Part shown: one piece after another, positions 1 to 64,000 of the stretch | Layout of the letters: each line of letters opens with the position of its first letter | Position numbering within the stretch: the stretch's first letter is position 1 | Origin: Candidatus Poribacteria bacterium | GTDB taxonomy: Bacteria > Poribacteria > WGA-4E > WGA-3G | DNA length: 64,000 nt | Assembly (NCBI GenBank): GCA_003635315.1 | Contig: PYJD01000040.1 | Coordinates: 65,276 to 129,275, forward strand | Direction: 5' to 3' | Notes under the pieces: model-generated | Told to the model about the DNA's origin: nothing | Database searches by the model: none | Seen by the model: only the letters and a program-made list of their open reading frames with translations | Made by a program: the position numbers and the translations under genes

Positions 1-111
1 CGGCAAGAAAATCACGGACGATGTTCGCACCCATAATCGTCTCACCTGTTACCAAACCTATATATTCTGAGATTTGTCTGCCTTCAATCGAATTTGTTGT
101 CGTCGTAATCA

Positions 112-1221
112 TTATTGTGCTTTCCCTCTTGCAGAGATATCCCAACAACATTCAACAATGTCATCTCGGATTCCATAAGACCTATCATGTAAATTTACAG
201 TTGTGCAACAGTGAGTAGGTAATATTTCAAGCTTATCTCCAGGCTTTAAGTTATTATCACCATTGGATACCTGTATTTTCCCATGTTCCTCGGATAATCC
301 TACCAATTCAAGATGCGGGAAACCAATTGGTTGGGGATTACCAAACTCTGTTGTTAATACTTTCATTCCTGAATCAACAATAATACGGTCCTGCTGTGGT
401 CGACTTACAACTGTCGTAAGAAGGGATAATGCGTAATCGAAATTCTCACCGATTCCTTCCACTCCATTGTAGGTTGAATCCATAAACACATAGGAACCTG
501 CCTGTATTTCTGTCATTTCAGGGATGCGACTTGTTATATCAAATGTACCAGTTCCACCCCCACTCATTATTTTTACAGGTATACCGTTTTTCTCAAGTAA
601 TTCCATAGAATCAACAAGATGTTGCATATCCTGTTTTACTGCTTTTTCTCTATCAGCACGGTTGGTTCTGGCTACTATATGACCTTCATACCCCATCAAC
701 CCTTCAAATTCTAAGTTTGGACGTTTACATATTTTTTGTGCTAATTCCAGAGTAGCTTGTCCGGGTTCAACGCCACATCGGTTCATACCAATGTTTACTT
801 CGATAAGTATCCTTACAACCACGCCAGCAGCTTGAGCTGCATCTGAAATATTCTGCACATTATCAAAGTTATCAACGGCAACCATTATTTCAGAATTTTT
901 CGCAACATTTATTAGTCTCGAGATTTTCTGAGTACCAATTATTTGGTTTGCTATCAATACATCTCGTATTCCTGAGTGGACTACCTCTTCTGCTTCACCT
1001 AACTTGGCACATGTGATACCAATTGCCCCCGCATCCATCTGTTTTTGCGCTATAATTGGGGTTTTATGGGTTTTTAAATGTGGTCTCAGATCCGTTGAAA
1101 TAGAAGAAAAATAGTCTGCCATATTCTGGATATTTCTTTCCAATATATCCAGATCAATTAATAGGGCAGGTGTATCCAATTCAGTTTTGTGTTTTCCAAC
1201 AAAATATTCAGTATCTGACAT
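112..1221 (-). CDS. PLP-dependent D-serine dehydratase-like / D-threonine aldolase (DSD1, alanine-racemase-fold) family enzyme
   Basis: 369-aa ORF with alanine-racemase N-terminal-like fold. N-terminal '[10 protein letters not shown]' matches the PLP-lysine motif (PHxKTHK) of the DSD1/D-threonine aldolase family. Confidence 0.7.
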
Positions 1222-1231
1222 CTTAGTTCTA

Positions 1232-2185
1232 TTAAAGTTGTTTTACAGGATTTGATAATATGCCGAATCCATCGATTTCTATTTTTACAATATCTCCCTG
1301 AGCAAGTGGAAGGTCGTTAGGTACGATAATTCCTGTACCAGTTGTAACCACTGTACCAAAAGGAATAGGGTTATCACGCATAAGGAACTCAGAAAGTTGT
1401 TCAAATTTCCAATTAATTTGGGAAGTGTTTACCTTTCCTACAAATATCTCTTTCTCCTCACGAACTATACTACATTTCATATCAAGATTGTACGGGTCAT
1501 CTACCTCAGAGGGTGTAATGAACATCGGACCAAGAGCACAACATCCAGCATATACTTTCGATTGCGGTAGATATAGCGGGTTGTCGCGTTCTATATCCCA
1601 AGCAGAAACATCGTTGCAGAGAGTATAACCTAAAATCTCGCCATCCATCCCAAGTATATATGCAAGTTCTGGTTCCGCTGCTGTCAGATTCGAATCACTC
1701 CGTATACCAATATATCCATTGGGACCAACACATCGAGGCGGGGTTGCTTTGAAGAATATCTCAGGTCTATCAGCATGATAAACGCGACTGTATATATCCT
1801 GTTCGCTATCGTCATCACGCATATCTGCACTTCGTTTATATGTAACACCACAACCCCATACTTCCGGGGAATCAATTGGTGACAATAAGTGGGGCAAGTC
1901 ATCTGTAGGAGGTATATCCAGTTTATCTAAAGTTAATCCACCATCTTCTATCGATTCTGCGTCTGCTCTCGGGTTCGTTGGAAATCTGATGGGTGTAGGT
2001 GTAGAAGTCTGTTCCTGTATATCTGCAAGCAACACACCTAAACTAACTCGTTCTTTATTAGCAAGTTCAAGAATCTCTAATACGCCGGGGGATTCATCGC
2101 TTGTAACATCTATTACTTCATTTTCGCGGGTTACAATTCCTACCCGTTTTCCTGAATTAGGCAGATGAAATTGGATCAGTTTCAT
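1232..2185 (-). CDS. fumarylacetoacetate hydrolase (FAH) family protein
   Basis: 317-aa ORF. The C-terminal 'GTVVTTGTGIIVPN...GDIVKIEIDGFGILSNPV' is typical of the FAH-fold hydratase/decarboxylase family. It lies tandem with the DSD1-like gene. Confidence 0.7.
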   Translation of the reverse strand: MKLIQFHLPNSGKRVGIVTRENEVIDVTSDESPGVLEILELANKERVSLGVLLADIQEQTSTPTPIRFPTNPRADAESIEDGGLTLDKLDIPPTDDLPHLLSPIDSPEVWGCGVTYKRSADMRDDDSEQDIYSRVYHADRPEIFFKATPPRCVGPNGYIGIRSDSNLTAAEPELAYILGMDGEILGYTLCNDVSAWDIERDNPLYLPQSKVYAGCCALGPMFITPSEVDDPYNLDMKCSIVREEKEIFVGKVNTSQINWKFEQLSEFLMRDNPIPFGTVVTTGTGIIVPNDLPLAQGDIVKIEIDGFGILSNPVKQL

Positions 2186-2282
2186 ATTACTCCGAACAAA
2201 CCGCTAAATTCATGAGTTATTATCAATCCATTTAACAGTTTTTTATATGTCAGTAAATTTAATCCTGTTTATTCATTGTACC

Positions 2283-2939
2283 TTATGATGAAGGAACAAG
2301 TGATGATTTCTCAAGATACGAAATGACTTTTTGGGCTGATGCAAGGATATCCAGTTGTGATGTGTCTATCACAACCTCTGGGTCTTCAGGTGCTTCATAA
2401 GGGGCACTGATACCGGTAAATTCCTTGATCTCCCCTGATCGGGCTTTCTTATATAATCCTTTCGGATCACGTTCTTCGCACACATCAAGTGGACAATCCA
2501 CATATACTTCAACAAATCTATTATCCGATAGTAAGTCCCTTGCTTGATCACGATCTGCACGGTATGGTGAAATAAAGGCTGTCATAACAATAGTTCCTGC
2601 ATCTACAAATAATTTTGCCACCTCACCTACTCGACGTATGTTTTCTTCTCTATCCTCTGGAGAAAAACCTAAATTCTTGTTCAGTCCATGTCGTACATTA
2701 TCACCATCTAATACATAGGTATGATGGTCGCGTTTGTGTAATAGATGTGCTACTACGTTTGCCAATGTTGATTTTCCTGAGCCTGATAATCCTGTAAACC
2801 AAATTACACAACCCCTTTGGTTGAGTAGTTGTTCTCTATCTTTCATAGAGACGGTCGTTTCATGCCAAGTAATGTTAGTTGCTTTCAGTTCTGCCAATCG
2901 ACTTTTCCTCGTAAAATAATGATAGATTATTGTAGGCAA
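2283..2939 (-). CDS. cysC: adenylyl-sulfate (APS) kinase
   Basis: 218 aa. It has the '[16 protein letters not shown]' P-loop and the 'NITWHE' N-terminal motif characteristic of CysC. Confidence 0.9.
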
Positions 2940-3182
2940 TATACATTATATAATTCTCTTTGATAATCACATCCTGTATAAGTACATTTGATGTATAAGT
3001 ATACCAGATTGAATTGGGATGTGCAAACTATATTTGAGAGTATTCAATAGTAATTATCAGAGCGACTTAAGGAGTTCTCGTAATGTGAACTGATCATATA
3101 GAACTTAGTGCTAAAAACCCTCTATTTTATTAGTTTTTCGGTCTTTACATATGTGATAATTATACTTCATATCGTTAAAAAT

Positions 3183-3212
3183 GTTACACTTTTTGACACA
3201 TTGTGTGTCATT
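3183..3212. promoter_or_regulatory. repeat-family core motif site 1 (palindrome TGACACA-ttg-TGTGTCA plus GTTACAC), minus orientation, 244 nt upstream of the cysC start
   Basis: The sequence 'gttacactttttgacacattgtgtgtcatt' is identical over 35 nt to the site at 38899. It is the reverse complement of the core inside the 400-nt repeats. It also contains TTGACA. Confidence 0.5.
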
Positions 3213-3542
3213 AGTAAAACGGTTGTCCGCCCTGTCACAGTCTGCGTTCATCGGTGTTTTTTTAGAAGAATTGAAATTCTTATATTGAGTGATTTTGTGT
3301 CCTTCTTCTTTTTTATTTCTTTAATTTTTGTGACTATCTGATACAGACATTTTAATACATTTTCTAAATGATAATATCTCATCATTGGAACATAACCTTT
3401 TAGGGTGTATCCTATTAGATGACATCCGCAAAAACCATCTATGCAGCTGTTTTTCTCAGAAATAGTATAGGTGATGCTGTTTTTGTTTTTAAGATTAATT
3501 TGAAAGTATTGGATAGTCATAATATAGATTCTCTATTTATGT

Positions 3543-3569
3543 AAAAAGTTACGAAATCGTAACTTTTTT
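3543..3569. terminator. bidirectional intrinsic terminator-like hairpin (A-run, 7-bp stem GTTACGA/TCGTAAC, T-run)
   Basis: 'aaaaaGTTACGAaatTCGTAACttttt' is a perfect hairpin flanked by A5 and T6 in the gene-free region. Confidence 0.4.
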
Positions 3570-4540
3570 CTGTCACCTCAATTTTAGTATAGTCGCTGTT
3601 AGGTCTGTCCCCATCTATGTTTACAGCCAATTTACGAATTTCTGTAAAAAAAATAAAAAAGTTCTCATGATAGTTTTCTTAACACTTTATTTCCTTATAA
3701 TGATGTGTGAGATTAACATTTGTATATCTGTGTATATTTTTTAATCATATTGGTTTGTATTCTATTTAGTATTAGTATTCGTATAATATTTATTCTCTAT
3801 ATGTTATTGTAACGTATATTTACTCTTGTGTCAATCTCTTTTCGTATATGTGATGTCTGTATTTTAAAATTCTTCAATTTATTTTTTAAAACTACGAAGA
3901 AATTATAACGTCAATCTTTAGAAGGATTATTTTCGTAGAATCTGCATGAGTATTCTATAATCCTAACGCATCACTGCCAACACACTCTTCTCAGCGTCAG
4001 AATAGGGCGGTGGTGCGTCTCAGATCTTACCATAGGCGTCAATTCACGGATTCTTCAATCATATTTGTGTGATTTATACTCCTCTTGTAGGGAATCAACG
4101 CAGCATGCACCTATGGCATGCTGCGGGTAGAGGAACGGAACCCGCCACCCCAAAAATCAACACTAAACAAAACCACTCACCAAACACCACCCCCTCTTTT
4201 CCGCGTTGTCTACAAAATCCGCAATTCAGAAAACAAACAAAAAACCTGATACATAAATAAAAAATAAATTGAACAAAACCCAACCACAAACAACTAAATA
4301 ACATAAGACGAATAAATTCAGCAAATTTACTTGTCAAAATCATATTATATACGTACAATATATATTAACGATTGTTTATTTTAAGTTGATCAGGTTCGTA
4401 GGGTGAGGGTCCCTCGCCCGTTGTTTCAATATATAGCAATGGGCAAGATAAAAGCATCACCAAATATCTGATTTATGAGATATGTTAAACTTAAAAATCA
4501 TAACCTTAAATAAGAAAGAAATAATAAGAGAATTAATGAT

Positions 4541-4942
4541 GACTACCTATAAAAACGATCCTAAATACCACAACTATCTTTATGTCAAAAAATCAACTAT
4601 AATACGTAGGTTGAAATTGTCAAAATTCACAAGGACAACAAAAACACAAAATCACACTTTTTGCAAATTCTTAAAAATCTATTTCAAAGTGGAGTAAAGT
4701 CAGTCTATGACAGAGGTTAGAGGGGTAATTAACACCAATTTCAATGACACAGAATGTGTCAAAAAGTGTAACTTTTTTCACTTTTTCAGCACTTTTTCAC
4801 CACATGGAAAAATCCAACAATTTCACAATTTTTCATTGGGGAATTTAGGATTAAAAGTCTGTTTTTGCACCTTATTAGGTTGACCGTATATTAGGATTAA
4901 AAGTTATATTTACGACTATTAGTTCTAATACAATTTTTTAAC
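4541..4942 (+). repeat. long copy 1 of a roughly 400-nt noncoding repeat family (about 80-85% identical to 46244..46633)
   Basis: Nucleotide-level conservation in blocks (for example a roughly 100-nt block at about 4843-4940 that is about 95% identical) with indels that break any common reading frame. It begins with a conserved RBS and ATGATGACTAyCTAyAAAAACGATCCTAAATAC. It contains core motif 4743..4772. Confidence 0.75.
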
Positions 4943-5039
4943 ATAAAGACTTGTATTTTAATTTGGTTTTATGAGTATAACATGTTATTATTTTAACTAT
5001 AAAAACAAGATTTTATTATAACATTTTTGGAGGTATTTT

Positions 5040-5504
5040 ATGGCAGACAAAGGAAGCGCAGCTCCAGATTTTACTTTATCAGGATCAACAAATCAGGATG
5101 ATACAGAGGTCTCTTTGGGGGACTATAAAGGGAAGAAATTAGTTGTCCTATTTTATCCACTCGATTTCTCTCCAGTATGTTCGGAACAGGTTCCCGATTT
5201 CAATGAAAATTTAGAAGCAATTAAGGCAAAAGGGGCTGACGTAGTTGCAATTAGTCGAGATTCAACTTTTGCACATAAAGCATGGAGTGAAGCCCTTGGT
5301 GGTGTAAATTTTCCACTCCTCTCAGATATGAATCTTGAAGTATCAAAGAAATTTGGAATGGCACTTGAAGATGCAGGGATAACGACTCGAGGTGTGTTTA
5401 TTATTGATCAATCTGGGAATATAGTATTCAAGCATGTTGAAGATGCACCACCCGATAACACATTGACTGCCGAACAGGTTGTTGAAGAACTTGATAATTT
5501 ATAA
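5040..5504 (+). CDS. peroxiredoxin (AhpC/TSA/Bcp family thiol peroxidase)
   Basis: 154 aa. 'FYPLDFSPVCSEQ' is the peroxidatic Cys motif (FTFVCPTE-like). It has a strong RBS 'ggaggtattttATG'. Confidence 0.85.
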   Translation: MADKGSAAPDFTLSGSTNQDDTEVSLGDYKGKKLVVLFYPLDFSPVCSEQVPDFNENLEAIKAKGADVVAISRDSTFAHKAWSEALGGVNFPLLSDMNLEVSKKFGMALEDAGITTRGVFIIDQSGNIVFKHVEDAPPDNTLTAEQVVEELDNL

Positions 5505-5706
5505 GTATTTACGACACCATAGTAGACATGGATAGGTAAATTTAATTATCCGTCCTTCCATTATAACTATGTATGATTTTGTCTAAGACAAAATAGGGGT
5601 AGAACTTCAGTTATATACTGACTTTAAACCCCTATTTCGTCATCATTTCTATACTATCTTATTCTTGACAAACCACCCATCATATAGTATAATTTTTTTG
5701 ATGGGT

Positions 5707-5778
5707 GCGGGTGTAGCTCAGCGGTAGAGCGTCAGCTTCCCAAGCTGAGGGTCGCGGGTTCAATTCCCGTCACCCGCT
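5707..5778 (+). tRNA. tRNA-Gly (anticodon CCC)
   Basis: Acceptor stem GCGGGTG/CACCCGC, D-arm TAGCTCAGCGGTAGAGC, anticodon stem-loop tcagc-TTCCCAA-gctga, T-arm GCGGGTTCAATTCCCGT. No CCA is encoded. Confidence 0.9.
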
Positions 5779-5806
5779 TGTAAGCCATTAAATCATTGAG
5801 GATATC

Positions 5807-6955
5807 ATGTCGCAAAAAAGACGTATAATGAATGAAGAAATTAAACAAGAGGATAAGTTCATTGATCTTGTTCTCGGGTGTTATTCATTCATAAAAGACA
5901 ATGCTAAAATTATTACAATTGTTACTGCAGTCGTAATTGTTGCAGTTGTCGGATATATGGTTTATGATCAGAATCAGAAAACCACCTATGCTAAAGCATC
6001 TGCCCACTATTCTGAAGCTATCACTACATATAAAGATGCTGAGAAGGATTTCTTAGATACATCCGAACCAACTAATGAGACAGAAAATGAAGATGAAACT
6101 GAAAAAACTACATTTCTTGAAGCAGAAGAAAAACTAAAAGCGTTTATTCAGAAATATCCAAATACCATATTTGCTGACAAAGCACAGTACCAATATGCAA
6201 AGTGTCTATACTATCAAGAGAAATATCCTGAAGCACGGAATGAATTTCAGGTCGTTGTAGACAATCATAAATCAGAAAATGAACTAATTGCATTGTATGC
6301 ACAAAAGGCTATCGGAAACTGTTACGAACAAGAAGGAGATTACACTAAAGCCATCTCCGCATATGAAGCAAATTCATTTCCAACAACTTCGAATCTCCCA
6401 CCACAAATTAGACAGTATGTCCTAACTGGCGCAAAATTTAATCAAGCCCTATGCTATGAAAAACTCAATCAAATTGAAGATGCTAAAGTCGCATATCAAG
6501 ATGTTATCGATGAATTTGAAAAAACCATTCAGACTGGATTAGACCAGAAAAGTCATGATTTACTCAATCATGCTAAAGAAGTAATTACAATAATCGAAGA
6601 TGATTTAGACCTAACTGAAGCCACGCAATTAGAGACCCAAGACCTCTCCTTTGATGCCCTTATAGCCTATACAGATACAATACGGAATTATAAGGTATCA
6701 AAGGATATTCAAGATGGTTTGCCAAAAGAAATACGTAAACGTATTAAAATTTACGAAGACTTAGCAACTTCTTTCATTAAAAATGTACAATTAGCAATAG
6801 AAGCAGATAAAATGGGTAGTCGTAGTTCCGCATTAAATAGTTACAATCGTATTACAAATCTTACTGATTTAGGATTAAATAGGAATTTCTATGAACGTGC
6901 CCTTCTAAATTATGACCGACTAAATCTTTCAGCACAAGTGGTGTCAAATGAATAA
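5807..6955 (+). CDS. membrane-anchored tetratricopeptide-repeat (TPR) protein
   Basis: 382 aa. It has an N-terminal TM helix (IITIVTAVVIVAVVGYMVY) followed by TPR-like repeats. It overlaps the downstream PD40 gene by 8 nt (operon). Confidence 0.6.
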   Translation: MSQKRRIMNEEIKQEDKFIDLVLGCYSFIKDNAKIITIVTAVVIVAVVGYMVYDQNQKTTYAKASAHYSEAITTYKDAEKDFLDTSEPTNETENEDETEKTTFLEAEEKLKAFIQKYPNTIFADKAQYQYAKCLYYQEKYPEARNEFQVVVDNHKSENELIALYAQKAIGNCYEQEGDYTKAISAYEANSFPTTSNLPPQIRQYVLTGAKFNQALCYEKLNQIEDAKVAYQDVIDEFEKTIQTGLDQKSHDLLNHAKEVITIIEDDLDLTEATQLETQDLSFDALIAYTDTIRNYKVSKDIQDGLPKEIRKRIKIYEDLATSFIKNVQLAIEADKMGSRSSALNSYNRITNLTDLGLNRNFYERALLNYDRLNLSAQVVSNE

Positions 6956-7955
6956 TTCAAGATATCATATTATACAAACGAAACTTATAAACGCACTTAT
7001 TTTTACTATAGTCTGTTTACTACTGATTCTTCCAGTTAATGTTGACGCACAGCCACAAGGGAGAATCGCCTATGCCGTTTCTGGATTCAATGACAAAGTA
7101 GGTAGATTAGATTTTAATCTCCATATGACAACTTTCACTCCAGATGGTGATTTTAAAACCCTACCCTTAAACCAATCAGGTATGTATCCTGCTTGGGGAC
7201 CTAAAGGGGATACTCTATATTTTATACAACGGGCTGCAACGCAGTCACATGTATATTCTATTAATATCAATAACCCCAGAAATAAAACCAAACACACCCC
7301 TGTTAGTGGAACATATCGTTTTTTAGCTGTATCACCCAATGGTAAAAAGTTGGCTTTTAATGGGTGGACGAATGAACAAAGACAACAGGATAACCAGATT
7401 TGGATTCTTGATATTGCTTCCGGGGAAATGGAAGTTATGACGCAAATCCCTCATTTTGGTAGATCCTTCTTTTTTTGGGGTATTACATGGTCACCAAATA
7501 GTAAACAACTCGCTTTCTCCTTGGAAAGATCTGGTGGGTTAGAACAGTTATACATATTAGATACTGAAACAAAGGAAATTGATATTCTAACTGAACTAAA
7601 TATCGATTTCTATCCTGTATGGTCCCCAGATGGAAAGAATATTCTGTTCCGCAGATGGAATAGGGAATTTGATACCCTAACTACTATTGATGTTGAGACA
7701 CGTGCAATCAAACCTTTATTTGATGTTGATAAACAGACCGGTATGTGGACAGATTGGTCATTTGATGGTCAACAAATTATCTATTCTCGATGGGGTGTTT
7801 TTTATCTACACAATATTGAGGATGGTAAAACCGAACAACTGTTTGAAATTGATGGTAGTATCTTCGTAATTTCATGGTGGAAACATGAGGTATTACCTGT
7901 TGAACCCAGACAGAAATTAGCTACAACTTGGGGAGATGTTAAGCAAAGCAATTGA
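6948..7955 (+). CDS. secreted TolB-like PD40 beta-propeller protein with conserved C-terminal LATTWG tail
   Basis: 335 aa. It has a signal peptide, repeated 'WSPDGK/WSPNSK' PD40 blades, and a C-terminus 'VLPVEPRQKLATTWGDVKQSN' shared with the three LamG paralogs. Confidence 0.7.
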   Translation: MNNSRYHIIQTKLINALIFTIVCLLLILPVNVDAQPQGRIAYAVSGFNDKVGRLDFNLHMTTFTPDGDFKTLPLNQSGMYPAWGPKGDTLYFIQRAATQSHVYSININNPRNKTKHTPVSGTYRFLAVSPNGKKLAFNGWTNEQRQQDNQIWILDIASGEMEVMTQIPHFGRSFFFWGITWSPNSKQLAFSLERSGGLEQLYILDTETKEIDILTELNIDFYPVWSPDGKNILFRRWNREFDTLTTIDVETRAIKPLFDVDKQTGMWTDWSFDGQQIIYSRWGVFYLHNIEDGKTEQLFEIDGSIFVISWWKHEVLPVEPRQKLATTWGDVKQSN

Positions 7956-8087
7956 GTGTTCCCATATAAAGAGAATGGAAACTACCCCAGATATAATTCG
8001 TTAGTTTAGTATCATGCCAAATTGTCTCCAAATTTTATTCACTTAGGAGTTTCCTTAATACTATTAGGATAATGAAGGGTTACACCG

Positions 8088-10535
8088 ATGATTCCTATCG
8101 TAGAACAAGCCTTAGAATACGATAAAGTCAAAGTACTCCTAAAAAAACATACTGTCTCAGAGATGGGAAATATTCGGGTTGAGAACCTTTCCCCCTCTAA
8201 GTCTCTGGACTTAATTCGTCACGATTTGACACTATGTTCAGAGGTTAAGAAATTTCAACAACGTTGTGGAGACATTCCTTTAACAGGATTATCAGATATC
8301 AGCAAGACGCTAATCCATGCTTCTAAAACGGGTACGATTTTAGATCCAGAAGAACTTCTAAATATTGCTAAAGTTGCTCAACTCCCCTCTCAAATAAAGA
8401 AAAAGACTTATAATCAAAACCAAGATGAATTCCCATACTTTTTTGATATTGTTAGAACTCTCCCATCGTTCGACGAACTTGTTGACACCATCAACAATTG
8501 TATTAGTATGGAAGGTATTTTACTTGACCGTGCAAGTAAAGAACTCCGCTCTATCCGTCAAAGACTCAGAAAAATACGTACAAATATACATGATAAGTTA
8601 GAGACAATTCTCCGTTCACCAGATCATCAAAAATCAATTCAAGAATCTGTCATCACATCCCGAAATAATCGATTCGTTATTCCAATCAAGCAAGATGCAA
8701 GGGCATTTTTCAACGGGGTTGTCCAAGGGCAATCCACCAGTGGCGCAACTTGCTTTATTGAACCATTATCCGTCGTTGAAATGAATAACTCATTACATGA
8801 TGCAACCGAAGCAGAACAACGTGAGATACGACGGATATTACTTGAACTAACTGACCAACTACGCGAACAATTACCAGAGCTTGAGCAAGCACTTAATCTA
8901 CTTGGCGATCTTGATTTCCTTAGTGCAAAAGCACGTTTCAGTCAAGAACTCAATGCCATTGAACCAAAAATAAATAAAGAAGGAAATGTTAATCTAATAA
9001 AAGCAAGGCATCCGCTACTGGAATTTCAAACGCGCCAAAACAGAGAATCTATACAGAAATCTGATGATCACATTACATCTGATGAAAAACAAAAATCAAA
9101 ATTACCCGAAAGGGTGATACCAACTAACGTTCATATAGGGAGAGATTTTAATACACTCGTAATTACGGGTCCGAATACTGGTGGAAAAACTGTTGTATTA
9201 AAAACTATCGGCTTACTTTGTATGATGCTACAATCTGGCCTTCACATCCCTGCTGCTCCAAATAGTGAACTACCTATTTTTGACCATATATTTGCAGATA
9301 TTGGTGATGACCAAGGGATCGAACATAATCTCAGTACTTTCTCATCACATATATCCAAAATAGCAGATATGCTGAAATCCATTGAAGAATCGGAATCAAC
9401 CAGTTCCTTAGTTCTGTTAGATGAAATCGGAGCAGGAACTGACCCAACTGAGGGTACTGCTCTTGGCATGGCAATTCTCTCTTGGCTATCTGAACGAAAT
9501 GTTAGCACAATTGTTACTACACATTATGGTGCTCTAAAAGCATTTACGCATACTCATCATAAGATGGAGAATGCATCTATGGAGTTTGATTCAACTACAC
9601 TCCGACCTACATATCATCTGAAGATCGGAGTTCCCGGTAGTAGCAACGCAATTAAGATTGCTGAACAACTCGGTATACCTAATAGTATTCTATCATCCGC
9701 TGAATCATTTTTTGGAAATAATAATATTGCTGTTGAAGATCTACTAATGGAATTACAGGGAACACAACAGGATTTAGAGACAGAACGCGAAGAGTTACAT
9801 GAAAAGATTAAAGCCTGTGAATCAGAACATCAGAAATATAGAGAACTAATTAATGCTTTTGATTCGGATCAAAAGACTATCCAAGAAGAAGCTGAAAAGG
9901 AAGCGTTCGAAATAATCTCATCTGCTCGGAAAACTGTTGATAACGTCGTTTCTGACATTCGACGTGAGCAAGCCTCCAAAGCAAGTATTCGGGAGGCGTT
10001 TAACAAAATTGAAAATGCAAAAAAACAGCTTAAACCTGATCCTCCTGAAATACCAAAAACAAGAAAAATACCCATTTTAAACATTGGAGACAAGGTACGA
10101 ATCATAAGGCTAAACCGATTCGGTGAGGTAACTGCTATTGCTAAACAAGGACAAACCCCTATACGCATCAGTGTCGGTAAAATGCAGATGAATCTTTCAT
10201 ATAACGACATAGATAACGTTATATCTAAAAAAGAATCACGACATCTTACCCCTTCTGTTCTTGAGTTACAACATAACAAGGCTAATGAAATAAAAGAAGA
10301 GCTTTATATCCATGGTATGCTTGTTAAAGAAGGTTTAGATTTAACTGATAAATATCTGGATGATGCTTATCTTGCCGGATTATTAAAGGTCAGAATTCTT
10401 CATGGAAAAGGCACTGGGGCATTAAGGAGTGCAATCCATCAAGCATTAAATGAAAACCCTCATGTGGGTGATTATGAATATGCCCCACCAAGTGAAGGTG
10501 GCGAAGGTGTGACAGTCGTAAAGTTCAAAGAATAA
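8088..10535 (+). CDS. mutS2: endonuclease MutS2
   Basis: 815 aa. It has the MutS ABC ATPase Walker A 'GPNTGGKTVVLKT', the 'LLDEIGAGTDPTEG' motif and a C-terminal Smr domain (LHGKGTGALRSAIHQAL). Confidence 0.9.
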   Translation: MIPIVEQALEYDKVKVLLKKHTVSEMGNIRVENLSPSKSLDLIRHDLTLCSEVKKFQQRCGDIPLTGLSDISKTLIHASKTGTILDPEELLNIAKVAQLPSQIKKKTYNQNQDEFPYFFDIVRTLPSFDELVDTINNCISMEGILLDRASKELRSIRQRLRKIRTNIHDKLETILRSPDHQKSIQESVITSRNNRFVIPIKQDARAFFNGVVQGQSTSGATCFIEPLSVVEMNNSLHDATEAEQREIRRILLELTDQLREQLPELEQALNLLGDLDFLSAKARFSQELNAIEPKINKEGNVNLIKARHPLLEFQTRQNRESIQKSDDHITSDEKQKSKLPERVIPTNVHIGRDFNTLVITGPNTGGKTVVLKTIGLLCMMLQSGLHIPAAPNSELPIFDHIFADIGDDQGIEHNLSTFSSHISKIADMLKSIEESESTSSLVLLDEIGAGTDPTEGTALGMAILSWLSERNVSTIVTTHYGALKAFTHTHHKMENASMEFDSTTLRPTYHLKIGVPGSSNAIKIAEQLGIPNSILSSAESFFGNNNIAVEDLLMELQGTQQDLETEREELHEKIKACESEHQKYRELINAFDSDQKTIQEEAEKEAFEIISSARKTVDNVVSDIRREQASKASIREAFNKIENAKKQLKPDPPEIPKTRKIPILNIGDKVRIIRLNRFGEVTAIAKQGQTPIRISVGKMQMNLSYNDIDNVISKKESRHLTPSVLELQHNKANEIKEELYIHGMLVKEGLDLTDKYLDDAYLAGLLKVRILHGKGTGALRSAIHQALNENPHVGDYEYAPPSEGGEGVTVVKFKE

Positions 10536-10561
10536 TATAGGATAACTGGGTAAAACGATAA

Positions 10562-12409
10562 ATGGCAACTAACCACTATATTCCACCAGAAACTATTGAT
10601 GAAATTCGTACCAGCAACAATATTGTGGATGTTATATCCGATTGTGGTGTACAATTAAAACAGGCTGGAAGGAATTATCAAGCACTATGTCCATTTCACG
10701 ATGAAAAAACACCCTCCTTTTCTGTTTCTCCTGAAAAGCAAATATTCTACTGTTTTGGTTGTCAAACTGGTGGTAATGTCATAAGTTTTGTGCAGAAACA
10801 TGAAGGAAAAAACTTCATCGAAACAATAAAATGGCTTGCAGATCGTGCCAACATATCATTACCTGAACGTGATTCAAAATCAAATGATAGACAGAAACTG
10901 ATAAATCGTCTCAGTGAATTAAATGCATTTGCAATTAAATATTATCATGAACTGCTCCGCACCGGTCAACATAGTCAACAAGCACGTGAATATCTAAAAA
11001 ACCGTGGTGTTATTTCACAGACAATTAACCATTTCCAAATCGGGTATGCGAAGCAACAGAGACAAGATATTGTTAAAGCTGCAAAACACGAAGGATATTC
11101 AATACAACAATTGTTAGATGTTGGATTAATTAAAAACGAAGACTTAGGTCCACAGGATAGGTTTTGGAATCGGATTCTATTTCCAATACATAATGCACAA
11201 GGCACACCAGTTGGATTCGGGGGAAGATCTTTATCTGAAGAACACCAACCAAAGTATCTTAATTCACCCGCTACTATCTTATATGACAAGAGTAAAATCC
11301 TATACAACCTGGATAAGGCAAGACAATCTATATCAAGGAAACAGTCTGCTCTTCTCGTTGAGGGGTATATGGATGTAATTATGCTACATCAACATGGGAT
11401 TGAGAATGTGATTGCATCATCAGGTACATCTCTGAGTCAAGAGCACGCATTTCTCTTGAGACGTTTTACCCCAGATGTAGTCATTGTTTTTGATGGTGAC
11501 AGTTCAGGTCTAAAGGCAGCTCAACGTGGACTACACTGTTTAGTCGGTAAAGGTATCCGTGTTCGCATTGCCTTAATACCTGATGGTGGTGATCCAGATT
11601 CTTTTGTCAAAGAACACGGTGCTGATGAATTTGATAAACTCATTGATAAAGCTATAAACCTAATTGAATTCCAAATTCAATCTGCTATACAGGGGAATAA
11701 TATTCGTAATCCAGAAGTTAAATCACAAGTCATGAAAGATACATGTGAAATACTTGTTAATATTCAGAACCCAGTTGAACGCGCAGAATATGTGAAATAT
11801 GCCGTAAAAGAACTTGATATAGACGAAGGATTAATTTGGCGAGAATTGCGTAAATCAGGATTAAAAGATACACCCATCCCTCGAAAATTTAACCAACAGA
11901 AGATAAAAGATAAAAAGTTATCACCCCGCGAACAAATCGAACTTCAATTCGTCCAATCCTTAATCCATGCTCCTGAACATATTCGGACTGTTAGACAAGA
12001 ATTTGATATCAACGATATACAAGATCCTCTACTCGCAAGAATCATGCAAATACTATGGGATGCAGCAGAGACAAATGAAGATGTTGATATACAACAACTC
12101 ATAAATACTATTGAAGATGAGAAATTAAGTGGTTTTATAACCAACACACTTCTTAACAAGAAGGATATTCCAAACTACTATACACGGATTCAAGGTTGTA
12201 TTGTTAAGTTGAAAACCTACCTTATTCAAGATATTGAGCGACAAGTACGAAGTTCATCACAGTCAGGTGATAATGATCTTGATACACTCAAGGAATTAGT
12301 TGACATTTCAAATAGAAGACGAAATTATGTTCAAGAGAAACAATCTGAACAAAAAGAAAATATGAATAAGTCTGAGATAGCAACGGATACACCCGTAAAT
12401 TCTAAGTAA
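10562..12409 (+). CDS. dnaG: DNA primase
   Basis: 615 aa. It has the CHC2 zinc finger 'CPFHDEKTPSFSV...CFGCQTGGN' and a Toprim domain 'LVEGYMDVI...VFDGDSSG'. Confidence 0.9.
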   Translation: MATNHYIPPETIDEIRTSNNIVDVISDCGVQLKQAGRNYQALCPFHDEKTPSFSVSPEKQIFYCFGCQTGGNVISFVQKHEGKNFIETIKWLADRANISLPERDSKSNDRQKLINRLSELNAFAIKYYHELLRTGQHSQQAREYLKNRGVISQTINHFQIGYAKQQRQDIVKAAKHEGYSIQQLLDVGLIKNEDLGPQDRFWNRILFPIHNAQGTPVGFGGRSLSEEHQPKYLNSPATILYDKSKILYNLDKARQSISRKQSALLVEGYMDVIMLHQHGIENVIASSGTSLSQEHAFLLRRFTPDVVIVFDGDSSGLKAAQRGLHCLVGKGIRVRIALIPDGGDPDSFVKEHGADEFDKLIDKAINLIEFQIQSAIQGNNIRNPEVKSQVMKDTCEILVNIQNPVERAEYVKYAVKELDIDEGLIWRELRKSGLKDTPIPRKFNQQKIKDKKLSPREQIELQFVQSLIHAPEHIRTVRQEFDINDIQDPLLARIMQILWDAAETNEDVDIQQLINTIEDEKLSGFITNTLLNKKDIPNYYTRIQGCIVKLKTYLIQDIERQVRSSSQSGDNDLDTLKELVDISNRRRNYVQEKQSEQKENMNKSEIATDTPVNSK

Positions 12410-12428
12410 AATAAAGGAGAACTAAGCT

Positions 12429-14036
12429 GTGGACTTAGAAACAACCCACCCACTTGATATAACAGAATCGGATAACAGCGATCAAATTGAAATAGATGAG
12501 TTAATCGATTTACCCCCAGGGGAAGTAAGTGAACGAGAGGATCTAATTAAGGTGTATTTACGAGATATGGGTAAAATACCGTTGCTTGATAAGGATATGG
12601 AAATCGAATTATCTCAACAAATTGAGACCGGTCACCAACAAGTACAAGAAGCAACATTTACTACTCGATTAGCAATCTCAGAAGTAAGAAAATTATTATA
12701 TAAAATCATAATTGCAAAAAAACGTGCTTCTGATCTCATTGATATGAGGGTCACAAGCAATTCCACACGTGATAAAGAACGAAAACTTCGGAATAAGGTT
12801 GAAAAGACTATGCGTGTGATTGAAGAACTGGAATTGGAGTATCTGAATGCTGCAAAGAATTCTATTAAAGATAACTCTAACGTAGAACTTCAAGCAATTG
12901 ACAATCACTCTACTTTTATCGAGCACATTGAACAATTGAAGATTGACCGTGAAGAAATAAGTAAAATTTCTGGTCAAGTAAAAGATGTTGAACGAAACAT
13001 TAGTGACCGCGAACAAGCTATTTTACGCCTTCAAAGAGAACATGAGATCTCACCTGAATGGTCTAATGGAAGGATTGATGTCAATAATCAGAAATTTAAT
13101 TCTGATTCTGCAAAACAAGCATATGTACAAATAGTACGATATGAACGTGAAATACAACAATATCTCAACACAATCGGTATATCACGGGATTCTCTCCAAA
13201 GTATTACAAAACAGATTTGTGTTGGGGAAGCAAATGCACAAGATGCAAAAATGGCTATTGTTGAAGCAAATCTTCGATTGGTTGTTAGTATTGCGAAGAA
13301 ATATAGACATCAAGCTCCCGGTCTTGAATTTCTTGATTTAATTCAAGAAGGTAACATTGGATTAATGCGCGCTGTGGATAAATTTGACTATCAGAGAGGA
13401 TTTAAATTCAGTACGTATGCAACATGGTGGATTCGTCAGAGTATTACTCGCGCCATAGCTGACCAAGGACGAACAATACGGATTCCTGTACATATGCACG
13501 AAAGAATCAATAAGATGCGACGCGCAGAACGGTCCTTACTCCAAGAAATTGGGCGACGACCTACACCCGAAGAAATTGCTGATGATATGGGTATACCACC
13601 AGAAAAAGTTCGCGAAGTATTAAGAATCGTGCCGGAAACGGTTTCACTCGAAACACCTATTGGTGATGACGACGATGATAGTCAATTAGCGGATTTCATT
13701 GAGGATGCAAGTGTATTATCCCCTTCAACTGAAGCTGAACTCAGCATCTTAAAAGAACGTATACAAGAAGCACTCACTGATCTGTCTGAAAGAGAACGGG
13801 AAGTAATTGTGCTTAGGTTTGGAATTGAAGATGATTCCGTGAATCCGCTGTTATCTGAGCAAACTCGTCAACGAATAGCAGAATTATGTATCACTACTGG
13901 ATACCCTAAAACACTCGAAGAAGTTGGTGTCGTTTTTGATGTGACGAGAGAACGTATACGGCAAATTGAGGCAAAGGCTCTTCGAAAATTACGTCATCCT
14001 GTCCGGAGCCATCGACTTCGTGGATTCATTGAGTAG
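12429..14036 (+). CDS. rpoD: RNA polymerase primary sigma factor (sigma-70)
   Basis: 535 aa with a GTG start after 'aaggag'. It has regions 1.2-4: '[19 protein letters not shown]', '[15 protein letters not shown]' and the region 4 HTH '[29 protein letters not shown]'. It follows dnaG as in the conserved dnaG-rpoD operon. Confidence 0.9.
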
Positions 14037-14126
14037 TAATGAATCATATACTTAGCCTTGTTTAACACATTACTCTATAAAAATTCTTGAATTTTAATTA
14101 TATGGAAGGTATAATTAAGATAGTGA

Positions 14127-14199
14127 GGGTCCATAGCTCAGTGGTCAGAGCCGTCGGCTCATAACCGACTGGTCCTAGGTTCGAGTCCTAGTGGGCCCA
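14127..14199 (+). tRNA. tRNA-Met (anticodon CAT; elongator type or Ile2-lysidine type)
   Basis: Acceptor GGGTCCA/TGGGCCC with a G1-C72 pair (not initiator-like), anticodon loop CTCATAA, T-arm GGTTCGAGTCC. Confidence 0.85.
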
Positions 14200-14210
14200 C
14201 TTTCTTTTTT

Positions 14211-14283
14211 GGGGCGTTAGCTCAGGGGTACGAGCGCTACCTTCACACGGTAGAAGTCACTGGTTCAAATCCAGTACGCCCCA
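14211..14283 (+). tRNA. tRNA-Val (anticodon CAC)
   Basis: Acceptor GGGGCGT/ACGCCCC, anticodon stem ctacc/ggtag with loop TTCACAC, T-arm ACTGGTTCAAATCCAGT. Confidence 0.85.
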
Positions 14284-14339
14284 TTGTCAAGGAAATACCC
14301 CGATTACCCCCTTACTATATCTTCCCAGGGTTACAACCA

Positions 14340-14849
14340 ATGAAAAAGCGAATTAATCCAATCTTTAATGTTCAATGGGGTCAAGTGATTGGATTTTTCG
14401 TAATATACATACTTTTATCTATATTTGATATTCATTCTATAATTGGTATTAATGAAATCATTCTTGTTATCTCTATGGGAATCTTACATAATATAGTTAG
14501 ATTTATATGGAATAGTAAAATATCTGGTACTATATATGGTAAGGTTACCTATGAAAAAAAAGATATCCTATCTGATGTCAAGAGTGATATCAAAATTACA
14601 TGTGGCATATTAGATAAAAAGGAACATTATAGTCAAGCTATAACTAATTCAAAGGGTGAATTCCGATTTGATCAAAATGTTCCTTTAGGATCTAAGCTGA
14701 GAATCACAGCAAATATGGGTGATCAAGAAATAACCCATACTGTTGATGAGATAGAGGGTGTAAGGTGGTTATTTGGGATAAAGTATTTTGGTTTACCTAT
14801 ATCCACAGGTAATTCCAAACGTGTTGATTTTACAATTCAACCTGAATAG
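14340..14849 (+). CDS. membrane-anchored hypothetical protein with a carboxypeptidase-regulatory-like (CarbopepD_reg) beta-sandwich
   Basis: 169 aa with N-terminal TM helices. 'ISGTIYGKV...TNSKGEFRFDQNVPLGSKLRITA' resembles CarboxypepD_reg domains. Confidence 0.45.
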   Translation: MKKRINPIFNVQWGQVIGFFVIYILLSIFDIHSIIGINEIILVISMGILHNIVRFIWNSKISGTIYGKVTYEKKDILSDVKSDIKITCGILDKKEHYSQAITNSKGEFRFDQNVPLGSKLRITANMGDQEITHTVDEIEGVRWLFGIKYFGLPISTGNSKRVDFTIQPE

Positions 14850-15237
14850 AATATTTTATTCAGTAGATTGGATAGTTGAAAATTTGTATACTATTGATAC
14901 GAACTTCACATTCATGTTCCACCACAAGATTGCAATTTCGTATTCAGTTGGTATACTTTACCATTTAAATTGAACTTGTAAATTACCCAACAATATAAAT
15001 TTGCATGAGCTTGTATCCTGGGTAAAATCTGGCTGGATATGGTTGAAAAGAGAATCTTTACTTCCTACAACTATGATGAGGAGACAGTTAAACAAGTGGT
15101 CTCAACTATATGTCAAACCTATTTTAATGAATTTGACATTGTATGCTGAGATAGGACTAAAACACACAGTTATTTCTCAATTTGCCATTTTAAAGGTTCA
15201 GGATTATTTTACATAAGATAGTATGTAAAGGTCTTAG

Positions 15238-16008
15238 ATGCAAGAATTCAAAATTGGAAATCAGGTATATAAATCCAGGCTACTAATTGGAACAGCAGGA
15301 TATCCGAACTTCCATATTATGACAGAAGCAATATCGGCAAGTGGGGCAGAAATAGCTACTGTTTCAATGCGTAGAGTCAAATTTACTGATTCATCTGGTG
15401 AGAATTTATTTGCACTTCTAAGTGATCGGGGAATTACAATACTCCCAAATACAGCTGGTTGTTTTACAGCAAAGGATGCAATCTTAACAGCACAGCTTGC
15501 ACGAGAAGCTCTTGAAACCCCTTTGATTAAATTGGAAGTTATTGGTGATGATCAGACTCTATTTCCAGATGTGGAACAGTTGCTATCTGCTGCAGACACT
15601 CTCGTAAAGGATGGATTTACTGTTCTCCCCTATTGCAATGATGATCCTATCACATGTAAGAAATTAGAAGATCTTGGCTGTGTCGCTGTTATGCCGTTAG
15701 GGGCACCAATTGGGTCTGGAATGGGGATACGTAATCCATATAACATACAAATAATACGGGATAGTGTTAAGGTTCCGCTTATTGTTGACGCAGGTGTAGG
15801 GACAGCATCAGATGCAGCAATTGCAATGGAATTAGGATGTGATGGTGTATTACTCAACACTGCAGTTGCAAAAGCACACCGACCTGTTCTTATGGCAGAA
15901 GCCATGAAAAAAGCTGTTGAAGCTGGTCGGGCAGCATTCTTAGCAGGTCGAATTCCTCGGAAACTATATGCAACTGCTTCAAGTCCACAAGATGGACTAA
16001 TAGAGTAA
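15238..16008 (+). CDS. thiG: thiazole synthase
   Basis: 256 aa. It has '[10 protein letters not shown]' and '[23 protein letters not shown]...[29 protein letters not shown]', which are ThiG signature regions. Confidence 0.9.
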
Positions 16009-16035
16009 ATACTATATATCAAAGTATGAGATAAG

Positions 16036-17256
16036 ATGAAGAAAACTAACAATCCTATTTTGATAGGAATAGCTCTATACACACTACTGTTTTCACTTTA
16101 TTGCCAACCTATTGATGCACAATTACAAGATCAATTTGGACAAGATCTTCTTCAACTTGTACCTCCACCACCCCCAAAGACTGATACAGCTAAACTTTCC
16201 ATTGATCCATATATAACAAATACCTTTAATAATCACATTGAACTTGGTTTGAGTGTTGATCCATACACAAGCAGCCTTGCTGGACAAGAAAATCCACAGC
16301 TAATAGGACTAATAAATCGGTTCGGCGTGAATTTTCAAGGGGATTTACCGATTATAGATAAGAAACTGAAAATTAAATTATCTTATTCTCCACAATATGA
16401 AAACTATAATGGAACTGATGGAAAACTTGATGAATTTGATGCCTTTACTGACAGTTCTATTACAGAATTTAGTTATAGTCCATTTTCAAATTCTCCTGAA
16501 ATTACTCTTTCTCACAACCTAAATCGTATGAAAAGAATATTACCTGTCTATAACAATACAGACCGTCTGATTGCTCTTAGATTCGGTCGGTTTTTAGAAT
16601 ACAATCTACGTATTCACAGATTTGATGATGAATCTGAACTCAAAGAGGATTTTCTACTTATTGGTTCTACCAGCCATAGAGCAATAACCCGTCTTCAATT
16701 TGGCTTACTTAGGCAGATGATTGGTAAATTGGACTATTCTATTGAAAATGCCAATTATAAAACAAATCTGAATAATCTTATCTTGGGAATTTCGGGACTT
16801 GAAGAAGGGGAAATAAGGGAGGATTGGCGACATGCTGTTAGTATGAAATTATTACATACATTCACCAAACGAATTGTATTTCAAGAGGAATTCAACCTTT
16901 TTATGAATCGCTCGAATGTAGATTTTTTTAACTTTCAAAGTACAGAAGCCGCATTCAGCACATTCTATAAGTTAGATACAGGAGATTGGTTTCGACTACG
17001 CCTTTCTCAGCTTTGGGTCGTGTTTAAGGGTAGAGGAATACGGGATGCAGAGGGTGCTATTATGGAAAATGCTGGAAATCGTAGTGATAGACAATTCACT
17101 ATTAATACACAGACAAATTGGCGATTCGACGATAATATCTCACTCAATTTAGACTACAAATATACCTATAATGATTCAAATCAGATTGATCCATTATACA
17201 GTTTCTTAGACTATCAACATAGTATATTGAGCGTAACATTACGCGGTAGCTATTAG
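16036..17256 (+). CDS. putative outer-membrane beta-barrel protein (hypothetical)
   Basis: 406 aa. It has the signal peptide 'MKKTNNPILIGIALYTLLFSLYC', alternating amphipathic beta-like segments and a C-terminal aromatic residue (…TLRGSY). Confidence 0.45.
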   Translation: MKKTNNPILIGIALYTLLFSLYCQPIDAQLQDQFGQDLLQLVPPPPPKTDTAKLSIDPYITNTFNNHIELGLSVDPYTSSLAGQENPQLIGLINRFGVNFQGDLPIIDKKLKIKLSYSPQYENYNGTDGKLDEFDAFTDSSITEFSYSPFSNSPEITLSHNLNRMKRILPVYNNTDRLIALRFGRFLEYNLRIHRFDDESELKEDFLLIGSTSHRAITRLQFGLLRQMIGKLDYSIENANYKTNLNNLILGISGLEEGEIREDWRHAVSMKLLHTFTKRIVFQEEFNLFMNRSNVDFFNFQSTEAAFSTFYKLDTGDWFRLRLSQLWVVFKGRGIRDAEGAIMENAGNRSDRQFTINTQTNWRFDDNISLNLDYKYTYNDSNQIDPLYSFLDYQHSILSVTLRGSY

Positions 17257-17311
17257 TATCATCTCTTTCAAAACACCTATTATTAGACTGAGTCTCTATT
17301 GACTCATAAAT

Positions 17312-18847
17312 TCATCTCTCCCGACGTCCTTTGTAAAGTTTTAATCTTCCTTTGGCTTCTATCAGACTATAGCATGCTTCAATTTCCTTAGAGACCTTGT
17401 CGCTATCAGGATCTCCCCATAATAATAGATAATCAACATTGTCTGCATAATCACATAAATCAATTTGCTCAGAACGCCAATGGACAGTTTGTACCCATTC
17501 CTTTTCATTTGTCGGTGTTTCAAATGTTGGTTTGAAATGAACGGGAAAATAGTCGAACTGCACCTCATAGTTTCCAAGATTAATACAACCGTTATCAAGA
17601 CAATAATAATTAGCACCATTAACAAATATACCTACCTTAAGAGACTCTCCACCTGAGTCGAACTGTAGAGGAAGTATGACACTATTATCTTCAACCTTCT
17701 CAACGAATGCATTGAATTCATCTAATTCCGTGTTTAGTCTCTTACAAAGTATACCAATATAGATGATATTCACAACTGCTAACAAGGTTACTACGCCTGT
17801 AAATACTCTCCTCCATCGTGGATTCTCACTTAATCTGAAACATGCCAAGACTAACAACATGGATAGAATCAACAATCTATCGTTCACCCATCCACCTGGA
17901 CCAACGTTATTCGGTAGAATTAGATATAGACAAAACAGAACACAAAATAATACCAGGAAAAGGGTCTGTCCTGTATTCTCCTTGAGTAATTTCATTCTGC
18001 TTTTCCAAAGAGTATAAATTGTCAGAAATAGTATTAATGTAAACACACAATAGGCTATCCAAGATTGATTTTGATTATATGCTACTAACACCTTCATACC
18101 GATCAGGTTTTGTAGTAAACCTCCTATTCGTCCGAAACCAATTTCTGGAAGTCTACCAGATAATAGATCGGATGATGGCAAATATACCAGTAATAGTAAC
18201 GCACCAGGTAAGACTGAACATCCAGTTAGTACGATCTTTTTTAAGTCCCGTCTATAGTGGATTACTGTGAGGAATGCAATAGAGAATAGTACAAAGGCAT
18301 ACGATATTAAATGTGAAAAGTATGTAATTATTATTAATAAATTAATACAGACAATCCTTCTGGTATCCAGATTATCCTTGTATTTCCACCAGAATCCTAA
18401 TGTTAAGAAGAACAGTGGAACACTCACAGCAAAGTTGTAGAACCCCATTAATAGAAGATAGTTATAAATGAATGTAAAACTCAGAATTACCAGAGAATCC
18501 TGGTTTGGTCTCACAACATTCAGAAAATAATGTATAGATACTGGGAATAGGACAACATAGAGACTCAAAAAGACCTTCTCAGCAAATAATGGCGAGAAAA
18601 TATACATTAATAATGTCAACGATATATGTGATAACCAGTTAGGAAATGGGAACCAATGAATGTCGTAGTAATCACTAAACTCAAAATCAGGGTTGTTATA
18701 ATCTGTTATGATGTGGGAGTTGTAGACATGGCTTATTCCATCTTGTGTAGGGAAATATGAGAATAGCCAAATTGGTAATAGATAGAGAAATATCAATACA
18801 CCAATTAACAGATTTGATAACGTGTAATATTTTGAAAGATCTTTCAT
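17312..18847 (-). CDS. polytopic integral membrane protein with C-terminal soluble domain (possible GT-C-like glycosyltransferase, hypothetical)
   Basis: 511 aa with about 10 or more predicted TM helices in the first roughly 330 aa. No confident family assignment. Confidence 0.5.
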   Translation of the reverse strand: MKDLSKYYTLSNLLIGVLIFLYLLPIWLFSYFPTQDGISHVYNSHIITDYNNPDFEFSDYYDIHWFPFPNWLSHISLTLLMYIFSPLFAEKVFLSLYVVLFPVSIHYFLNVVRPNQDSLVILSFTFIYNYLLLMGFYNFAVSVPLFFLTLGFWWKYKDNLDTRRIVCINLLIIITYFSHLISYAFVLFSIAFLTVIHYRRDLKKIVLTGCSVLPGALLLLVYLPSSDLLSGRLPEIGFGRIGGLLQNLIGMKVLVAYNQNQSWIAYCVFTLILFLTIYTLWKSRMKLLKENTGQTLFLVLFCVLFCLYLILPNNVGPGGWVNDRLLILSMLLVLACFRLSENPRWRRVFTGVVTLLAVVNIIYIGILCKRLNTELDEFNAFVEKVEDNSVILPLQFDSGGESLKVGIFVNGANYYCLDNGCINLGNYEVQFDYFPVHFKPTFETPTNEKEWVQTVHWRSEQIDLCDYADNVDYLLLWGDPDSDKVSKEIEACYSLIEAKGRLKLYKGRRER

Positions 18848-19131
18848 AGTTTATCCCTCCAGTTTGGGAAATCATCTAATTATACTTATTCTACTCTAAT
18901 CTTATCATATTTCAACATTATTATATTTCACCATTTGACTTTATTAGAATTCCTTCCTAATAGAATCTGTTCTGCAGGCGGCTTTTCTCGTTATACATGA
19001 TTGTTAGAGATAGTTGAAGATAGGGATTTACCCCGATTACATGTTACTCTAAATCTTGCTATTATCATCAAACTGTGCTAACATTGCTCTATAGATACTA
19101 ACTCATTTACCCGTGGGTTCGATTAAGGAGA

Positions 19132-29161: not shown

Positions 29162-30298
29162 ATGAAAGCAATACTCGCATTAGCTGACGGAACAATTTTT
29201 GAAGGTGAACAATTCGGAGCAACTGGAGAAACTGTAGGTGAAGTCGTATTTAATACCAGTATGACAGGCTATCAGGAAGTTCTTACCGATCCGTCATATA
29301 AAGCACAGATTGTTACAATGACATATCCTCTGATTGGGAATTACGGATGTAATGAAGCTGACATTGAATCAATCTGTGCACAGGTTGAAGGTTTTGTTGT
29401 CCGTGAGTATAGTACTTACCATAGCAATTGGCGTTCACAATGGAGTTTAGAGGAATACTTAAAAAAATATAACATTATTGGTATACAGAACATCGACACC
29501 CGCGCCCTTACACGACGTTTACGTGTAGAAGGTGTGATGAATGGATGTCTCGCAACAGAACATACCGATGAAAAACTCAACACAGAATCCTTAATTGAAA
29601 AAGCACGGGCATGGCACGGTCTAATTGGTCAAGATCTCGTCAAACGCGTCACTTGTCCAAATACATATGATTGGTCAGATCAGTCTCCTGCCACAGGTTT
29701 CGAAAATGGTGATCCTTTACACAATAACAAAAAGTTTCATGTGATTGCTCTTGATTACGGTATAAAATACAATATTTTAAGACAGTTGACTGAACATGGG
29801 TGTGATGTTCAAGTCGTACCTGCAAATACAACTGCCGATCAAATTCTTGATTCAAACCCAGACGGTGTATTCCTCTCAAATGGTCCAGGGGATCCAATGC
29901 CATTGGACTATGCAACAAATACAATACGTGAACTGATTGGTAAGAAACCGTTATTTGGAATCTGTTTGGGACATCAACTATTAAGTCTCGCACTTGGTGG
30001 AAAAACATATAAGCTTAAGTTCGGACATAGGGGAGCAAATCAACCTGTAAAATTTATGGAAACCGAACAGGTAGAAATAACTTCCCAAAATCACGGTTTC
30101 TGTGTAGATATAGATTCATTACCAAATACTGTGGATATCACACATATCAATTTGAATGATAATACACTTGAAGGAATTCAACATAGAGAACATCCTGCAT
30201 TTTCGGTTCAGTATCATCCTGAAGCATCTCCGGGACCTCATGATGCAAGTTATCTCTTTTCACGGTTTACTGAAATGATGAAGAATCAATCAATATAA
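29162..30298 (+). CDS. carA: carbamoyl-phosphate synthase small (glutamine amidotransferase) subunit
   Basis: About 378 aa with 'GEVVFNTSMTGYQE' and the GATase triad region 'LFGICLGHQLL...H'. Confidence 0.9.
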   Translation: MKAILALADGTIFEGEQFGATGETVGEVVFNTSMTGYQEVLTDPSYKAQIVTMTYPLIGNYGCNEADIESICAQVEGFVVREYSTYHSNWRSQWSLEEYLKKYNIIGIQNIDTRALTRRLRVEGVMNGCLATEHTDEKLNTESLIEKARAWHGLIGQDLVKRVTCPNTYDWSDQSPATGFENGDPLHNNKKFHVIALDYGIKYNILRQLTEHGCDVQVVPANTTADQILDSNPDGVFLSNGPGDPMPLDYATNTIRELIGKKPLFGICLGHQLLSLALGGKTYKLKFGHRGANQPVKFMETEQVEITSQNHGFCVDIDSLPNTVDITHINLNDNTLEGIQHREHPAFSVQYHPEASPGPHDASYLFSRFTEMMKNQSI

Positions 30299-30378
30299 TA
30301 TGTACATCTAATCGGTCAGATGAACATATTAAAAGTATAAGAAAATAGAAATGAAAATCAAAACAAGATTATAATAAG

Positions 30379-33300
30379 ATGCCAAAACGAACAGATATTA
30401 AAAAAATCTTAATTATTGGTTCAGGTGCGATCATTATCGGACAAGCATGCGAATTCGATTATTCTGGCACACAAGCATGTAAAGCACTCAAAGAGGAAGG
30501 CTATGAAATTATTTTAGTTAATAGCAATCCAGCTACTATTATGACAGATCCAGATTTTGCTGATCGTACCTATGTTGAACCAATTACACCGGACACTGTT
30601 GAACTCATCATAGATAAAGAACGTCCGGATGCATTGTTGCCAACTCTCGGTGGACAAACTGCATTAAATGTTTCTGTTCAACTTGCTGAGTCTGGTATAC
30701 TTGATAAGTTTAATGTTGAACTTATTGGTGCCAAATTACCAGCAATTCAAAAGGCTGAAGATAGGGCTCTTTTTAAAGATGCCATGAAAAAAATCGGTCT
30801 GGATGTGCCTAAGAGTGGGATTGCACATACAAATGAACAAGCCAATGACTTGATTGATGAAATTGGATTCCCCGCGATAATTCGTCCCGCTTTTACGCTT
30901 GGTGGTACTGGAGGTGGTATCGCCTATAACATTGAAGAATATCATAAAATGGTGACTACCGGACTTGCTCTAAGTCCAATTAGTGAACTACTTATTGAGG
31001 AATCTATTATAGGATGGAAGGAGTTTGAATTAGAGGTGATGCGAGATGGAGCTGATAACGTCGTTATAATATGTTCCATTGAAAACTTTGATCCGATGGG
31101 AGTACATACTGGTGATAGTATAACGGTTGCCCCCATACAAACATTGACTGATAAAGAGTATCAATTGATGCGGGATTCTGCCATAAAAATCATACGGGAA
31201 ATTGGGGTCGATACTGGGGGATCGAATATACAATTTGCTGTTGATCCAAAATCAGGAAAACAGGTGGTAATTGAAATGAATCCTCGGGTTTCTCGAAGTT
31301 CAGCTCTTGCATCAAAAGCTACCGGTTTTCCTATCGCTAAAATTGCTGCAAAGTTGGCGGTTGGATACAATCTTGATGAGATTCCAAACGACATTACTGC
31401 TGAAACTCCTGCTTGTTTTGAACCTACTATTGATTATGTTGTCGTAAAAATACCAAGATGGGCATTTGAGAAATTTCAAGGTACAGATGAAACCCTTACC
31501 ACACAAATGAAGTCCGTTGGGGAAGCTATGTCTATTGGTAGGACTTTTAAGGAAGCATTACAGAAAGGCTTACGTTCCTTAGAAACAGGATGGTGTGGAT
31601 TTGACAATCATCCTATTGAAGATTTGCCACTTTCAGAACTTTCCAGTAAATTGACAATACCAAATGTAGAACGTATCTTTTATATCAAATCCGCTCTAAA
31701 ACGAGGTATGTCAATTGACGAAATCTATTCCTATACACATATAGATCCCTTTTTCTTATATAACCTTCAAGAGATTGTAATCTTTGAGGATCTTCTTTCT
31801 ACGCCTCATACACAAGAGAAAATTGAGAATGGAGATTCTGACAGTGACGTAGAACCCCTACTTCGACAAGCAAAACAATATGGATTTTCTGACAGACAAC
31901 TCGCAGATATTTGTAATCAAACTGAAGCTGAAATACGAGCAACACGTAAATCTCTTGGTATTGAAGCAACATATAAAACTGTAGATACTTGCGCTGCGGA
32001 ATTTGAAGCTGAAACACCATATTACTATTCTACCTGCTCAAGTGAAGATGAAGTGCGACCGACTGATAAAGATAAAATCATGATATTGGGCGGTGGTCCA
32101 AACCGTATTGGACAAGGTATCGAATTCGACTATTGCTGCGTCCACGCTGCAATGGCTCTAAAAGACGACGGTTATGAAACCATTATGGTGAATAGTAATC
32201 CTGAAACTGTAAGTACGGATTATGATACATCCGACCGTCTGTATTTTGAACCATTAACATGTGAAGATGTACTGAATATATATGATAAGGAAAAACCTAT
32301 AGGTGTCATTGTTCAATTTGGTGGACAGACTCCGTTAAATCTCGCTGATTCACTTGAACAAGCAGGTGTTCCAATTATTGGCACAAGTCCGCAAGATATT
32401 GCTCGTTCTGAAAACCGCCAACTTTTTAAAGAAGTATTAGATGATATAGGTCTAATGCAACCACCTAACGGAACAGCAACCTCAATTAAGGAAGCTGTCC
32501 CAATCGCAGCAGCACTGGGTTATCCCGTTATTGTAAGACCTTCTTTTGTTTTAGGTGGTCGTGCAATGCAGATCGTGTATGATGAAACTCTTCTTCAAGA
32601 ATATATGGATTCCGCTGTACAAGCATCACCTGAACATCCAGTTCTCATTGATAAATATCTTGAGGAAGCAATTGAAGTGGATGTGGATGCTATCTCTGAT
32701 GGAAACACAACTGTAATTGGGGGGATCATGGAGCATATTGAAGAAGCAGGTGTTCATTCAGGCGATAGTGATTGTGTGCTTCCTCCATATACCCTGGTTG
32801 ATGATCAGATTGACCAACTTAAGGAATATACATACGCCCTCGCAAAAGCTTTGAACGTGTGCGGATTAATGAATGTTCAATACGCTATAAAGAGTGATGA
32901 GATCTATGTTCTTGAAGTAAATCCGCGAGCATCTCGAACAATTCCTTTTGTTAGTAAAGCAATCGGTGTTCCCCTCGCTAAACTCGCCGCACGCGTTATG
33001 GCTGGAAAAACTCTTACAGAATTGGGTTTTACTTCGGAAATTGAACCCCTATATTTTAGTGTAAAAGCTCCTGTATTTCCTTTTAATCGATTCCCAGGTG
33101 CAAATTCAAGACTCGGACCCGAAATGAAATCAACCGGTGAGGTTATGGGGATTGATTATGATGTATCACGTGCTTTCGCCAAAGCTCAGAAAGCATGTGG
33201 TTATTCTCTTCCTTTGAAAGGGAACGTCTTTATTAGTGTCAGGAATAAAGACAAAAGATCGGTCATATTTTTAGCAAAAAAACTGACTGATTTGGGGTTT

Positions 33301-33612
33301 GAACTTATAGCAACACATGGAACTGCGAAAGTGCTATTACGAAATGGGATGGACGTTGATCTTGTCTATAGTATAGGAAAAGGGAGACCTACTATTCACG
33401 ATTATATAAAAAATCATGCCGTTGACCTAATTATAAATACTCCTACTGGCGATTTGCACAGGACTAATGAACTCCTAATCAGACAGATGGCAATAGAGCA
33501 TGATATTCCAATATATTCAACAATTCCAGGTGCTGCTGCGGCTGTCAATGCAATTGATGTACTACAACGTGGTGAAATAACTGTAACACCATTACAAGAT
33601 TATCATAAGTAA
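30379..33612 (+). CDS. carB: carbamoyl-phosphate synthase large subunit
   Basis: 1077 aa with a duplicated ATP-grasp ('[19 protein letters not shown]' and '[18 protein letters not shown]') and a C-terminal MGS-like domain. Confidence 0.95.
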
Positions 33613-33620
33613 GGAAAATT

Positions 33621-34409
33621 ATGTCAAACGAATCTACTCGAAGAAATACGCGTTGGGTACAAGCTCTTGATAGATTGTTACAAGTCCTTAATCTTGACGA
33701 AGACCATCCCATTAGAATTATGACCATTGATGATGGACGCGAAGTAATTGTCGTAAAACCGAATGCGTTTACTGTTTCAAGATTCTATGCTTCTGGACGA
33801 CCAGACGGAACACGACCACATGGTTTGGAATCATATTATGAATACTACATTACTCAATTAAAACAATATGAAGAGGATAATGGATCAACAGACGGTTTCG
33901 AATTAACTGATGAGGAATGGCAAACATTATTTGACGAATCCTTTCATAGATATACACGCTATCTATTGTTCGCAGGAATTAAACGGTGGAAAGATGTCGA
34001 ACGTGATACTGAGACGAATATTGCCGTTACAAATTTAGCTAAGAAATTTGCACCATCGGATATTGCATGGCTAAGTTATCAATATAAAGGTTATATGATA
34101 ATGATGAATAGTATTTCAAAAGCCGAATTAAGCCTGCAACAAAATGATACTACTAACGCATTACAGCATATAGATGAAGGTATTGAACAACTTGGTGAAT
34201 TCTGTGGAGAATGTCTACGAGAAGAACATGGGGATGCAGAGAATATAACTCGTGAACGATATCTAAGTAATCTAATTGAATTTCGTTCGGATTTAGAAGC
34301 TATCGGGACAGATGATAGTAACGATGAAATGACAAATACTGAAAGAGAGGATACAGATCTATTGACCGAATTAGAAAGACTTTTAAATGATGCCGATCCC
34401 ATAGAATGA
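33621..34409 (+). CDS. acidic hypothetical protein (starts 9 nt after carB stop)
   Basis: 262-aa ORF with a Glu/Asp-rich C-terminus. No recognisable family. Confidence 0.5.
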   Translation: MSNESTRRNTRWVQALDRLLQVLNLDEDHPIRIMTIDDGREVIVVKPNAFTVSRFYASGRPDGTRPHGLESYYEYYITQLKQYEEDNGSTDGFELTDEEWQTLFDESFHRYTRYLLFAGIKRWKDVERDTETNIAVTNLAKKFAPSDIAWLSYQYKGYMIMMNSISKAELSLQQNDTTNALQHIDEGIEQLGEFCGECLREEHGDAENITRERYLSNLIEFRSDLEAIGTDDSNDEMTNTEREDTDLLTELERLLNDADPIE

Positions 34410-34525
34410 GAATAAGTGTTTGGACATTGTACCAATTTACCCCCAATTAACCTATTTCCACAATCAATTTTACACAATTCTCTAAAATGTATCCTCTATA
34501 ATTGCCATCCATATCTATAATTGGT

Positions 34526-35143
34526 TTAATCTTCCCATTCAGTTAAATTGGTTTCCCTACTGGCTTGCATCAATACACCACTAAGAAACAAAAAAGCAAG
34601 ACCACGGATCAATATGTGTATATTGAAATTCACTCCTGGTATAAACGGAATTGCAAATGAAATTGCTGAGATAATTAGCAAAAATGCTGAACCGGTGTTA
34701 CCCCATATTCCAATTGAGAATCCAAAACATAAAGCCATAATAGCATAGGTAAAACCTGCTGTAAGGGTTAATGACTCATTTAAATCTAACCATATTTTTG
34801 TGAATACACTACCAAATTCATGTTGTGATACCGCTTGTCCCAGGACAATCTTCAATGGCGACGTTTGGGTGAGGTGTGCAATTAATTCTAATATGACCCA
34901 AAGGGTAGCAAAAGCTATTCCTATGAGCGTACCTGTTCTGGCTTCGTTTAGTACTAAAACTGTGGTGGCAACCAAAGTGGGCACGATCAATAACATCATT
35001 ACCACACTCACTCCGTGCATTATATCTGGACGATCACTATTGTGAAACATAAACATAAATCCTGTAAATATCATCAAAAGTGCTGCCAGAATTCCTGTTA
35101 TACCGCCAGTTAAAAACAAACTCTTTGAACTATTTTCTGTCAT
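34526..35143 (-). CDS. hypothetical integral membrane protein (6 predicted TM helices)
   Basis: 205-aa ORF with highly hydrophobic helices. It is divergent from the NtrC-type regulator. Confidence 0.5.
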   Translation of the reverse strand: MTENSSKSLFLTGGITGILAALLMIFTGFMFMFHNSDRPDIMHGVSVVMMLLIVPTLVATTVLVLNEARTGTLIGIAFATLWVILELIAHLTQTSPLKIVLGQAVSQHEFGSVFTKIWLDLNESLTLTAGFTYAIMALCFGFSIGIWGNTGSAFLLIISAISFAIPFIPGVNFNIHILIRGLAFLFLSGVLMQASRETNLTEWED

Positions 35144-35539
35144 TAATAGACCTCCAAGATACCATTGTAGATTGAAAGAAATTACTAATTAAAATATTAG
35201 TAGGGTAAATAAACATCATAGAGAATATACGAAAATAAAAAATATAAAGACATTGAATATAGACATTAATATTAAACTATGTATAGTATATTCCCTCTAA
35301 TAAGTATACAAAACTAAATGTTCTAAGTCAACAATCATAGGAAAGTCATACGAATTCACTGGACAATTGAACCCTTCTTTCGGAAAATTATTGCTGTTGA
35401 CGTATACTAATACATCAGATATAATTTAATTAGCATGTATTTTATGCATTATGTGCATAATTTGAAATGTCTACTTTCACAATATACTTCATGTCTTACA
35501 TGCATTCAATATTACAAAATTCATACCGGTGGGTCGAAA

Positions 35540-36967
35540 ATGAATCTTCAGAAAAACGTTCTAATTGTTGATGCTGATATACGTCAACGAGAAGTAATCT
35601 GCCAAACATTAGACGGTGAAGGACTAAACCTGATCGTCACTGGTAATATGTACCAAGCTTTCCATCAAATTGAACACATGAAGATGGATATCTTGATCGC
35701 GCCATTAAAGGCAGAACGTATTGACGGATTTGCTCTATTGGAGGCTGGAACTCGACACCATCCTGATGCAGGTATTATTTTTATTACAGCACCAAACGTG
35801 TTAGAAACAGATACTGGAATTCGAGCCATGCTTTCCCATGAAGGTACATACTTTATTCCAAAACCTATAAATCCCACACATTTAAGAGTACTTCTAAATA
35901 AAACTCTTCAAAATCAAAGACTTACCTTTGAAAACCGGCAGTTACGATCGCAGATAGATGAAAAGGAAGGTCTATGCAGACTCACGGGAAATTCTCCACA
36001 ACTGATACAGATTCGGGAATTAATTACACAGATTGCCCCTACGAAGGCAACCGTCATGATTTATGGTGCTCGTGGTACAGGTAAAGAATTAGTGGCGCGG
36101 GCAATACATCATAGAAGTTTACGACAAGGAGCATTAATTGCGTTTAATTGTGCCACTTTAAATGAGAATTTGGCTGAATCAGAACTCTTCGGACATGAAC
36201 GAGGAGCTTTTAGTGGGGCATATAACCAACGAAAAGGTAGGTTCGAACTCGCACACGGTGGAACTCTTTTCCTTGATGAAGTTTCACAACTAAGTCTCTC
36301 TAATCAATCCCGATTATTACGGGTGTTAGAAGAACGCGAATTTGAACGGGTTGGTGGTAGTAAAACTATACAGGTGAATGTACGTATTATTTGTGCTACC
36401 AATCATGATTTAGAAGCCGCTTGTTCAAAAAGAGAATTCTTACCTGATCTATATGATCGACTGAATGTTGTTTCTGTTAATCTACCAGAACTCCAACAAC
36501 GAATTGAAGACATTCCATTATTGGTTAAAGATTTCCTTGAGGAATTTAGTCGGGAAAATAATAAAACTTTGAGAACTCTTACACCAGAAGCAGTTCGATC
36601 CCTAATGAAATACGACTGGCCAGGAAATGTACGGGAATTAAAGAATTGTATTGAAGGACTGGTTGTTATGTCTACACAAGAAACATTACAATTGACCGAT
36701 TTGCCGGAACGGATATTAAAGGCTTCAGGAGGAATAGATTCAACTATTTCCTATGCCCCTACTTTACACCAGAACCAATCAATAGAGAATGAATCACAAC
36801 AATTTGATGTTTCTATCGGGATGACTTTGGAAGAAATAAATAAAGAAGTATTACGGGCTACATTAGAATATACTGATAACAATAAAGCAAAAGCTGCAAA
36901 AATACTCGATATTAGTAGACGGACTATACAACGAAAATCAAAGGAATACGGTCTATGTGATGATTAA
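35540..36967 (+). CDS. sigma-54-dependent response regulator (NtrC family: REC + AAA+ sigma-54 activator + Fis-type HTH)
   Basis: About 475 aa from '[13 protein letters not shown]'. It has Walker A 'GARGTGKE', the GAFTGA-region variant 'ERGAFSGA', 'ESELFGHE' and a C-terminal '[17 protein letters not shown]' HTH. Confidence 0.85.
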
Positions 36968-36999
36968 ATAGGATTTCTCTATGTTATTCTTACCTTAGA

Positions 37000-37779
37000 T
37001 CAACTATATTTTATTTTATTTTCATAAGACCGTTTATAATATTCCCTCTCTTTTAAACTTGAAGCAGCCGCTTCATCAATCAAAAACACAACATCCGGAT
37101 GCATTTGTAAGGCTGTTGCCGGTACCATAGCACTAATCGGTCCCTCAATTGTCTTGGCAATGGCATCTTTTTTATTTAAGCCACTCGCTAATAACAGACA
37201 TTGCTTTGCATCTGTTATTGTACCAATTCCCATCGTAATCGCCATCTCCGGAACTGCATTGATATCATCCCCAAAATGGACTGCATTGGCTTCGAGTGTA
37301 CTTTTCGATAAAGTTGCTATACGAGTACGAGAAGCAAATGATGACCCCGGTTCATTAAACCCTATATGTCCGTCTTTCCCAATTCCGAGAACCTGTATAT
37401 CAATACCACCACATCTTCTAATAGAATCTTCATACTCTTGGCAAAATGACACATGGTTTTCAACTATATTCTGTGGTAAATACTGATTTTTCTTTGGTAT
37501 GTTTACATGATTAAAAAAATGCTTATTCATGAAGGTATGATAACTTTGGGGATGATCCTTCGGTATCCCAATGTATTCATCCAGGTTAAATGTAATAACC
37601 TTTGAAAAATCTACACCTTCTTCCTTATGCATTTGCACAAGTAATTTGTAAAGTCCAATTGGGGTACTTCCCGTAGCTAAACCTAATACGAGATTTGGTT
37701 TTCTAATTACTGCCTTACGAATAACATTCGCAGCAATTACAGATAATTTCTGAGAATTGGGTTGAATAATTACTTCCAT
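37000..37779 (-). CDS. nagB: glucosamine-6-phosphate deaminase
   Basis: 259 aa with 'GLATGSTPIGLYKLL' and 'VITFNLDEYIGIPKDHPQSYHTFM' NagB motifs. Confidence 0.9.
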   Translation of the reverse strand: MEVIIQPNSQKLSVIAANVIRKAVIRKPNLVLGLATGSTPIGLYKLLVQMHKEEGVDFSKVITFNLDEYIGIPKDHPQSYHTFMNKHFFNHVNIPKKNQYLPQNIVENHVSFCQEYEDSIRRCGGIDIQVLGIGKDGHIGFNEPGSSFASRTRIATLSKSTLEANAVHFGDDINAVPEMAITMGIGTITDAKQCLLLASGLNKKDAIAKTIEGPISAMVPATALQMHPDVVFLIDEAAASSLKEREYYKRSYENKIKYS

Positions 37780-37793
37780 CGGAATTGAAAGAG

Positions 37794-38582
37794 TTATACC
37801 TCCCCGGCAATAATTTTACTCATATCACTGCTAATTTTATTCAATGTACCTTCAGGATCATCCTGATCTACAGGTAATTCTGCAGTCATATAGTCATCAT
37901 AACCTACATCATTCAATGCTGACATTACTTCATTCCAATCAATTGTGCATTCATCAATTAAATATGTAAACCGATGTTCGTTGGAATTAAAGCCTTTCAC
38001 ATGCACCTTAGAGATGCGACTATTGAGAGAACGTATCCAGTGTTGTGGAAATCCGTAGGCAACAATATTTCCAACATCAAAATATGCCGAGACAGATTCA
38101 CTCTCAAATTCATCAAGATACTTGGCAAACTCCATTGGACTTAATAGGAATTTGTTCCAGACATTTTCTATTGCTATGGTAAGTCCTTTTTCCTGAGCGA
38201 TCGGAATTAACTTTCTAATTTCTTCTTGTGAACGTTCGTATGCTTCTTCATAAGTTGTATTTGGGTTAACTACTGCTGCAACAAGCAACACTGTATCCGC
38301 ACCAATAGTTTCTGCTGTTTCCAGAGATGTAACGACAGCATTCCGAGATTCTTCACGTACAGTAGCATCAGCGTCTGAGAGCGGATGAGACCAATGTTTC
38401 CCATTCATAACGCTACACAATTCTATATCATTTTCGTCAGCAAGTTGTTTAATTTCAAGTCGTTGTTCCTGAGTTCCCAAAGGACCTATTTCTACTCCAT
38501 CAAACCCAGCATCTTTGGCATTTTTAAATCTTGCTTCAGTATTACCCCCTGGTACGGAACCAATACATATTCCTTTTTTCAT
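37794..38582 (-). CDS. sugar phosphate isomerase/epimerase (xylose-isomerase-like TIM barrel)
   Basis: 262 aa AP-endonuclease-2/TIM-barrel family pattern (…AIENVWNKF…HVKGFN…). It lies 14 nt upstream of nagB on the same strand. Confidence 0.7.
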   Translation of the reverse strand: MKKGICIGSVPGGNTEARFKNAKDAGFDGVEIGPLGTQEQRLEIKQLADENDIELCSVMNGKHWSHPLSDADATVREESRNAVVTSLETAETIGADTVLLVAAVVNPNTTYEEAYERSQEEIRKLIPIAQEKGLTIAIENVWNKFLLSPMEFAKYLDEFESESVSAYFDVGNIVAYGFPQHWIRSLNSRISKVHVKGFNSNEHRFTYLIDECTIDWNEVMSALNDVGYDDYMTAELPVDQDDPEGTLNKISSDMSKIIAGEV

Positions 38583-38898
38583 TTATCCCCTCTTTAAATA
38601 ATATCTGAGATCAAAATTAATTTATGATTTCAATATTAAGTTTGCTAAAAACGAAACGCAATTTTAATAAAACATTAGAATCATTAAATCTCAATAACGT
38701 GAGACTCTTAAAACTAAATAACCATGTTTATTGTAATACTCTATGGAATTGATTTCAACATTATATTATATCAAAATTATTGAATATCAGACGATAATAA
38801 TAAGAACACATCATTTGGTAAATACATTATTTTTTGTAAATTTATGTCTTTTTAATCAATCACAACAGTAATACATATACTATCGTTATGTTTAAAAT

Positions 38899-38928
38899 GT
38901 TACACTTTTTGACACATTGTGTGTCATT
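38899..38928. promoter_or_regulatory. repeat-family core motif site 3 (short inverted fragment), about 315 nt upstream of and co-oriented with the isomerase-nagB operon
   Basis: 'ctatcgttatgtttaaaatgttacactttttgacacattgtgtgtcatttgaaattg' is identical over 35 nt to the site at 3177-3211. Downstream similarity to repeat block D (cccgccagtcctacactgg). Confidence 0.5.
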
Positions 38929-39662
38929 TGAAATTGTGCTATCCCGCCAGTCCTACACTGGTTTTACAGCCACTTTTTTCAGGTAAGTAGAATTTACCAA
39001 AATGATGAATATTGTGTCTTTTACTCTTTTACATGTTCTCTGACTTTTGTTCTTTTGGATGGGCGATATTATACGCATCCATACTATCATAATCCATTTG
39101 ATCTGTCTGAATTTTATTTTCAATACACATTTATTCCTTAACATAATTTTTACGAGACTAAAGTATAGATATAACCACACTTGACTACAGAAATCTCTCC
39201 TTTTTGTTTAGCAAAAGTATAGTAGAACTACACAATATAATATTATATCTATTTATTTCTATTATGGCAACTCTTTTTAAATATTTTGATTAATCCTTTA
39301 GTTGTAAGCTGTTTTGGTCTTCTTCATTTTATTTTGAGTATTTTATAGTACATCTCACTAATCATATATTTGATTAGTATACCATTTTAATAATCGTATT
39401 TCCATTAACCGTTGTAAAGAAAGGCGGGAATCGGAATTCCTGCTACACAGGAGAGTGTGATAATGACATACCATTTAATGAGACGCAGCCAGATTGGATA
39501 GAGGGACCGTTGTCCGTTTCTCCGCATGGGAAATTGCCATCGTTGTGGGAGAGAAAAAACAGAACTTTTCACAGTAGATTTTATGCAAAATCAACAGAAA
39601 ATCCTACAGACAATAAGTTCTTTGGGTAATAACATATCTAAGAAATGGTATAAGACTCTTAT

Positions 39663-39697
39663 ATAAAAACAAAAAAGGGCAACTTCAGAGTTGCCCC
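39663..39697 (-). terminator. intrinsic terminator of LamG paralog 1 (minus strand)
   Basis: On the minus strand: GGGCAACTctgaAGTTGCCC followed by TTTTTTGTTTTT. Confidence 0.75.
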
Positions 39698-39715
39698 TTC
39701 TATGTTATTTAGTAC

Positions 39716-40501
39716 TTAGTCTCTATTGGACTTTATCTGCCCCCAAGATGTTGCCAGTTTATCCGTAGGTTCTACAGGAAGAAGATCTCCGTCCATAACA
39801 CTTTGTACTTCATCAGCATCAAGTGCTCTGTCATATACATATAGATCGTCAATATAGAATGTAGCTGCTCTATAGCCTGTTTTACCAATGTATAGTTTTT
39901 CAGCTCCTTGTGCATGCTTGGCAGGAACACCTATCTTCAATTGTTCTTCACCATTAATATAAAAGTGTAAAGTACCATCTTTCTTAATACCTGCAACATG
40001 GTACCACTGTTTCAATTCAAATAAACTACCTTCACCGGTTGGACCAGCACAACCTGTTCCTTGGTTTCCAGGATTGAAACGCCAATGTATATTTAATGAA
40101 TTTGGACAGATCCAGATCCCAGGTGATCTATCTGAACCAGGAGCTTTTTTCGCAATTATTTGACTCCAGGCACCGTTGTGCGCAGAAATGAAGTTTAACC
40201 AAAATAGGTAACTATTATCTTGATAATCTTCCAATTCTTTGAATGAATTTACCTGGACATCCGCATTGGCATCTCGAATTTCAAGTGAGCCTTTACCATA
40301 TTTTTTCTCACCAGTTGATATATCAGCATTCCCAACTATATTCGCATGGTTTCCACCGCCAGTTTCATCTTCGATTTTTCCTCCATCCTCTCTATCAAAA
40401 CCGAAGTATAAGATCAAACCCTGATCTTTAACCGCAGCAGGTGATGTCTGAATTGCCACAAATAGTAACAGTATTAATAGTGTATATATTGTATATTTCA
40501 T
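39716..40501 (-). CDS. secreted LamG-like (Laminin_G_3 / concanavalin-A-like lectin) domain protein, paralog 1, with C-terminal LATTWG tail
   Basis: 261 aa with a signal peptide. It has 'LILYFGFDREDGGKIEDETGGGNHA' and 'DDLYVYDRALDADEV', which are LamG jellyroll signatures. The C-terminus is 'LLPVEPTDKLATSWGQIKSNRD'. Confidence 0.75.
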   Translation of the reverse strand: MKYTIYTLLILLLFVAIQTSPAAVKDQGLILYFGFDREDGGKIEDETGGGNHANIVGNADISTGEKKYGKGSLEIRDANADVQVNSFKELEDYQDNSYLFWLNFISAHNGAWSQIIAKKAPGSDRSPGIWICPNSLNIHWRFNPGNQGTGCAGPTGEGSLFELKQWYHVAGIKKDGTLHFYINGEEQLKIGVPAKHAQGAEKLYIGKTGYRAATFYIDDLYVYDRALDADEVQSVMDGDLLPVEPTDKLATSWGQIKSNRD

Positions 40502-40630
40502 TTCATTCCTCCGTAGTCAGATTAAACCATTTCAGTATTGATTAAATATCCTATATTAGGTATAAAGTAAGTAAAAATGATAATAAATATAGGGACAGTA
40601 CATAATCTGTCCCTATATTATAGATTGTAA

Positions 40631-41449
40631 TTAATCTCTACTTGTCTTGACCTGTCCCCAAGTTGTTGTAAGTTTAGCTTGAGGTTGGACAGGAAGTAGA
40701 TCACCATCCATCACACTTGCCACTTCACCCTCATCAAGGGCACGGTCATATACATAAAGATCATCGAGAATAAACTTTGCTGAGTTATATCCCGTTCTTC
40801 CAATGTATAACCGCTCATTGCCTTGGGCATGGTCGGCGGGAACATTGTTTTGCTGCGTCCGTTTACCATTTACATAGAATGATATCTGACTACCTTTTTT
40901 CGAACCAGCGATATGATACCATTCACCTATCTCAAAAACAGAATCCTCACCAGTAGGACCTGCACAATGGGGACCTTGGTTACCCGGGTTAAATCGCCAA
41001 TGGATATGAAGAGGTATACGGCTACATGTCCATATACCTGGTGATCGATCTGAACCTGGAGCCTTCTTTGCAATGATCTGATCCCAACCCCCAGAGTTTG
41101 CTTTTGTGAAATTAACCCAAAAAAGGAATGTATTATCCTGATAGTCTTCTAATTCATTAAATGAATCTACCGTTACGCTTGAGGTATTTGAATCGCATAA
41201 TAACGCACCTTTGCCGTGCACAACATCATCAGTGACAATTTTCGCATCAGCAACAATTGTCGCATCATTTCCACTACCAGTTTCATCAATGATCTTACCA
41301 CCACTCTCTTTGTCAAAACTGAAGTAGAGGATTAAACCGTCGTCTTTAACAGCCGCACTTGCAGTGTGTAGCCCACCTATAAATAGGAATAGGACTGACA
41401 AATATACCAGTAATTTCATTTTTACCTCCGTGATTGAGTTATGCTCCAA
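40631..41449 (-). CDS. secreted LamG-like domain protein, paralog 2, with C-terminal LATTWG tail
   Basis: 272 aa (possibly starting at the internal MKLLV). The conserved core 'QIIAKKAPGSDRSPGIWTC...HIHWRFNPGNQGPHCAGPTGE' is shared with paralogs 1 and 3. The C-terminus is 'LLPVQPQAKLTTTWGQVKTSRD'. Confidence 0.75.
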   Translation of the reverse strand: MEHNSITEVKMKLLVYLSVLFLFIGGLHTASAAVKDDGLILYFSFDKESGGKIIDETGSGNDATIVADAKIVTDDVVHGKGALLCDSNTSSVTVDSFNELEDYQDNTFLFWVNFTKANSGGWDQIIAKKAPGSDRSPGIWTCSRIPLHIHWRFNPGNQGPHCAGPTGEDSVFEIGEWYHIAGSKKGSQISFYVNGKRTQQNNVPADHAQGNERLYIGRTGYNSAKFILDDLYVYDRALDEGEVASVMDGDLLPVQPQAKLTTTWGQVKTSRD

Positions 41450-41768
41450 TTTATTATCACTATAAAGAACAATTTTATAGTATCATTATACTATATTAGA
41501 GTAGTTTAAATGTCAAGAAAAAACAGGTTTATTTAGTTTTCTAAATTTCCAATACATTTTATCTATTCCGTTATTGTTTATATTGGTATCTTATATAGGT
41601 CTTTAGTTCCATCGGGACGGAATGTTTATAGAATAAATGCAAACCACCTCTCTTGAGATCCGACAAATGCCATATGGAGAATCTCGATTGCAGATTATAG
41701 TAGAGTGAATAAATAATGAGACATTTCAACTTTTTGCGAAGAACGTCCAGCGTAGGGGCGAGGTGACC

Positions 41769-41791
41769 TCGCCTATTCTAAAATGTTCCAT
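41769..41791. repeat. GC-rich palindromic motif CGTAGGGGCGAGGT-G-ACCTCGCC (one of three CGTAGGGG(C/T)GAGG copies)
   Basis: It is a perfect 8-bp inverted repeat GGCGAGGT/ACCTCGCC in the divergent LamG2/LamG3 intergenic region. Related copies lie at 41847-41860 and 4397-4420. Confidence 0.5.
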
Positions 41792-42238
41792 TAATTCAAA
41801 AAATTACTATAAATAAATATTTCGCTAATCCAGACCATAAAAACATCGTAGGGGCGAGGTTTCCCAACCCGTATATTACCGAAAATCTAAATAACCGATG
41901 AATTTTAAAACTAAATAACCTTCAAGAAAAACCGTTGATTGGAATTTTTATGTATGTATTACTTATTTTATTTTGTGGAGGATTACATGGTTATCTATTG
42001 GGAGAAATTGAATCTGAAAACGGTTGCATGAATTAGTTATTTTATTTATGATTTTAACTTGACAGATTTAATCCTATCTTGTAAAATTGTTTTAATTATA
42101 TGAAAAGTGTGTTTTCTTTAATCCTGAAGAAAATATACAGAATCCTAATAAATGCAACTGGTTCTCAGGATCGTATAAACAAGCTTTTCTCACCAAACAA
42201 AATAGTAGTTATTGTATATCATGAGGAGGAATTAACTC

Positions 42239-43018
42239 ATGCGTTTTTTCATTTATCTTTTTGTTGCTACACTCTTCTGTGTTGGCACTGTTCTCTCCAC
42301 AGAAGCTGCATTGGATGATAATCTCGCACTTTACTTCAGTTTTGATAAGGACATTGATGGTACAGTTTATGATGGAACTGGAAACGGAAATCACGGTACG
42401 CTGAATCTGGCAACTATTAATGCTGATGATAAAAAAGTCGGATTAGCATCATTAGAAATAAAAGATGCAAATGCCGTTGTCGAAGTTGAATCGTTTTTTG
42501 ACTTAGAAGTATACCAAGACAACAGTTTTGTTTTTTGGCTTAACTTTATCGCTGCTCATAATGGTGCTTGGAGTCAGATTTTTGCTAAAAAAGCTCCAGG
42601 GTCTGACCGTTCTCCAGGGGTCTGGATCTGTCCCAACTCTCTAAATATCCATTATAGATTTAATCCAGGTAACCGAGGTACAGGTTGTGTTGGTCCAGGA
42701 GGCGAGGGTCAATTATTTGAAACAAATAAATGGTATCATATTGCTGGTGTCAAAGAGAGTGGTAAATTTAGATTCTACATAGATGGTGCTCAAATTGAAG
42801 AACACGATGTACCGTCTCCACATGCTCAAGGTCCTGAAAAACTTTATATCGGGAAAACAGGCTATCGATCCGCTACTTTCCTCATGGATGACTTTTTCCT
42901 TTTCACAAGAGCAATTTCTGCCGATGAAGTCAATGCCATTAAGAATGGGCAACTCATTGCTGTTGAACCTGAGGATAAATTAACCACTACATGGGGTATC
43001 ATCAAAGACAAACAGTAG
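42239..43018 (+). CDS. secreted LamG-like domain protein, paralog 3, with C-terminal LATTWG tail
   Basis: 259 aa with a signal peptide and the RBS 'gaggagg'. It has the same conserved core and Cys pair (WICPNS…GCVGP). The C-terminus is 'LIAVEPEDKLTTTWGIIKDKQ'. Confidence 0.75.
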   Translation: MRFFIYLFVATLFCVGTVLSTEAALDDNLALYFSFDKDIDGTVYDGTGNGNHGTLNLATINADDKKVGLASLEIKDANAVVEVESFFDLEVYQDNSFVFWLNFIAAHNGAWSQIFAKKAPGSDRSPGVWICPNSLNIHYRFNPGNRGTGCVGPGGEGQLFETNKWYHIAGVKESGKFRFYIDGAQIEEHDVPSPHAQGPEKLYIGKTGYRSATFLMDDFFLFTRAISADEVNAIKNGQLIAVEPEDKLTTTWGIIKDKQ

Positions 43019-43055
43019 TAATTCCAAAACGTCATTATTATTAAAGTTATTCATT

Positions 43056-43092
43056 AGAGGGGAAAATCTATGTTTATTTTCCCCTCTAATCT
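43056..43092 (+). terminator. intrinsic terminator of LamG paralog 3
   Basis: 'TTAGAGGGGAAAATctatgtttATTTTCCCCTCTAA' is a long perfect stem followed by a T-rich tail. Confidence 0.6.
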
Positions 43093-43120
43093 TTAGTTAT
43101 CTAACATTGGACTTAAGCAC

Positions 43121-44434
43121 ATGAAACAAACAATTCAGATGTGCTTATATTTATTCATTCTTTTTCAATTAGTTCTACGTTCTGTTTGGTGTGAAGATAA
43201 TTTACTACCGAATGACCCTATTGATCTGGGTATACACTATTTAGAAATGGAACAATATGATAAGGCTTATGATGCTTTTGATGCAGTTAGAAAAAAAGAA
43301 CCCAGTAGCGGCATCTATTGTTATATTGGAATCGTCTTACAAGAACAAAATAGACTCAGTGATGCCGTAGATGCATATCAAAAAGCCTTAACCTATTCCG
43401 CACCACAACAAATCCATTCCTCTGCCCACCTTCATTTGGGAATTGTTTACAAAGCACAAGGTAATTTAGAACTCGCTGAATCACATCTTCAGGAAGCCCT
43501 TATACGCGCGCCCAATACTGTTGAGGCATATATACACCTCGGTGAAACATATCTTCGGCAACACAAATTGGACAAGGCTGAAAAAGCATATCGCCATAGT
43601 ATAAAATTGAACCCTATTTATACTGAATCCTACTATGGTTTAGGGAGAGTGGAAGAATTGCAGAACCATTTTGACTCTGCAATTCAACAATATCGTCTTG
43701 CAATAGAAAAAAATCCATACGCTCCTGACGCATATTATCGTCTTTCATTGGTTCTCCGACGTATAGATAAGTCTGGAGATGCTGAAGCAGCAATGCATCA
43801 GTTTAAAAAAATGAAGGATTATTCAGATAATGTACATAGATTTCGAGAGACGATTTATAAAAATCCGAATAATCCTATCTTGTATCTGAAATTAGGACAA
43901 TTACACGAACAACATGATAATCAATCGGATGCCCAAAGAGTTTACCAGATGGCTATCTCTCTGTATCCAACTTATCTACCGGTATATCATAGCCTTGGTG
44001 AAGTCTTAATCGGTAAAAGAGAGTTAGAAAAAGCAACGGCTGTATATCATAAAATCACGGAAATTGACCCCAATGATGTTCAAGCTTATCTAAAATTAGG
44101 TGTCATATATATAAATCGTAGTAAATATGACCCTGCAATAACTTCATTTAAGCAAGCAATTAATGTTGATAACACATCTGCTGAAGCCTATAATAACCTC
44201 GCTCGCGTCTATGCAGGACTTGGTGATAAAACAAGTGAAGCAATACATCTGGCGAAACGTGCAATTGAGATATCACCGATTTCAAAACATTATGACACGC
44301 TTGCTTACTCTTACTATCGCAATAAACAATATACGGAAGCCTTAAAAGCTATTGAGCATGCACTCACATTGACTCCAGGGGTTAAGGCTTTTGAAAATCT
44401 TCGATCCGAAATCCAAGAAAAAATCAAACAGTAA
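43121..44434 (+). CDS. secreted tetratricopeptide-repeat (TPR) protein
   Basis: 437 aa with a signal peptide and many 34-aa TPR units (…AYxxLGxxYxxxxxxxxAxxxYxxAL… repeated about 10 times). Confidence 0.75.
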   Translation: MKQTIQMCLYLFILFQLVLRSVWCEDNLLPNDPIDLGIHYLEMEQYDKAYDAFDAVRKKEPSSGIYCYIGIVLQEQNRLSDAVDAYQKALTYSAPQQIHSSAHLHLGIVYKAQGNLELAESHLQEALIRAPNTVEAYIHLGETYLRQHKLDKAEKAYRHSIKLNPIYTESYYGLGRVEELQNHFDSAIQQYRLAIEKNPYAPDAYYRLSLVLRRIDKSGDAEAAMHQFKKMKDYSDNVHRFRETIYKNPNNPILYLKLGQLHEQHDNQSDAQRVYQMAISLYPTYLPVYHSLGEVLIGKRELEKATAVYHKITEIDPNDVQAYLKLGVIYINRSKYDPAITSFKQAINVDNTSAEAYNNLARVYAGLGDKTSEAIHLAKRAIEISPISKHYDTLAYSYYRNKQYTEALKAIEHALTLTPGVKAFENLRSEIQEKIKQ

Positions 44435-44663
44435 TTAAGTGAATTAATTAGGAAAATCCTACAATTTTAAGGCATAAATCCAGCAGATTTCTGAATATAT
44501 TTCAGTCTCATTGAAAGATAATAACATTTCTAATTGATAAACTCTCTTTTTTGTATCACAAACTTTCAGTTTTTTTCTTCCCTGTTTCATTCCTAACAGC
44601 CGGTAATGAAATAATCATAAATAGAAATGGTATAAGAATATGGTGGATTATGAATACTTAATA

Positions 44664-45224
44664 ATGAATGTTGAACAGATAAAAGTAGTTGGTATATGTG
44701 GGAGTTTACGTAAAAATAGCACCACACATGCAGCCTTAAAAATAGCTCTTTCGGGAGCAAAAAATGAAGGTGCTACGGTAGAACTATTAGATTTAAATGA
44801 CTATAAATTAATCTTTCATGGTTCCGTAAATGACGAATCAGAATATCCACCTGATGTACTTAGATTAAAAGAAAATGTGAAAAGTGCACACGGAATTCTA
44901 CTTGGTACCCCAGAATACCATGGTAGTTTTAGTGGGGTATTAAAAAATGCATTGGACTTTATGTGGTATGAGGAATTTGAAAATAAAGTAGTTGGATTGA
45001 TTGGTGTTTCTGGTGGAAGGATGGGGGCAGGTAATGCACTCACTATGTTGAGGACAGTCGGTGCTACACTCCGAGCATTTGTCATACCAAGAGAAGTATC
45101 CATCTCAACAGCATCCGAGGCGTTTGATGCGAATGGAAATACATACGACCCAGAATTGTCCACGCGATTGAAATCTATTGGCGTTCAAGTCACACAATTT
45201 GCACAGATGTTCTTGTCAACTTAG
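44664..45224 (+). CDS. NADPH-dependent FMN reductase family flavoprotein
   Basis: About 186 aa. 'IKVVGICGSLRKNSTTHAALKIA' is the flavodoxin-like NADPH-dependent FMN reductase N-terminal motif. Confidence 0.75.
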   Translation: MNVEQIKVVGICGSLRKNSTTHAALKIALSGAKNEGATVELLDLNDYKLIFHGSVNDESEYPPDVLRLKENVKSAHGILLGTPEYHGSFSGVLKNALDFMWYEEFENKVVGLIGVSGGRMGAGNALTMLRTVGATLRAFVIPREVSISTASEAFDANGNTYDPELSTRLKSIGVQVTQFAQMFLST

Positions 45225-45237
45225 GATATATCAAAAT

Positions 45238-45897
45238 ATGGATAAATTACATAACTGGGAAAAATGGATTGGTACGGATGAATCCGGAAAAGGGGATTAC
45301 TTCGGTCCGTTAGTGGTCGTCGGGGTATATGTAGATACTGACAGCAGTGAAAAAATAAAAGAACATGGAATTGTTGACGGTAAGAGAATATACATAAACC
45401 AAATTCAGGATATGGCTGAATGGTTATTGGATCATTATGACAAAAATATATCTGTTATTAAGTATATGACAAGTGAATATAATTCAATTTACAAGAAGTT
45501 GGTAAAACAGAAAAAGAATCTAAATAACATGCTCGCAGAAATGCATATTAAGGTGATCACAGAACTTTCTACTCGTACCGATATAAAAAACGCCATCATT
45601 GATAAATTCTCTTACCACGATTTAATATCCCCAAAATTGCCCGGAAATAATTACAACTTAAAATTGGTGACAGGAGGAGAAAGAGACATAGCTGTAGCCG
45701 CTGCCTCCGTGATTGCACGCTATACATTCAGAAAAGAACTTACTGCTTTATCAGATAAATACAAATTTGATCTACCACCTGGGGCAAATGATGTTATTAA
45801 TGCAGGAAAACTTTTTGTAGAGACACATGGTATCGAGGAATTAAAGAATGTAGCAAAACTACATTTTCGAACTACCGAACAAATTCTCAATCAGTAA
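45238..45897 (+). CDS. ribonuclease HII/HIII-family catalytic domain protein (RNase HIII-like core without the N-terminal domain)
   Basis: 219 aa. 'IGTDESGKGDYFGPLVVVGVYV' matches the RNase HIII-type 'DE(S/V)GxGDYFGP' active-site motif rather than the RNase HII 'DEAGRGP'. Confidence 0.65.
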   Translation: MDKLHNWEKWIGTDESGKGDYFGPLVVVGVYVDTDSSEKIKEHGIVDGKRIYINQIQDMAEWLLDHYDKNISVIKYMTSEYNSIYKKLVKQKKNLNNMLAEMHIKVITELSTRTDIKNAIIDKFSYHDLISPKLPGNNYNLKLVTGGERDIAVAAASVIARYTFRKELTALSDKYKFDLPPGANDVINAGKLFVETHGIEELKNVAKLHFRTTEQILNQ

Positions 45898-46105
45898 TCT
45901 GGTTGATTTGAGACTTGTTATAATGTGTCTTGCTCTGAATTGAAAATAAATTGAAGAATTATAAACAATCAAACATCACATATATGAAAAAGAGTTGACA
46001 GAATGGTAAACATACGTTACAATAACATATAGAAAATAAATAAAATACTCATGCTAATATATGTTGTAAGACAAAACAAGAAATTAAAGAATATATAGAC
46101 AGTTA

Positions 46106-46195
46106 TACAAATGACAAGAATACAATACATACTAATTAGACAATTAAGTATACAAATGACAAGAATACAATACATACTAATTAGACAATTAAGTA
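46106..46195. repeat. perfect 45-bp tandem direct repeat, 2 copies
   Basis: 'tacaaatgacaagaatacaatacatactaattagacaattaagta' is repeated twice head-to-tail in the AT-rich spacer. Confidence 0.9.
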
Positions 46196-46243
46196 CTAAG
46201 GTATCCATTAAGAGAACTTTTTAAATAAAAACAAGAGAAATAA

Positions 46244-46633
46244 ATGATGACTATCTACAAAAACGATCCTAAATACAAAAAAATATTTATGTCAAAAAAA
46301 CGACATTATTTGCAGGTTGGAATTATCAAAATCCGTAACGACACAAAAAACACAAAATCACACTTTTTGGAAATTCCTATAAAGTCAATTCAAAGTGGCG
46401 TAAAGTCAGTCTCTGACAGAGGTTAGAAGGGGTATTTACACCAATTTCAATACTACAGAATGTAGGAAAAAGTGTAACTTTTTTCCTTTTTCGACGAATT
46501 GAAGAATTCAACATTATCACAATTATTCATCAAGGAATTTAGGATTAAAAGTCTGTTTTTGCACCTTATTAAGTTGTCGTATATTAGGATTAATAGTTAT
46601 ATTTACGACTACGAGTTCCATTACAATTTTTAA
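46244..46633 (+). repeat. long copy 2 of the roughly 400-nt noncoding repeat family (partner of 4541..4942)
   Basis: It has the same block order A-F as copy 1. The initial 33 nt, ATGATGACTATCTACAAAAACGATCCTAAATAC, is near-identical. Frames then diverge. It contains the degenerate core motif 46449..46478. Confidence 0.75.
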
Positions 46634-46914
46634 ATGAAAATGTCTCTTTATTTTAGACTAAACTTTAGATTGTGAAGTATGAGATGACATCCAAATAAAC
46701 CTGTAATGCAACTTCATTCTTAGAATTGGTATAATACCATTTCTAATATTTCACGAATCTCTTTGTAGCATAAACTTTTAGTTTGTGCCACTCGTTCACT
46801 CTAATATGATCTCCTTTTCGGGCGGAGAACTCCATCACCCGTTATTCAAAATATTGGTCTGGTTAAAACAAAGAACGCTAAAAATATCTGAGTTATGAGA
46901 TTGGAATAAGATTG

Positions 46915-48096
46915 ATGGATAATACCCATAGATTCTATTGTATACATTATGCCGAAGTAGGTCTTAAGGGCAAAAATAGAGCATATTTTGAAAAAAAACT
47001 CGTAAAAAATATAAAATTATCCTTACAAGGCACTAAATACACAGAAGTGAAAAGACTTCACGATAGGATATTAGTACTGTTGGATCAGAGTACAGACATC
47101 TCTGCAATAGAACAACGTTTACGAGGGGTCATGGGAATTGCTCATTTTGAACTTGTTAATCTATCAGACAAGAACATGGCTGCAATTAAAGAGATGTCCC
47201 TAAAGTCAATCGAAGGTAAAGATTTTCAGTCCTTGAAAGTCGAAACAAAAAGGTCTGATAAGAATTTTCCATTAACATCACCTGAAATCAGCAAAGAAAT
47301 TGGTGGACACCTCATACAAAAAACTGGATGTCAGGCAGATATGCACAATCCTGATGTGACAGTACGTATTGATGTCTCACGTCATGATGTATATATATAT
47401 TCTGATAAACAGACTGGGATTGGGGGGTTACCGGTTGGTGTTAGCGGTAAAGTTCTTGTAATGCTTTCTGGCGGTATTGATTCACCTGTTGCAGCATGGC
47501 GAATGATTAAACGTGGAGCAAAGGCAGTATTTATTCATTTTTTTAGTTATCCTTATACAGATAAGGCTTCATTGGAAAAAGTAATGGAATTAGCACGTAT
47601 CCTTTCAGAATCTAATTATCGAAGTACCGTCTACCTAATTCCATTTGCAGATCTTCAACAAATTATAGTATCAGAGACACCTGCTCCTTTTCGGGTATTA
47701 CTGTATAGAAGGTTAATGACTCGGATTGCAGAACGTGTGGCAATACTTGCTGATGCCGAAGCACTTGTAACAGGTGAAAGTTTAGCACAAGTTGCTTCCC
47801 AAACACTTACAAACCTTAGATCAATCGAGTCAATTGCAGAAATTCCAATACTGCGACCCTTAATTGGTGATGATAAAGCAGATATAATTGAAAAGGCACA
47901 ACAGATAGGAACTTTTGATGTATCTACGCTTCCGCATCAGGATTGCTGTTCGTTATTTGTTCCAAAACACCCCGCAACCCGTGCTTCAGTAGAAGATTTA
48001 GATAATGCTGAAAAGGCGTTAGATATTTCCTTTCTTGTTGAAAAAGCAATACAGGGAATGGAAAAGAGGATTGTCTGTTTTGATTATGAGTATTAG
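46915..48096 (+). CDS. thiI: tRNA 4-thiouridine(8) synthase / thiamine-biosynthesis sulfur carrier protein ThiI
   Basis: About 393 aa with a THUMP domain and a PP-loop 'VLVMLSGGIDSPVAAW' (SGGxDS). Confidence 0.85.
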   Translation: MDNTHRFYCIHYAEVGLKGKNRAYFEKKLVKNIKLSLQGTKYTEVKRLHDRILVLLDQSTDISAIEQRLRGVMGIAHFELVNLSDKNMAAIKEMSLKSIEGKDFQSLKVETKRSDKNFPLTSPEISKEIGGHLIQKTGCQADMHNPDVTVRIDVSRHDVYIYSDKQTGIGGLPVGVSGKVLVMLSGGIDSPVAAWRMIKRGAKAVFIHFFSYPYTDKASLEKVMELARILSESNYRSTVYLIPFADLQQIIVSETPAPFRVLLYRRLMTRIAERVAILADAEALVTGESLAQVASQTLTNLRSIESIAEIPILRPLIGDDKADIIEKAQQIGTFDVSTLPHQDCCSLFVPKHPATRASVEDLDNAEKALDISFLVEKAIQGMEKRIVCFDYEY

Positions 48097-48164
48097 AGAT
48101 TGGATAAAAGATCATACTTCCTTAGAAATAGAAGAATCTAAAATGTAATATTCGGTTAAGATCC

Positions 48165-49157
48165 ATGGAAAAGATACTACTGATCCGTCTCAGTTCCCTC
48201 GGTGACATAGTATTAACAACACCGGCTATTCGTGCAATACGATCACATCATCCCAATGCATACATTGCAATGTTGGTAGCAAAACAATCTGCTGATATAT
48301 TGCTACATAATCCCAACCTTAATGAGATTATACATTTTGACAGATTATCTAAGCATAAAGATACAGCTGAGATGTACCGGATCCTCCGTATATTACGTCA
48401 ACGAAATTTCTCTCTATCCATTGATTTTCAACGCAAATTCCGTACTGAACTACTTATGTACTTATCTGGTGCAACCGACCGGGTTGGTAAGGGAATCCTC
48501 TCTACTGTACGTGTTCCTGAATCTGGCAACAAACACGCAACAGAACACTATTTTGACCTGTTACATGCTGTGGGAATACCTGCTGAAGATAGACATTTGG
48601 AAATCTACCTTCATGAGTCAGAACGGACTAAGGCTTGCCAATTATTCAAACATGAAGGAATAAATGATGGGGACTTAACAATTGGATTATTCCCAGGGGC
48701 AGGTTGGAAGTTGCGTGAATGGATGCCGGAACGTTTTGCAAAAATAGCGGATAGACTTGTTACCAATTTCAAAGCACAAGTGGTATTGTTCGGTGGTCCA
48801 AATGATGTAACCCTTGTAAATCATATAGCCAATACTATGGATGAATTGGCAATTAATTTTGCTGGGAAACTTAACTTACGAGAATTATCGTCATGTATTG
48901 AAAAGTGTGACCTTTTTATATCTAATGATACAGGACCGATGCACATTGCAACAGCTGTAGGAACACAAACTGTTGCTCTTTTTGGACCAGGAAATCACAT
49001 AAGATTTCAACCTATTGGTGACAACCACACACTTATAAGATACGATGTTCCTTGCAGCCCATGTAAACAATTCACGGATAAATGTAAAGATAATATCTGT
49101 ATGAAGGGAATAACAGTTGATGATGTATGGGATTCTATATGCAGGATACTCAATTAA
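48165..49157 (+). CDS. glycosyltransferase family 9 (ADP-heptose:LPS heptosyltransferase-like)
   Basis: 330 aa with 'ILLIRLSSLGDIVLTTPAIRAIR' and 'FISNDTGPMHIATAVGTQTVALFGP' GT9 motifs. Confidence 0.8.
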   Translation: MEKILLIRLSSLGDIVLTTPAIRAIRSHHPNAYIAMLVAKQSADILLHNPNLNEIIHFDRLSKHKDTAEMYRILRILRQRNFSLSIDFQRKFRTELLMYLSGATDRVGKGILSTVRVPESGNKHATEHYFDLLHAVGIPAEDRHLEIYLHESERTKACQLFKHEGINDGDLTIGLFPGAGWKLREWMPERFAKIADRLVTNFKAQVVLFGGPNDVTLVNHIANTMDELAINFAGKLNLRELSSCIEKCDLFISNDTGPMHIATAVGTQTVALFGPGNHIRFQPIGDNHTLIRYDVPCSPCKQFTDKCKDNICMKGITVDDVWDSICRILN

Positions 49158-49387
49158 CTCCTTATCTCATGAATTCTATTAGTTCTTGTACATGTAAACG
49201 CCATGTTTTATGAAATATGCCGATAGTTATCCAAATTTCTGTAAGGTAAACTTCCAGTTGACGTCATAATGATGCACAAACTGATGAAGATTAACTTTGT
49301 AATTGAGTAAAATATGTAGTTTGATTTATAGATTAATTCAGAGTATAACATTCTAAATTTACTAAATGTATCAATGTAGGGTCATCC

Positions 49388-50440
49388 CTATCCGCAAACT
49401 GCTTCAAATACACGAAGATGATTACCACCCATCACCTTCTGTATTTCCTCATCAGAATAACCACGATCAATTAAACCTTCTGTGATTTTTGGATATTCCG
49501 TAGCATCCTTAAGTAGATCCCCACCACCATCAAAATCCGATCCGATCCCAACATGATCTATTCCAGCTACATCAATAGCATATTCAACATGATTCAACAG
49601 TTTAGCAAAAGGTGGAGGATTACGCCATCCATCCTCAGTTATGAAACCAGAGACAAAGGTAATCCCGACTACACCGTCATTCGCTGTAATTGCTTTTAGT
49701 TGTTCATTTGTTAAATTTCGAGGATGGTTGCACAACGTTTTACAATTGCTATGCGAAGCGATAATCGGCTTAGAGGAAATATCCAGTACATCCCAAAATC
49801 CACGTTCACTTATATGTGAAACATCCACAAGTATACCCAGAGAGTTCATCTCATTAACTAACGCAATTCCAAATTTCGTTAATCCACCACCAGTTTCTCC
49901 TTCATCAATACCGGTTGACACCCAAGTATTAGGATTATGGGTCAAGCCAATTGACCGAACACCCAGACAATAAAGTGAACGTAATATGTTCAAACTACGT
50001 TCTACTCCCTCACTATTCTCAATAGCTAAGATACATGCTAACTTGCCTGCTGATTTAGCAGCACGTATATCTGTACCAGTTCTTGCAATACAGATATCGG
50101 ATGGGTTGTTTTCTACCTGCATATCAAACCATCCAAAAGCGTCCAATGCATATGAAAGATGGTTTTTCCAGGCACGGGTCACATCAACTGCAAAGAAGGC
50201 AGCATCAATTCCACCTTGACGCATTTTGGGAATATTCAGCTGAATCCCAATTGCATCTTCTTCTGGTGGAACTTTTCCTCGTAAATATGCAATTGTCCCA
50301 TTATATGCTTTATCGCTCTTTGTATATTCGTCATTAAGGCTGATATTACCGCGTCGAATATGCGCCACAATGGAGTCATTATGTGAATCTATAACAAGAG
50401 ATTGACTATGAAGATCGTTATTTGATGTTGTATCTGCCAT
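49388..50440 (-). CDS. membrane dipeptidase (peptidase M19 / renal-dipeptidase family)
   Basis: 350 aa with 'LVIDSHNDS', 'VDVSHISE' and 'VGIGSDFDG' metal-ligand motifs of M19. Confidence 0.8.
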   Translation of the reverse strand: MADTTSNNDLHSQSLVIDSHNDSIVAHIRRGNISLNDEYTKSDKAYNGTIAYLRGKVPPEEDAIGIQLNIPKMRQGGIDAAFFAVDVTRAWKNHLSYALDAFGWFDMQVENNPSDICIARTGTDIRAAKSAGKLACILAIENSEGVERSLNILRSLYCLGVRSIGLTHNPNTWVSTGIDEGETGGGLTKFGIALVNEMNSLGILVDVSHISERGFWDVLDISSKPIIASHSNCKTLCNHPRNLTNEQLKAITANDGVVGITFVSGFITEDGWRNPPPFAKLLNHVEYAIDVAGIDHVGIGSDFDGGGDLLKDATEYPKITEGLIDRGYSDEEIQKVMGGNHLRVFEAVCG

Positions 50441-50657
50441 TCGTCTATTCCTTTTGGATAAAACTGGTGGTTGAGAGGTATATCTGATTCTACAGTCTAA
50501 ATTACGTATCCAATTCTTGATTTGTTCTTTCTATATCTATAAATGAAGGTAATGACTTATCTATATTTTTTTGAATCATTCTAATGATAATACTTATATA
50601 ACGGATTTGTGTGATTATGTATTACCACCTATAGTGATTAAAAAAGAAACATCTTAT

Positions 50658-51008
50658 CTACAAATCAATGCAATATATCTGCCGTGTGTTTTCATGAATG
50701 GAGTCAAATGTAATTGTTTTTCCATCTGTTGACCATCTTGGATGTAAATCACACCGAATATCTCCTGTAAATTGCTTATCTTGTTGGAATTTCCCAAGAA
50801 AGACTTTCCGATTTTCAGTTATGTTGTATAACATTAATTCGGTATACCTTTCTGTTCCTCTCGGATAGGTGTGAAAATCAGTTTCTAAAGCAAGATGGTA
50901 TTCTCCATTACTATCCCAAGGGTTGATACCGTAATAACCAAAGAAATGATGGTTAGGTGGGTTAGTCAATCTACTAATATTTGAACTGATTATGGTATCT
51001 TCATTCAT
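50658..51008 (-). CDS. short PD40/TolB-like beta-propeller-blade protein (possible gene fragment)
   Basis: 116 aa. 'DLHPRWSTDGKTITFDS...RQIYCIDL' is a single PD40-type blade. It is too short for a complete propeller. Confidence 0.35.
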   Translation of the reverse strand: MNEDTIISSNISRLTNPPNHHFFGYYGINPWDSNGEYHLALETDFHTYPRGTERYTELMLYNITENRKVFLGKFQQDKQFTGDIRCDLHPRWSTDGKTITFDSIHENTRQIYCIDL

Positions 51009-51120
51009 TGATGTTTATCACAAAAAATGTTAAAAGAAGCATATAACAAAATGATTAAAATGAAACAGATATACTGTATTATCGTTAATAGTATACAATG
51101 ATTGGGATAAGGATAAAAAG

Positions 51121-51855
51121 ATGGATTTTGTTGCTAAAACGGACATCGGTACTCTTCGTGAGAGAAACGAAGATTCCTATTATTATGATAATAAGAATCG
51201 TCTATTTGCAATTGCAGACGGCATGAGTGGACATGCTCGTGGTGATATTGCAAGTAAACTTGCCCTTCAAGTTTTTGAGGAATGGGCAGAATCAAATACA
51301 TATCTCGCAAGTGATCTCGGTCCTATTAAAAGACTTAAAATATTAGAAGAAATCGCTATAGAAGCAAATCAAAGAGTTTATACTATGGCACAAAATTCTC
51401 CACAATATCACGGAATGGGGACAACTCTTACTGCAGGTTTTGTTACGCCAAGCTATCTCACCTATGTTCATGTAGGGGATAGTAGAATTTATGTATTACA
51501 TGACGATATTCTAACACAAATTACTACCGATGATTCCTTAGTTCAAGAGATGATTGAGAAAGGTGAGATAACTCCTGAAGAGGGACGGGTACATGCAAAA
51601 CGCAATATAATTACACAAGCCATTGGATTAGCTGAAAAAATTGATTTCAATACGGATGTCTATCCACTCGCTGCTGGAGATACTATCCTTGCATGTACTG
51701 ATGGTTTACACGATTTAATTATTGACGATACTGAAACTAAGAACATCATCTCTTCTTCATCCTCCCTTGAAGCCGCAAGTGAAAACCTAATCGAAAGAGC
51801 ACTTACCCTCGGTGGAACTGATAATGTTACTGTTCTTCTAACTTCAATAGAGTAG
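51121..51855 (+). CDS. PP2C-family Ser/Thr protein phosphatase (Stp1-like)
   Basis: 244 aa with 'FAIADGMSGHARGDIAS', 'HVGDSRIY' and 'CTDGL' PP2C metal-binding motifs. Confidence 0.85.
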   Translation: MDFVAKTDIGTLRERNEDSYYYDNKNRLFAIADGMSGHARGDIASKLALQVFEEWAESNTYLASDLGPIKRLKILEEIAIEANQRVYTMAQNSPQYHGMGTTLTAGFVTPSYLTYVHVGDSRIYVLHDDILTQITTDDSLVQEMIEKGEITPEEGRVHAKRNIITQAIGLAEKIDFNTDVYPLAAGDTILACTDGLHDLIIDDTETKNIISSSSSLEAASENLIERALTLGGTDNVTVLLTSIE

Positions 51856-52021
51856 AATCTTCTTTCAACCATCCATAGGAAACAATATCCTTCTTCCGCA
51901 TAAACCGAGAATCCAGACATTCTCGTATGTACCACATGCTTTTCATTATGGGTACACTCTTTACCTTCCAATTCTATAAAATCTGATTCAGACTCCCATT
52001 ATATAAGATAAAACATACACA

Positions 52022-52465
52022 TTACTGATTACGCTCATCAGAAACAAGTCCTAATACCATCTCATCTTCATCAAATTCTTCTAATTGATCCATGATAGGA
52101 ATTCCATCTATGTCTGGTATTTCAACATGGGGTGCTTCTGCCCAGAGTCTTTCCAAACTATAGTAGGAACGTTTCTCCTCCAAGAATACGTGTATTACAA
52201 AATCGACATAGTCTAACAAAATCCAGTCAGCTTTCTGTGCCCCTTCTCGGTGCCAAGGTCGTTGATCCCAATTTACCTCAAGTTCTTCTAATACCGCTTC
52301 AGAAATACCTTCAACCTGTATATCTGAAATACCACTAAAAATTCCAAAGAAATCTGTGAAGCAATCCAACTCCCGAAGGTCAAGAATTACAGGATTTTGT
52401 GCACGATGACTTACCGCAGCAGATGCTGCAGCCTTTATTATTTCTAAGGTTTGATTGCTGTCCAT
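52022..52465 (-). CDS. rsfS: ribosome silencing factor
   Basis: 147 aa. 'ADWILLDYVDFVIHVFLEEKRSYYSLERLW' is the Iojap/RsfS signature. It is the last gene of the nadD-yqeK-rsfS operon. Confidence 0.85.
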   Translation of the reverse strand: MDSNQTLEIIKAAASAAVSHRAQNPVILDLRELDCFTDFFGIFSGISDIQVEGISEAVLEELEVNWDQRPWHREGAQKADWILLDYVDFVIHVFLEEKRSYYSLERLWAEAPHVEIPDIDGIPIMDQLEEFDEDEMVLGLVSDERNQ

Positions 52466-52688
52466 ATAATTGTTCTCCTAATGAATGTGTCAGGACTTAC
52501 GCAAAATTTAGAGAAATTCACAATCCCATGAATGACATGATGTAATTTACTGGGAATTCACTGTGGTTCCAAACCCCACCTACCAGACCTTGATTCATGA
52601 CGGTTGTTTTGAATTGAATTCACACCTATGAATCAAGATAAGGATTGATACCAATACATTCTGGTTTGGATAGTGTCTATCTCTATTG

Positions 52689-53330
52689 TCAAGGTAATGA
52701 ATTTACCAAAGTATGATTATATGTACGAAGCGTATTTGGATGAATAATCCAACCCTTCTTTAAGAGATATTCAATCTTATAACGAGCTACCTGATGTACT
52801 GCCTGATCTAAGTCTTTTTGTGCTATTTCTCTAACATAATCCGCTTCTGAATATTCACGGGTTGGTTCCGAGAAGTCAGCCACATACAACAGTTTTGCGA
52901 TAATTCCCATTGAGGAATTTCCTGTTGTGTGGTTACGAATTGCTTCAAGTACATCTAAATCGGTAACATTGAATAAAGTAATAGCATACTTCACGCCAAT
53001 AATTGCATGTAATAAGGCTGGCATGATCTTCTCAATTGGATCAAGTTCTATTTTATACTCTGTAGCAGCAGCATACAATTCACGATCATCCATCCACTTT
53101 ACTACATCATGAAGTAAGGCAGCTAAATTGACTTTCCAAACATCTACATTATGGAAACGGGCTAAATCAATTGCTGTCTCCTGTACTGAAAGCACATGGG
53201 TGAGTCGTTCAGAAGATAATTTTTCTGAAAGATAATTCTGGATTTCTATTGACTTAGGATGTTGACGAACTTCTATCAGGGTCGGATGTAGAACGTGGGG
53301 AATTTTAGTGGCTGAATCAAGTATATTCAA
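52689..53330 (-). CDS. yqeK: HD-domain bis(5'-nucleosyl)-tetraphosphatase YqeK-like
   Basis: 213 aa with the HD motif 'HVLSVQETAIDLA...ALLHDVVK' in the conserved nadD-yqeK-rsfS context. Confidence 0.75.
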   Translation of the reverse strand: MNILDSATKIPHVLHPTLIEVRQHPKSIEIQNYLSEKLSSERLTHVLSVQETAIDLARFHNVDVWKVNLAALLHDVVKWMDDRELYAAATEYKIELDPIEKIMPALLHAIIGVKYAITLFNVTDLDVLEAIRNHTTGNSSMGIIAKLLYVADFSEPTREYSEADYVREIAQKDLDQAVHQVARYKIEYLLKKGWIIHPNTLRTYNHTLVNSLP

Positions 53331-53390
53331 TGCTATCTCTCATTTGGAACAATTGATGAAATAGAATAATATAAACTTAACGGGTATATT

Positions 53391-53657
53391 CTATTGATCA
53401 TCAGTCTGATTTTCAAGGAGTTTAGCCAAGCTATCATCTTCAATATCACTATGTACCTTCTGTTCAATATTAGTGAAATCCTCATCGTCAGTTATCGGGG
53501 TAGATATTCGGTATTCTTCATTAAGCCATTTACCTAAATCAATTGATTTACACCTTTTACTACAGAATGGAAAATTTGGAGGAAGTGGAATACCTTTCTG
53601 ATAAATAAATTTATATTCAGTTCCACATTGACTACATTTTATTTTCATTATAAACAC
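53391..53657 (-). CDS. yacG: YacG-like zinc-ribbon protein (DNA gyrase inhibitor family)
   Basis: 88 aa. 'KCSQCGTEYKF...LPPNFPFCSKRCKSIDLGKWLNEEYRI' parallels YacG 'CPTCGK...PFRPFCSKRCQLIDLGEW..EE.RIP'. Confidence 0.6.
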   Translation of the reverse strand: MFIMKIKCSQCGTEYKFIYQKGIPLPPNFPFCSKRCKSIDLGKWLNEEYRISTPITDDEDFTNIEQKVHSDIEDDSLAKLLENQTDDQ

Positions 53658-53728
53658 TCCATCTCAATTCAACCTTTTGAATTCAAGATATCAGAGATAA
53701 TATAGGATCTAATTTATATGCCTTATTA

Positions 53729-54316
53729 TTAGTGATCCTGAAAAAGATGATGTTCATTAATATAATTAACGACAACTTCGGGGATAAGATATCTTACAGA
53801 GAGTTTTTTTCTTATTCGATTACGAATCTCTGTTGCAGAAATGTCTGATCCAGTGATTCTAAATATCGTAATTTGATTACGGATTTCTAATGGAACTTGC
53901 TCCAAATCGTAATTGGGACGGGTCGTTACAACCAAAGTACACAGTTTTAACACATCGTCAAAGTCTTTCCAGATTTTGTATTCAATTAATGAATCTGCCC
54001 CGATGATCCAAGCAAGGTCAGTTATCTCTTTTAAAGTTTGACGTAACACCTTAATTGTCTGAATTGTGTAAGATGGACCGTTTCGATCAAGTTCGATTCG
54101 GGATACATCAAAATAAGGATTCTGAGCAGTTGCTAACTTAACCATCTGATACCTATGTTCCGCTGACACCATATCGGGTTGTGATTTATGCGGAGGACGG
54201 GCAGCTGGAACAAAAAGTATTTTGTCGTAATTTAAACCTTCCCTTACCTGTTCGGCACTTATCAAGTGTGCATAATGAATTGGATTAAAAGTGCCTCCCA
54301 TAACTGCAATTTTCAT
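53729..54316 (-). CDS. nadD: nicotinate-nucleotide adenylyltransferase
   Basis: 195 aa. The N-terminal 'KIAVMGGTFNPIHYAHL' is the (H/T)xGH nucleotidyltransferase motif of NadD. Confidence 0.9.
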   Translation of the reverse strand: MKIAVMGGTFNPIHYAHLISAEQVREGLNYDKILFVPAARPPHKSQPDMVSAEHRYQMVKLATAQNPYFDVSRIELDRNGPSYTIQTIKVLRQTLKEITDLAWIIGADSLIEYKIWKDFDDVLKLCTLVVTTRPNYDLEQVPLEIRNQITIFRITGSDISATEIRNRIRKKLSVRYLIPEVVVNYINEHHLFQDH

Positions 54317-54583
54317 TTATTCTGTTCACAATAATTCCGGTAGACATATAGACTTCGTAGGTCTTGGTCGTCTGTTGAACCGTTTAAATATTATAAAATA
54401 GACACTATCTTTCTTGATCAAGAGTATACCAATTAATTGTATATATTTCAATATAATTAGGTCTCTCATTGATCTCAATTTAATTAGAGATATTTTAGAT
54501 CTTATACCATTTAGAAATGAAAAGTTTTCAAAATTTCACATGTTATATTTTATATGGTTTTACTTATATATTGACTTTAGGAA

Positions 54584-54599
54584 AGGCAATTCGGTTGCA
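54584..54599 (+). promoter_or_regulatory. sigma-54-type -24/-12 promoter-like element P2 (aGGCAa-N5-TTGCA)
   Basis: 'AGGCAattcggTTGCA' has correct GG/GC spacing and a perfect -12 TTGCA. It lies about 80 nt upstream of P1. Confidence 0.35.
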
Positions 54600-54665
54600 C
54601 AAATAAATTCATAAGTTAAGCTAAATAACTGCGAAAAAATACAATTGTAATAACGCAACATTTTA

Positions 54666-54681
54666 TGGCACAATTATTGCA
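54666..54681 (+). promoter_or_regulatory. sigma-54-dependent promoter P1 of rsmH/dcw cluster (TGGCAC-N5-TTGCA, perfect consensus)
   Basis: 'TGGCACaattaTTGCA' matches the sigma-54 consensus at all fixed positions with canonical spacing. The predicted TSS is about 54692, 15 nt before the rsmH ATG (54707) and including its RBS. Confidence 0.55.
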
Positions 54682-54706
54682 TAAATATTATAGAGGAAGC
54701 ATAGAA

Positions 54707-55660
54707 ATGTCACTGGACCATGTACCTGTTTTGTCAAATGAAATCCTTAATTATCTAAATCCTAAACATGTAGGGATTATTGTTGATACAACGGTTGGGT
54801 TAGGTGGACACAGCCAAAATATTCTTAAACATTTTGATTCCATTAATCGTTTAATTGGAATAGACATAGATAAATCAGCCATTGCTATCGCCAAAGAAAA
54901 GTTATATGAGTATAAAGATAAAATATACTTAGTTCATGATAACTTTGCAAATCTTATTAATATATTAGAAAAAATTGGCATATATAAGGTGGATAGCGTC
55001 TTGATGGATTTAGGTGTATCCTCATTACAGCTGGATACCCCATATAGAGGATTTAGTTTTCAAGCATCTGGTGATTTGGATATGCGTATGGATGCTGGCA
55101 TAGGTAATTCTGCTGCGGATATAATTAATGACTTTCCACCTGAAGAACTTCTAAGTATTTTTGAGGAATTTGGTGAAGAAAGGCATTCGAAACGGATTGT
55201 TAGAGAAATCATCTCAACACGGAAACAAGAAAGAATAACAAACACATTACAACTTGCGAGCATTGTTGAAAAAGCATATCCCAACAAAAAAAGTCCAAGG
55301 AGTAGGTCTAATAATCGACGTATTCATCCTGCAACCCGCATCTTTCAAGCATTACGAATTGTAGTAAATAAAGAACTTGATAACCTAAAAGAGGGATTGG
55401 ACGCTGCAGTCTCTCTAATCAATCCCGGTGGGTGTCTATGTATAATTAGCTTTCATTCACTGGAAGATAGAATTGTTAAAAGAAGGTTTCAAACACTAAG
55501 TAAAAATTGCATTTGTCCTCCAAAGACACCTATATGTATCTGTAATCATAAAAAAGAACTGAATATTATAACAAAACGTCCTGTTATTCCTTCTGTCTAT
55601 GAAATAGAAAATAACCCACGGGCAAGAAGTGCCAAACTACGGGTTGCAACTAAGGTATGA
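54707..55660 (+). CDS. rsmH: 16S rRNA (cytosine1402-N4)-methyltransferase
   Basis: About 317 aa from 'MSLDHVPVL'. It has 'VDTTVGLGGHS' and the 'MDLGVSS' RsmH/MraW motifs. It is the first gene of the dcw cluster. Confidence 0.9.
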   Translation: MSLDHVPVLSNEILNYLNPKHVGIIVDTTVGLGGHSQNILKHFDSINRLIGIDIDKSAIAIAKEKLYEYKDKIYLVHDNFANLINILEKIGIYKVDSVLMDLGVSSLQLDTPYRGFSFQASGDLDMRMDAGIGNSAADIINDFPPEELLSIFEEFGEERHSKRIVREIISTRKQERITNTLQLASIVEKAYPNKKSPRSRSNNRRIHPATRIFQALRIVVNKELDNLKEGLDAAVSLINPGGCLCIISFHSLEDRIVKRRFQTLSKNCICPPKTPICICNHKKELNIITKRPVIPSVYEIENNPRARSAKLRVATKV

Positions 55661-55737
55661 CTATCTTTGTATAACGGTGTTAAATGGACGTTAAAGTGTA
55701 TCAAAATTGACAATACTACGTATAATTTATTATATAT

Positions 55738-56079
55738 ATGCGTGATTCAAAATTATTCTCAAAACTATTGACAGAAGAAGAAAATTCTCAGCCGAAAGTT
55801 GCAATGTTTTTTGTATACTTAGTGTTAGGTTTATCCCTATGTGTATTCGGGGCAAGTATATGGTTTTCGTCATATCAGAAGAGAGTTTATCTTAGAATTA
55901 GTCCAGCTTTTGATACGCAACAGAGTAAGATTCAGCATGAAATACATAAGCTTCTTCTGGATGAAAACAAATTAACTGATGTTGAGAGAATTCGAAAAAT
56001 CTCAATTGAACTTGGACTTGTGGAATATACAGGATCAATCGTTGAATTACAAGACAGGAAAATCACTAACAGACAATGA
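55738..56079 (+). CDS. ftsL: FtsL-like cell-division protein (single TM + coiled coil)
   Basis: 113 aa with a single TM helix and a C-terminal coiled-coil-like segment. It overlaps ftsI by 4 nt and lies between rsmH and ftsI. Confidence 0.6.
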   Translation: MRDSKLFSKLLTEEENSQPKVAMFFVYLVLGLSLCVFGASIWFSSYQKRVYLRISPAFDTQQSKIQHEIHKLLLDENKLTDVERIRKISIELGLVEYTGSIVELQDRKITNRQ

Positions 56080-57992
56080 ATCATATTACTAAACTCTCAA
56101 TACGCAGGCTTGTTTTAATCCTAATTTGTCTACAATTAGGTTTTATCGCCCTTCTTACGAAATTATATATACTACAAAATACTGATTCAGAAGGAAGAAC
56201 AGCCTCTCGAATTGATTGGCGTACAAGAAGAAACCGTGTCATAAAACGAGGTAAAATCCTTGATCGACATGGTACTGTATTAGGGATCAGTCAAGATAGG
56301 TTATCTGTTGCTGCCGATCCAAAGACTCTCAATAGAAAATCGAATGCATATACTGTAGCAACGCAATTATCCCCAATCTTAGATACTCCTAAAACAGAAC
56401 TTCTATCCTTGTTAAAAAAGAAAAAGAATGATAAGTATGTTGAATTTGTCTGGTTGAAAAAAGGGATAGACTTTGAGAAATTAGACGAAATTCGGGCAAT
56501 TACCAAAAGACATAGAGGTCTTAAGATAGAAGTTGATCCAAAAAGGGTTTACCCGAAAAAGCAACTGGCATCCCAAGTAATAGGTTATCTTAATGATTTA
56601 GATATTGGTGAGGGAGTCGAATTCCAATATCATAAATACCTTGCGAAGCTTGAACCCAATATTCAAAGAAGTCATAATCAGAATGACTCTACCCCTTCAA
56701 ACCAAACCGCAAACATAAGTCTTGGAAACACTGGAAGTAATGTTGTGCTTACAATAGACGAATTTATCCAGAGTGTCACAGAAAAAGAACTTGCTCAAGG
56801 TTGTAAGGAGTGGAATGCATCAAAAGGTACAGCTATTGTATTGTCTGTTCCTACTTCAGAGATCTTAGCTATGGCAAGTTACCCTTCTTATGATCTAAAT
56901 GATCAGAGCAATGCTGATGAAGAAGCCAAACGAAATCTCGGTATATGGTATATGTTCGAACCAGGTTCAATCTTTAAAATCGTTGCTTCTTCTGCCGTGT
57001 TAAATGAAGGAATAATGACTCATGAATCAACAGTTTTCTGTGAGTATGGTCGTTACCGTCTGCCTAACCGAAGAGCCATAAAGGATGTATCAGGAAAAGG
57101 ACACTTGTCTCTTACGGAAGTCTTACATAAGTCAAGTAACATTGGAATGATAAAAATTGTTGAAAGGTTAGGTCCTGAATTATTTAGAGATTATACGGAA
57201 GACTTTGGATTTGGTAAAAAAACAGGTGTTGATCTCCCCTATGAAAAGAACGGTAATCTGTATTCACTACGTAAATGGGATGTGAATTCTTTAGCATCTG
57301 TCCCCTTTGGTCAAGGTATTTCAGTTACACCTTTACAGATGGTTAATGCCCTTACGGTCATTGCAAATGGTGGTATCTTACGAAGACCTTATATTACCAA
57401 GGAGATTCGAGATGATCATGGTAAACTTGTGAAGATGAACTATCCCACAGAAATACGTAGAGTTTTACGACCTGAAATTGCTAAGTTAATGACAAATATC
57501 CTTGTAGGAGTCGTAGAGAATGGAAGTGGAAGACGCGCAAGAATTGAAGGTGTAAATGTTGCTGGTAAAACCGGAACTGCTCAGAAAGCTGAAAGGGGTA
57601 AAGGGTATTCTGCTGGTAAAGAGGTTATGTCATTTATGGGTTTTCTACCCGCAGAAGATCCTAAAATTGCAATCATCGTCACACTTGATGAACCTTCTGG
57701 GGCAAGATTTAGCGGTACGATTGCTGCACCAATATTCAAAAATATTGCAGCCGAAACTATAAAATATATTCAACAGACCGCATTCTTCGATTCAATTCCA
57801 AATACAAGGTATGTTAAGAATAATCTTAATGCAAAACAAACAACGCAAGCTTCTACTACACCATCAACCAATTTAGATAGATCTCAATCATTTAATACAA
57901 CAATATCACCATCTAATAAACCCGTACAGTCTTTATCACAAAAACAAGACGCCTCCGACTATAGTCTACGTAAGAATGGAGAAGGTTTATGA
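56076..57992 (+). CDS. ftsI: peptidoglycan D,D-transpeptidase FtsI (class B penicillin-binding protein)
   Basis: 638 aa with an N-terminal TM anchor and the motifs SxxK 'SIFK', 'SSN' and 'KTGT'. Confidence 0.9.
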   Translation: MNHITKLSIRRLVLILICLQLGFIALLTKLYILQNTDSEGRTASRIDWRTRRNRVIKRGKILDRHGTVLGISQDRLSVAADPKTLNRKSNAYTVATQLSPILDTPKTELLSLLKKKKNDKYVEFVWLKKGIDFEKLDEIRAITKRHRGLKIEVDPKRVYPKKQLASQVIGYLNDLDIGEGVEFQYHKYLAKLEPNIQRSHNQNDSTPSNQTANISLGNTGSNVVLTIDEFIQSVTEKELAQGCKEWNASKGTAIVLSVPTSEILAMASYPSYDLNDQSNADEEAKRNLGIWYMFEPGSIFKIVASSAVLNEGIMTHESTVFCEYGRYRLPNRRAIKDVSGKGHLSLTEVLHKSSNIGMIKIVERLGPELFRDYTEDFGFGKKTGVDLPYEKNGNLYSLRKWDVNSLASVPFGQGISVTPLQMVNALTVIANGGILRRPYITKEIRDDHGKLVKMNYPTEIRRVLRPEIAKLMTNILVGVVENGSGRRARIEGVNVAGKTGTAQKAERGKGYSAGKEVMSFMGFLPAEDPKIAIIVTLDEPSGARFSGTIAAPIFKNIAAETIKYIQQTAFFDSIPNTRYVKNNLNAKQTTQASTTPSTNLDRSQSFNTTISPSNKPVQSLSQKQDASDYSLRKNGEGL

Positions 57993-59539
57993 AGCTGCAG
58001 AATCTCCTTGATGGTGTTGAAGTTAGTGAATTGATTGGTGATTCTAATTCGGAAATAGTTGGCATCGTCAGTGATCACCGTGAAGTAAAAGAAAATTATG
58101 CATTCCTCTGTTATCAAGGATTGAATGTTGATGGACATGACTTTATACCAGGAGCGATAAAGAATGGTGCTAAAGTCATTATATCTGAAAGACCTATTCA
58201 ATCACTCCCCGCTGGTGTTACCAATGTAATTACCCCAAATGGACGGAGAGCACAAGCCATTTGTGCCGGAAATTGGTATAGAAACCCCACAAACAATTTA
58301 AAACTGATAGGTATCACCGGTACGAACGGGAAAACCTCCACAGCACATCTATCCTACAGTATTCTTAGATCACAAGGATATAAGGTCGCTGTTCTCGGCA
58401 CTGTTGGACATTCTTACGAAACACAAACATCCCCCGATAAGAAAAAACACAAAGAAAAAATTCAAATACCCGCACTCCTGACTACACCAGATGCTTTTAA
58501 ACTCAATGCAATTTTTAGGGAATTAGTTGATTCTGGTGTGGAATATGTTGTTATGGAGACTTCATCTCAAGGTCTTGCTCAACATAGATTAGCTGGATTA
58601 AGTTTCCACACCGCAGTTTTCACTAATTTCACTCAAGACCACCTTGATTACCATAATACAATGGAAGAATATCTTGATGCAAAATTGATGTTATTTGACC
58701 AATTAGAATCAGATGGAATAGCCATCCTAAATAGTGATTCTTCTGTCAAAAATCAGATTGTAGAACGGATTTCCAACCAACACATTCTTACATACGGAAT
58801 TAAGACCAAGGCAGACCTAACACCTCATGCGATAGATATTTCATTAAAAGAATTAACTTTTACTACCTTTATAACGGAAAATATTAAAAATTTACTAAAT
58901 ACCTCATGTAATCATATTCATACCAGATTACAATTACTTGGTTCTTATAATATATATAATGCTCTTGCTGCCATTGGCGTTGGACTACGTTACAACTGCA
59001 GCGAACAGGCAATTTCTGATGGACTTGCATCCACTGTTGTCCCGGGACGGTTTGAACGTGTATCAACTGCAAATGGGAATAATGAGTTTGCAGTAATTGT
59101 TGATTACGCACACACACCTGACGGATTGGAGAATGTGTTAACTGCTGCACGTGATATATCAGATGGTCGATTAATTTCTGTTTTTGGTTGTGGTGGGGAT
59201 CGAGATAAAAGTAAACGTGCAAAAATGGGTAAAATTTCTACTGATATAGCCGATTTTAGCGTTATCACTTCTGACAATCCACGCACTGAAAATCCTGATG
59301 AAATCATCTCTGACATTGTGTCAAATTTACCACATGATGCAGCATTTATCTGTATTTCTGATAGACGAAAAGCTATCCAACAAGCTATTTTAAAAGCTGA
59401 AAAGAATGATGTTGTTGTAATTGCTGGAAAGGGACATGAAGATTACCAAGAAATTAATGGACAAAGATTTCCATTTGACGATAGAAGGGTTGCATCTGAC
59501 ATACTGCAACATATTCATACCGATGATATGAATTCTTGA
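57989..59539 (+). CDS. murE: UDP-N-acetylmuramoyl-L-alanyl-D-glutamate--2,6-diaminopimelate ligase
   Basis: 516 aa with the Mur ligase P-loop 'GITGTNGKTSTAHL' and the C-terminal 'DNPRTE' region. Confidence 0.9.
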   Translation: MKLQNLLDGVEVSELIGDSNSEIVGIVSDHREVKENYAFLCYQGLNVDGHDFIPGAIKNGAKVIISERPIQSLPAGVTNVITPNGRRAQAICAGNWYRNPTNNLKLIGITGTNGKTSTAHLSYSILRSQGYKVAVLGTVGHSYETQTSPDKKKHKEKIQIPALLTTPDAFKLNAIFRELVDSGVEYVVMETSSQGLAQHRLAGLSFHTAVFTNFTQDHLDYHNTMEEYLDAKLMLFDQLESDGIAILNSDSSVKNQIVERISNQHILTYGIKTKADLTPHAIDISLKELTFTTFITENIKNLLNTSCNHIHTRLQLLGSYNIYNALAAIGVGLRYNCSEQAISDGLASTVVPGRFERVSTANGNNEFAVIVDYAHTPDGLENVLTAARDISDGRLISVFGCGGDRDKSKRAKMGKISTDIADFSVITSDNPRTENPDEIISDIVSNLPHDAAFICISDRRKAIQQAILKAEKNDVVVIAGKGHEDYQEINGQRFPFDDRRVASDILQHIHTDDMNS

Positions 59540-59612
59540 AGCAATATAATTTCACTTAACAAGATGAAATGTCTTCTATGTAATTATAACTTGAAACATT
59601 CAAACCTAAGTC

Positions 59613-60371
59613 ATGCATTCGGTTAAGTTTATTGAGATTGACAATCTCAAAGTCGCCTACCGTGTTGGTGGATTTGGCTCACCTGTCGTACTCTTACATG
59701 GATGGGGAGCAGAATCAGGAACATTTAAAAGTGTCTTTGATCATCTATCAAGTTCACACCAAGTATATGCTCTTGATTTACCCGGCTTTGGACTTAGTGA
59801 AATACCACCTGAACCATGGAATGCAACAGATTATGCAAAATTACTTTCCAGTTTTCTTGATAAACTTAATATTGGAAAGGCTTCACTGATAGGACATTCA
59901 TACGGCGGTAGGATTTCAATTGTAATCGCCGCTAACGAACCAGAAAAAATTGAGAAGGTTATCTTAGTAAATAGTGCTGGTTTAAAACCGAAAAGAAATC
60001 TGAAATATTATTGTAAATATCTACTATCAAGATTCGGACGTGTTTTTCGAAGATTAGGGAGTTTTGGAAATAGTTTTGCTGACAGAATTGCAGATATAGT
60101 TGGATCAAGAGACTACAAAGAGGCAGGTCCAATGAGGGGAACAATGGTAAAATCAGTAAATCAGGATTTGCATCCATGCTTGTCAAAAATTAGGAATCAG
60201 ACGCTGTTGATATGGGGTGAACATGATAAGGATACACCACTATCTTCTGGAAGAATAATGGAAAAAGAGATACCAAATTCTAAACTTGTTGTATTAAAGG
60301 ATGCCGGACATTTCTCCTACTTAGATCAAACTGAACAATTTGTTCAGATGGTAAGTAATTTCTTAGATTGA
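59613..60371 (+). CDS. alpha/beta-fold hydrolase
   Basis: 252 aa with the HG oxyanion motif 'LLHGWG', the nucleophile elbow 'GHSYGG' and a C-terminal 'DAGHF'. It is inserted between murE and murF. Confidence 0.75.
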   Translation: MHSVKFIEIDNLKVAYRVGGFGSPVVLLHGWGAESGTFKSVFDHLSSSHQVYALDLPGFGLSEIPPEPWNATDYAKLLSSFLDKLNIGKASLIGHSYGGRISIVIAANEPEKIEKVILVNSAGLKPKRNLKYYCKYLLSRFGRVFRRLGSFGNSFADRIADIVGSRDYKEAGPMRGTMVKSVNQDLHPCLSKIRNQTLLIWGEHDKDTPLSSGRIMEKEIPNSKLVVLKDAGHFSYLDQTEQFVQMVSNFLD

Positions 60372-60532
60372 GATATTAATACTTTTAGCAAGTCTTGCTT
60401 TTTTGAAGTCATAAATAGAATAACTGCATCACTAAATGCAGAATTAAATCAATTCATAGTAGCGCGATGAATTCTCTTGCAGTAACTATTTTGTTACAGC
60501 ACTTTCATTGCGCTTTTCTAACTTAGGATATT

Positions 60533-62155
60533 ATGGTTAACGAAATACTCTTTCTTGGTGTTTTAATTATCTGCTTTGTAAGAGCTATTATTAGAGCAAT
60601 TCAGGGATTACATATTTTACAACTTGATGGATACAAACCTGGCAGATATGCAAAATGGGTTACAAACCACATCAGCCAATGCATTGAAATCAAGGATTTA
60701 ACAATTATTGTTATATTCTCAATACCTGTAATTATATACCCTCCATTTCTTGAGGGTAATTGGATTTTTCCTGTGCTGGCAATAGTTTGGATGGTTTTCC
60801 AACTATATGCTATAACAACCCGTAAGAAGGTTGATGTTAAAAAACCTTTGGTCTATACATTCCGGGCGAAACGGTTGTTGAGTTTTGCATTATTCTTACT
60901 GTTAGGACTTAGTGTAATTTTTGCATTATTTATACAGGAAAATAGATGGCGTCTTATTGCTTTTCTATTTAGTGAGATAACAATACCAATTATGATCTTA
61001 AGTAGTTTTCTCATCTGGCCTGTTGAACAGTTCATTAACAGTTTGTATTTACGGGATGCAAGAAGACGCATTAAATCTCTGGAACCTACTGTCATAGGCA
61101 TAACTGGAAGCTATGGCAAAACAAGCACAAAATATATACTCCATCAGATTCTATCACAAAAATATAATACTTTGATGACACCTGATAGTTATAACACGCC
61201 AATGGGAATCTGCAAAGTAATTAGAGGGGATTTATTACCTGAACATGAATATTTCATCGTTGAAATGGGGGCATATAAACGTGGAGATATTAAGGTGTTG
61301 TGTGAGCTTGTGTTTCCTGAGATTGGAATTCTTACCGCCGTCGGCCCTCAGCATTTAGAAAGATTCAAGAGTATTGAAAATACCACAAAAGCAAAATATG
61401 AACTAATTCAGTCTTTACCAATGAATGGATTAGCTGTCATCAACAATGATAATAGTATTTGCGAAGATTTAGCCGAGAAAACGGACACCGTCCCTGTTAT
61501 CCGATATGGGGTTAATTCAAAGGATACAAATAGATTAACTGCAGATGATATCAAACAATCTGAAAATGGTTTGTCATTTACACTTCAAGACAATACTTCA
61601 GGAACTATAGAGATTTCAACTAAGCTTCTTGGAAAACATAACGTGTCCAATATACTTGCAGCTGTGGCAGTTGCCCAACACTGTGGTATGACATTAAATG
61701 AGATAAGTGATGCTCTTAAGGCGTTGGAACCTGTTCCTCATCGTTTGCAATTAATGGATTCAGGTACTGGTATCACTGTGATCGACGATTCCTTTAATGC
61801 CAACCCTGAAGGTGCAAGGGCTGCCCTTGAAGTATTGCGAGATTTTCTGAGTAAAGGAACTTCACAAAAAGTATTAGTTACCCCAGGGTTAGTTGAGTTA
61901 GGTGAGTTAGAATACGATGCAAATAAGAAATTTGGATCAGATGCAGCTAAGGTTTGTGATCTCGTTATCCTTGTAGGACCTGCGAGAACATTGCCTATAT
62001 TAGACGGGTTAAAAACTCAAGATTATCCTGAAGATAAAATATATGTCGCTAAGAATCTAAACGATGCACAACAACAACTTGCTTTACGCCTTTCACCTGG
62101 GGATGTCGTCCTTTTTGAAAATGACTTACCCGATAATTATAACGAATCAGTCTAA
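60533..62155 (+). CDS. murF: UDP-N-acetylmuramoyl-tripeptide--D-alanyl-D-alanine ligase MurF with N-terminal polytopic membrane extension
   Basis: 540 aa. Residues 1 to about 165 form 5 hydrophobic helices. Then come the Mur ligase P-loop 'GITGSYGKTSTKYIL' and the MurF signature 'IDDSFNANPEGA'. Confidence 0.85.
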   Translation: MVNEILFLGVLIICFVRAIIRAIQGLHILQLDGYKPGRYAKWVTNHISQCIEIKDLTIIVIFSIPVIIYPPFLEGNWIFPVLAIVWMVFQLYAITTRKKVDVKKPLVYTFRAKRLLSFALFLLLGLSVIFALFIQENRWRLIAFLFSEITIPIMILSSFLIWPVEQFINSLYLRDARRRIKSLEPTVIGITGSYGKTSTKYILHQILSQKYNTLMTPDSYNTPMGICKVIRGDLLPEHEYFIVEMGAYKRGDIKVLCELVFPEIGILTAVGPQHLERFKSIENTTKAKYELIQSLPMNGLAVINNDNSICEDLAEKTDTVPVIRYGVNSKDTNRLTADDIKQSENGLSFTLQDNTSGTIEISTKLLGKHNVSNILAAVAVAQHCGMTLNEISDALKALEPVPHRLQLMDSGTGITVIDDSFNANPEGARAALEVLRDFLSKGTSQKVLVTPGLVELGELEYDANKKFGSDAAKVCDLVILVGPARTLPILDGLKTQDYPEDKIYVAKNLNDAQQQLALRLSPGDVVLFENDLPDNYNESV

Positions 62156-62263
62156 TCAAGAAACTGTGTACGGTCCTTTAATGAATAGAAATAATAGACT
62201 ATATCTGTTGAATATCACAATATATTGTAAATTTAGAGTTTGAATCTATAAGGAATTTTAACT

Positions 62264-63448
62264 ATGAATGTTGCAGTCATATTCGGTGGCAGATCTCCTG
62301 AACATGAAGTCTCCATTGTTACTGCCCATCAGCTAAAAGCTGCATTAAATGATAAGTATGAAGTAACCCTTATATATATTACAAAAGATGGTGAATGGTT
62401 GACAGGTGACAAACTTCATGAATTAAATACTTTTACCAATGGAAATTTACCTAACATATCAGATTATGATAGAGTTAGTGTTGAATTTGAAAAAAAACCA
62501 ACCTTTTATAATATTCCAAAACGTTCCGGTCTATTCAATAAAAAGAGTGTCTTAAACATTGACGTTATATTCCCCGCTATTCATGGTGTAAATGGTGAAG
62601 ATGGAACACTGCAAGGTTTATTTGAATTAATGAATATCCCTTATGTTGGTGCAGGGGTCGTAGGTTCATGTATTGGAATGGATAAAATCATTATGAAGTC
62701 AATACTGAGCGATAGTAATCTTCCTATCCTACCATATATCTGGTTCACAAAACATCAGTGGAATACCACCTCTGAAGATATTATTGATAGAATTGAAGAG
62801 AAATTAGGTTATCCAATTTTTGTAAAACCTGCTATCAGTGGATCAAGTATTGGAGTAAGTCCGGCAAGAGATCAAGAAGAACTAAGAAACGCGATTGAAC
62901 TGGCTTGTCGATATTGTCAACGAATAGTGGTTGAGGAAGGTATAGAACAAGGTTATGAAATTAACTGTTCTGTTATGGGAACACACAACCCTATCGCTTC
63001 TGTTTGTGAACAACCAATCAGTAATAGTGATTTTCTTAGTTTTGATGATAAATATATACATAATACATCCGATGATTCAGATGATGTTTCCAGGGAAGGA
63101 ATGGCAGGAGCACAAAGAAATATTCCTGCACCAATTAGCGATGACCTAACGTTACATATTCAAAACCTAGCTACTGATACATTTCAAATTCTCGACTGTT
63201 CTGGAATAGCACGAATTGATTTCATAATTACATCTGAGGACATAGTTTATGTAAATGAAATTAACACTATCCCCGGATCATTCAGTTTCTATTTATGGGA
63301 ACCATCAGAAATTACATTCCCGCAATTGTCATCGGAATTGGTTACACTGGCATTAGAAACACATAAAGAAAAAAATAAATTAATATATTCTAATACAACT
63401 AATCTATTAAGCCACGCAGGAGCAAGTTTAGGTAAGTTAAAGGATTAA
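62264..63448 (+). CDS. ddl: D-alanine--D-alanine ligase
   Basis: 394 aa. 'VAVIFGGRSPEHEVSIVTA' and 'AIHGVNGEDGTLQGLFELMNIPYVG' begin the ATP-grasp Ddl fold. Confidence 0.85.
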   Translation: MNVAVIFGGRSPEHEVSIVTAHQLKAALNDKYEVTLIYITKDGEWLTGDKLHELNTFTNGNLPNISDYDRVSVEFEKKPTFYNIPKRSGLFNKKSVLNIDVIFPAIHGVNGEDGTLQGLFELMNIPYVGAGVVGSCIGMDKIIMKSILSDSNLPILPYIWFTKHQWNTTSEDIIDRIEEKLGYPIFVKPAISGSSIGVSPARDQEELRNAIELACRYCQRIVVEEGIEQGYEINCSVMGTHNPIASVCEQPISNSDFLSFDDKYIHNTSDDSDDVSREGMAGAQRNIPAPISDDLTLHIQNLATDTFQILDCSGIARIDFIITSEDIVYVNEINTIPGSFSFYLWEPSEITFPQLSSELVTLALETHKEKNKLIYSNTTNLLSHAGASLGKLKD

Positions 63449-63530
63449 TGTAAAACAATCATATATATAAATATAAATGTATCCTATCAGTCAAATCATT
63501 ATTGCCCGTTAGTTGTACCTCTCCAATACT

Positions 63531-64000
63531 ATGCTTTATCATCTATTTATACAGACACTTGCAGATAGTTTTCCACTGTTAGATTTCTTCGGATCTATTA
63601 GTATTCGAACAGTATATGCAACTGTTACAGCATTAGGGATTTCTCTGGTTTTAGGTCCTTTTATGGTCTCAAAGTTAAAACAGTTAAATATTGGAGAACA
63701 TATACAAGAAGAGGTAAAACAAGCACAAGACAACGATAATCAAAGTAAAACCGGTACGCCTACAATGGGTGGAATACTTATCATAGTAGCCGTTCTGATT
63801 TCTGTCCTATTTTGGGCTAAGTTAAATCAGCCATACATCCTGTTGATGTTATTAACAATGCTCTGGTTTGGTGGACTCGGTTTTCTTGATGATATGCGTA
63901 AAATCAGTAAAAGGCAATCCCTTGGTCTAAGAGCATGGCAGAAAATTTTACTCCAAACTTTAGGGGCATTAGCAATTGCATTCTATCTTTTTTATTGGGG
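63531..64000 (+). CDS. mraY: phospho-N-acetylmuramoyl-pentapeptide-transferase (partial; runs off the 3' end of the window)
   Basis: The ORF starts at ATG 63531 with no stop before the window end, so it is absent from the ORF track. It has 'GTPTMGGILII' and the 'GFLDDMRKI' MraY motifs. Confidence 0.85.
   Translation, partial: MLYHLFIQTLADSFPLLDFFGSISIRTVYATVTALGISLVLGPFMVSKLKQLNIGEHIQEEVKQAQDNDNQSKTGTPTMGGILIIVAVLISVLFWAKLNQPYILLMLLTMLWFGGLGFLDDMRKISKRQSLGLRAWQKILLQTLGALAIAFYLFYW

Follow-up and report, generated by a model that had tools for sequence, protein, structure and literature searches.

A dispersed, gene-facing noncoding repeat family of Poribacteria, putatively the centre of a mobile upstream element

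We describe here E, a large, dispersed, lineage-specific repeat family of one Poribacteria clade. Four members lie in the window, which is the whole 64,000-nt stretch of DNA that was analysed, a related Poribacteria MAG matches the family at 40 or more places, and three other relatives contain it as well. Taking four subfamilies (A-D) and at least four genomes together, the gene downstream of the element is co-oriented with it in 39 of 41 cases, and in this sense the gene-facing arrangement that the first-pass annotation had noticed around four sites holds well beyond the window. Comparison of copies, of neighbouring genes and of orthologous sites tips the balance, if modestly, towards E being the conserved centre of a non-autonomous, mosaic, gene-facing mobile upstream (promoter-region) element.

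The four sites pointed out in the window are all real (Table 1). Each of them carries an exact copy of the core 24-mer ACANAATGTNNNAAAAAGTGTAAC, four occurrences against 0.02 expected from shuffles. The two long copies are collinear over ~400 nt with an overall identity of ~82-85% (82-89% per block), and they have in common an identical 38-nt run, GGAATTTAGGATTAAAAGTCTGTTTTTGCACCTTATTA. Both are opened by AAGAGAA..ATGATGACTAYCTAYAAAAACGATCCTAAATAC and both contain the duplicated motif TTAGGATTAA(A/T)AGT with 46 nt spacing, while in copy 1 TTAGGATTAAAAGT is present twice, also 46 nt apart; the conserved start and the internal duplication reported earlier are thereby confirmed. Other details needed correction. 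The long copies exist as proposed and extend further than the limits first given to them, the right edge of copy 1 (4949/4950) being set where homology to the E-less ortholog L063 resumes; nhmmer gives this copy an extent of 4460-4983, and its last ~25 nt are the truncated left end of a MITE, called Z below. An identity of ~95% had been claimed for one block of about 100 nt, for which we measured ~85-89%. Also, the two supposed short fragments of the long type are diverged members of other subfamilies, B and C. The B-type copy lies 244 nt upstream of the APS kinase gene (cysC), the core of copy 1 268 nt from a peroxiredoxin gene (prx), the C-type copy 317 nt upstream of a sugar-phosphate isomerase-like gene (xylose-isomerase-like TIM barrel) and copy 2 ~435 nt from thiI, all four being co-oriented with their genes. 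The distances given before were roughly correct. The B-type copy is part of a 0.9-kb repeat unit which is 86% identical to L003 6828-7708 and 82% identical to L002 10-505, both non-syntenic loci of the related MAG.

Table 1. Members of the E family and associated modules in the window
Feature	Position	Strand	Remarks
B-type repeat unit, 0.9 kb	3126..4033	-	embeds the B core, a Z MITE (~3348-3473) and an X promoter module
B-type member	3174..3310	-	core 24-mer 3183-3206; nhmmer with core profile, E = 1.9e-26
X promoter module, inverted	3750..3889	-	TTGACA-17-TACAAT 3834->3806, towards the B-type copy and cysC
REP-like element (GTAGG + GC-rich hairpin)	4397..4420	+	8-bp stem 4401-4419; 70 nt upstream of copy 1
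E copy 1, A-type, long	4489..4949	+	includes 4541-4942; blastn to >35 MAG copies, 77-90% identity
Covarying hairpin of copy 1	4745-4761	+	core 24-mer 4749-4772
C-type member	38891..39042	-	core 24-mer 38899-38922; nhmmer with core profile, E = 1.9e-29
Free-standing Z	44521-44633
X promoter module upstream of copy 2	45940..46117	+	A-rich UP-like stretch; TTGACA-17-TACAAT 45995-46023
E copy 2, A-type	46222..46634	+	followed by fused MITE, ending 46734
Hairpin of copy 2	46451-46467	+	CTACA/TGTAG variant; core 24-mer 46455-46478
Z MITE fused 3' of copy 2	46626..46744	+	right terminal inverted repeat AGAATTGGTAT(AA) at 46722-46734
Inverted solo repeat TAATACCATTTCT	46732-46744		abuts Z
REP-like GC hairpin, second	46830..46851	+	between copy 2/Z and thiI; comparison with L068, L069

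A genome-wide count, which had been proposed as a check, gave a family well above the four copies of the window. GTDB species genomes scanned with the core pattern yielded at least 46 loci; among those listed, ~40 are in one MAG (CAZZBB01), three in the Candidatus Poribacteria MAG CBDBFU01 and two are chance matches. Since copies were gathered by the exact core pattern, the invariance of the core is partly a product of retrieval. A profile built from 21 long copies gave 42 nhmmer matches in the window and the scanned loci, and further copies were found in L047/48, L068 and L069. The four subfamilies share a unit of ~150 nt, (G)ACACAAAAT...AAATTCT...CAG-N6-AC-N-G...TTTAC...AATG-hairpin-AAAAAGTGTAAC. 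Subfamily A is the long type and includes both long window copies; the window copy at 3183 belongs to B; C comprises the window copy at 38899, the CBDBFU01 copies (L011, L024, L031) and L069, and D was seen in the MAG only. The MAG represents a related species (~86% identity in orthologous coding DNA), and the homologs of the ThiI and peroxiredoxin of the window are from Poribacteria, the best named matches being 77-90% identical; look-ups of the two exact protein sequences gave no record. The window itself is ordinary chromosome, with mutS2, dnaG, rpoD, carB and murF. No family member was found in phage and plasmid collections by blastn or in viral contigs by scanning, and the 11 matches of the core 24-mer in a JGI metagenome scan were all unrelated, several of them being a DPANN-like GTAAC repeat motif. 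A literature search for intergenic repeats of Poribacteria found nothing relevant.

E is noncoding, as had been proposed. All 23 full copies have at least three stops in each of the six frames, a Pfam search of E gave no match, and mismatches are spread evenly over the codon positions (392, 394 and 374), that is, without codon periodicity. The frame-breaking indels described before are confirmed too: gap-run lengths modulo 3 amount to 36 (0), 142 (1) and 58 (2), and the ORF that begins at ATGATGAC continues in frames that differ among copies after 11 codons, with lengths of 10-64 aa. A decaying protein-coding family or the remnant of a transposase ORF might be suspected, since the RBS-like AAGAGAA and, behind it, an 11-codon start (ATGATGACT...) are conserved in nearly all copies. 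However, this start is complementary to the TTAGGATT blocks, which are conserved as well, and the conservation of the "pseudo-start" is thus at the nucleotide and not at the peptide level, and no ORF could be recovered from any copy. Given the stops, the gaps, the codon positions and the Pfam result, a coding reading is ruled out as far as sequence can tell, and we consider its probability close to negligible. Spurious ORFs of 60-147 aa occur within some copies. Known RNA families were not recognised either: for all three window regions and three full MAG copies Rfam returned only tRNAs at gathering score, and permissive E-values (up to 10 or 1) added only chance-level matches in the window and the MAG copies.

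The orientation of E relative to genes is its most consistent property. Simple ORF calls around every copy place the downstream gene on the strand of E in 36 of 37 cases, while upstream genes are without such bias (15 on the same strand vs 11 on the opposite one). When only tandem gene contexts are taken, co-orientation is ~15 to 0, and polarity tracks the downstream gene and not simply one strand. The two exceptions among the 41 cases that cover all subfamilies are doubtful ORFs, which either overlap with E or rival a more convincing operon on the same strand. In practically all cases it is the 3' end of E that is turned towards a gene start. The core is placed 180-1170 nt from the start codon (median from core end, 444 nt), and E is typically found directly upstream of the gene's own proximal region of ~70-110 nt. 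Besides the four genes of the window, downstream genes include those of DciA, LptC, gamma-glutamyl transpeptidase, COX3, an ECF sigma factor, a heptosyltransferase, an aldo-keto reductase, an enolase-superfamily protein, PPDK, a cohesin/dockerin protein and several WD40 and LamG proteins. As these genes are functionally unrelated, a pathway-specific riboswitch or regulon is unlikely, and the reading as a shared regulon was rejected.

Comparison with relatives, whose syntenic loci were retrieved via the ThiI and peroxiredoxin homologs, points to a turnover of E. The spacer between the RNase HII gene and thiI measures 1014 nt in the window, where it carries X-Y-E-Z-REP, against E-less spacers of 324 nt in L047/48 (ThiI 93% identical; REP-like element only), 106 nt in L069 (ThiI 92%) and 64 nt in L049/50 (89%). 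The closest relative, L068, which is 95% identical in the coding sequences of thiI and GT9 and in the spacer between them, does have E upstream of thiI, with a surviving 3' part only 81% identical and a remaining upstream region that cannot be aligned. At the prx locus, homology to L063 (Prx 94%) ends at 3049 and resumes at 4950 with sharp edges, and between them the window has a 1.9-kb repeat mosaic where L063 has 298 nt of unrelated sequence. In this comparison, sequence is conserved in the absence of E over 90 nt ahead of prx and 110 nt ahead of cysC. The isomerase locus, with a C-type copy in the window, has a full A-type copy in the same orientation in L047/48 and is empty in L049 and L051, the spacers there being just 98-160 nt. 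In the MAG, E directly precedes the heptosyltransferase gene, thiI being missing between them. Members of different subfamilies thus recur at the same spacers (those of thiI and the isomerase gene) in separate lineages. Empty, differently filled or remodelled orthologous sites at prx, thiI and the isomerase gene show that E is gained and exchanged on a species-level timescale, in agreement with the earlier proposal of a mobile or duplicated element; while species diverge, E-family DNA is inserted, replaced or converted, and this has happened more than once in the same spacers.

The surroundings of E are a mosaic. Long copies share ~430 nt, after which similarity decays stepwise, copies ending at different points. 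In most copies the 3' extension is the separate element Z, of 113-139 nt, which has terminal inverted repeats (ATACCATTTCT/AGAAATGGTAT), mostly TA-flanked, and is represented by 24 complete copies and 137 terminal-repeat matches in the 572 kb examined. Z itself is a genuine MITE. E, with ~430-650 nt, resembles MITEs, which stay under ~600-800 bp, in being short, noncoding and present in many dispersed copies, and the first-pass annotation had suggested a MITE-like nature for it. Its termini do not bear this out: no terminal inverted repeat is common to the copies at the ends of E, ATACCATTTCT/AGAAATGGTAT belong to Z, and only copy 1 has the 17-nt inverted repeat 4577-4593/4933-4949. Target-site duplications were sought as well and none is readable at E, the junctions being altered by multi-element remodelling at every comparison of filled with empty sites. 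E could not be connected with any transposase or other partner protein; an IS630-like gene in L047, considered as the autonomous partner, merely adjoins a complete Z copy. On the upstream side, the X module that precedes copy 2 points towards E and thiI, and the promoter hexamers of X are kept in three of four aligned copies. REP-like elements contribute too. The one before copy 1 is part of the mosaic and not of E, similar ones flank E in L020, L029 and L036 and fill the thiI spacer in L047, and the one that follows copy 2 is inserted into native thiI-proximal sequence. The palindrome-associated transposable elements (PATEs) and REP elements derived from IS200/IS605 have imperfect subterminal hairpins at both ends, lack terminal inverted repeats and insert strand-specifically beside a fixed target of 4-5 nt. 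In E a conserved TTTAC precedes the covarying hairpin, but in A-type copies this hairpin stands in the middle of the element.

Within E, conservation is distributed in blocks. Pairwise identity is 0.91-0.94 in blocks CTATAAAAACGATCC, in the central ~135 nt and in GGATTAAAGGTCTGTT, and it falls to 0.18-0.5 in three indel-rich linkers. One hairpin, UGACACA-NAA-UGUGUCA, shows covariation: 93% of cells are paired, its pairs have GC/CG, AU/UA/CG and CG/UA alternatives, and three distinct versions of the stem exist, the one of copy 2 differing from that of copy 1 by compensatory changes. The observed score for covariation and paired fraction was reached by 0 of 500 shuffles, a control that is inflated by the kinship of copies. 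A second hairpin, of 5 bp, is weaker (77% paired). Apart from these two, compensatory changes over most of the length of E were not found, and RNAalifold gave nothing beyond one or two small hairpins, with 23 A-type copies or with 45 cores from all subfamilies. Folding the copies for covariation, as had been advised, supports in this way a single 7-bp hairpin and no wider consensus structure. The two best-conserved outer blocks, GATCCTAAAT and ATTTAGGATT, are mutually complementary and never vary, and because they are invariant on both sides their pairing gives no covariation signal.

These features bring in a first alternative, a structured cis-regulatory RNA. E would then be a long 5' leader. 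Transcription would start in X or type-(i) modules and read across E into the gene, and the leader would respond to a shared signal or bind a shared factor and so put ~40 unrelated genes under one post-transcriptional control. The strict sense polarity is what such a leader predicts, and the covarying hairpin, with 17 G-U pairs on the sense strand vs 7 on the antisense strand, is in line with it. In the ACACUUUUU/AAAAAGUGU helix there are 8 wobble-keeping transition cells and no U-to-C change, corresponding to ~3 independent events. Some of the indel-rich linkers that part the conserved blocks lie between complementary U-rich and A-rich arms, strong conserved sigma-70 promoters are found 130-600 nt upstream of three window copies, and copy 1 folds ~2 SD better than shuffles (z-score ~-2). 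However, the antisense strand folds equally well, the RNAalifold consensus is as limited as described, and there is no Rfam match. Moreover, copies at the same locus are only 81% identical in genomes that are 95% identical, unlike a constrained riboswitch. E also lies upstream of a native proximal region or an obvious proximal promoter at prx, thiI, the isomerase gene and L069, and its position at the first three of these loci speaks against a simple 5'-UTR leader made from the native promoter. The cis-regulatory leader considered by the first-pass annotation therefore retains the co-orientation and is disfavoured in its simple, native-promoter form; in the wider form given here we regard it as a rather unlikely explanation.

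Where transcription might start bears on several readings. Native proximal regions intervene between E and the start codon, and only weak or partial promoter-like matches exist in E or Z. Over 40 copies, no sense site of at least 10/12 occurs in profile positions 0-350, and sense sites cluster just downstream of E (19 in positions 550-700). About half the copies have a sense TTTGCA-17-TATATT (9/12) in their conserved 3' block. E carries three antisense TTGACA hexamers, and a conserved antisense TTGACA is above threshold in 17 of the 40 copies. Upstream of E, promoter-like matches are equally common on both strands (20 sense vs 17 antisense), and in view of these equal counts and the three antisense hexamers directional transcription is at most putative. 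The organism does use canonical sigma-70 promoters, as indicated by the perfect TTGACA-17-TATAAT of tRNA-Gly. Two other candidates were set aside: a TGGTATAAT "promoter" at the 3' end of E equals the terminal inverted repeat of Z plus flank, and a sigma-54 reading of GG-N-TTGCA in a conserved block, judged by eye, has a spacing one base short.

The same survey weighs on the possibility that copies are independent genes for small or medium RNAs, ~150-430 nt long and equipped with a promoter and terminator of their own, that merely happen to lie beside genes. Conserved internal blocks, a conserved TATATAAT at the 5' edge of many copies and a core that ends with two adjacent hairpins followed by a T run could be expected of such genes. 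Yet there is no acceptable -35 hexamer at the 5' edge, the strong sense promoter is missing as described, no G+C-rich intrinsic terminator is present, the 5' and 3' ends are variable, and RNA genes of this kind would not require the orientation towards the following gene that is seen in 39 of 41 cases. We found no evidence for the sRNA family that had been offered as an option, and consider it improbable.

E might also act as DNA, as an upstream regulatory cassette formed by an array of protein sites and/or bent DNA and spread by mobile DNA, through which a lineage-specific transcription factor or nucleoid protein would control many genes. Candidate sites would be three TGTCAAAA motifs, three TTAGGAT/ATCCTAA motifs and phased A and T tracts. 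Of the TTAGGAT/ATCCTAA motifs, two are in direct orientation on either side of a promoter-like site, and the third is inverted and lies ~330 nt upstream. The position of E immediately upstream of native core promoter regions suits such a cassette, and so do the best-conserved blocks, which consist of short repeated motifs, and the T5 tracts with an 11-nt period in CACTTTTTCAGCACTTTTTCAC. On the other hand, site arrays and bent DNA usually tolerate either orientation, which leaves the strict polarity unexplained; the palindrome changes in sequence and keeps its complementarity, as fits a nucleic-acid hairpin and not a dimeric protein site; and no candidate binding protein was identified. This explanation appears quite unlikely to us. 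The leader, the cassette and the sRNA genes each explain some of the data and are contradicted by others.

For the mobile upstream element that we favour, the following mechanism may be proposed. The unit would be transcriptionally directional, and this would give it its polarity, with candidate sense promoters in X or type-(i) modules upstream, in the TTTGCA-17-TATATT inside E and in the extended -10 TGGTATAAT at the Z terminus. Copies pointing into the 3' ends of genes would then be selected against, and copies pointing at gene starts would be tolerated, or kept as an additional promoter or regulatory input. In our view the polarity is best explained by directional transcription together with selection against antisense read-out. 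The covarying hairpin and the conserved blocks may be sites in the transcript, or recognition sites for protein or in single-stranded DNA that are used for copying. Spread would probably rely on a transposase provided in trans, on ectopic recombination among copies, or on both; of all steps this is the least supported one. Several observations speak against the mobile upstream element. E has no terminal inverted repeats, no readable target duplication and no linked partner protein, and promoter-like matches upstream of it favour neither strand. In addition, ~170 central nt are conserved, strongly and unevenly, beyond the needs of a passive selfish element or a bare promoter, and the internal sense promoter-like sites reach only 9/12, in about half of the copies. 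A further, unlikely, explanation is a new kind of orientation-specific mobile regulatory module. It would either insert at promoter-proximal positions by a site- and strand-specific mechanism guided by the covarying hairpin, or be a disseminated cis-acting RNA or DNA control that would wire at least 40 unrelated genes into a single regulon of this lineage. The recurrence of subfamilies at the same spacers and the 91-94% identity of the blocks despite turnover would fit either version of it.

E is closest in concept to putative mobile promoters (PMPs) and promoter-carrying MITEs (PMC3488235). PMPs form families of 2-93 members, are defined as matches of 50-100 nt within 100-150 nt before the start codon, and in most families correspond neither to a known Rfam family nor to a known IS (Matus-Garcia, Nijveen & van Passel 2012; PMC3488235). 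As with PMPs, similar noncoding sequence precedes many non-homologous genes in one genome, the at least 40 members falling within the range of 2-93, and where PMPs are recognised by at least 80% identity before non-homologous CDSs, E copies are mostly ~77-90% identical over alignments of ~190-490 nt. E, too, corresponds to no known Rfam family or IS. Unlike PMPs, E is 430-650 nt long, and its core appears 180-1170 nt from the start codon, usually upstream of a native proximal region. The Correia (CREE) elements of Neisseria and enterobacterial ERIC are MITEs that carry outward promoters or regulatory sites (cited in PMC3488235). E resembles them in being small, non-autonomous, high-copy, intergenic and often near gene starts. 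CREE and ERIC have terminal inverted repeats and defined target duplications, insert in both orientations, can change transcription and can fold into hairpins once transcribed. In contrast, E is strictly polar and is without terminal inverted repeats or visible target duplications, whereas Z fits a MITE.

Other repeat families and leaders are more distant. BIMEs are made of 35-40-nt REP units and are found mostly downstream of genes or between the genes of operons. Like BIMEs/REP clusters and RIMEs, the spacers described here contain modular short repeats in variable order, the REP-like GTAGG hairpins among them, but E is a long module of unique sequence upstream of genes. Mycobacterial MIRUs are tandem units of 40-100 nt inside operons, overlapping stop and start codons; they have in common with E that they are noncoding repeats oriented with the transcription of neighbouring genes, while E is single-copy per locus, at least 430 nt long and located in promoter-side spacers. 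T-box leaders and expanded riboswitch families can likewise number in the tens within a genome, always preceding the gene they regulate and sharing its orientation. These keep structure and not sequence and serve functionally coherent genes, whereas E keeps sequence (80-90%), shows little demonstrable structure and precedes unrelated genes. E is distinct, then, by its length, the lack of terminal inverted repeats, the position upstream of a native proximal region and a near-absolute polarity.

Poribacteria are uncultivated, and we know of no information on gene regulation in them. In practical terms, mosaic spacers of 0.5-2 kb such as these break assemblies and mislead gene callers. In biological terms, an element that stands on the promoter side of dozens of unrelated genes and is exchanged among species just 5-15% apart is a marker of rapid regulatory evolution. 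If E has promoter or operator activity, it would be among the largest and longest "mobile promoter" families described and would constitute a natural experiment in the creation of regulons by mobile DNA. Furthermore, if E is such a disseminated control element, it would be a bacterial counterpart of the transposon-driven rewiring of regulatory networks.

Z is a MITE family distinct from E, the noncoding, gene-facing repeat family, with a length of 113-139 nt, termini formed by the inverted repeats ATACCATTTCT.../...AGAAATGGTAT and flanks that are mostly TA. We found 24 complete copies and 137 terminal-repeat matches in 572 kb of sequence, and most E copies have one Z joined to them at the 3' end. 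A second recurrent element, X, is a predicted promoter module in which A-rich, UP-like DNA is combined with TTGACA-17-TACAAT/TAAAAT; the hexamers are kept in three of its four copies, and every one of them faces a member of the E family as well as a gene. A 45-nt perfect tandem duplication (TATACAAATGACAAGAATACAATACATACTAATTAGACAATTAAG x2) was also observed, lying between X and E copy 2. REP-like elements, consisting of GTAGG followed by a G+C-rich hairpin, are dispersed among the E-bearing spacers, and in L047, the thiI locus of a relative, one of them occupies the RNase HII-thiI spacer, at the place where the window has E.

Features of the window and their occurrence in loci of other genomes
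Feature	Window	Other loci	Strand
Z	44521-44633; ~3348-3473; 46626-46744; 4925-4949	many, e.g. L047 15650-15764	
X	45940-46117; 3750-3889	L003 6960-7150; L023 5800-5940	+; - (window)
Tandem duplication	46104-46193		
REP-like	4397-4420; 46830-46851	L020, L029, L036, L047 ~9800-9900	
G+C-rich island	3950-4300		
Additional dispersed repeats	39475-39646; 41695-41815; 44501-44641	L003, L014, L017, L020, L022, L023, L046	
Three paralogous LamG-domain (Laminin_G_3) genes, clustered	39716-43018		two minus, one plus

At locus L028 (1-853) of the related Poribacteria MAG CAZZBB01, compared with window 46317-48164, an E copy lies immediately 5' of the heptosyltransferase gene, with no thiI in between. All other relatives examined have thiI adjoining this gene. 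Genes downstream of E in this MAG are often LamG or WD40; the LamG cluster of the window has internal DNA repeats.

Outside Poribacteria, the pattern of the 24-nt E core matches at GTAACACAAAATGTAACAAAAAGTGTAAC in DPANN/Woesearchaeota-like contigs (L027, L052, L054, L056 and L061), where it adjoins CGCCCCCACGAGATG...AACCTTAGGTTAAGGTT. These matches have no relation to E and are a conserved motif in their own right.

In one spacer of the window that is otherwise A+T-rich, a structured-looking island of high G+C content gives way to a C/A-rich tract. This island is window-specific, matching none of the retrieved loci, and gave no Rfam hit; its sole ORF (87 aa) looks spurious. The additional dispersed intergenic repeats share 74-90% identity with loci of the MAG. 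Repeat modules make up most of the spacers of this genome.

Follow-up and report, generated by a model that had tools for sequence, protein, structure and literature searches.

The window analysed here (the whole stretch of 64,000 nucleotides of Poribacteria DNA) contains four genes whose products, a TolB-like PD40 protein and three LamG proteins, end in the same short tail. These tagged genes (carriers), their tails and the adjacent TPR genes were located as follows:

5807..6955, + strand: membrane-anchored TPR_21/TPR_6 protein (Pfam), overlapping the PD40 start codon
6948..7955, + strand: PD40 (TolB-like) beta-propeller carrier gene (ORF; Pfam PD40, 8e-18; signal-like N-terminus)
7890..7952, + strand: tail of the PD40 carrier, VLPVEPRQKLATTWGDVKQSN
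39716..40501, - strand: LamG1 carrier gene (Laminin_G_3 by Pfam; signal peptide)
39719..39784, - strand: tail of LamG1, LLPVEPTDKLATSWGQIKSNRD
40631..41419, - strand: LamG2 carrier gene (start probably the ATG at 41419)
40634..40699, - strand: tail of LamG2, LLPVQPQAKLTTTWGQVKTSRD
42239..43018, + strand: LamG3 carrier gene
42953..43015, + strand: tail of LamG3, LIAVEPEDKLTTTWGIIKDKQ
43121..44434, + strand: secreted TPR protein immediately 3' of LamG3 (Pfam TPR_1/2; signal peptide)

For LamG2, the ATG at 41419 is a more likely start than the TTG at 41449 given in the ORF listing. The LamG carriers were found to belong to Laminin_G_3 (PF13385; 60-70 bits compared to a gathering cutoff of 27.6), and the PD40 carrier also showed a partial match to TIGR02800 in NCBIfam. 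No LamG pseudogenes were detected by tblastn in the ORF-free gaps 38583-39715 and 41450-42238, and an Rfam scan of the window showed three tRNAs, none of them near the tagged loci. The window also encodes a GT9 heptosyltransferase and a dcw/PBP3 cluster, which indicates a diderm-like envelope.

A previous sequence-only reading of this DNA had described the tail on four otherwise unrelated proteins. All four tails that it quoted were exactly present. The PD40 protein was indeed unrelated to the LamG proteins, with tblastn similarity confined to the last 19-28 residues, but the three LamG proteins were shown to be paralogs (49-62% identical without the tail), so that two unrelated families are represented. 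In a six-frame scan the motif was restricted to these four ORFs, 8-14 codons ahead of the stop. The DNA pattern GTNNNNCCNNNNNNNAARYTNRCNACNWSNTGGGGNNNNRTNAAR, which encodes V-x-P-x-x-K-L-[AT]-T-[TS/..]-W-G-x-[IVM]-K, gave four matches in the window compared to 0.00 expected from 100 shuffles, and an HMM derived from 110 distinct tails matched only these four at E<1e-9. A tail-like sequence, VSPHGKLPSLWERK (around 39516-39557, + strand), reached only 9.9 bits with the tail HMM and was rejected as a probable chance match.

The window tails showed 62-73% nucleotide identity, and 3-7 of 9-11 identical residues were encoded by different codons, which argues that they are not recent DNA copies of each other. 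Recent gene conversion between PD40 and LamG was ruled out by this synonymous divergence together with the presence of the tail in all PD40 orthologs (54-93% identity), which were from Poribacteria wherever a source was named. LamG1 had 332 homologs at E<=1e-5, with 57-90% identity among the 120 listed; all those with an organism given in the source were from Poribacteria.

Distribution of the tail and diversity of its carriers

A tail-only profile, used in a word-indexed search of proteins, returned one candidate, a fragment of a PD40 ortholog (P0001). For a motif of 20 residues such a search lacks sensitivity, and DNA-pattern scans and an exhaustive profile search were therefore used. The DNA pattern matched more than 116 stretches when 185,579 species genomes were scanned, and more than 120 stretches from metagenomes, giving more than 236 tagged loci in all, almost all from Poribacteria. 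Among the 116 stretches fetched from genomes, 105 were titled Poribacteria, 10 were unlabelled MAGs and one was a 'Deltaproteobacteria' MAG contig of 3.7 kb. The exhaustive search covered 1.84 billion representatives and gave 69 matches at E<=1e-3; about 60 of these fell no more than a few residues from the C-terminus, and one was a repeat false positive. As far as sequence searches can tell, the tail is shown here to be almost entirely limited to one phylum, Poribacteria.

When the tail was stripped off, the carriers fell into about 19 clusters in the first set and about 37 in the combined set. The Pfam families found included Laminin_G_3, F5/8-C, 3keto-disac_hyd (DUF1080-like), CBM9, NPCBM, PD40, Kelch, LVIVD, Esterase, Lactamase_B, DUF4960 and LTD, and several clusters had no Pfam match. 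Carriers were 210-368 aa long in the genome set and reached 431 aa among the metagenome matches, often formed tandem arrays of 2-6 paralogs, and contained an N-terminal hydrophobic signal-like segment in 118 of 125 cases. The tail is thus shown to be a modular appendage on many unrelated small single-domain proteins with signal peptides. A local duplication seeding the motif in these paralogs, which had been considered previously, does not account for about 37 unrelated clusters at more than 236 loci. Hundreds of unrelated small Poribacteria proteins, predicted to be exported, end in the tail peptide.

The tail consensus was L-[AP]-V-[ED]-P-x-x-K-L-[TA]-T-T-W-G-x-[IV]-K, after which came 1-5 residues that were mostly basic and often closed with Arg; this logo is partly circular, since the DNA pattern itself fixes several of the 'invariant' positions. 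A variable Gly/Asp/Glu-rich linker precedes it. All 128 scored matches from the genome scan ended 1-12 residues ahead of the stop (exactly 3 in 78 of them), and 122 of 124 scored metagenome matches ended 0-10 residues ahead of it, which makes 250 of 252 at a distance of 0-12 residues. Nearly all matches had 0-7 variable residues after the conserved Lys, with three outliers of 10-31. Across 128 tails, the last 1-5 residues included 119 Arg and 29 Lys, and the final residue was Arg in 63 and aromatic in 20. The last 20 residues had a mean hydropathy of -0.66 and only three hydrophobic side chains, in agreement with the earlier description of a short, non-hydrophobic tag on different domain types.

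The core was rich in beta-branched residues, its hydrophobic moment was 0.57 at 160 degrees compared to 0.33 at 100 degrees, and a divergent class, K-K-F-T-M-W-G-W-L-K, had identical spacing and alternating hydrophobic residues, all of which is consistent with a strand-like tail. The divergent 'TxWGWLK' class gave no matches in the metagenome scan. Motif variants in neighbouring genes were KLSTTWG, TTWA, KLVTTWS and KAATTWG.

Structure and conservation of the tail

The AlphaFold2 (AF2) model of LamG1 (pLDDT 87; above 90 in the domain) showed a jelly-roll that matched lectin-like domains of clostridial neurotoxins and trans-sialidases in Foldseek at E ~1e-9. Confident structure stopped at about residue 236 of 261 (last helix 229-236), and tail residues 244-261 were below 50. 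For PD40, a confident propeller was obtained that stopped at about residue 310 of 335 (last strand 304-310), with pLDDT below 50 for tail residues 315-335. An origin of the tail as part of the carrier fold, a case that the sequence-only reading had left open, was ruled out by these two models. AF2 depicted the tail itself as a low-confidence helix (LamG1 248-258, PD40 329-334) and in no case as a strand.

Mean information content was 3.50 bits in the tail compared to 3.35 in the domain for LamG, and 3.33 compared to 3.13 for PD40 orthologs. Judged from these aligned sequences, purifying selection on the tail is shown here to be as strong as on the folded domains. Together with the codon differences among the window copies, this suggests that the tail is selected as a peptide.

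It is unlikely that the tail is a peripheral anchor, in which an amphipathic, Trp-containing peptide flanked by Lys/Arg would stick non-specifically to the membrane leaflet or to LPS, as modelled on the C-terminal amphipathic helices of PBP5/6. The helices depicted by AF2, the placement of L, W and I/V at i, i+4 and i+7, and the basic residues around the core and dominating its end fit such an anchor. However, helix pLDDT was below 50, the Gly and three Thr are unfavourable to a helix, the low hydropathy with three hydrophobic side chains speaks against it, and a near-invariant T-T-W-G plus V-[ED]-P across unrelated carriers exceeds what lipid binding would need in specificity.

Self-assembly, with the tail as a donor strand exchanged among carriers or as an oligomerisation handle and no separate receptor, is very improbable. 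Tandem arrays of paralogs are frequent and most carriers are beta-rich with free sheet edges, but the AF2 monomers were complete with no strand missing, and a common acceptor groove is implausible among jelly-rolls, 6-8-bladed propellers, alpha/beta hydrolases and MBL folds.

Genes beside the tagged loci

TPR domains bind C-terminal peptides, as in PEX5 with PTS1 and Hop with EEVD, and BamD binds the C-termini of OMPs. The sequence-only reading had pointed to the TPR genes at both window loci as possible readers of the tail, and a receptor role would have co-encoded periplasmic TPRs bind the C-terminal peptide and assist the tagged proteins as a chaperone or adaptor. Among 236 loci, a secreted TPR gene directly adjoined the tagged gene in 19, co-directionally in 18. 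Orthologs of the window TPR at 43121..44434 (about 50% identity) adjoined two tagged LamG genes in four further genomes (L029, L030, L044 and L111), more distant secreted TPRs adjoined a tagged LamG gene in about 15 further loci, and the pair of tagged PD40 and TPR_21 recurred in four (L001, L002, L043 and L077). This conserved adjacency and the established binding of C-terminal peptides by TPRs favour a receptor role.

Co-occurrence was thus found for LamG and PD40 carriers but did not extend to the other families: 18 of 20 TPR-adjacent carriers were LamG, and F5/8-C, DUF1080-like, esterase, Kelch and other carriers had no TPR neighbour. The window TPRs are of two distinct families (TPR_21/TPR_6, membrane-anchored, and classical TPR_1/2, with a signal peptide), and TPRs beside tagged genes were in general poorly related (23-34% identity). 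The blastp 'TPR' cluster was rejected as a single orthologous family, being heterogeneous and including a signal-less, cytoplasmic-looking TPR (TIR-like by eye). The TPRs beside tagged genes often occurred together with a CRTAC1-like FG-GAP/UnbV_ASPIC gene; this hints at a functional module of LamG, TPR and CRTAC that does not depend on the tail. A PADLOC scan of carriers and TPRs gave generic TPR cross-matches only. The final tail residues are also variable, unlike PTS1 or EEVD, and classical carboxylate-clamp recognition is disfavoured because the conserved core lies 1-5 residues from the end. A TPR receptor for the tail is doubtful. Since TPR genes are missing beside most carrier families, their presence next to LamG and PD40 may be due to operons particular to these two and not to a general receptor for the tail; the TPR at 43121..44434 is conserved beside LamG carriers and is a candidate partner of theirs.

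In 10 of 236 loci, a polytopic DUF6785/DUF6784 membrane protein was encoded close to carriers, which together represented six families or more. It is one candidate reader of the tail, and its adjacency may be due to chance. It could also fit a processing or attachment signal, in which V-E-P, the Lys and the basic end would be cut or transpeptidated by a sortase-, exosortase- or PorU-like enzyme, or read as a degron by a PDZ protease. The P-[V]-E-P signature, 10-residue middle and basic end loosely echo PEP-CTERM, and many-to-one, lineage-restricted spread is typical of Haft-type sorting systems. Such processing is quite improbable, however: there is no transmembrane helix to offer the motif to an intramembrane enzyme, NCBIfam sorting-signal models gave no match, and no protease or sortase-like gene recurred within 8 kb of carriers.

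No encapsulin or BMC shell genes were among the recurrent carrier neighbours. A contig of a T4-like phage was found to encode a signal-bearing LamG protein with the tail, which suggests that the tail is portable and read by the host.

Comparison with described signals and proposed role

No Pfam or NCBIfam model covered the tail; with NCBIfam release 20.0, nothing covered it at E<=10 for the four whole proteins or two isolated tails, and the tail profile gave chance matches only (E ~0.8) against PDB sequences. A match to a described sorting-domain model, an outcome foreseen in the sequence-only reading, was thus not found in these three resources. The searched literature on Poribacteria C-termini, signal peptides, sorting, TTWG and LamG contained nothing on the tail.

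PEP-CTERM/exosortase, LPXTG/sortase, GlyGly-CTERM/rhombosortase and MYXO-CTERM/myxosortase signals resemble the tail in being short C-terminal regions on unrelated signal-peptide proteins, and they also share many copies per genome, lineage restriction, an upstream signature (P-V-E-P in the tail) and a basic end. These signals contain a hydrophobic TM helix of about 17-20 residues, placed between the signature and the basic end, and depend on a dedicated membrane protease or transpeptidase, whereas the tail has a 10-residue polar/amphipathic core. None of 125 carriers had a TM-like 19-mer (KD>=1.6) outside the N-terminus, which upholds the earlier view that the tail is not a TM anchor of these types.

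Type 1 secretion substrates have no N-terminal Sec signal; their own signal spans about 50 residues and is often accompanied by RTX repeats. Most carriers contain a signal-like N-terminus, which sets them apart, and no RTX or other repeats were found in their Pfam scans. The T9SS CTD is likewise a C-terminal signal on Sec-exported proteins of diderms, by which they are carried through the outer membrane or onto it, but it is a folded Ig-like beta-sandwich of about 70-100 residues, compared to about 20 unstructured residues after the confident structure in the AF2 models; the tail is, as previously argued, too short. The T9SS CTD models TIGR04183 and TIGR04131 did not match the carriers in NCBIfam. 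Poribacteria have been reported to contain TIGR04183-like domains without T9SS genes, and exported proteins with sorting-like C-termini in the absence of a known secretion route (Kamke et al., 2014, PMC3909097).

PTS1-PEX5 and BamD/OMP recognition also use a C-terminal peptide as an address label, which is putative here, and TPR genes lie beside some of the tagged loci. In PTS1, a conserved terminal tripeptide and the free carboxylate are read, whereas the conserved core of the tail is internal, its last 1-5 residues vary and its distance to the carboxylate is not fixed. As had been stated earlier, the tail does not end like the OMP beta-signal, the last strand of a beta-barrel with a final aromatic residue, which most tails lack; the carriers themselves are soluble and form jelly-rolls and propellers instead of barrels. 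TonB/TolA boxes are, by analogy, short motifs in which beta-branched residues are frequent; lying on a flexible segment, they dock onto a periplasmic domain by beta-strand augmentation, but they are N-terminal, have other sequences and occur on outer-membrane transporters, TolB or colicins. Encapsulin/BMC cargo peptides and dockerin-cohesin pairs are likewise modular terminal tags with a flexible linker, through which unrelated cargo is gathered on one scaffold; encapsulin/BMC cargo is cytoplasmic without a signal peptide, unlike the carriers, and dockerins, at about 70 residues, are folded and bind Ca.

The proposal of a sorting, anchoring or docking signal outside the described classes was in its core supported by the modularity of the tail, and it withstood the searches for local duplication, for a place within the fold and for known models. 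Our main reading, to which we assign a probability of about 0.5, is that Sec-exported proteins carry the tail as a C-terminal address or docking peptide, specific to Poribacteria and recognised in trans; we infer this recognition solely from modularity and conservation. The exported carrier would expose its tail, and a shared envelope component would recognise the peptide in trans, so that many cargos (lectin-like modules, propellers and a few hydrolases) would converge on one putative receptor. The most likely mode would be addition of K-L-T-T-T-W-G-x-I-K as a beta-strand to a sheet or groove of the partner, against which the helix-like tail in AF2 counts at low confidence. Cargo would then be retained or displayed on the cell envelope, or passed to an outer-membrane export route. 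More tentatively, the tail could be the cargo signal of an unrecognised Poribacteria-specific sorting or surface-display system with dedicated machinery for folded Sec-exported proteins.

Short C-terminal tags have led to the sortases, exosortases, rhombosortase, T9SS and myxosortase. The TM helix that defines nearly all known short C-terminal sorting tags is missing from the tail, which marks a large and diverse share of small exported Poribacteria proteins. Poribacteria are an uncultured phylum of dominant sponge symbionts, present also in sediments, lakes and the deep sea, and it is plausible that the lectin-like carriers bind host glycan or matrix. The tail provides a handle for annotation of the surface and secreted proteome of Poribacteria, which is largely lectin-like, for locating the cognate receptor through phylogenetic profiling, and for host assignment of phages with tagged genes. 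If a dedicated sorting system exists, phages of Poribacteria may exploit it. The tail makes the question of the secretion route in Poribacteria raised by Kamke et al. (2014) testable.

Four tailed proteins in the window

The four C-terminal sequences quoted in the sequence-only reading were found in the window exactly as given, on the following carriers (ORF and Pfam assignments):

39716–40501, minus strand: LamG1, Laminin_G_3 carrier
40631–41449 (listed ORF), minus strand: LamG2, Laminin_G_3 carrier
42239–43018, plus strand: LamG3, Laminin_G_3 carrier
6948–7955, plus strand: PD40, beta-propeller carrier

For LamG2, the mechanical ORF starts at TTG 41449, which puts 10 extra residues ahead of the signal peptide; the paralog alignment begins at ATG 41419. 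The core KL[AT]T[TS]WG was confined to these four ORFs in a six-frame scan of the window, and a 45-nt degenerate DNA pattern for V-x-P-x-x-K-L-[AT]-T-x-W-G-x-[IV]-K (the motif pattern) gave four window matches compared to none in 100 shuffles. A weak tail-like peptide, VSPHGKLPSLWERK, at approximately 39516–39557 on the plus strand is probably due to chance.

The carriers had been described as four otherwise unrelated proteins, which was shown to hold for PD40 compared to the LamGs (likeness limited to the last 19–28 residues) but not among LamG1–3, which are paralogs, 49–62% identical without the tail. On DNA level, the window tails were only 62–73% identical, and between a third and two thirds of the residues they share were encoded by different codons, which rules out recent DNA copying among them and shows that the likeness is kept at the peptide level. 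The window comes from a member of the Poribacteria: relatives of LamG1 and PD40 showed 87–93% identity, and their named sources read 'Candidatus Poribacteria bacterium'. Foldseek neighbours of the window LamG were lectin-like domains of clostridial neurotoxins and trans-sialidases and a GH43 ancillary domain. The LamG genes are flanked by ORF-free AT-rich gaps of approximately 0.8–1.1 kb each (38583–39715 and 41450–42238), where tblastn detected no LamG pseudogene.

Distribution, position and carriers of the tail

Since the motif pattern holds approximately 43 bits, fewer than one chance match was estimated for the 596-Gb genome collection, in which at least 116 matching stretches were found. 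Of 116 genome stretches, 105 carried the name Poribacteria, 10 came from MAGs without a taxonomic label and 1 was a 3.7-kb contig of a 'Deltaproteobacteria' MAG. At least 120 further stretches were present in the metagenome collection and two in the viral collection. A 22-position profile, built only from the window tails and the P0001 ortholog tail, was run exhaustively with HMMER against 1.84 billion representative proteins and gave 69 matches at E ≤ 1e-3; about 60 lay within a few residues of the C-terminus, and the rest were mostly short fragments with read-through. One match, P0029, was rejected as a repeat artefact. The G+C content of the window was 36%, compared to a median of 47% (range 33–63%) for the motif-bearing metagenome loci, and the window organism is probably of a low-GC Poribacteria lineage.

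All 128 motif matches in the genome loci lay 1–12 residues short of the stop codon, 78 of them exactly 3 short, and 122 of 124 scored metagenome matches ended 0–10 residues from it. Upstream lies a variable linker rich in Gly, Asp and Glu. Positions that the search pattern did not specify were also conserved, namely L/T/F at −2, A/P/S at −1 and E/D/Q at +1 relative to Val. Untargeted neighbours and orthologs carried the core variants KLSTTWG, KVATTWG, KLATTWA, KLAVTWG and KAATTWG, and one PD40 clade carried KLVTTWS. A divergent tail class, FSVSPAGKKFTMWGWLKRVER or ...VSPAGKKFTMWGWLKRVER, keeps the spacing of the canonical tail and is present on all six tandem PD40-like paralogs (320–340 aa) of ENA ERZ23495297 scaffold_785 (L120:1150–10393), four of which are no longer recognised by Pfam. 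Further variants, RVTFWGRIK and ATLWGWLKQL, were found in locus L121.

Clustered by blastp without their tails, the carriers of the genome set gave approximately 19 groups and the 311 tagged ORFs of the combined set gave 37, so that the expected diversity of carriers was borne out beyond local paralogs. Laminin_G_3 was by far the largest group, followed by F5/8 type C, 3-keto-disaccharide hydrolase (DUF1080-like), CBM9, NPCBM, PD40, Kelch, LVIVD, Esterase, metallo-beta-lactamase, DUF4960 and LTD; several clusters gave no Pfam match. An N-terminal signal-like hydrophobic segment was present in 118 of 125 carriers and a second TM-like segment in none of the 125, and lengths were 210–368 aa around a median of 260, with metagenome carriers reaching 431 aa. 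Taken together, families, signal segments and lengths show that the tag marks small single-domain exported proteins. This cargo is mostly lectin- or CBM-like or propellers, with a few hydrolases.

The window also contains a dcw cluster (54665–63448: MraW, PBP3-type transpeptidase, two Mur ligases and Ddl, interrupted by an alpha/beta hydrolase) and one further envelope gene:

48165–49157: GT9 heptosyltransferase

These predicted genes fit a diderm envelope with peptidoglycan and LPS, and the carriers of the tail are thus Sec-exported proteins in an organism of diderm type. In an otherwise housekeeping region, a type II restriction-modification pair (20647–23061) consists of a DNA methylase (N6_N4_Mtase) and, after it, a TdeIII-type restriction endonuclease. 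The residues beyond the conserved Lys of the tail were Arg-rich, with Arg as the final residue in 63 of 128 tails.

Structure of the tail and described C-terminal signals

AF2 models of LamG1 and PD40, based on alignments of 75 and 64 sequences, both showed a mean pLDDT of 87, with most domain residues above 90. The tails (LamG1 residues 244–261, PD40 residues 315–335) were drawn as a low-confidence helix with pLDDT below 50 and hence lie outside the folded domain, as had been proposed. Within the two orthologous families, the tail was conserved at 3.50 and 3.33 bits compared to 3.35 and 3.13 bits for the domain. Conservation at least equal to that of the domain, in a segment of low pLDDT, is what marks a functional linear motif. 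The tail is thus a modular, exposed and strongly conserved peptide that is obligatorily C-terminal. Three observations, none of them decisive, point to the tail becoming a strand when bound: the many beta-branched residues of the core, a hydrophobic moment of 0.57 at 160 degrees compared to 0.33 at 100 degrees, and alternating hydrophobic residues in the divergent class. Self-assembly through the tail is regarded as very improbable.

The view that the tail matches no described sorting class was upheld: no model in Pfam (2025) or NCBIfam 20.0, including the TIGRFAM sorting-signal models, covered it even at E ≤ 10, its profile gave only chance matches to PDB sequences, and full-text literature searches found no description. 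It differs from PEP-CTERM, GlyGly-CTERM, MYXO-CTERM and LPXTG signals in having no TM helix, from the T9SS signal in having no folded CTD, and from the OMP beta-signal in that it has no aromatic end and its carriers are not barrels; T1SS signals and encapsulin or BMC cargo peptides do not apply because the carriers bear Sec signals. Por-type C-terminal domains have been reported in Poribacteria without T9SS genes, the export route being left open (Kamke et al., 2014; PMC3909097).

Gene neighbourhoods, a phage copy and possible recognition

Among the recurrent non-carrier neighbours, genes for GFO/Idh/MocA, PhyH, sulfatase and FGE come up throughout these Poribacteria loci; the remainder code for secreted TPR proteins, for a CRTAC1-like protein with FG-GAP/UnbV_ASPIC, or for a polytopic membrane protein of the DUF6785/DUF6784 type. 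It had been suggested that TPR proteins encoded beside the carriers are receptors of the tail. A TPR gene directly adjoined a tagged gene in 19 of 236 scored loci (co-directional in 18), and the adjoining carriers were LamGs in 18 of 20 cases. True orthologs (approximately 50% identity) of the window TPR (43121–44434, plus strand) were found only in a syntenic LamG-LamG-TPR locus with both LamGs tagged (L029, L030, L044, L111), other TPRs near carriers being 23–34% identical to it. Ahead of the PD40 carriers there was always a different TPR protein, membrane-anchored and of the TPR_21/TPR_6 type; in the window, its gene overlaps the start of the tagged gene (5807–7955), and the order AhpC-TPR-PD40-MutS2 is kept in other Poribacteria. 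The adjacency is thus real for the LamG and PD40 families, but it is not general and does not come with the tag itself. TPR proteins are improbable receptors. As a lead only, the TPR-PD40 arrangement is reminiscent of yfgM-bamB and tolB-cpoB in Proteobacteria. A conserved Poribacteria cluster, often beside radical-SAM, ftsZ and ftsA genes, was also observed:

L040, L052, L053, L057, L079, L085, L087, L090, L099, L105: tagged LamG, secreted TPR, CRTAC1-like FG-GAP/UnbV_ASPIC

Unlike the TPR genes, the gene for the DUF6785 + DUF6784 polytopic membrane protein (approximately 650 aa; Pfam) was not tied to LamG carriers and lay within 8 kb of carriers of at least six families in 10 of 236 loci:

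L037, L045, L051, L067, L106, L112, L138, L205, L210, L233: DUF6785 + DUF6784 protein

This adjacency may be due to chance and is only a lead. That the tail signals processing or attachment, perhaps with DUF6785 taking part, is unlikely.

IMG/VR contig L118 (IMGVR_UViG_3300021791_000527) was shown by PHROGs to contain a T4-like replication module (DNA polymerase, clamp, clamp loader, UvsX and DnaB-like helicase), directly followed by a tagged gene:

L118:12770–13696: LamG-like gene, 308 aa, N-terminal hydrophobic segment

Its product ends in ...KVEPKLKLTTTWGEVKK, with the Poribacteria tail KLKLTTTWGEVKK. It may be a phage gene exploiting the host tag system, and the presence on a phage of a tag specific to the host lineage agrees with a signal that machinery of the host would read. 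The gene is also a possible host-assignment marker.

At about even odds (roughly 0.5), we favour a model in which a shared envelope component would recognise the tail in trans, probably by strand addition, leading to retention or display of the cargo or to its routing across the outer membrane. A non-specific membrane or LPS anchor is considered an unlikely alternative. The tail itself is real, not an artefact, and no described family explains it. For those who study protein sorting or sponge symbionts its interest is high, tempered by the uncultured state of the host. The tail is best placed among C-terminal sorting and docking tags, a concept already known; the chance that it belongs to a truly new sorting system is substantial, if below even.

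Follow-up and report, generated by a model that had tools for sequence, protein, structure and literature searches.

Poribacteria are abundant, uncultured symbionts of sponges. The 64,000-nucleotide stretch of poribacterial DNA analysed here (the window) contains three neighbouring genes for exported LamG proteins, denoted LamG-A, LamG-B and LamG-C, and raises the question of what such a trio represents: surface or secreted binding modules that are diversifying, as the original prediction had it, or a conserved set with a different role. Exported lectin-like, TPR and propeller proteins of Poribacteria are thought to mediate contact with the host matrix and its glycans (PMC3909097). A TIGR04183 C-terminal domain has been reported on poribacterial proteins, and because no matching secretion apparatus was found, Kamke et al. 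(2014) left the secretion route of these C-terminal-sorting-domain proteins open (PMC3909097). Considered as a whole, the explanation that we favour, and which we hold to be probable though far from certain, is that the LamG trio consists of old, conserved paralogs whose C-terminal tail acts as a modular sorting or docking tag.

Three exported single-domain LamG proteins

As predicted, the locus encodes three paralogs of ∼260 residues: LamG-A (39716..40501, minus strand; 261 residues), LamG-B (40631..41419, minus strand; 262 residues, counted from a conserved ATG at 41419) and LamG-C (42239..43018, plus strand; 259 residues), the copy that precedes a TPR gene. The open reading frame of LamG-B reaches 41449 when started from a TTG (40631-41449, minus strand; 272 residues); the protein P0049 (262 residues; NCBI C6497_14595) is identical to LamG-B in length, in its first 30 and in its last 32 residues, a likeness that rests on both ends and the length. 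The three copies match the Laminin_G_3 family of Pfam with 70.2, 67.0 and 60.2 bits (gathering score 27.6; E 2.8e-19 for LamG-A against PF13385), carry the typical C-terminal LamG_3 motif DDxxxYxRALxxxE and are 59–61% identical to one another, with LamG-B falling into a different subfamily cluster from that of LamG-A and LamG-C. The prediction that each copy has its own signal peptide also held: judged heuristically, by eye and by hydropathy, the N-termini of LamG-A (40436-40501, minus strand), LamG-B (41354-41419, minus strand) and LamG-C (42239-42307, plus strand) combine a basic start, a hydrophobic core and an AxA-like end (SPA/A, ASA/A and TEA/A), leaving a mature protein of ∼240 residues.

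The AF2 model of LamG-A displays a jellyroll over residues 25–240 (pLDDT 89), in which 16 β-strands between residues 29 and 223 (pLDDT >90) form a two-sheet β-sandwich. A Foldseek search with the model gave 362 PDB matches at E ≤ 0.001, headed by lectin-like jellyrolls at a TM-score of ∼0.6, including ConA-like relatives such as the lectin-like domain of trypanosomal sialidase, the Hc-N jellyroll of BoNT and domain 4 of AbnA. By sequence, the PDB yielded generic matches only, to the C-terminal end of LamG_3, and an NCBIfam scan at E ≤ 1 returned a weak TafC match for LamG-A and none for LamG-B and LamG-C. The LamG copies differ from other Laminin_G_3 domains in that they are stand-alone exported proteins instead of accessory modules, contain a specific conserved insert with a cysteine pair (KKAPGSDRSPGIW.C...RFNPGNQG..CAGP), carry an extra tail and show 13–19% identity to any solved structure.

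The proposed search for further family members retrieved 332 homologs, all of ∼260 residues and assigned to Candidatus Poribacteria wherever the source name cites an organism, and 168 genomic matches, nearly all of them in Poribacteria MAGs. Judged by these matches, the family is restricted to Poribacteria. Literature searches on LamG proteins in Poribacteria returned nothing. These data support the view that the trio comprises exported single-domain LamG modules of the ConA-like jellyroll type with separate promoters and terminators, and that the family is an uncharacterised one, distinct from the known glycoside-hydrolase and lectin families.

A C-terminal tail shared by unrelated exported proteins

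The last ∼20 residues, LPVEPxDKLxTTWGxLKxxRD, are among the most conserved parts of the LamG protein, form its most constrained segment at the amino-acid level and lie outside the predicted fold (pLDDT <50 in the AF2 model). The sequences are LLPVEPTDKLATSWGQIKSNRD in LamG-A (39719..39784, minus strand), LLPVQPQAKLTTTWGQVKTSRD in LamG-B (40634..40699, minus strand) and LIAVEPEDKLTTTWGIIKDKQ in LamG-C (42953..43015, plus strand). The original prediction had not singled out this tail. Between LamG-A and its orthologs the tag has a dN of 0 at a dS of 0.58–1.33, and third codon positions vary (0.5–1.9 bits) beneath the invariant L, V, K, W and K. The variation at third positions, the dN of 0 and the low pLDDT together point to an autonomous linear motif.

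The tail is also present on an unrelated protein of the window, a PD40 β-propeller with a signal peptide (6948..7955, plus strand; tail HMM 34.3 bits), which ends in VLPVEPRQKLATTWGDVKQSN (7890-7952, plus strand). A profile search of 1.84 billion proteins at E ≤ 1e-3 identified 144 cluster representatives, nearly all with the match at the extreme C-terminus; in ∼130 of the 144 the motif lies 1–6 residues before the stop, corresponding to the consensus [LI]x[PAS]V[EQ]Px[DG]K[LV]xT[TS]W[GA]x[ILVM]K followed by 1–6 residues and the stop codon. The carriers comprise diverse LamG_3 families, DUF1080 proteins, PD40 and Kelch propellers and proteins without a Pfam match, and signal peptides are found in nearly all full-length members. 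All named carriers are from Poribacteria, the single exception being a record assigned to the sponge Geodia barretti. Any frequency of the tag per genome is an extrapolation from 1.5 Mb of non-random loci. Most carriers have ConA-like folds (LamG_3 and DUF1080), so that a role of the tail tied to that fold is possible.

Sec-exported proteins of unrelated kinds thus end in the same short motif, conserved at the peptide level. The tail matched no Pfam or NCBIfam model, and a full-text literature search for the motif returned nothing; it has not been previously described. Because many exported proteins of the phylum that are otherwise unrelated share the tail, we infer that it acts as a modular sorting or docking tag at the C-terminus, an address that lacks a transmembrane segment. 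A carrier would be exported by Sec, after which its tail would be recognised by a protein partner that retains, assembles or displays it in the cell envelope.

A phylum-restricted tag on at least 144 protein clusters offers a concrete handle on poribacterial secretion. With it, the members of a candidate “tagged exoproteome” can be read off any poribacterial genome; it also points to a candidate partner gene, that of a TPR protein, and can be tested with peptides and by heterologous expression without culturing the organism.

The TPR protein and the gene neighbourhood

Downstream of the LamG genes lies a conserved partner gene, which encodes an exported TPR protein of 437 residues (43121..44434, plus strand; 100% identical to C6497_14605). 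At 65 of 70 loci the TPR gene lies directly downstream of a LamG gene of the family on the same strand, with a modal gap of 62–63 bp; this LamG–TPR neighbourhood is a new finding. The protein has ∼11 TPR repeats. Its AF2 model is all-helical (pLDDT 93.6); the best PDB matches are the TPR superhelices of OGT and SPINDLY, and the weaker ones include Tom71 in complex with the Hsp70 tail. The protein has a signal peptide without a conserved lipobox cysteine. A lipoprotein was considered and rejected: of 80 orthologs, only 49 have a cysteine after the signal peptide, and 20 have a serine there.

The TPR protein would be the most plausible candidate for a receptor or assembly factor of the tail, and this is the weakest step of the proposed mechanism: the link is one of gene adjacency alone, and synteny in this region extends to unrelated housekeeping genes as well. 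Within the window, a terminator-like hairpin (43053..43090, plus strand) separates LamG-C from the TPR gene, and LamG-A lies 1.1 kb from the epimerase-like gene described below; both features count against the favoured explanation. In-frame read-through from LamG-C into the TPR gene would meet four stop codons. The arrangement recalls PEX5 with PTS1, and Hop or Tom70 with the EEVD of Hsp70/90, in the pairing of a TPR superhelix with a conserved C-terminal linear motif, here through neighbouring genes. This is an analogy only; the motif of those ligands sits at the carboxy terminus itself, whereas the conserved part of the poribacterial tag ends 1–6 residues before it. That LPVEPxDKLxTTWGxLK is a new Poribacteria-specific sorting signal read by a dedicated periplasmic receptor, with the TPR protein as the candidate, is a tentative proposal, which we would sooner doubt than assume. 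If true, it would constitute a new route by which some of the exported lectin-like and propeller proteins are retained or displayed in the envelope.

The neighbourhood also suggests that the LamG and TPR proteins form the exported substrate-capture part of an operon for amino-sugar or glycan utilisation, the tail being secondary. Two further genes are syntenic neighbours: one for a sugar(-phosphate) epimerase/isomerase-like TIM barrel (37794..38582, minus strand; Pfam AP_endonuc_2, all NCBIfam matches below cut-off) and nagB, encoding glucosamine-6-phosphate deaminase (37000..37779, minus strand), a bona fide equivalog match to TIGR00502 (318 bits against a cut-off of 236.9). The order LamG(n)–TPR–epimerase-like–nagB, with one to three adjacent LamG copies in a core locus that is syntenic across the phylum, is collinear on one strand at 45 of the 70 related loci. 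At 32 of these 45, the TPR gene meets the epimerase-like gene end to end or overlaps it by 1–4 bp (by 4 bp at 21), which suggests co-translation, and the LamG fold resembles carbohydrate-binding modules. The original dismissal of a metabolic operon was therefore stronger than is warranted.

Several features argue against the operon. Synteny spans 20 kb including unrelated housekeeping genes, for example carB and an RNase HII-like gene, so that adjacency by itself carries little weight. The LamG-C–TPR unit of this window and its clade runs in the opposite orientation to the epimerase-like gene and nagB. Each LamG gene of the window is followed by its own terminator-like hairpin, in agreement with the original prediction (39672..39701 after LamG-A and 40586..40619 after LamG-B, both on the minus strand, and the hairpin downstream of LamG-C described above), and the block contains neither a transporter nor a glycoside hydrolase. 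On this evidence we consider the operon rather doubtful. The operon overlaps with our preferred explanation instead of excluding it.

Relation of the tail to known sorting systems

One of the known systems close to the proposed tag is the PEP-CTERM/exosortase system (TIGR02595). Like its signals, the poribacterial tail is a short, lineage-restricted C-terminal tag on many Sec-exported proteins that opens with a Pro-x-Glu-Pro-like motif (PVEP) and has a basic end. It differs in lacking a hydrophobic transmembrane helix: only ∼11 residues separate PVEP from the basic end, and the segment DKLxTTWGxIK has a mean Eisenberg hydrophobicity of ∼0. No exosortase was seen within these 64 kb of genome, and neither TIGR02595 nor any other CTERM model matched the LamG copies in the NCBIfam scan (E ≤ 1). 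The TPR protein encoded nearby is reminiscent of PrsT, the TPR lipoprotein of the PEP-CTERM system, but its PrsT match reaches 132 bits against a cut-off of 312 bits, and it is not a lipoprotein.

The C-terminal domain of the T9SS (TIGR04183) is a folded domain of 70–100 residues. Like the tail, it sits at the C-terminus of Sec-exported proteins with varied folds, β-propellers among them; the poribacterial tail differs in its length of ∼20 residues and in being predicted to be unstructured (pLDDT <50). TIGR04183 matched neither the LamG nor the PD40 carriers.

The tail might instead be a generic physical anchor without a specific partner, either an amphipathic in-plane helix as in PBP5 or a site of covalent peptidoglycan linkage through the invariant lysine. 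AF2 draws residues 245–258 as a helix, albeit at low confidence, and the tail contains two invariant lysines and a basic end. An amphipathic membrane anchor was rejected, because the hydrophobic moment is no higher than that of shuffled sequences and the mean hydrophobicity is ∼0; moreover, PVEP, DKL and TTWG are conserved to a degree far beyond the needs of an anchor that works by physicochemical properties alone. We regard such an anchor as improbable.

Conservation and selection in the LamG proteins

The original prediction described a near-identical core with two conserved cysteines. The cysteines, C132 and C151, are conserved in at least 90% of 119 family members. The core itself has the lowest column entropy in the family and extends from QIIAKK to GEG in LamG-A (40028..40162, minus strand), where it spans the model strands 113–118, 128–131 and 138–142; its equivalents are at 40943-41080 (minus strand) in LamG-B and 42575-42709 (plus strand) in LamG-C. 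In the alignment, the predicted core is exact in LamG-A and differs at 6 of 45 positions in LamG-C and at 8, plus one inserted residue, in LamG-B. Across the family, residues 111–147 and the C-terminal tail are the conserved stretches, and variable residues cluster at 38–80, 105–110, 158–165 and 174–192, which roughly bears out the predicted variability in the N-terminal third and the loop.

In the tag-bearing conserved paralogs that we propose, the LamG domains, which have an invariant polar patch and probably a disulfide, would recognise one conserved ligand, possibly a glycan containing amino sugars in view of the neighbouring genes, and the three paralogs would be specialised variants. Many invariant polar residues (D36, D45, D95, Q114, K118, R125, H139, N146, H168, K173, H196 and D218) might instead point to ConA-fold enzymes of the lyase or hydrolase type, as might weak matches to the 3-keto-disaccharide hydrolase, DUF1961 and DUF6250 families. 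These matches are all sub-threshold, none reaching a curated cut-off, in structure the closest matches are lectin-like domains without catalytic function, and inspection by eye revealed no known catalytic motif. We regard an enzymatic role as improbable.

Orthologs in other Poribacteria genomes are far closer to each copy than are its paralogs: LamG-A is 93% identical to its ortholog in L001, LamG-C is 95–96% identical to those in L001 and L002, and the nearest relative of LamG-B, in L027, is 79% identical. The dN/dS ratio, calculated pairwise by the Nei-Gojobori method for ortholog pairs with unsaturated dS, is 0.04–0.10 overall (0.044–0.069 for LamG-C) and 0.00–0.15 across regions of the mature protein; it is 0.03–0.15 in the variable regions, and neither the N-terminal third nor the loop region reaches 0.15. 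Synonymous sites are saturated between the paralogs, which means that neither recent duplication nor gene conversion has occurred, and no repeats, reverse transcriptase or signs of recombination were found around the genes. Judged by these substitution patterns, the comparisons show anciently diverged paralogs under strong purifying selection.

A family of secreted binding modules that is diversifying, its variable N-terminal third and loops evolving fast to track variable ligands, would suit the localised variability around a conserved core and the several copies per locus with their own promoters and terminators, but the closeness of the orthologs (79–96% against 59–61% between paralogs), the low dN/dS even in the variable regions, the synonymous saturation, the synteny of the locus throughout the phylum and the missing marks of repeats, reverse transcription or recombination largely refute it and leave it very improbable. 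The reading of the locus is corrected accordingly: the trio is a core module that is conserved, and may be linked to amino-sugar use, rather than a fast-evolving repertoire.

Promoters and intergenic elements

The spacers are long and AT-rich, as predicted: they measure 129 bp, 789 bp and, from LamG-A to the next gene, 1133 bp, with a GC content of 0.26–0.30 (0.36 for the whole window). LamG-C is preceded by a promoter of the form TTGACA-17-TAAAAT with an upstream TG (42059..42087, plus strand; 11 of 12 matches), in which both hexamers and the TG are invariant in nine genomes. A promoter-like site lies before LamG-B (41488..41516, minus strand; 10 of 12 matches), and the 74 bp flanking it are 93–96% conserved in L002 and L038. 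The LamG-C promoter is followed by a leader of ∼150 nt with invariant sequence blocks (42088..42238, plus strand). All predicted RNA pairs in this leader are invariant, without covariation, and the MFE z-score is −1.48; among known RNA families searched in the long spacers, none scored near gathering, and only the terminator hairpins matched.

In the 1.1-kb spacer beyond LamG-A, blastx gave nothing significant, and a short tag remnant alone is recognisable. This decayed end of a tagged PD40-type gene (39444..39557, plus strand; ..QPDWIEGPLSVSPHGKLPSLWERK) resembles the C-terminal ends of tagged PD40 proteins in L052, L024 and L040.

Of the GC-rich palindromes predicted between LamG-B and LamG-C, one is clear, the hairpin GGCGAGGT-G-ACCTCGCC, also given as GTAGGGGCGAGGT-G-ACCTCGCC (41752..41773, plus strand); the second site, at 41844-41860, repeats only its 17-nt left half. 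L009 and L054 have the same hairpin between genes, L019 has its left half, and L028 has a looser variant.

Description of the LamG genes and fold of their products

LamG-A (39716-40501, minus strand), LamG-B (40631-41449, minus strand; start most likely the ATG at 41419) and LamG-C (42239-43018, plus strand) were called as open reading frames whose products match Pfam Laminin_G_3 well over threshold and share 59-61% pairwise identity. The conserved two-cysteine core is exact in copy A (40028-40162, minus strand), and the versions in B and C are 80-87% identical to it, as counted on the paralog alignment; at least 90% of 119 relatives keep its two cysteines. All three genes encode a signal-peptide-like N-terminus and are followed by a terminator-like hairpin of their own, and the two spacers of 129 and 789 bp have GC contents of 0.26-0.30, compared with 0.36 for the window. 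These data confirm the original prediction in its description of the trio: three ~260-residue paralogs with a shared core, individual signal peptides and terminators, and AT-rich spacers. Its GC-rich palindromes between B and C proved to be one palindrome plus a repeat of its left half, both within the 789-bp spacer. The window is itself part of an NCBI Poribacteria MAG, with the locus tags C6497_14595 and C6497_14605.

The AlphaFold2 model, based on the 119-sequence alignment, displays a confidently predicted jellyroll at residues 25-240 (pLDDT 89). Foldseek groups it with lectin-like ConA/LamG domains at TM scores of ~0.6 and identities of 13-19%, with matches to the trypanosomal sialidase lectin domain, the botulinum Hc-N domain and AbnA domain 4. 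Sequence matches in the PDB were confined to the generic C-terminal end of LamG_3, and an NCBIfam scan yielded no model for the three proteins. We found 332 homologs, all of ~260 residues and, wherever an organism is cited, from Candidatus Poribacteria; likewise, when a single genome from each prokaryotic species was scanned, nearly all of the 168 matches fell in Poribacteria MAGs.

Old subfamilies under purifying selection

The trio had been proposed to represent a diversifying family. Copies A, B and C are only ~60% identical to each other, against 93% for LamG-A and its counterpart in the related locus L001, 95-96% for LamG-C and its counterparts in L001 and L002, and 79% for LamG-B and L027. 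Synonymous sites are saturated between the paralogs. Orthologs have a dN/dS of 0.04-0.10 overall that does not exceed 0.15 in the N-terminal third, the core or the loop region, which speaks against diversification and demonstrates purifying selection. Column entropy bears out the predicted pattern of variable loops around a very conserved core, but not its reading as a diversifying repertoire: the loop variability reflects slow divergence among old subfamilies. Clustering with a distance cut-off of 40% groups A with C and places B in another cluster. The trio belongs to a LamG_3 family that is new, uncharacterised, restricted to the phylum and under purifying selection, and the original interpretation as a whole is partly supported.

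Copy B falls in the subfamily that characterises other poribacterial clades. A conserved promoter lies on one side of it and copy A on the other; in L002 this promoter lies directly 5′ of the A ortholog, so B was either acquired at this site in the present lineage or lost from its relatives.

A conserved C-terminal tail on unrelated exported proteins

The last ~20 residues of the LamG proteins follow the pattern LLPVEPxDKLxTTWGxLKxxRD. The tail is predicted at pLDDT <50, which places it outside the LamG fold, and yet between orthologs its dN is 0 against a dS of 0.6-1.3. Its L, V, K, W and K residues are the same in all of 142 genes while third codon positions vary freely, indicating selection on the peptide and not on the DNA. 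The same type of tail ends an unrelated PD40/TolB-like β-propeller with a signal peptide (6948-7955, plus strand) and ~10 non-family open reading frames in related loci. Searching 1.84 billion cluster representatives with a 32-column tail profile (E ≤ 1e-3) yielded 144 representatives, nearly all with the match at the extreme C-terminus (only 1-6 residues follow the motif in ~130 of them). The carriers comprise many LamG_3 families, DUF1080/3-keto-disaccharide hydrolases, PD40 and Kelch propellers, and proteins with no Pfam match; nearly all full-length ones have signal peptides, and all named ones are poribacterial except for one record under the sponge Geodia barretti. Other exported proteins of the window, such as the 437-residue TPR protein (43121-44434, plus strand) downstream of LamG-C, do not carry the tail, so it marks a subset of the exported proteins. 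Neither Pfam nor NCBIfam has a model that matches the tail, and no description of it was found in the papers searched. Tagged genes can cluster: in L052 (548-5097), two ~230-residue DUF1080-like genes and one PD40 propeller gene, all tagged, lie within 5 kb.

Synteny of the locus and the TPR protein

Two adjacent LamG copies are present in 49 of 79 related loci, three in 9 and one in 21. In 57-70 of the 79, the neighbouring genes are syntenic: carB, two unknown genes, a sigma-54 activator, nagB, a sugar-epimerase-like TIM barrel, the LamG genes, the TPR protein, an FMN reductase and an RNase HII-like gene. LamG and TPR are linked most tightly: of 70 loci, 65 have the TPR gene immediately 3′ of a family LamG gene and on its strand (modal gap 62-63 bp), and inversion of the unit, as seen in the window, leaves this order intact. 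The encoded TPR protein carries a signal peptide but lacks a conserved lipobox cysteine; its model is an all-helical array of ~11 predicted repeats, best matched in the PDB by the TPR superhelices of OGT and SPINDLY.

A metabolic operon had been dismissed too readily. The epimerase-like gene is next after the TPR gene on the same strand in 45 loci, abutting it or overlapping by 1-4 bp in 32 of these; together with the synteny of nagB, this arrangement argues for keeping a link to amino-sugar metabolism in consideration.

The LamG-TPR spacer measures 62-63 bp in 38 of 65 genomes, a spacing that looks too uniform for neutral intergenic DNA; in the window it is 102 bp long (43019-43120) and contains a hairpin. 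A second pairing of a tagged gene with a TPR gene occurs in the window, where the tagged PD40 gene begins within the 3′ end of a gene for a YbgF-like, membrane-anchored TPR protein (5807-6955, plus strand).

Possible function of the tail

Being short, strictly C-terminal, constrained at the peptide level, unstructured and present on unrelated Sec-passing folds, the tail would fit a modular sorting or docking tag, in which the tail of a Sec-exported carrier would be recognised by a partner protein. Other TPR proteins that recognise C-terminal peptides offer an analogy, by which the neighbouring TPR protein would be a natural candidate receptor, gene adjacency being the one observation that points to it. 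A plain membrane-surface anchor is unlikely, as the tail is not notably amphipathic. Unlike PEP-CTERM-type signals, the tail has no hydrophobic helix, and in contrast to the T9SS C-terminal domain it is unfolded and only ~20 residues long. Kamke et al. (2014; PMC3909097) reported TIGR04183 hits on poribacterial proteins in the absence of the matching secretion system; that domain and the tail are different elements, but the tail bears on the same secretion question. The most noteworthy features are the C-terminal tag common to these proteins and the conserved pairing of LamG with TPR genes. On comparative sequence evidence, the tag would belong among the C-terminal sorting tags.

Intergenic elements

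A decayed gene end at 39444-39557 (plus strand), QPDWIEGPLSVSPHGKLPSLWERK, is similar to the C-terminal ends of tagged PD40 proteins from L040, L052 and L024 and is probably the remnant of a pseudogene. The AT-rich spacer around it is 1.1 kb long here but only ~216 bp in the close relative L001.

Comparing the DNA upstream of the C-type gene in L001-L007 and L038 revealed an invariant LamG-C promoter, TTGACA-17-TGTAAAAT (region 42059-42238, plus strand). The ~150-nt leader contains blocks that have stayed invariant even though the gene's synonymous sites are saturated; these blocks could form a long-range helix and a hairpin enclosing the Shine-Dalgarno sequence and AUG. Neither covariation nor an Rfam match was found for the leader.

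The GC-rich hairpin GTAGGGGCGAGGT(n)CCTCGCC (41752-41773, with its left half repeated at 41844-41860) may be a small, dispersed REP-like element. It recurs intergenically in distant Poribacteria genomes: at L009 7689-7701, at L019 11246-11258 (left half only), at L028 ~6817 (a looser variant) and at L054 9751-9763, there again between two LamG genes.

Follow-up and report, generated by a model that had tools for sequence, protein, structure and literature searches.

A putative sigma-54 promoter upstream of rsmH and the division and cell-wall gene cluster in Poribacteria

Analysis of a 64-kb stretch of Candidatus Poribacteria DNA (64,000 nucleotides in all, hereafter referred to as the window) points to a sigma-54 (RpoN) promoter directly upstream of rsmH, the first gene of a cluster (dcw) that serves division and the cell wall. 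We estimate at about 0.8 the probability that the element at 54666-54681 is a genuine sigma-54 promoter that drives rsmH-ftsL-ftsI-murE and probably also the hydrolase, murF, ddl and mraY genes. As part of the same reading, in most sampled Poribacteria this -24/-12 arrangement would replace the usual sigma-70 Pmra/MraZ arrangement. A sigma-54 promoter at this place had been predicted from the sequence of the window; the prediction is now backed by an evolutionary footprint in the window and 11 other contigs and by the absence of the motif from 164 control loci. Coordinates of the features are collected in Table 1.

Table 1. Predicted features of the rsmH promoter region, the downstream cluster and the candidate activator gene
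Feature	Position	Strand	Remarks
Candidate activator, NtrC-type enhancer-binding protein	35540..36967	+	receiver, Sigma54_activat, AAA lid, HTH_8
Sigma-70-type promoter of divergent nadD-yacG-yqeK-rsfS	54423..54451	-	TTGAAA-17-TATACT with extended TG; promoter scan
Claimed second, weaker -24/-12 element, AGGCAattcggTTGCA	54584..54599	+	two mismatches; judged non-functional as a promoter
Conserved promoter block (about -47 to -5)	54645..54687	+	A/T-rich stretch, -24/-12 core, TAAATAT
Putative sigma-54 promoter core	54666..54681	+	TGGCAC = -24, spacer aatta, TTGCA = -12
Predicted start site (about 54692) and short 5' leader with Shine-Dalgarno GAGGAAG	54688..54706	+	usual sigma-54 geometry
rsmH (16S rRNA m4C1402 methyltransferase), first gene of the cluster	54707..55660	+	TIGR00006, E=1.7e-108, above cutoff
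ftsL-like	55738..56079	+	TIGR02209 weak, below cutoff; PF04999 weak in orthologues
ftsI-type class B penicillin-binding protein	56076..57992	+	PBP_dimer, Transpeptidase; FtsI/SpoVD families
murE	57989..59539	+	NF001126, E=8e-168, above cutoff
Alpha/beta-fold hydrolase inside the cluster	59613..60371	+	Abhydrolase families
murF	60533..62155	+	TIGR01143, E=3e-76
ddl	62264..63448	+	NF002528, E=2.3e-102, above cutoff
mraY, 5' part, runs off the window	63560..64000 (start approximate)	+	frame-2 translation with GTPTMGG and GFLDD

The -24/-12 element and its conservation

Of all sequences on the two strands of the window, only TGGCACaattaTTGCA (= TGGCACAATTATTGCA) at 54666-54681 fits TGGCAC-N5-TTGCW without a mismatch. 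The GG of the -24 block occupies positions 54667-54668 and the GC of the -12 block positions 54679-54680, with a GG-to-GC spacing of 10 bp. The original prediction had described a perfect, canonically spaced consensus that should occur by chance about 0.03 times, and the same figure was obtained here: the mean number of perfect matches in dinucleotide-preserving shuffles was 0.03 per window, with at least one match in 3 of 100 shuffles. The rsmH ATG lies 25 nt past the end of the motif on the same strand, with GAGGAAG in between. If the GC is placed at -13/-12, as in the usual sigma-54 geometry, transcription would start at about 54692 and the leader would be some 15 nt long, in agreement with the start site proposed previously. 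Predicted leaders in the window and its relatives are all very short (13-32 nt).

Two other interpretations of the region were considered and rejected. An in-frame ATG at 54665, if it were the start of RsmH, would make the motif coding. It is not the coding start, because among relatives the stretch from the motif to the ATG varies in length by indels of +2, +4 and +6 nt, which break the frame. It is also contradicted by a 317-aa Candidatus Poribacteria protein at NCBI, which is 100% identical to RsmH and begins at 54707, confirming this start. As for an RNA element or leader in the spacer, the only two Rfam matches, bantam (24 bits vs 61) and emrB RNA (24 vs 61), fall elsewhere in the spacer and far below the gathering scores.

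Loci of relatives were obtained by tracing RsmH homologues to their contigs, and more were added by a metagenome scan with a Cys-rich RsmH peptide motif. Besides the window, 11 distinct Poribacteria-type contigs carry the -24/-12 motif upstream of rsmH (Table 2). Their RsmH proteins are as little as 52% identical to that of the window, and 23-42 nt separate motif and ATG in the relatives. The TGGCA[CT] and TTGC[AT] blocks are unchanged in all 12 sequences, and the GG-to-GC spacing is exactly 10 bp in every one. The spacers differ (six kinds: aatta, aaatc, aattc, gtttc, ggttc and aaatt), and the flanks diverge too. One spacer position, a T two bases ahead of TTGC, is invariant though it lies outside the search pattern. 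Directly upstream of TGGCA the sequence is A/T-rich throughout, with AAAT in most of the diverged lineages and TTTA in the window group. The motif is also kept in L129 and L200, which have another upstream neighbour, a co-oriented GFO_IDH_MocA gene, and a gap of only about 80 nt.

Table 2. The rsmH locus in relatives: identity to the window and the motif found
Locus	RsmH identity	Block 54645-54687 identity	Rest of spacer identity	Motif
L081	91%	98%	81%	
L082	85%	95%	56%	
L083	79%	93%	36%	
L085	63%			TGGCATaaatcTTGCA
L086	61%			TGGCACaattcTTGCA
L138	60%			TGGCACaattcTTGCT
L200	54%			TGGCATgtttcTTGCT
L202	54%			TGGCACaaattTTGCT
L129	52%			TGGCACggttcTTGCT
L147	52%			TGGCACgtttcTTGCT

Some loci differ. 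L179 and L121 (RsmH 53%) carry another upstream gene, and the motif was not found there; in L201 (RsmH 57%, a named Poribacteria) TTGACA-16-TATAAT is present in place of the -24/-12 motif. L123 and L152 had too little upstream sequence and were left out of this judgement. As far as the sampled loci indicate, the -24/-12 arrangement is widespread in the phylum and, since L179, L121 and L201 are without it, neither universal nor obligatory. The promoter class thus appears to have turned over at the rsmH operon within Poribacteria.

The background was assessed with 164 non-Poribacteria control loci, for each of which 150 nt or more of upstream sequence was available. Within 200 nt upstream of rsmH, none of the 164 showed a perfect match and one showed a single-mismatch match; because mraZ usually precedes rsmH in those phyla, these figures measure background and not an equivalent promoter position. 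Eighty loci came from a genome-collection scan by RsmH alignment with generic peptide patterns; among the matches listed, all belonged to other phyla, and they were used as negative controls only. Over the 1.7 Mb of loci analysed, 18 perfect matches were found on the rsmH sense strand, and 10 of the 18 are the Poribacteria rsmH sites. Two perfect motifs less than 3 kb upstream of rsmH in non-Poribacteria loci were discarded: that of L106 is inside an ORF, and that of L080 stands before another small ORF, some 1 kb upstream of mraZ.

The cluster and its surroundings

The G+C content of the window, which belongs to a Candidatus Poribacteria MAG, is 36%. A spacer of 390 bp separates rsmH from nadD (53729-54316, minus strand), which is followed by yacG, yqeK and rsfS. 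Divergent nadD is therefore found upstream of rsmH in the position usually held by mraZ. The absence of mraZ, noted at the outset, was confirmed: no MraZ family match was obtained among the annotated ORFs of the window or beside rsmH in related loci.

The gene order rsmH, ftsL, ftsI, murE, (hydrolase), murF, ddl, mraY corresponds to the canonical dcw order with two atypical insertions. The ftsI gene shares 4 nt with ftsL and another 4 nt with murE. The hydrolase gene follows murE in the syntenic Poribacteria loci that reach that far and is absent in L201. The last gene was recognised by its GTPTMGG and GFLDD motifs, which we take to be typical of MraY. Counts of internal terminators and promoters downstream of rsmH were at shuffle level and are therefore uninformative on the extent of the operon. 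The gaps further downstream hold no convincing terminators, and read-through into the hydrolase gene, murF, ddl and mraY is therefore probable.

Sigma-54 machinery and competing explanations

According to the mechanism we propose, sigma-54 RNA polymerase would bind the -24 GG and -12 GC as a closed complex, unable to open alone. A hexameric AAA+ enhancer-binding protein would then touch sigma-54 via a GAF(T/S)GA loop, and ATP hydrolysis would open the promoter, allowing transcription from about 54692 into rsmH-ftsL-ftsI-murE with a leader of about 15 nt that starts at the Shine-Dalgarno sequence. Since there is no mraZ and no recognisable sigma-70 promoter upstream, expression of the cluster would depend mainly on the activator. 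Which activator acts, and when, is a matter of inference.

The window was predicted to encode an NtrC-family sigma-54 activator, and the domain content of the 35540-36967 product agrees with this: a receiver, a Sigma54_activat domain (PF00158, E=6.6e-64) and a Fis-type HTH (HTH_8). Where the canonical form is GAFTGA, its sigma-54 contact loop reads GAFSGA, a variant that is invariant in 13 orthologues; T-to-S is reported to be the one substitution at that loop position that keeps activity in PspF. Alignment to the E. coli NtrC receiver revealed that Pro or Gln takes the place of the phospho-acceptor Asp54 in 13 of 13 orthologues, with Thr82 and Lys104 retained. No kinase gene adjoins the activator gene. 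Identity to the protein is 73-97% in more than 120 clusters, several of them named by NCBI as Poribacteria sigma-54-dependent regulators, and 75-85% where RsmH is 53-59% identical (three contigs, paired between the RsmH and activator matches by their lengths of 138066, 5509395 and 3262878). It is a plausible but unproven candidate for the activator of the rsmH promoter. A bolder proposal is that MraZ/sigma-70 control of the essential division and cell-wall operon was lost in most Poribacteria, and that the operon relies wholly on sigma-54 and one dedicated activator, namely this extremely conserved orphan protein with its pseudo-receiver and GAFSGA loop; we consider it conceivable but rather unlikely.

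Neither the literature nor its supplements yielded anything relevant on rpoN or sigma-54 in Poribacteria. We infer that rpoN is present in the genome, indirectly, from the conserved activator with its intact sigma-54 interaction domain. A search for an enhancer-like inverted repeat 80-150 bp upstream had been suggested, and no conserved one was found. The sole palindrome upstream in an inverted-repeat search (54530-54551) is not conserved in the relatives. Multiple alignment of the spacers revealed no upstream block common to diverged lineages except the nadD promoter, and k-mers shared with one mismatch among the diverged spacers comprised only A/T-rich low-complexity words and the same nadD promoter. 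The lack of an RpoN box in the window and the loci analysed, the negative enhancer search, the very short predicted leaders, the lineages without the motif and the GAFSGA loop in place of GAFTGA all weigh against the promoter reading.

The lineage of the window plainly uses canonical sigma-70 promoters elsewhere. Every nadD-syntenic locus keeps both hexamers of the nadD promoter, though the spacer between them varies, and the activator gene is preceded by TTGACG-17-TATAAT. Upstream of rsmH, a simple promoter scan detected no credible plus-strand sigma-70 promoter within 350 nt; the only plus-strand match (9/12) is 350 nt upstream, adjoining the nadD start. On the minus strand, GTGCCA-16-TACAAT overlaps the motif; it was rejected, being weak (9/12) and unconserved in distant lineages, and nadD has a better conserved promoter located 200 nt closer.

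The lack of a sigma-70 candidate on the plus strand speaks against the view that the sigma-54 site is real and yet not the main promoter, with basal transcription coming from an unrecognised sigma-70-type or read-through promoter and the sigma-54 site adding a conditional boost or, as a closed complex, modulating other transcription. So do the conservation of nothing but the motif and the nadD promoter in the intergenic region of diverged lineages, and the gap of L200, the whole of which holds only the -24/-12 motif. This view, unlikely in our judgement, draws on the consideration that an all-or-none promoter class seldom controls essential genes, on the sigma-70-like promoter of the L201 lineage and on the negative enhancer search. 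It also draws on L087 (RsmH 59%), which tolerates disruption: its motif, TGGCACgtttcTTGCT, is intact, though an IS transposase gene is inserted and parts it from rsmH by 1 kb. The survival of the motif in L087 is at the same time a point in favour of the main reading.

The pattern of invariance bears on another explanation, by which the block is an operator of some other DNA-binding protein, or a promoter of another sigma factor, and the likeness to sigma-54 is coincidental. Fully invariant positions are the two sigma-54 blocks and one spacer T, the 10-bp spacing holds in 12 of 12 sequences, sigma-54-type activators are conserved in the phylum, and the motif is devoid of the dyad symmetry used by dimeric repressors. 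These observations make the explanation very improbable, even though a regular-expression search found no RpoN box in the window or in any related or control locus analysed and the block of close relatives reaches about 20 nt upstream of -24 (TTGTAATAACGnnAC), where a separate protein site is possible.

The original prediction also had the cluster driven by a second sigma-54 promoter at 54584-54599, in tandem with that at 54666-54681. The upstream sequence AGGCAATTCGGTTGCA does have canonically spaced GG and GC and TTGCA at -12, but it has two mismatches to the consensus, and such matches are near chance frequency: 34 were found in the window with at most two mismatches (33 with exactly two, plus the perfect one) against 21.6 +/- 4.9 expected. 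Its counterpart in L081, the relative with 91% RsmH identity, is AGGTAATTCGGTTGAA, in which the -12 GC is gone. The element is unrecognisable in the relatives with 85% and 79% RsmH identity and absent from all others compared. The tandem arrangement is less credible still than an operator, and we retain only the downstream element. Finally, a chance occurrence without function, to which the perfect match in 3 of 100 window shuffles might lend some colour, is effectively refuted by the recurrence of the motif: the window and 11 other distinct diverged contigs have it in the same place, and 0 of 164 controls do.

Relation to known systems

Promoters of the sigma-54 class stay shut unless an activator opens them by ATP hydrolysis, and are for that reason the tightest on/off switches in bacteria. 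Classical -24/-12 promoters include glnAp2, nifH, Pu and pspA, and known sigma-54 regulons cover nitrogen assimilation, flagella, pili, phage shock, transport and exopolysaccharide or LPS precursors. The Poribacteria element resembles the classical promoters, and those of Geobacter sulfurreducens, in its TGGCAC-N5-TTGCW sequence, its 10-bp GG-GC spacing and its location directly before an operon; the Poribacteria consensus AAATTGGCACGTTTCTTGCT is close to the Geobacter RpoN consensus TTGGCACGGTTTTTGCT (PMC2725144). As in the classical systems, an AAA+ enhancer-binding protein is encoded in the Poribacteria genome. In contrast to them, the target is the dcw cluster, and no upstream enhancer is identifiable at Poribacteria rsmH. 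The element is an ordinary member of the sigma-54 class, with a target that is unreported and biologically notable. No published -24/-12 promoter at rsmH, mraZ or the dcw cluster was encountered in a literature search, and apparent mentions of 'mraZ' in papers on sigma-54 regulons turned out to be the author name Mrazek.

The usual dcw arrangement is a constitutive housekeeping promoter. Like Pmra of E. coli, Bacillus and Mycoplasma, which is regulated by MraZ, the Poribacteria site is a single promoter at the 5' end of rsmH(mraW)-ftsL-ftsI-murE-murF. Unlike Pmra, it comes with no mraZ, no MraZ-type repeat operator and no sigma-70 promoter, and obligatory activation would here replace repression of a constitutive promoter.

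Alphaproteobacterial NtrX is not known to carry the GAFTGA loop or to need sigma-54. The NtrX protein of Rhodobacter sphaeroides is the nearest functional analogue, being an NtrC-family regulator that acts directly at the dcw 5' promoter: NtrX of the NtrYX system directly activates mraZ-mraY and ddlA-ftsA, with sites that were determined by ChIP-seq and contain a GCA-N9-TGC repeat, and no -24/-12 element was described (PMC7240162). The likeness consists in an envelope- or nitrogen-type signalling protein linked to division and peptidoglycan genes. The difference is that the Poribacteria promoter is of sigma-54 type, and its candidate activator keeps a GAFSGA loop and has neither an adjacent kinase nor the acceptor Asp.

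Sigma-54 has been tied to precursors of the 'bacterial exterior', peptidoglycan building blocks included, with the cell-division COG class not enriched near sigma-54 promoters (Francke et al. 2011, PMC3162934). A promoter at rsmH would extend that proposal from precursor supply to a core division and cell-wall operon. PMC2725144, with reference to Brun and Shapiro 1992, describes Myxococcus xanthus, Geobacter sulfurreducens and Caulobacter crescentus as species that cannot live, or cannot divide normally, without rpoN. The essential targets in these species are unidentified or metabolic (dcuB, glutamine/glutamate synthesis), with no dcw sigma-54 promoter reported; for Geobacter and Myxococcus, where rpoN is reported to be essential, no reason connected with dcw is given. 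Poribacteria would resemble these three species in having sigma-54 bound to essential or cell-cycle functions and not to optional stress responses.

If the element is the sole promoter of ftsL, ftsI, murE, murF, ddl and mraY, as it appears to be, and is conserved across a phylum without MraZ, growth and division would be licensed by a signalling protein. If, in addition, there is a sole dedicated activator, that protein and sigma-54 would both be essential, and the signal that governs the activator ATPase would decide when cells divide and make septal peptidoglycan. The essentiality of sigma-54 in a bacterial phylum would then have a concrete molecular basis, and for some lineages a testable explanation would be at hand. 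Many Poribacteria are sponge symbionts, and the organisms are uncultured. For this reason, and because the promoter class is an ordinary one, the immediate impact is moderate. The rsmH locus would also offer a natural example of promoter-class turnover at an orthologous operon, which appears to be of sigma-54 type in most lineages and of sigma-70 type in one named Poribacteria lineage.

The orphan activator gene and its surroundings

The NtrC-type enhancer-binding protein encoded in the window is an orphan, no kinase gene being present among the neighbours that adjoin it. It carries a pseudo-receiver, with Pro or Gln in place of NtrC Asp54, and the GAFSGA loop is invariant in the orthologues. 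The protein is found in more than 120 Poribacteria clusters with 73–97% identity, and RsmH, compared on the same contigs, is far less conserved. The gene is served by a canonical promoter, TTGACG-17-TATAAT. Other genes of the window include a restriction-modification pair and three paralogous lectin-like genes.

Features of the window and of related loci (window coordinates unless a locus is named)
Feature	Position	Strand	Remarks
Restriction-modification pair	20647-23061	+	N6_N4 DNA methylase, then TdeIII-family type II endonuclease
Orphan NtrC-type enhancer-binding protein gene	35540-36967	+	own promoter about 35398-35426
Three paralogous genes, 259-272 aa	39716-43018	two -, one +	Laminin_G_3 (concanavalin-like lectin/glucanase) domains
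M19 dipeptidase gene	49388-50440	-	
CGGCAGatataTTGCA	50669-50684	-	GG and GC at canonical spacing, two mismatches; probable chance match
Extended -10 sigma-70 promoter	54423-54451	-	TTGAAA-17-TGgTATACT; for divergent nadD-yacG-yqeK-rsfS
Alpha/beta-fold hydrolase gene	59613-60371	+	in dcw cluster, between murE and murF
ddl-mraY	62264-64000	+	ddl directly follows murF; mraY cut by window end
L080, perfect -24/-12 motif	4416-4431	+	53 nt 5' of small ORF
L080, small ORF	4484-4849	+	
L087, region with IS element	3915-5001		
L087, IS transposase gene	4016-4963	same	HTH_Tnp_4, DDE_Tnp_1, DDE_Tnp_4 domains
L201, region with sigma-70 promoter	3915-3950		TTGACA-16-TATAAT, near consensus

Promoters and promoter-like matches

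The promoter of the divergent nadD-yacG-yqeK-rsfS genes is kept in all nadD-syntenic relatives. The sigma-54-like match CGGCAGatataTTGCA lies in a spacer about 230 nt 5' of the M19 dipeptidase gene, and probably arose by chance. Outside the Poribacteria, a perfect copy of the -24/-12 motif (TGGCAC-N5-TTGCW) is present in L080, a Desulfobacteraceae MAG locus. The small ORF that follows it there has the same orientation as mraZ-rsmH and precedes these genes by about 1 kb.

The rsmH region and dcw cluster among relatives

At L087, on a 4.17-Mb Poribacteria contig, the -24/-12 motif is intact and is separated from rsmH by an IS element. At L201, which belongs to a named lineage of Poribacteria and whose RsmH shares 57% identity with that of the window, there is no -24/-12 motif upstream of rsmH, and a sigma-70 promoter is located 5' of the gene. 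The gene neighbours of this locus also differ: the hydrolase gene is absent from its dcw position, and the gene immediately after murE encodes another Mur ligase and is probably murF. The hydrolase gene occupies the same position in L082, L083, L085-L087, L200 and L202, the syntenic Poribacteria loci with enough sequence. The murF-ddl-mraY order of the window is atypical for dcw clusters.
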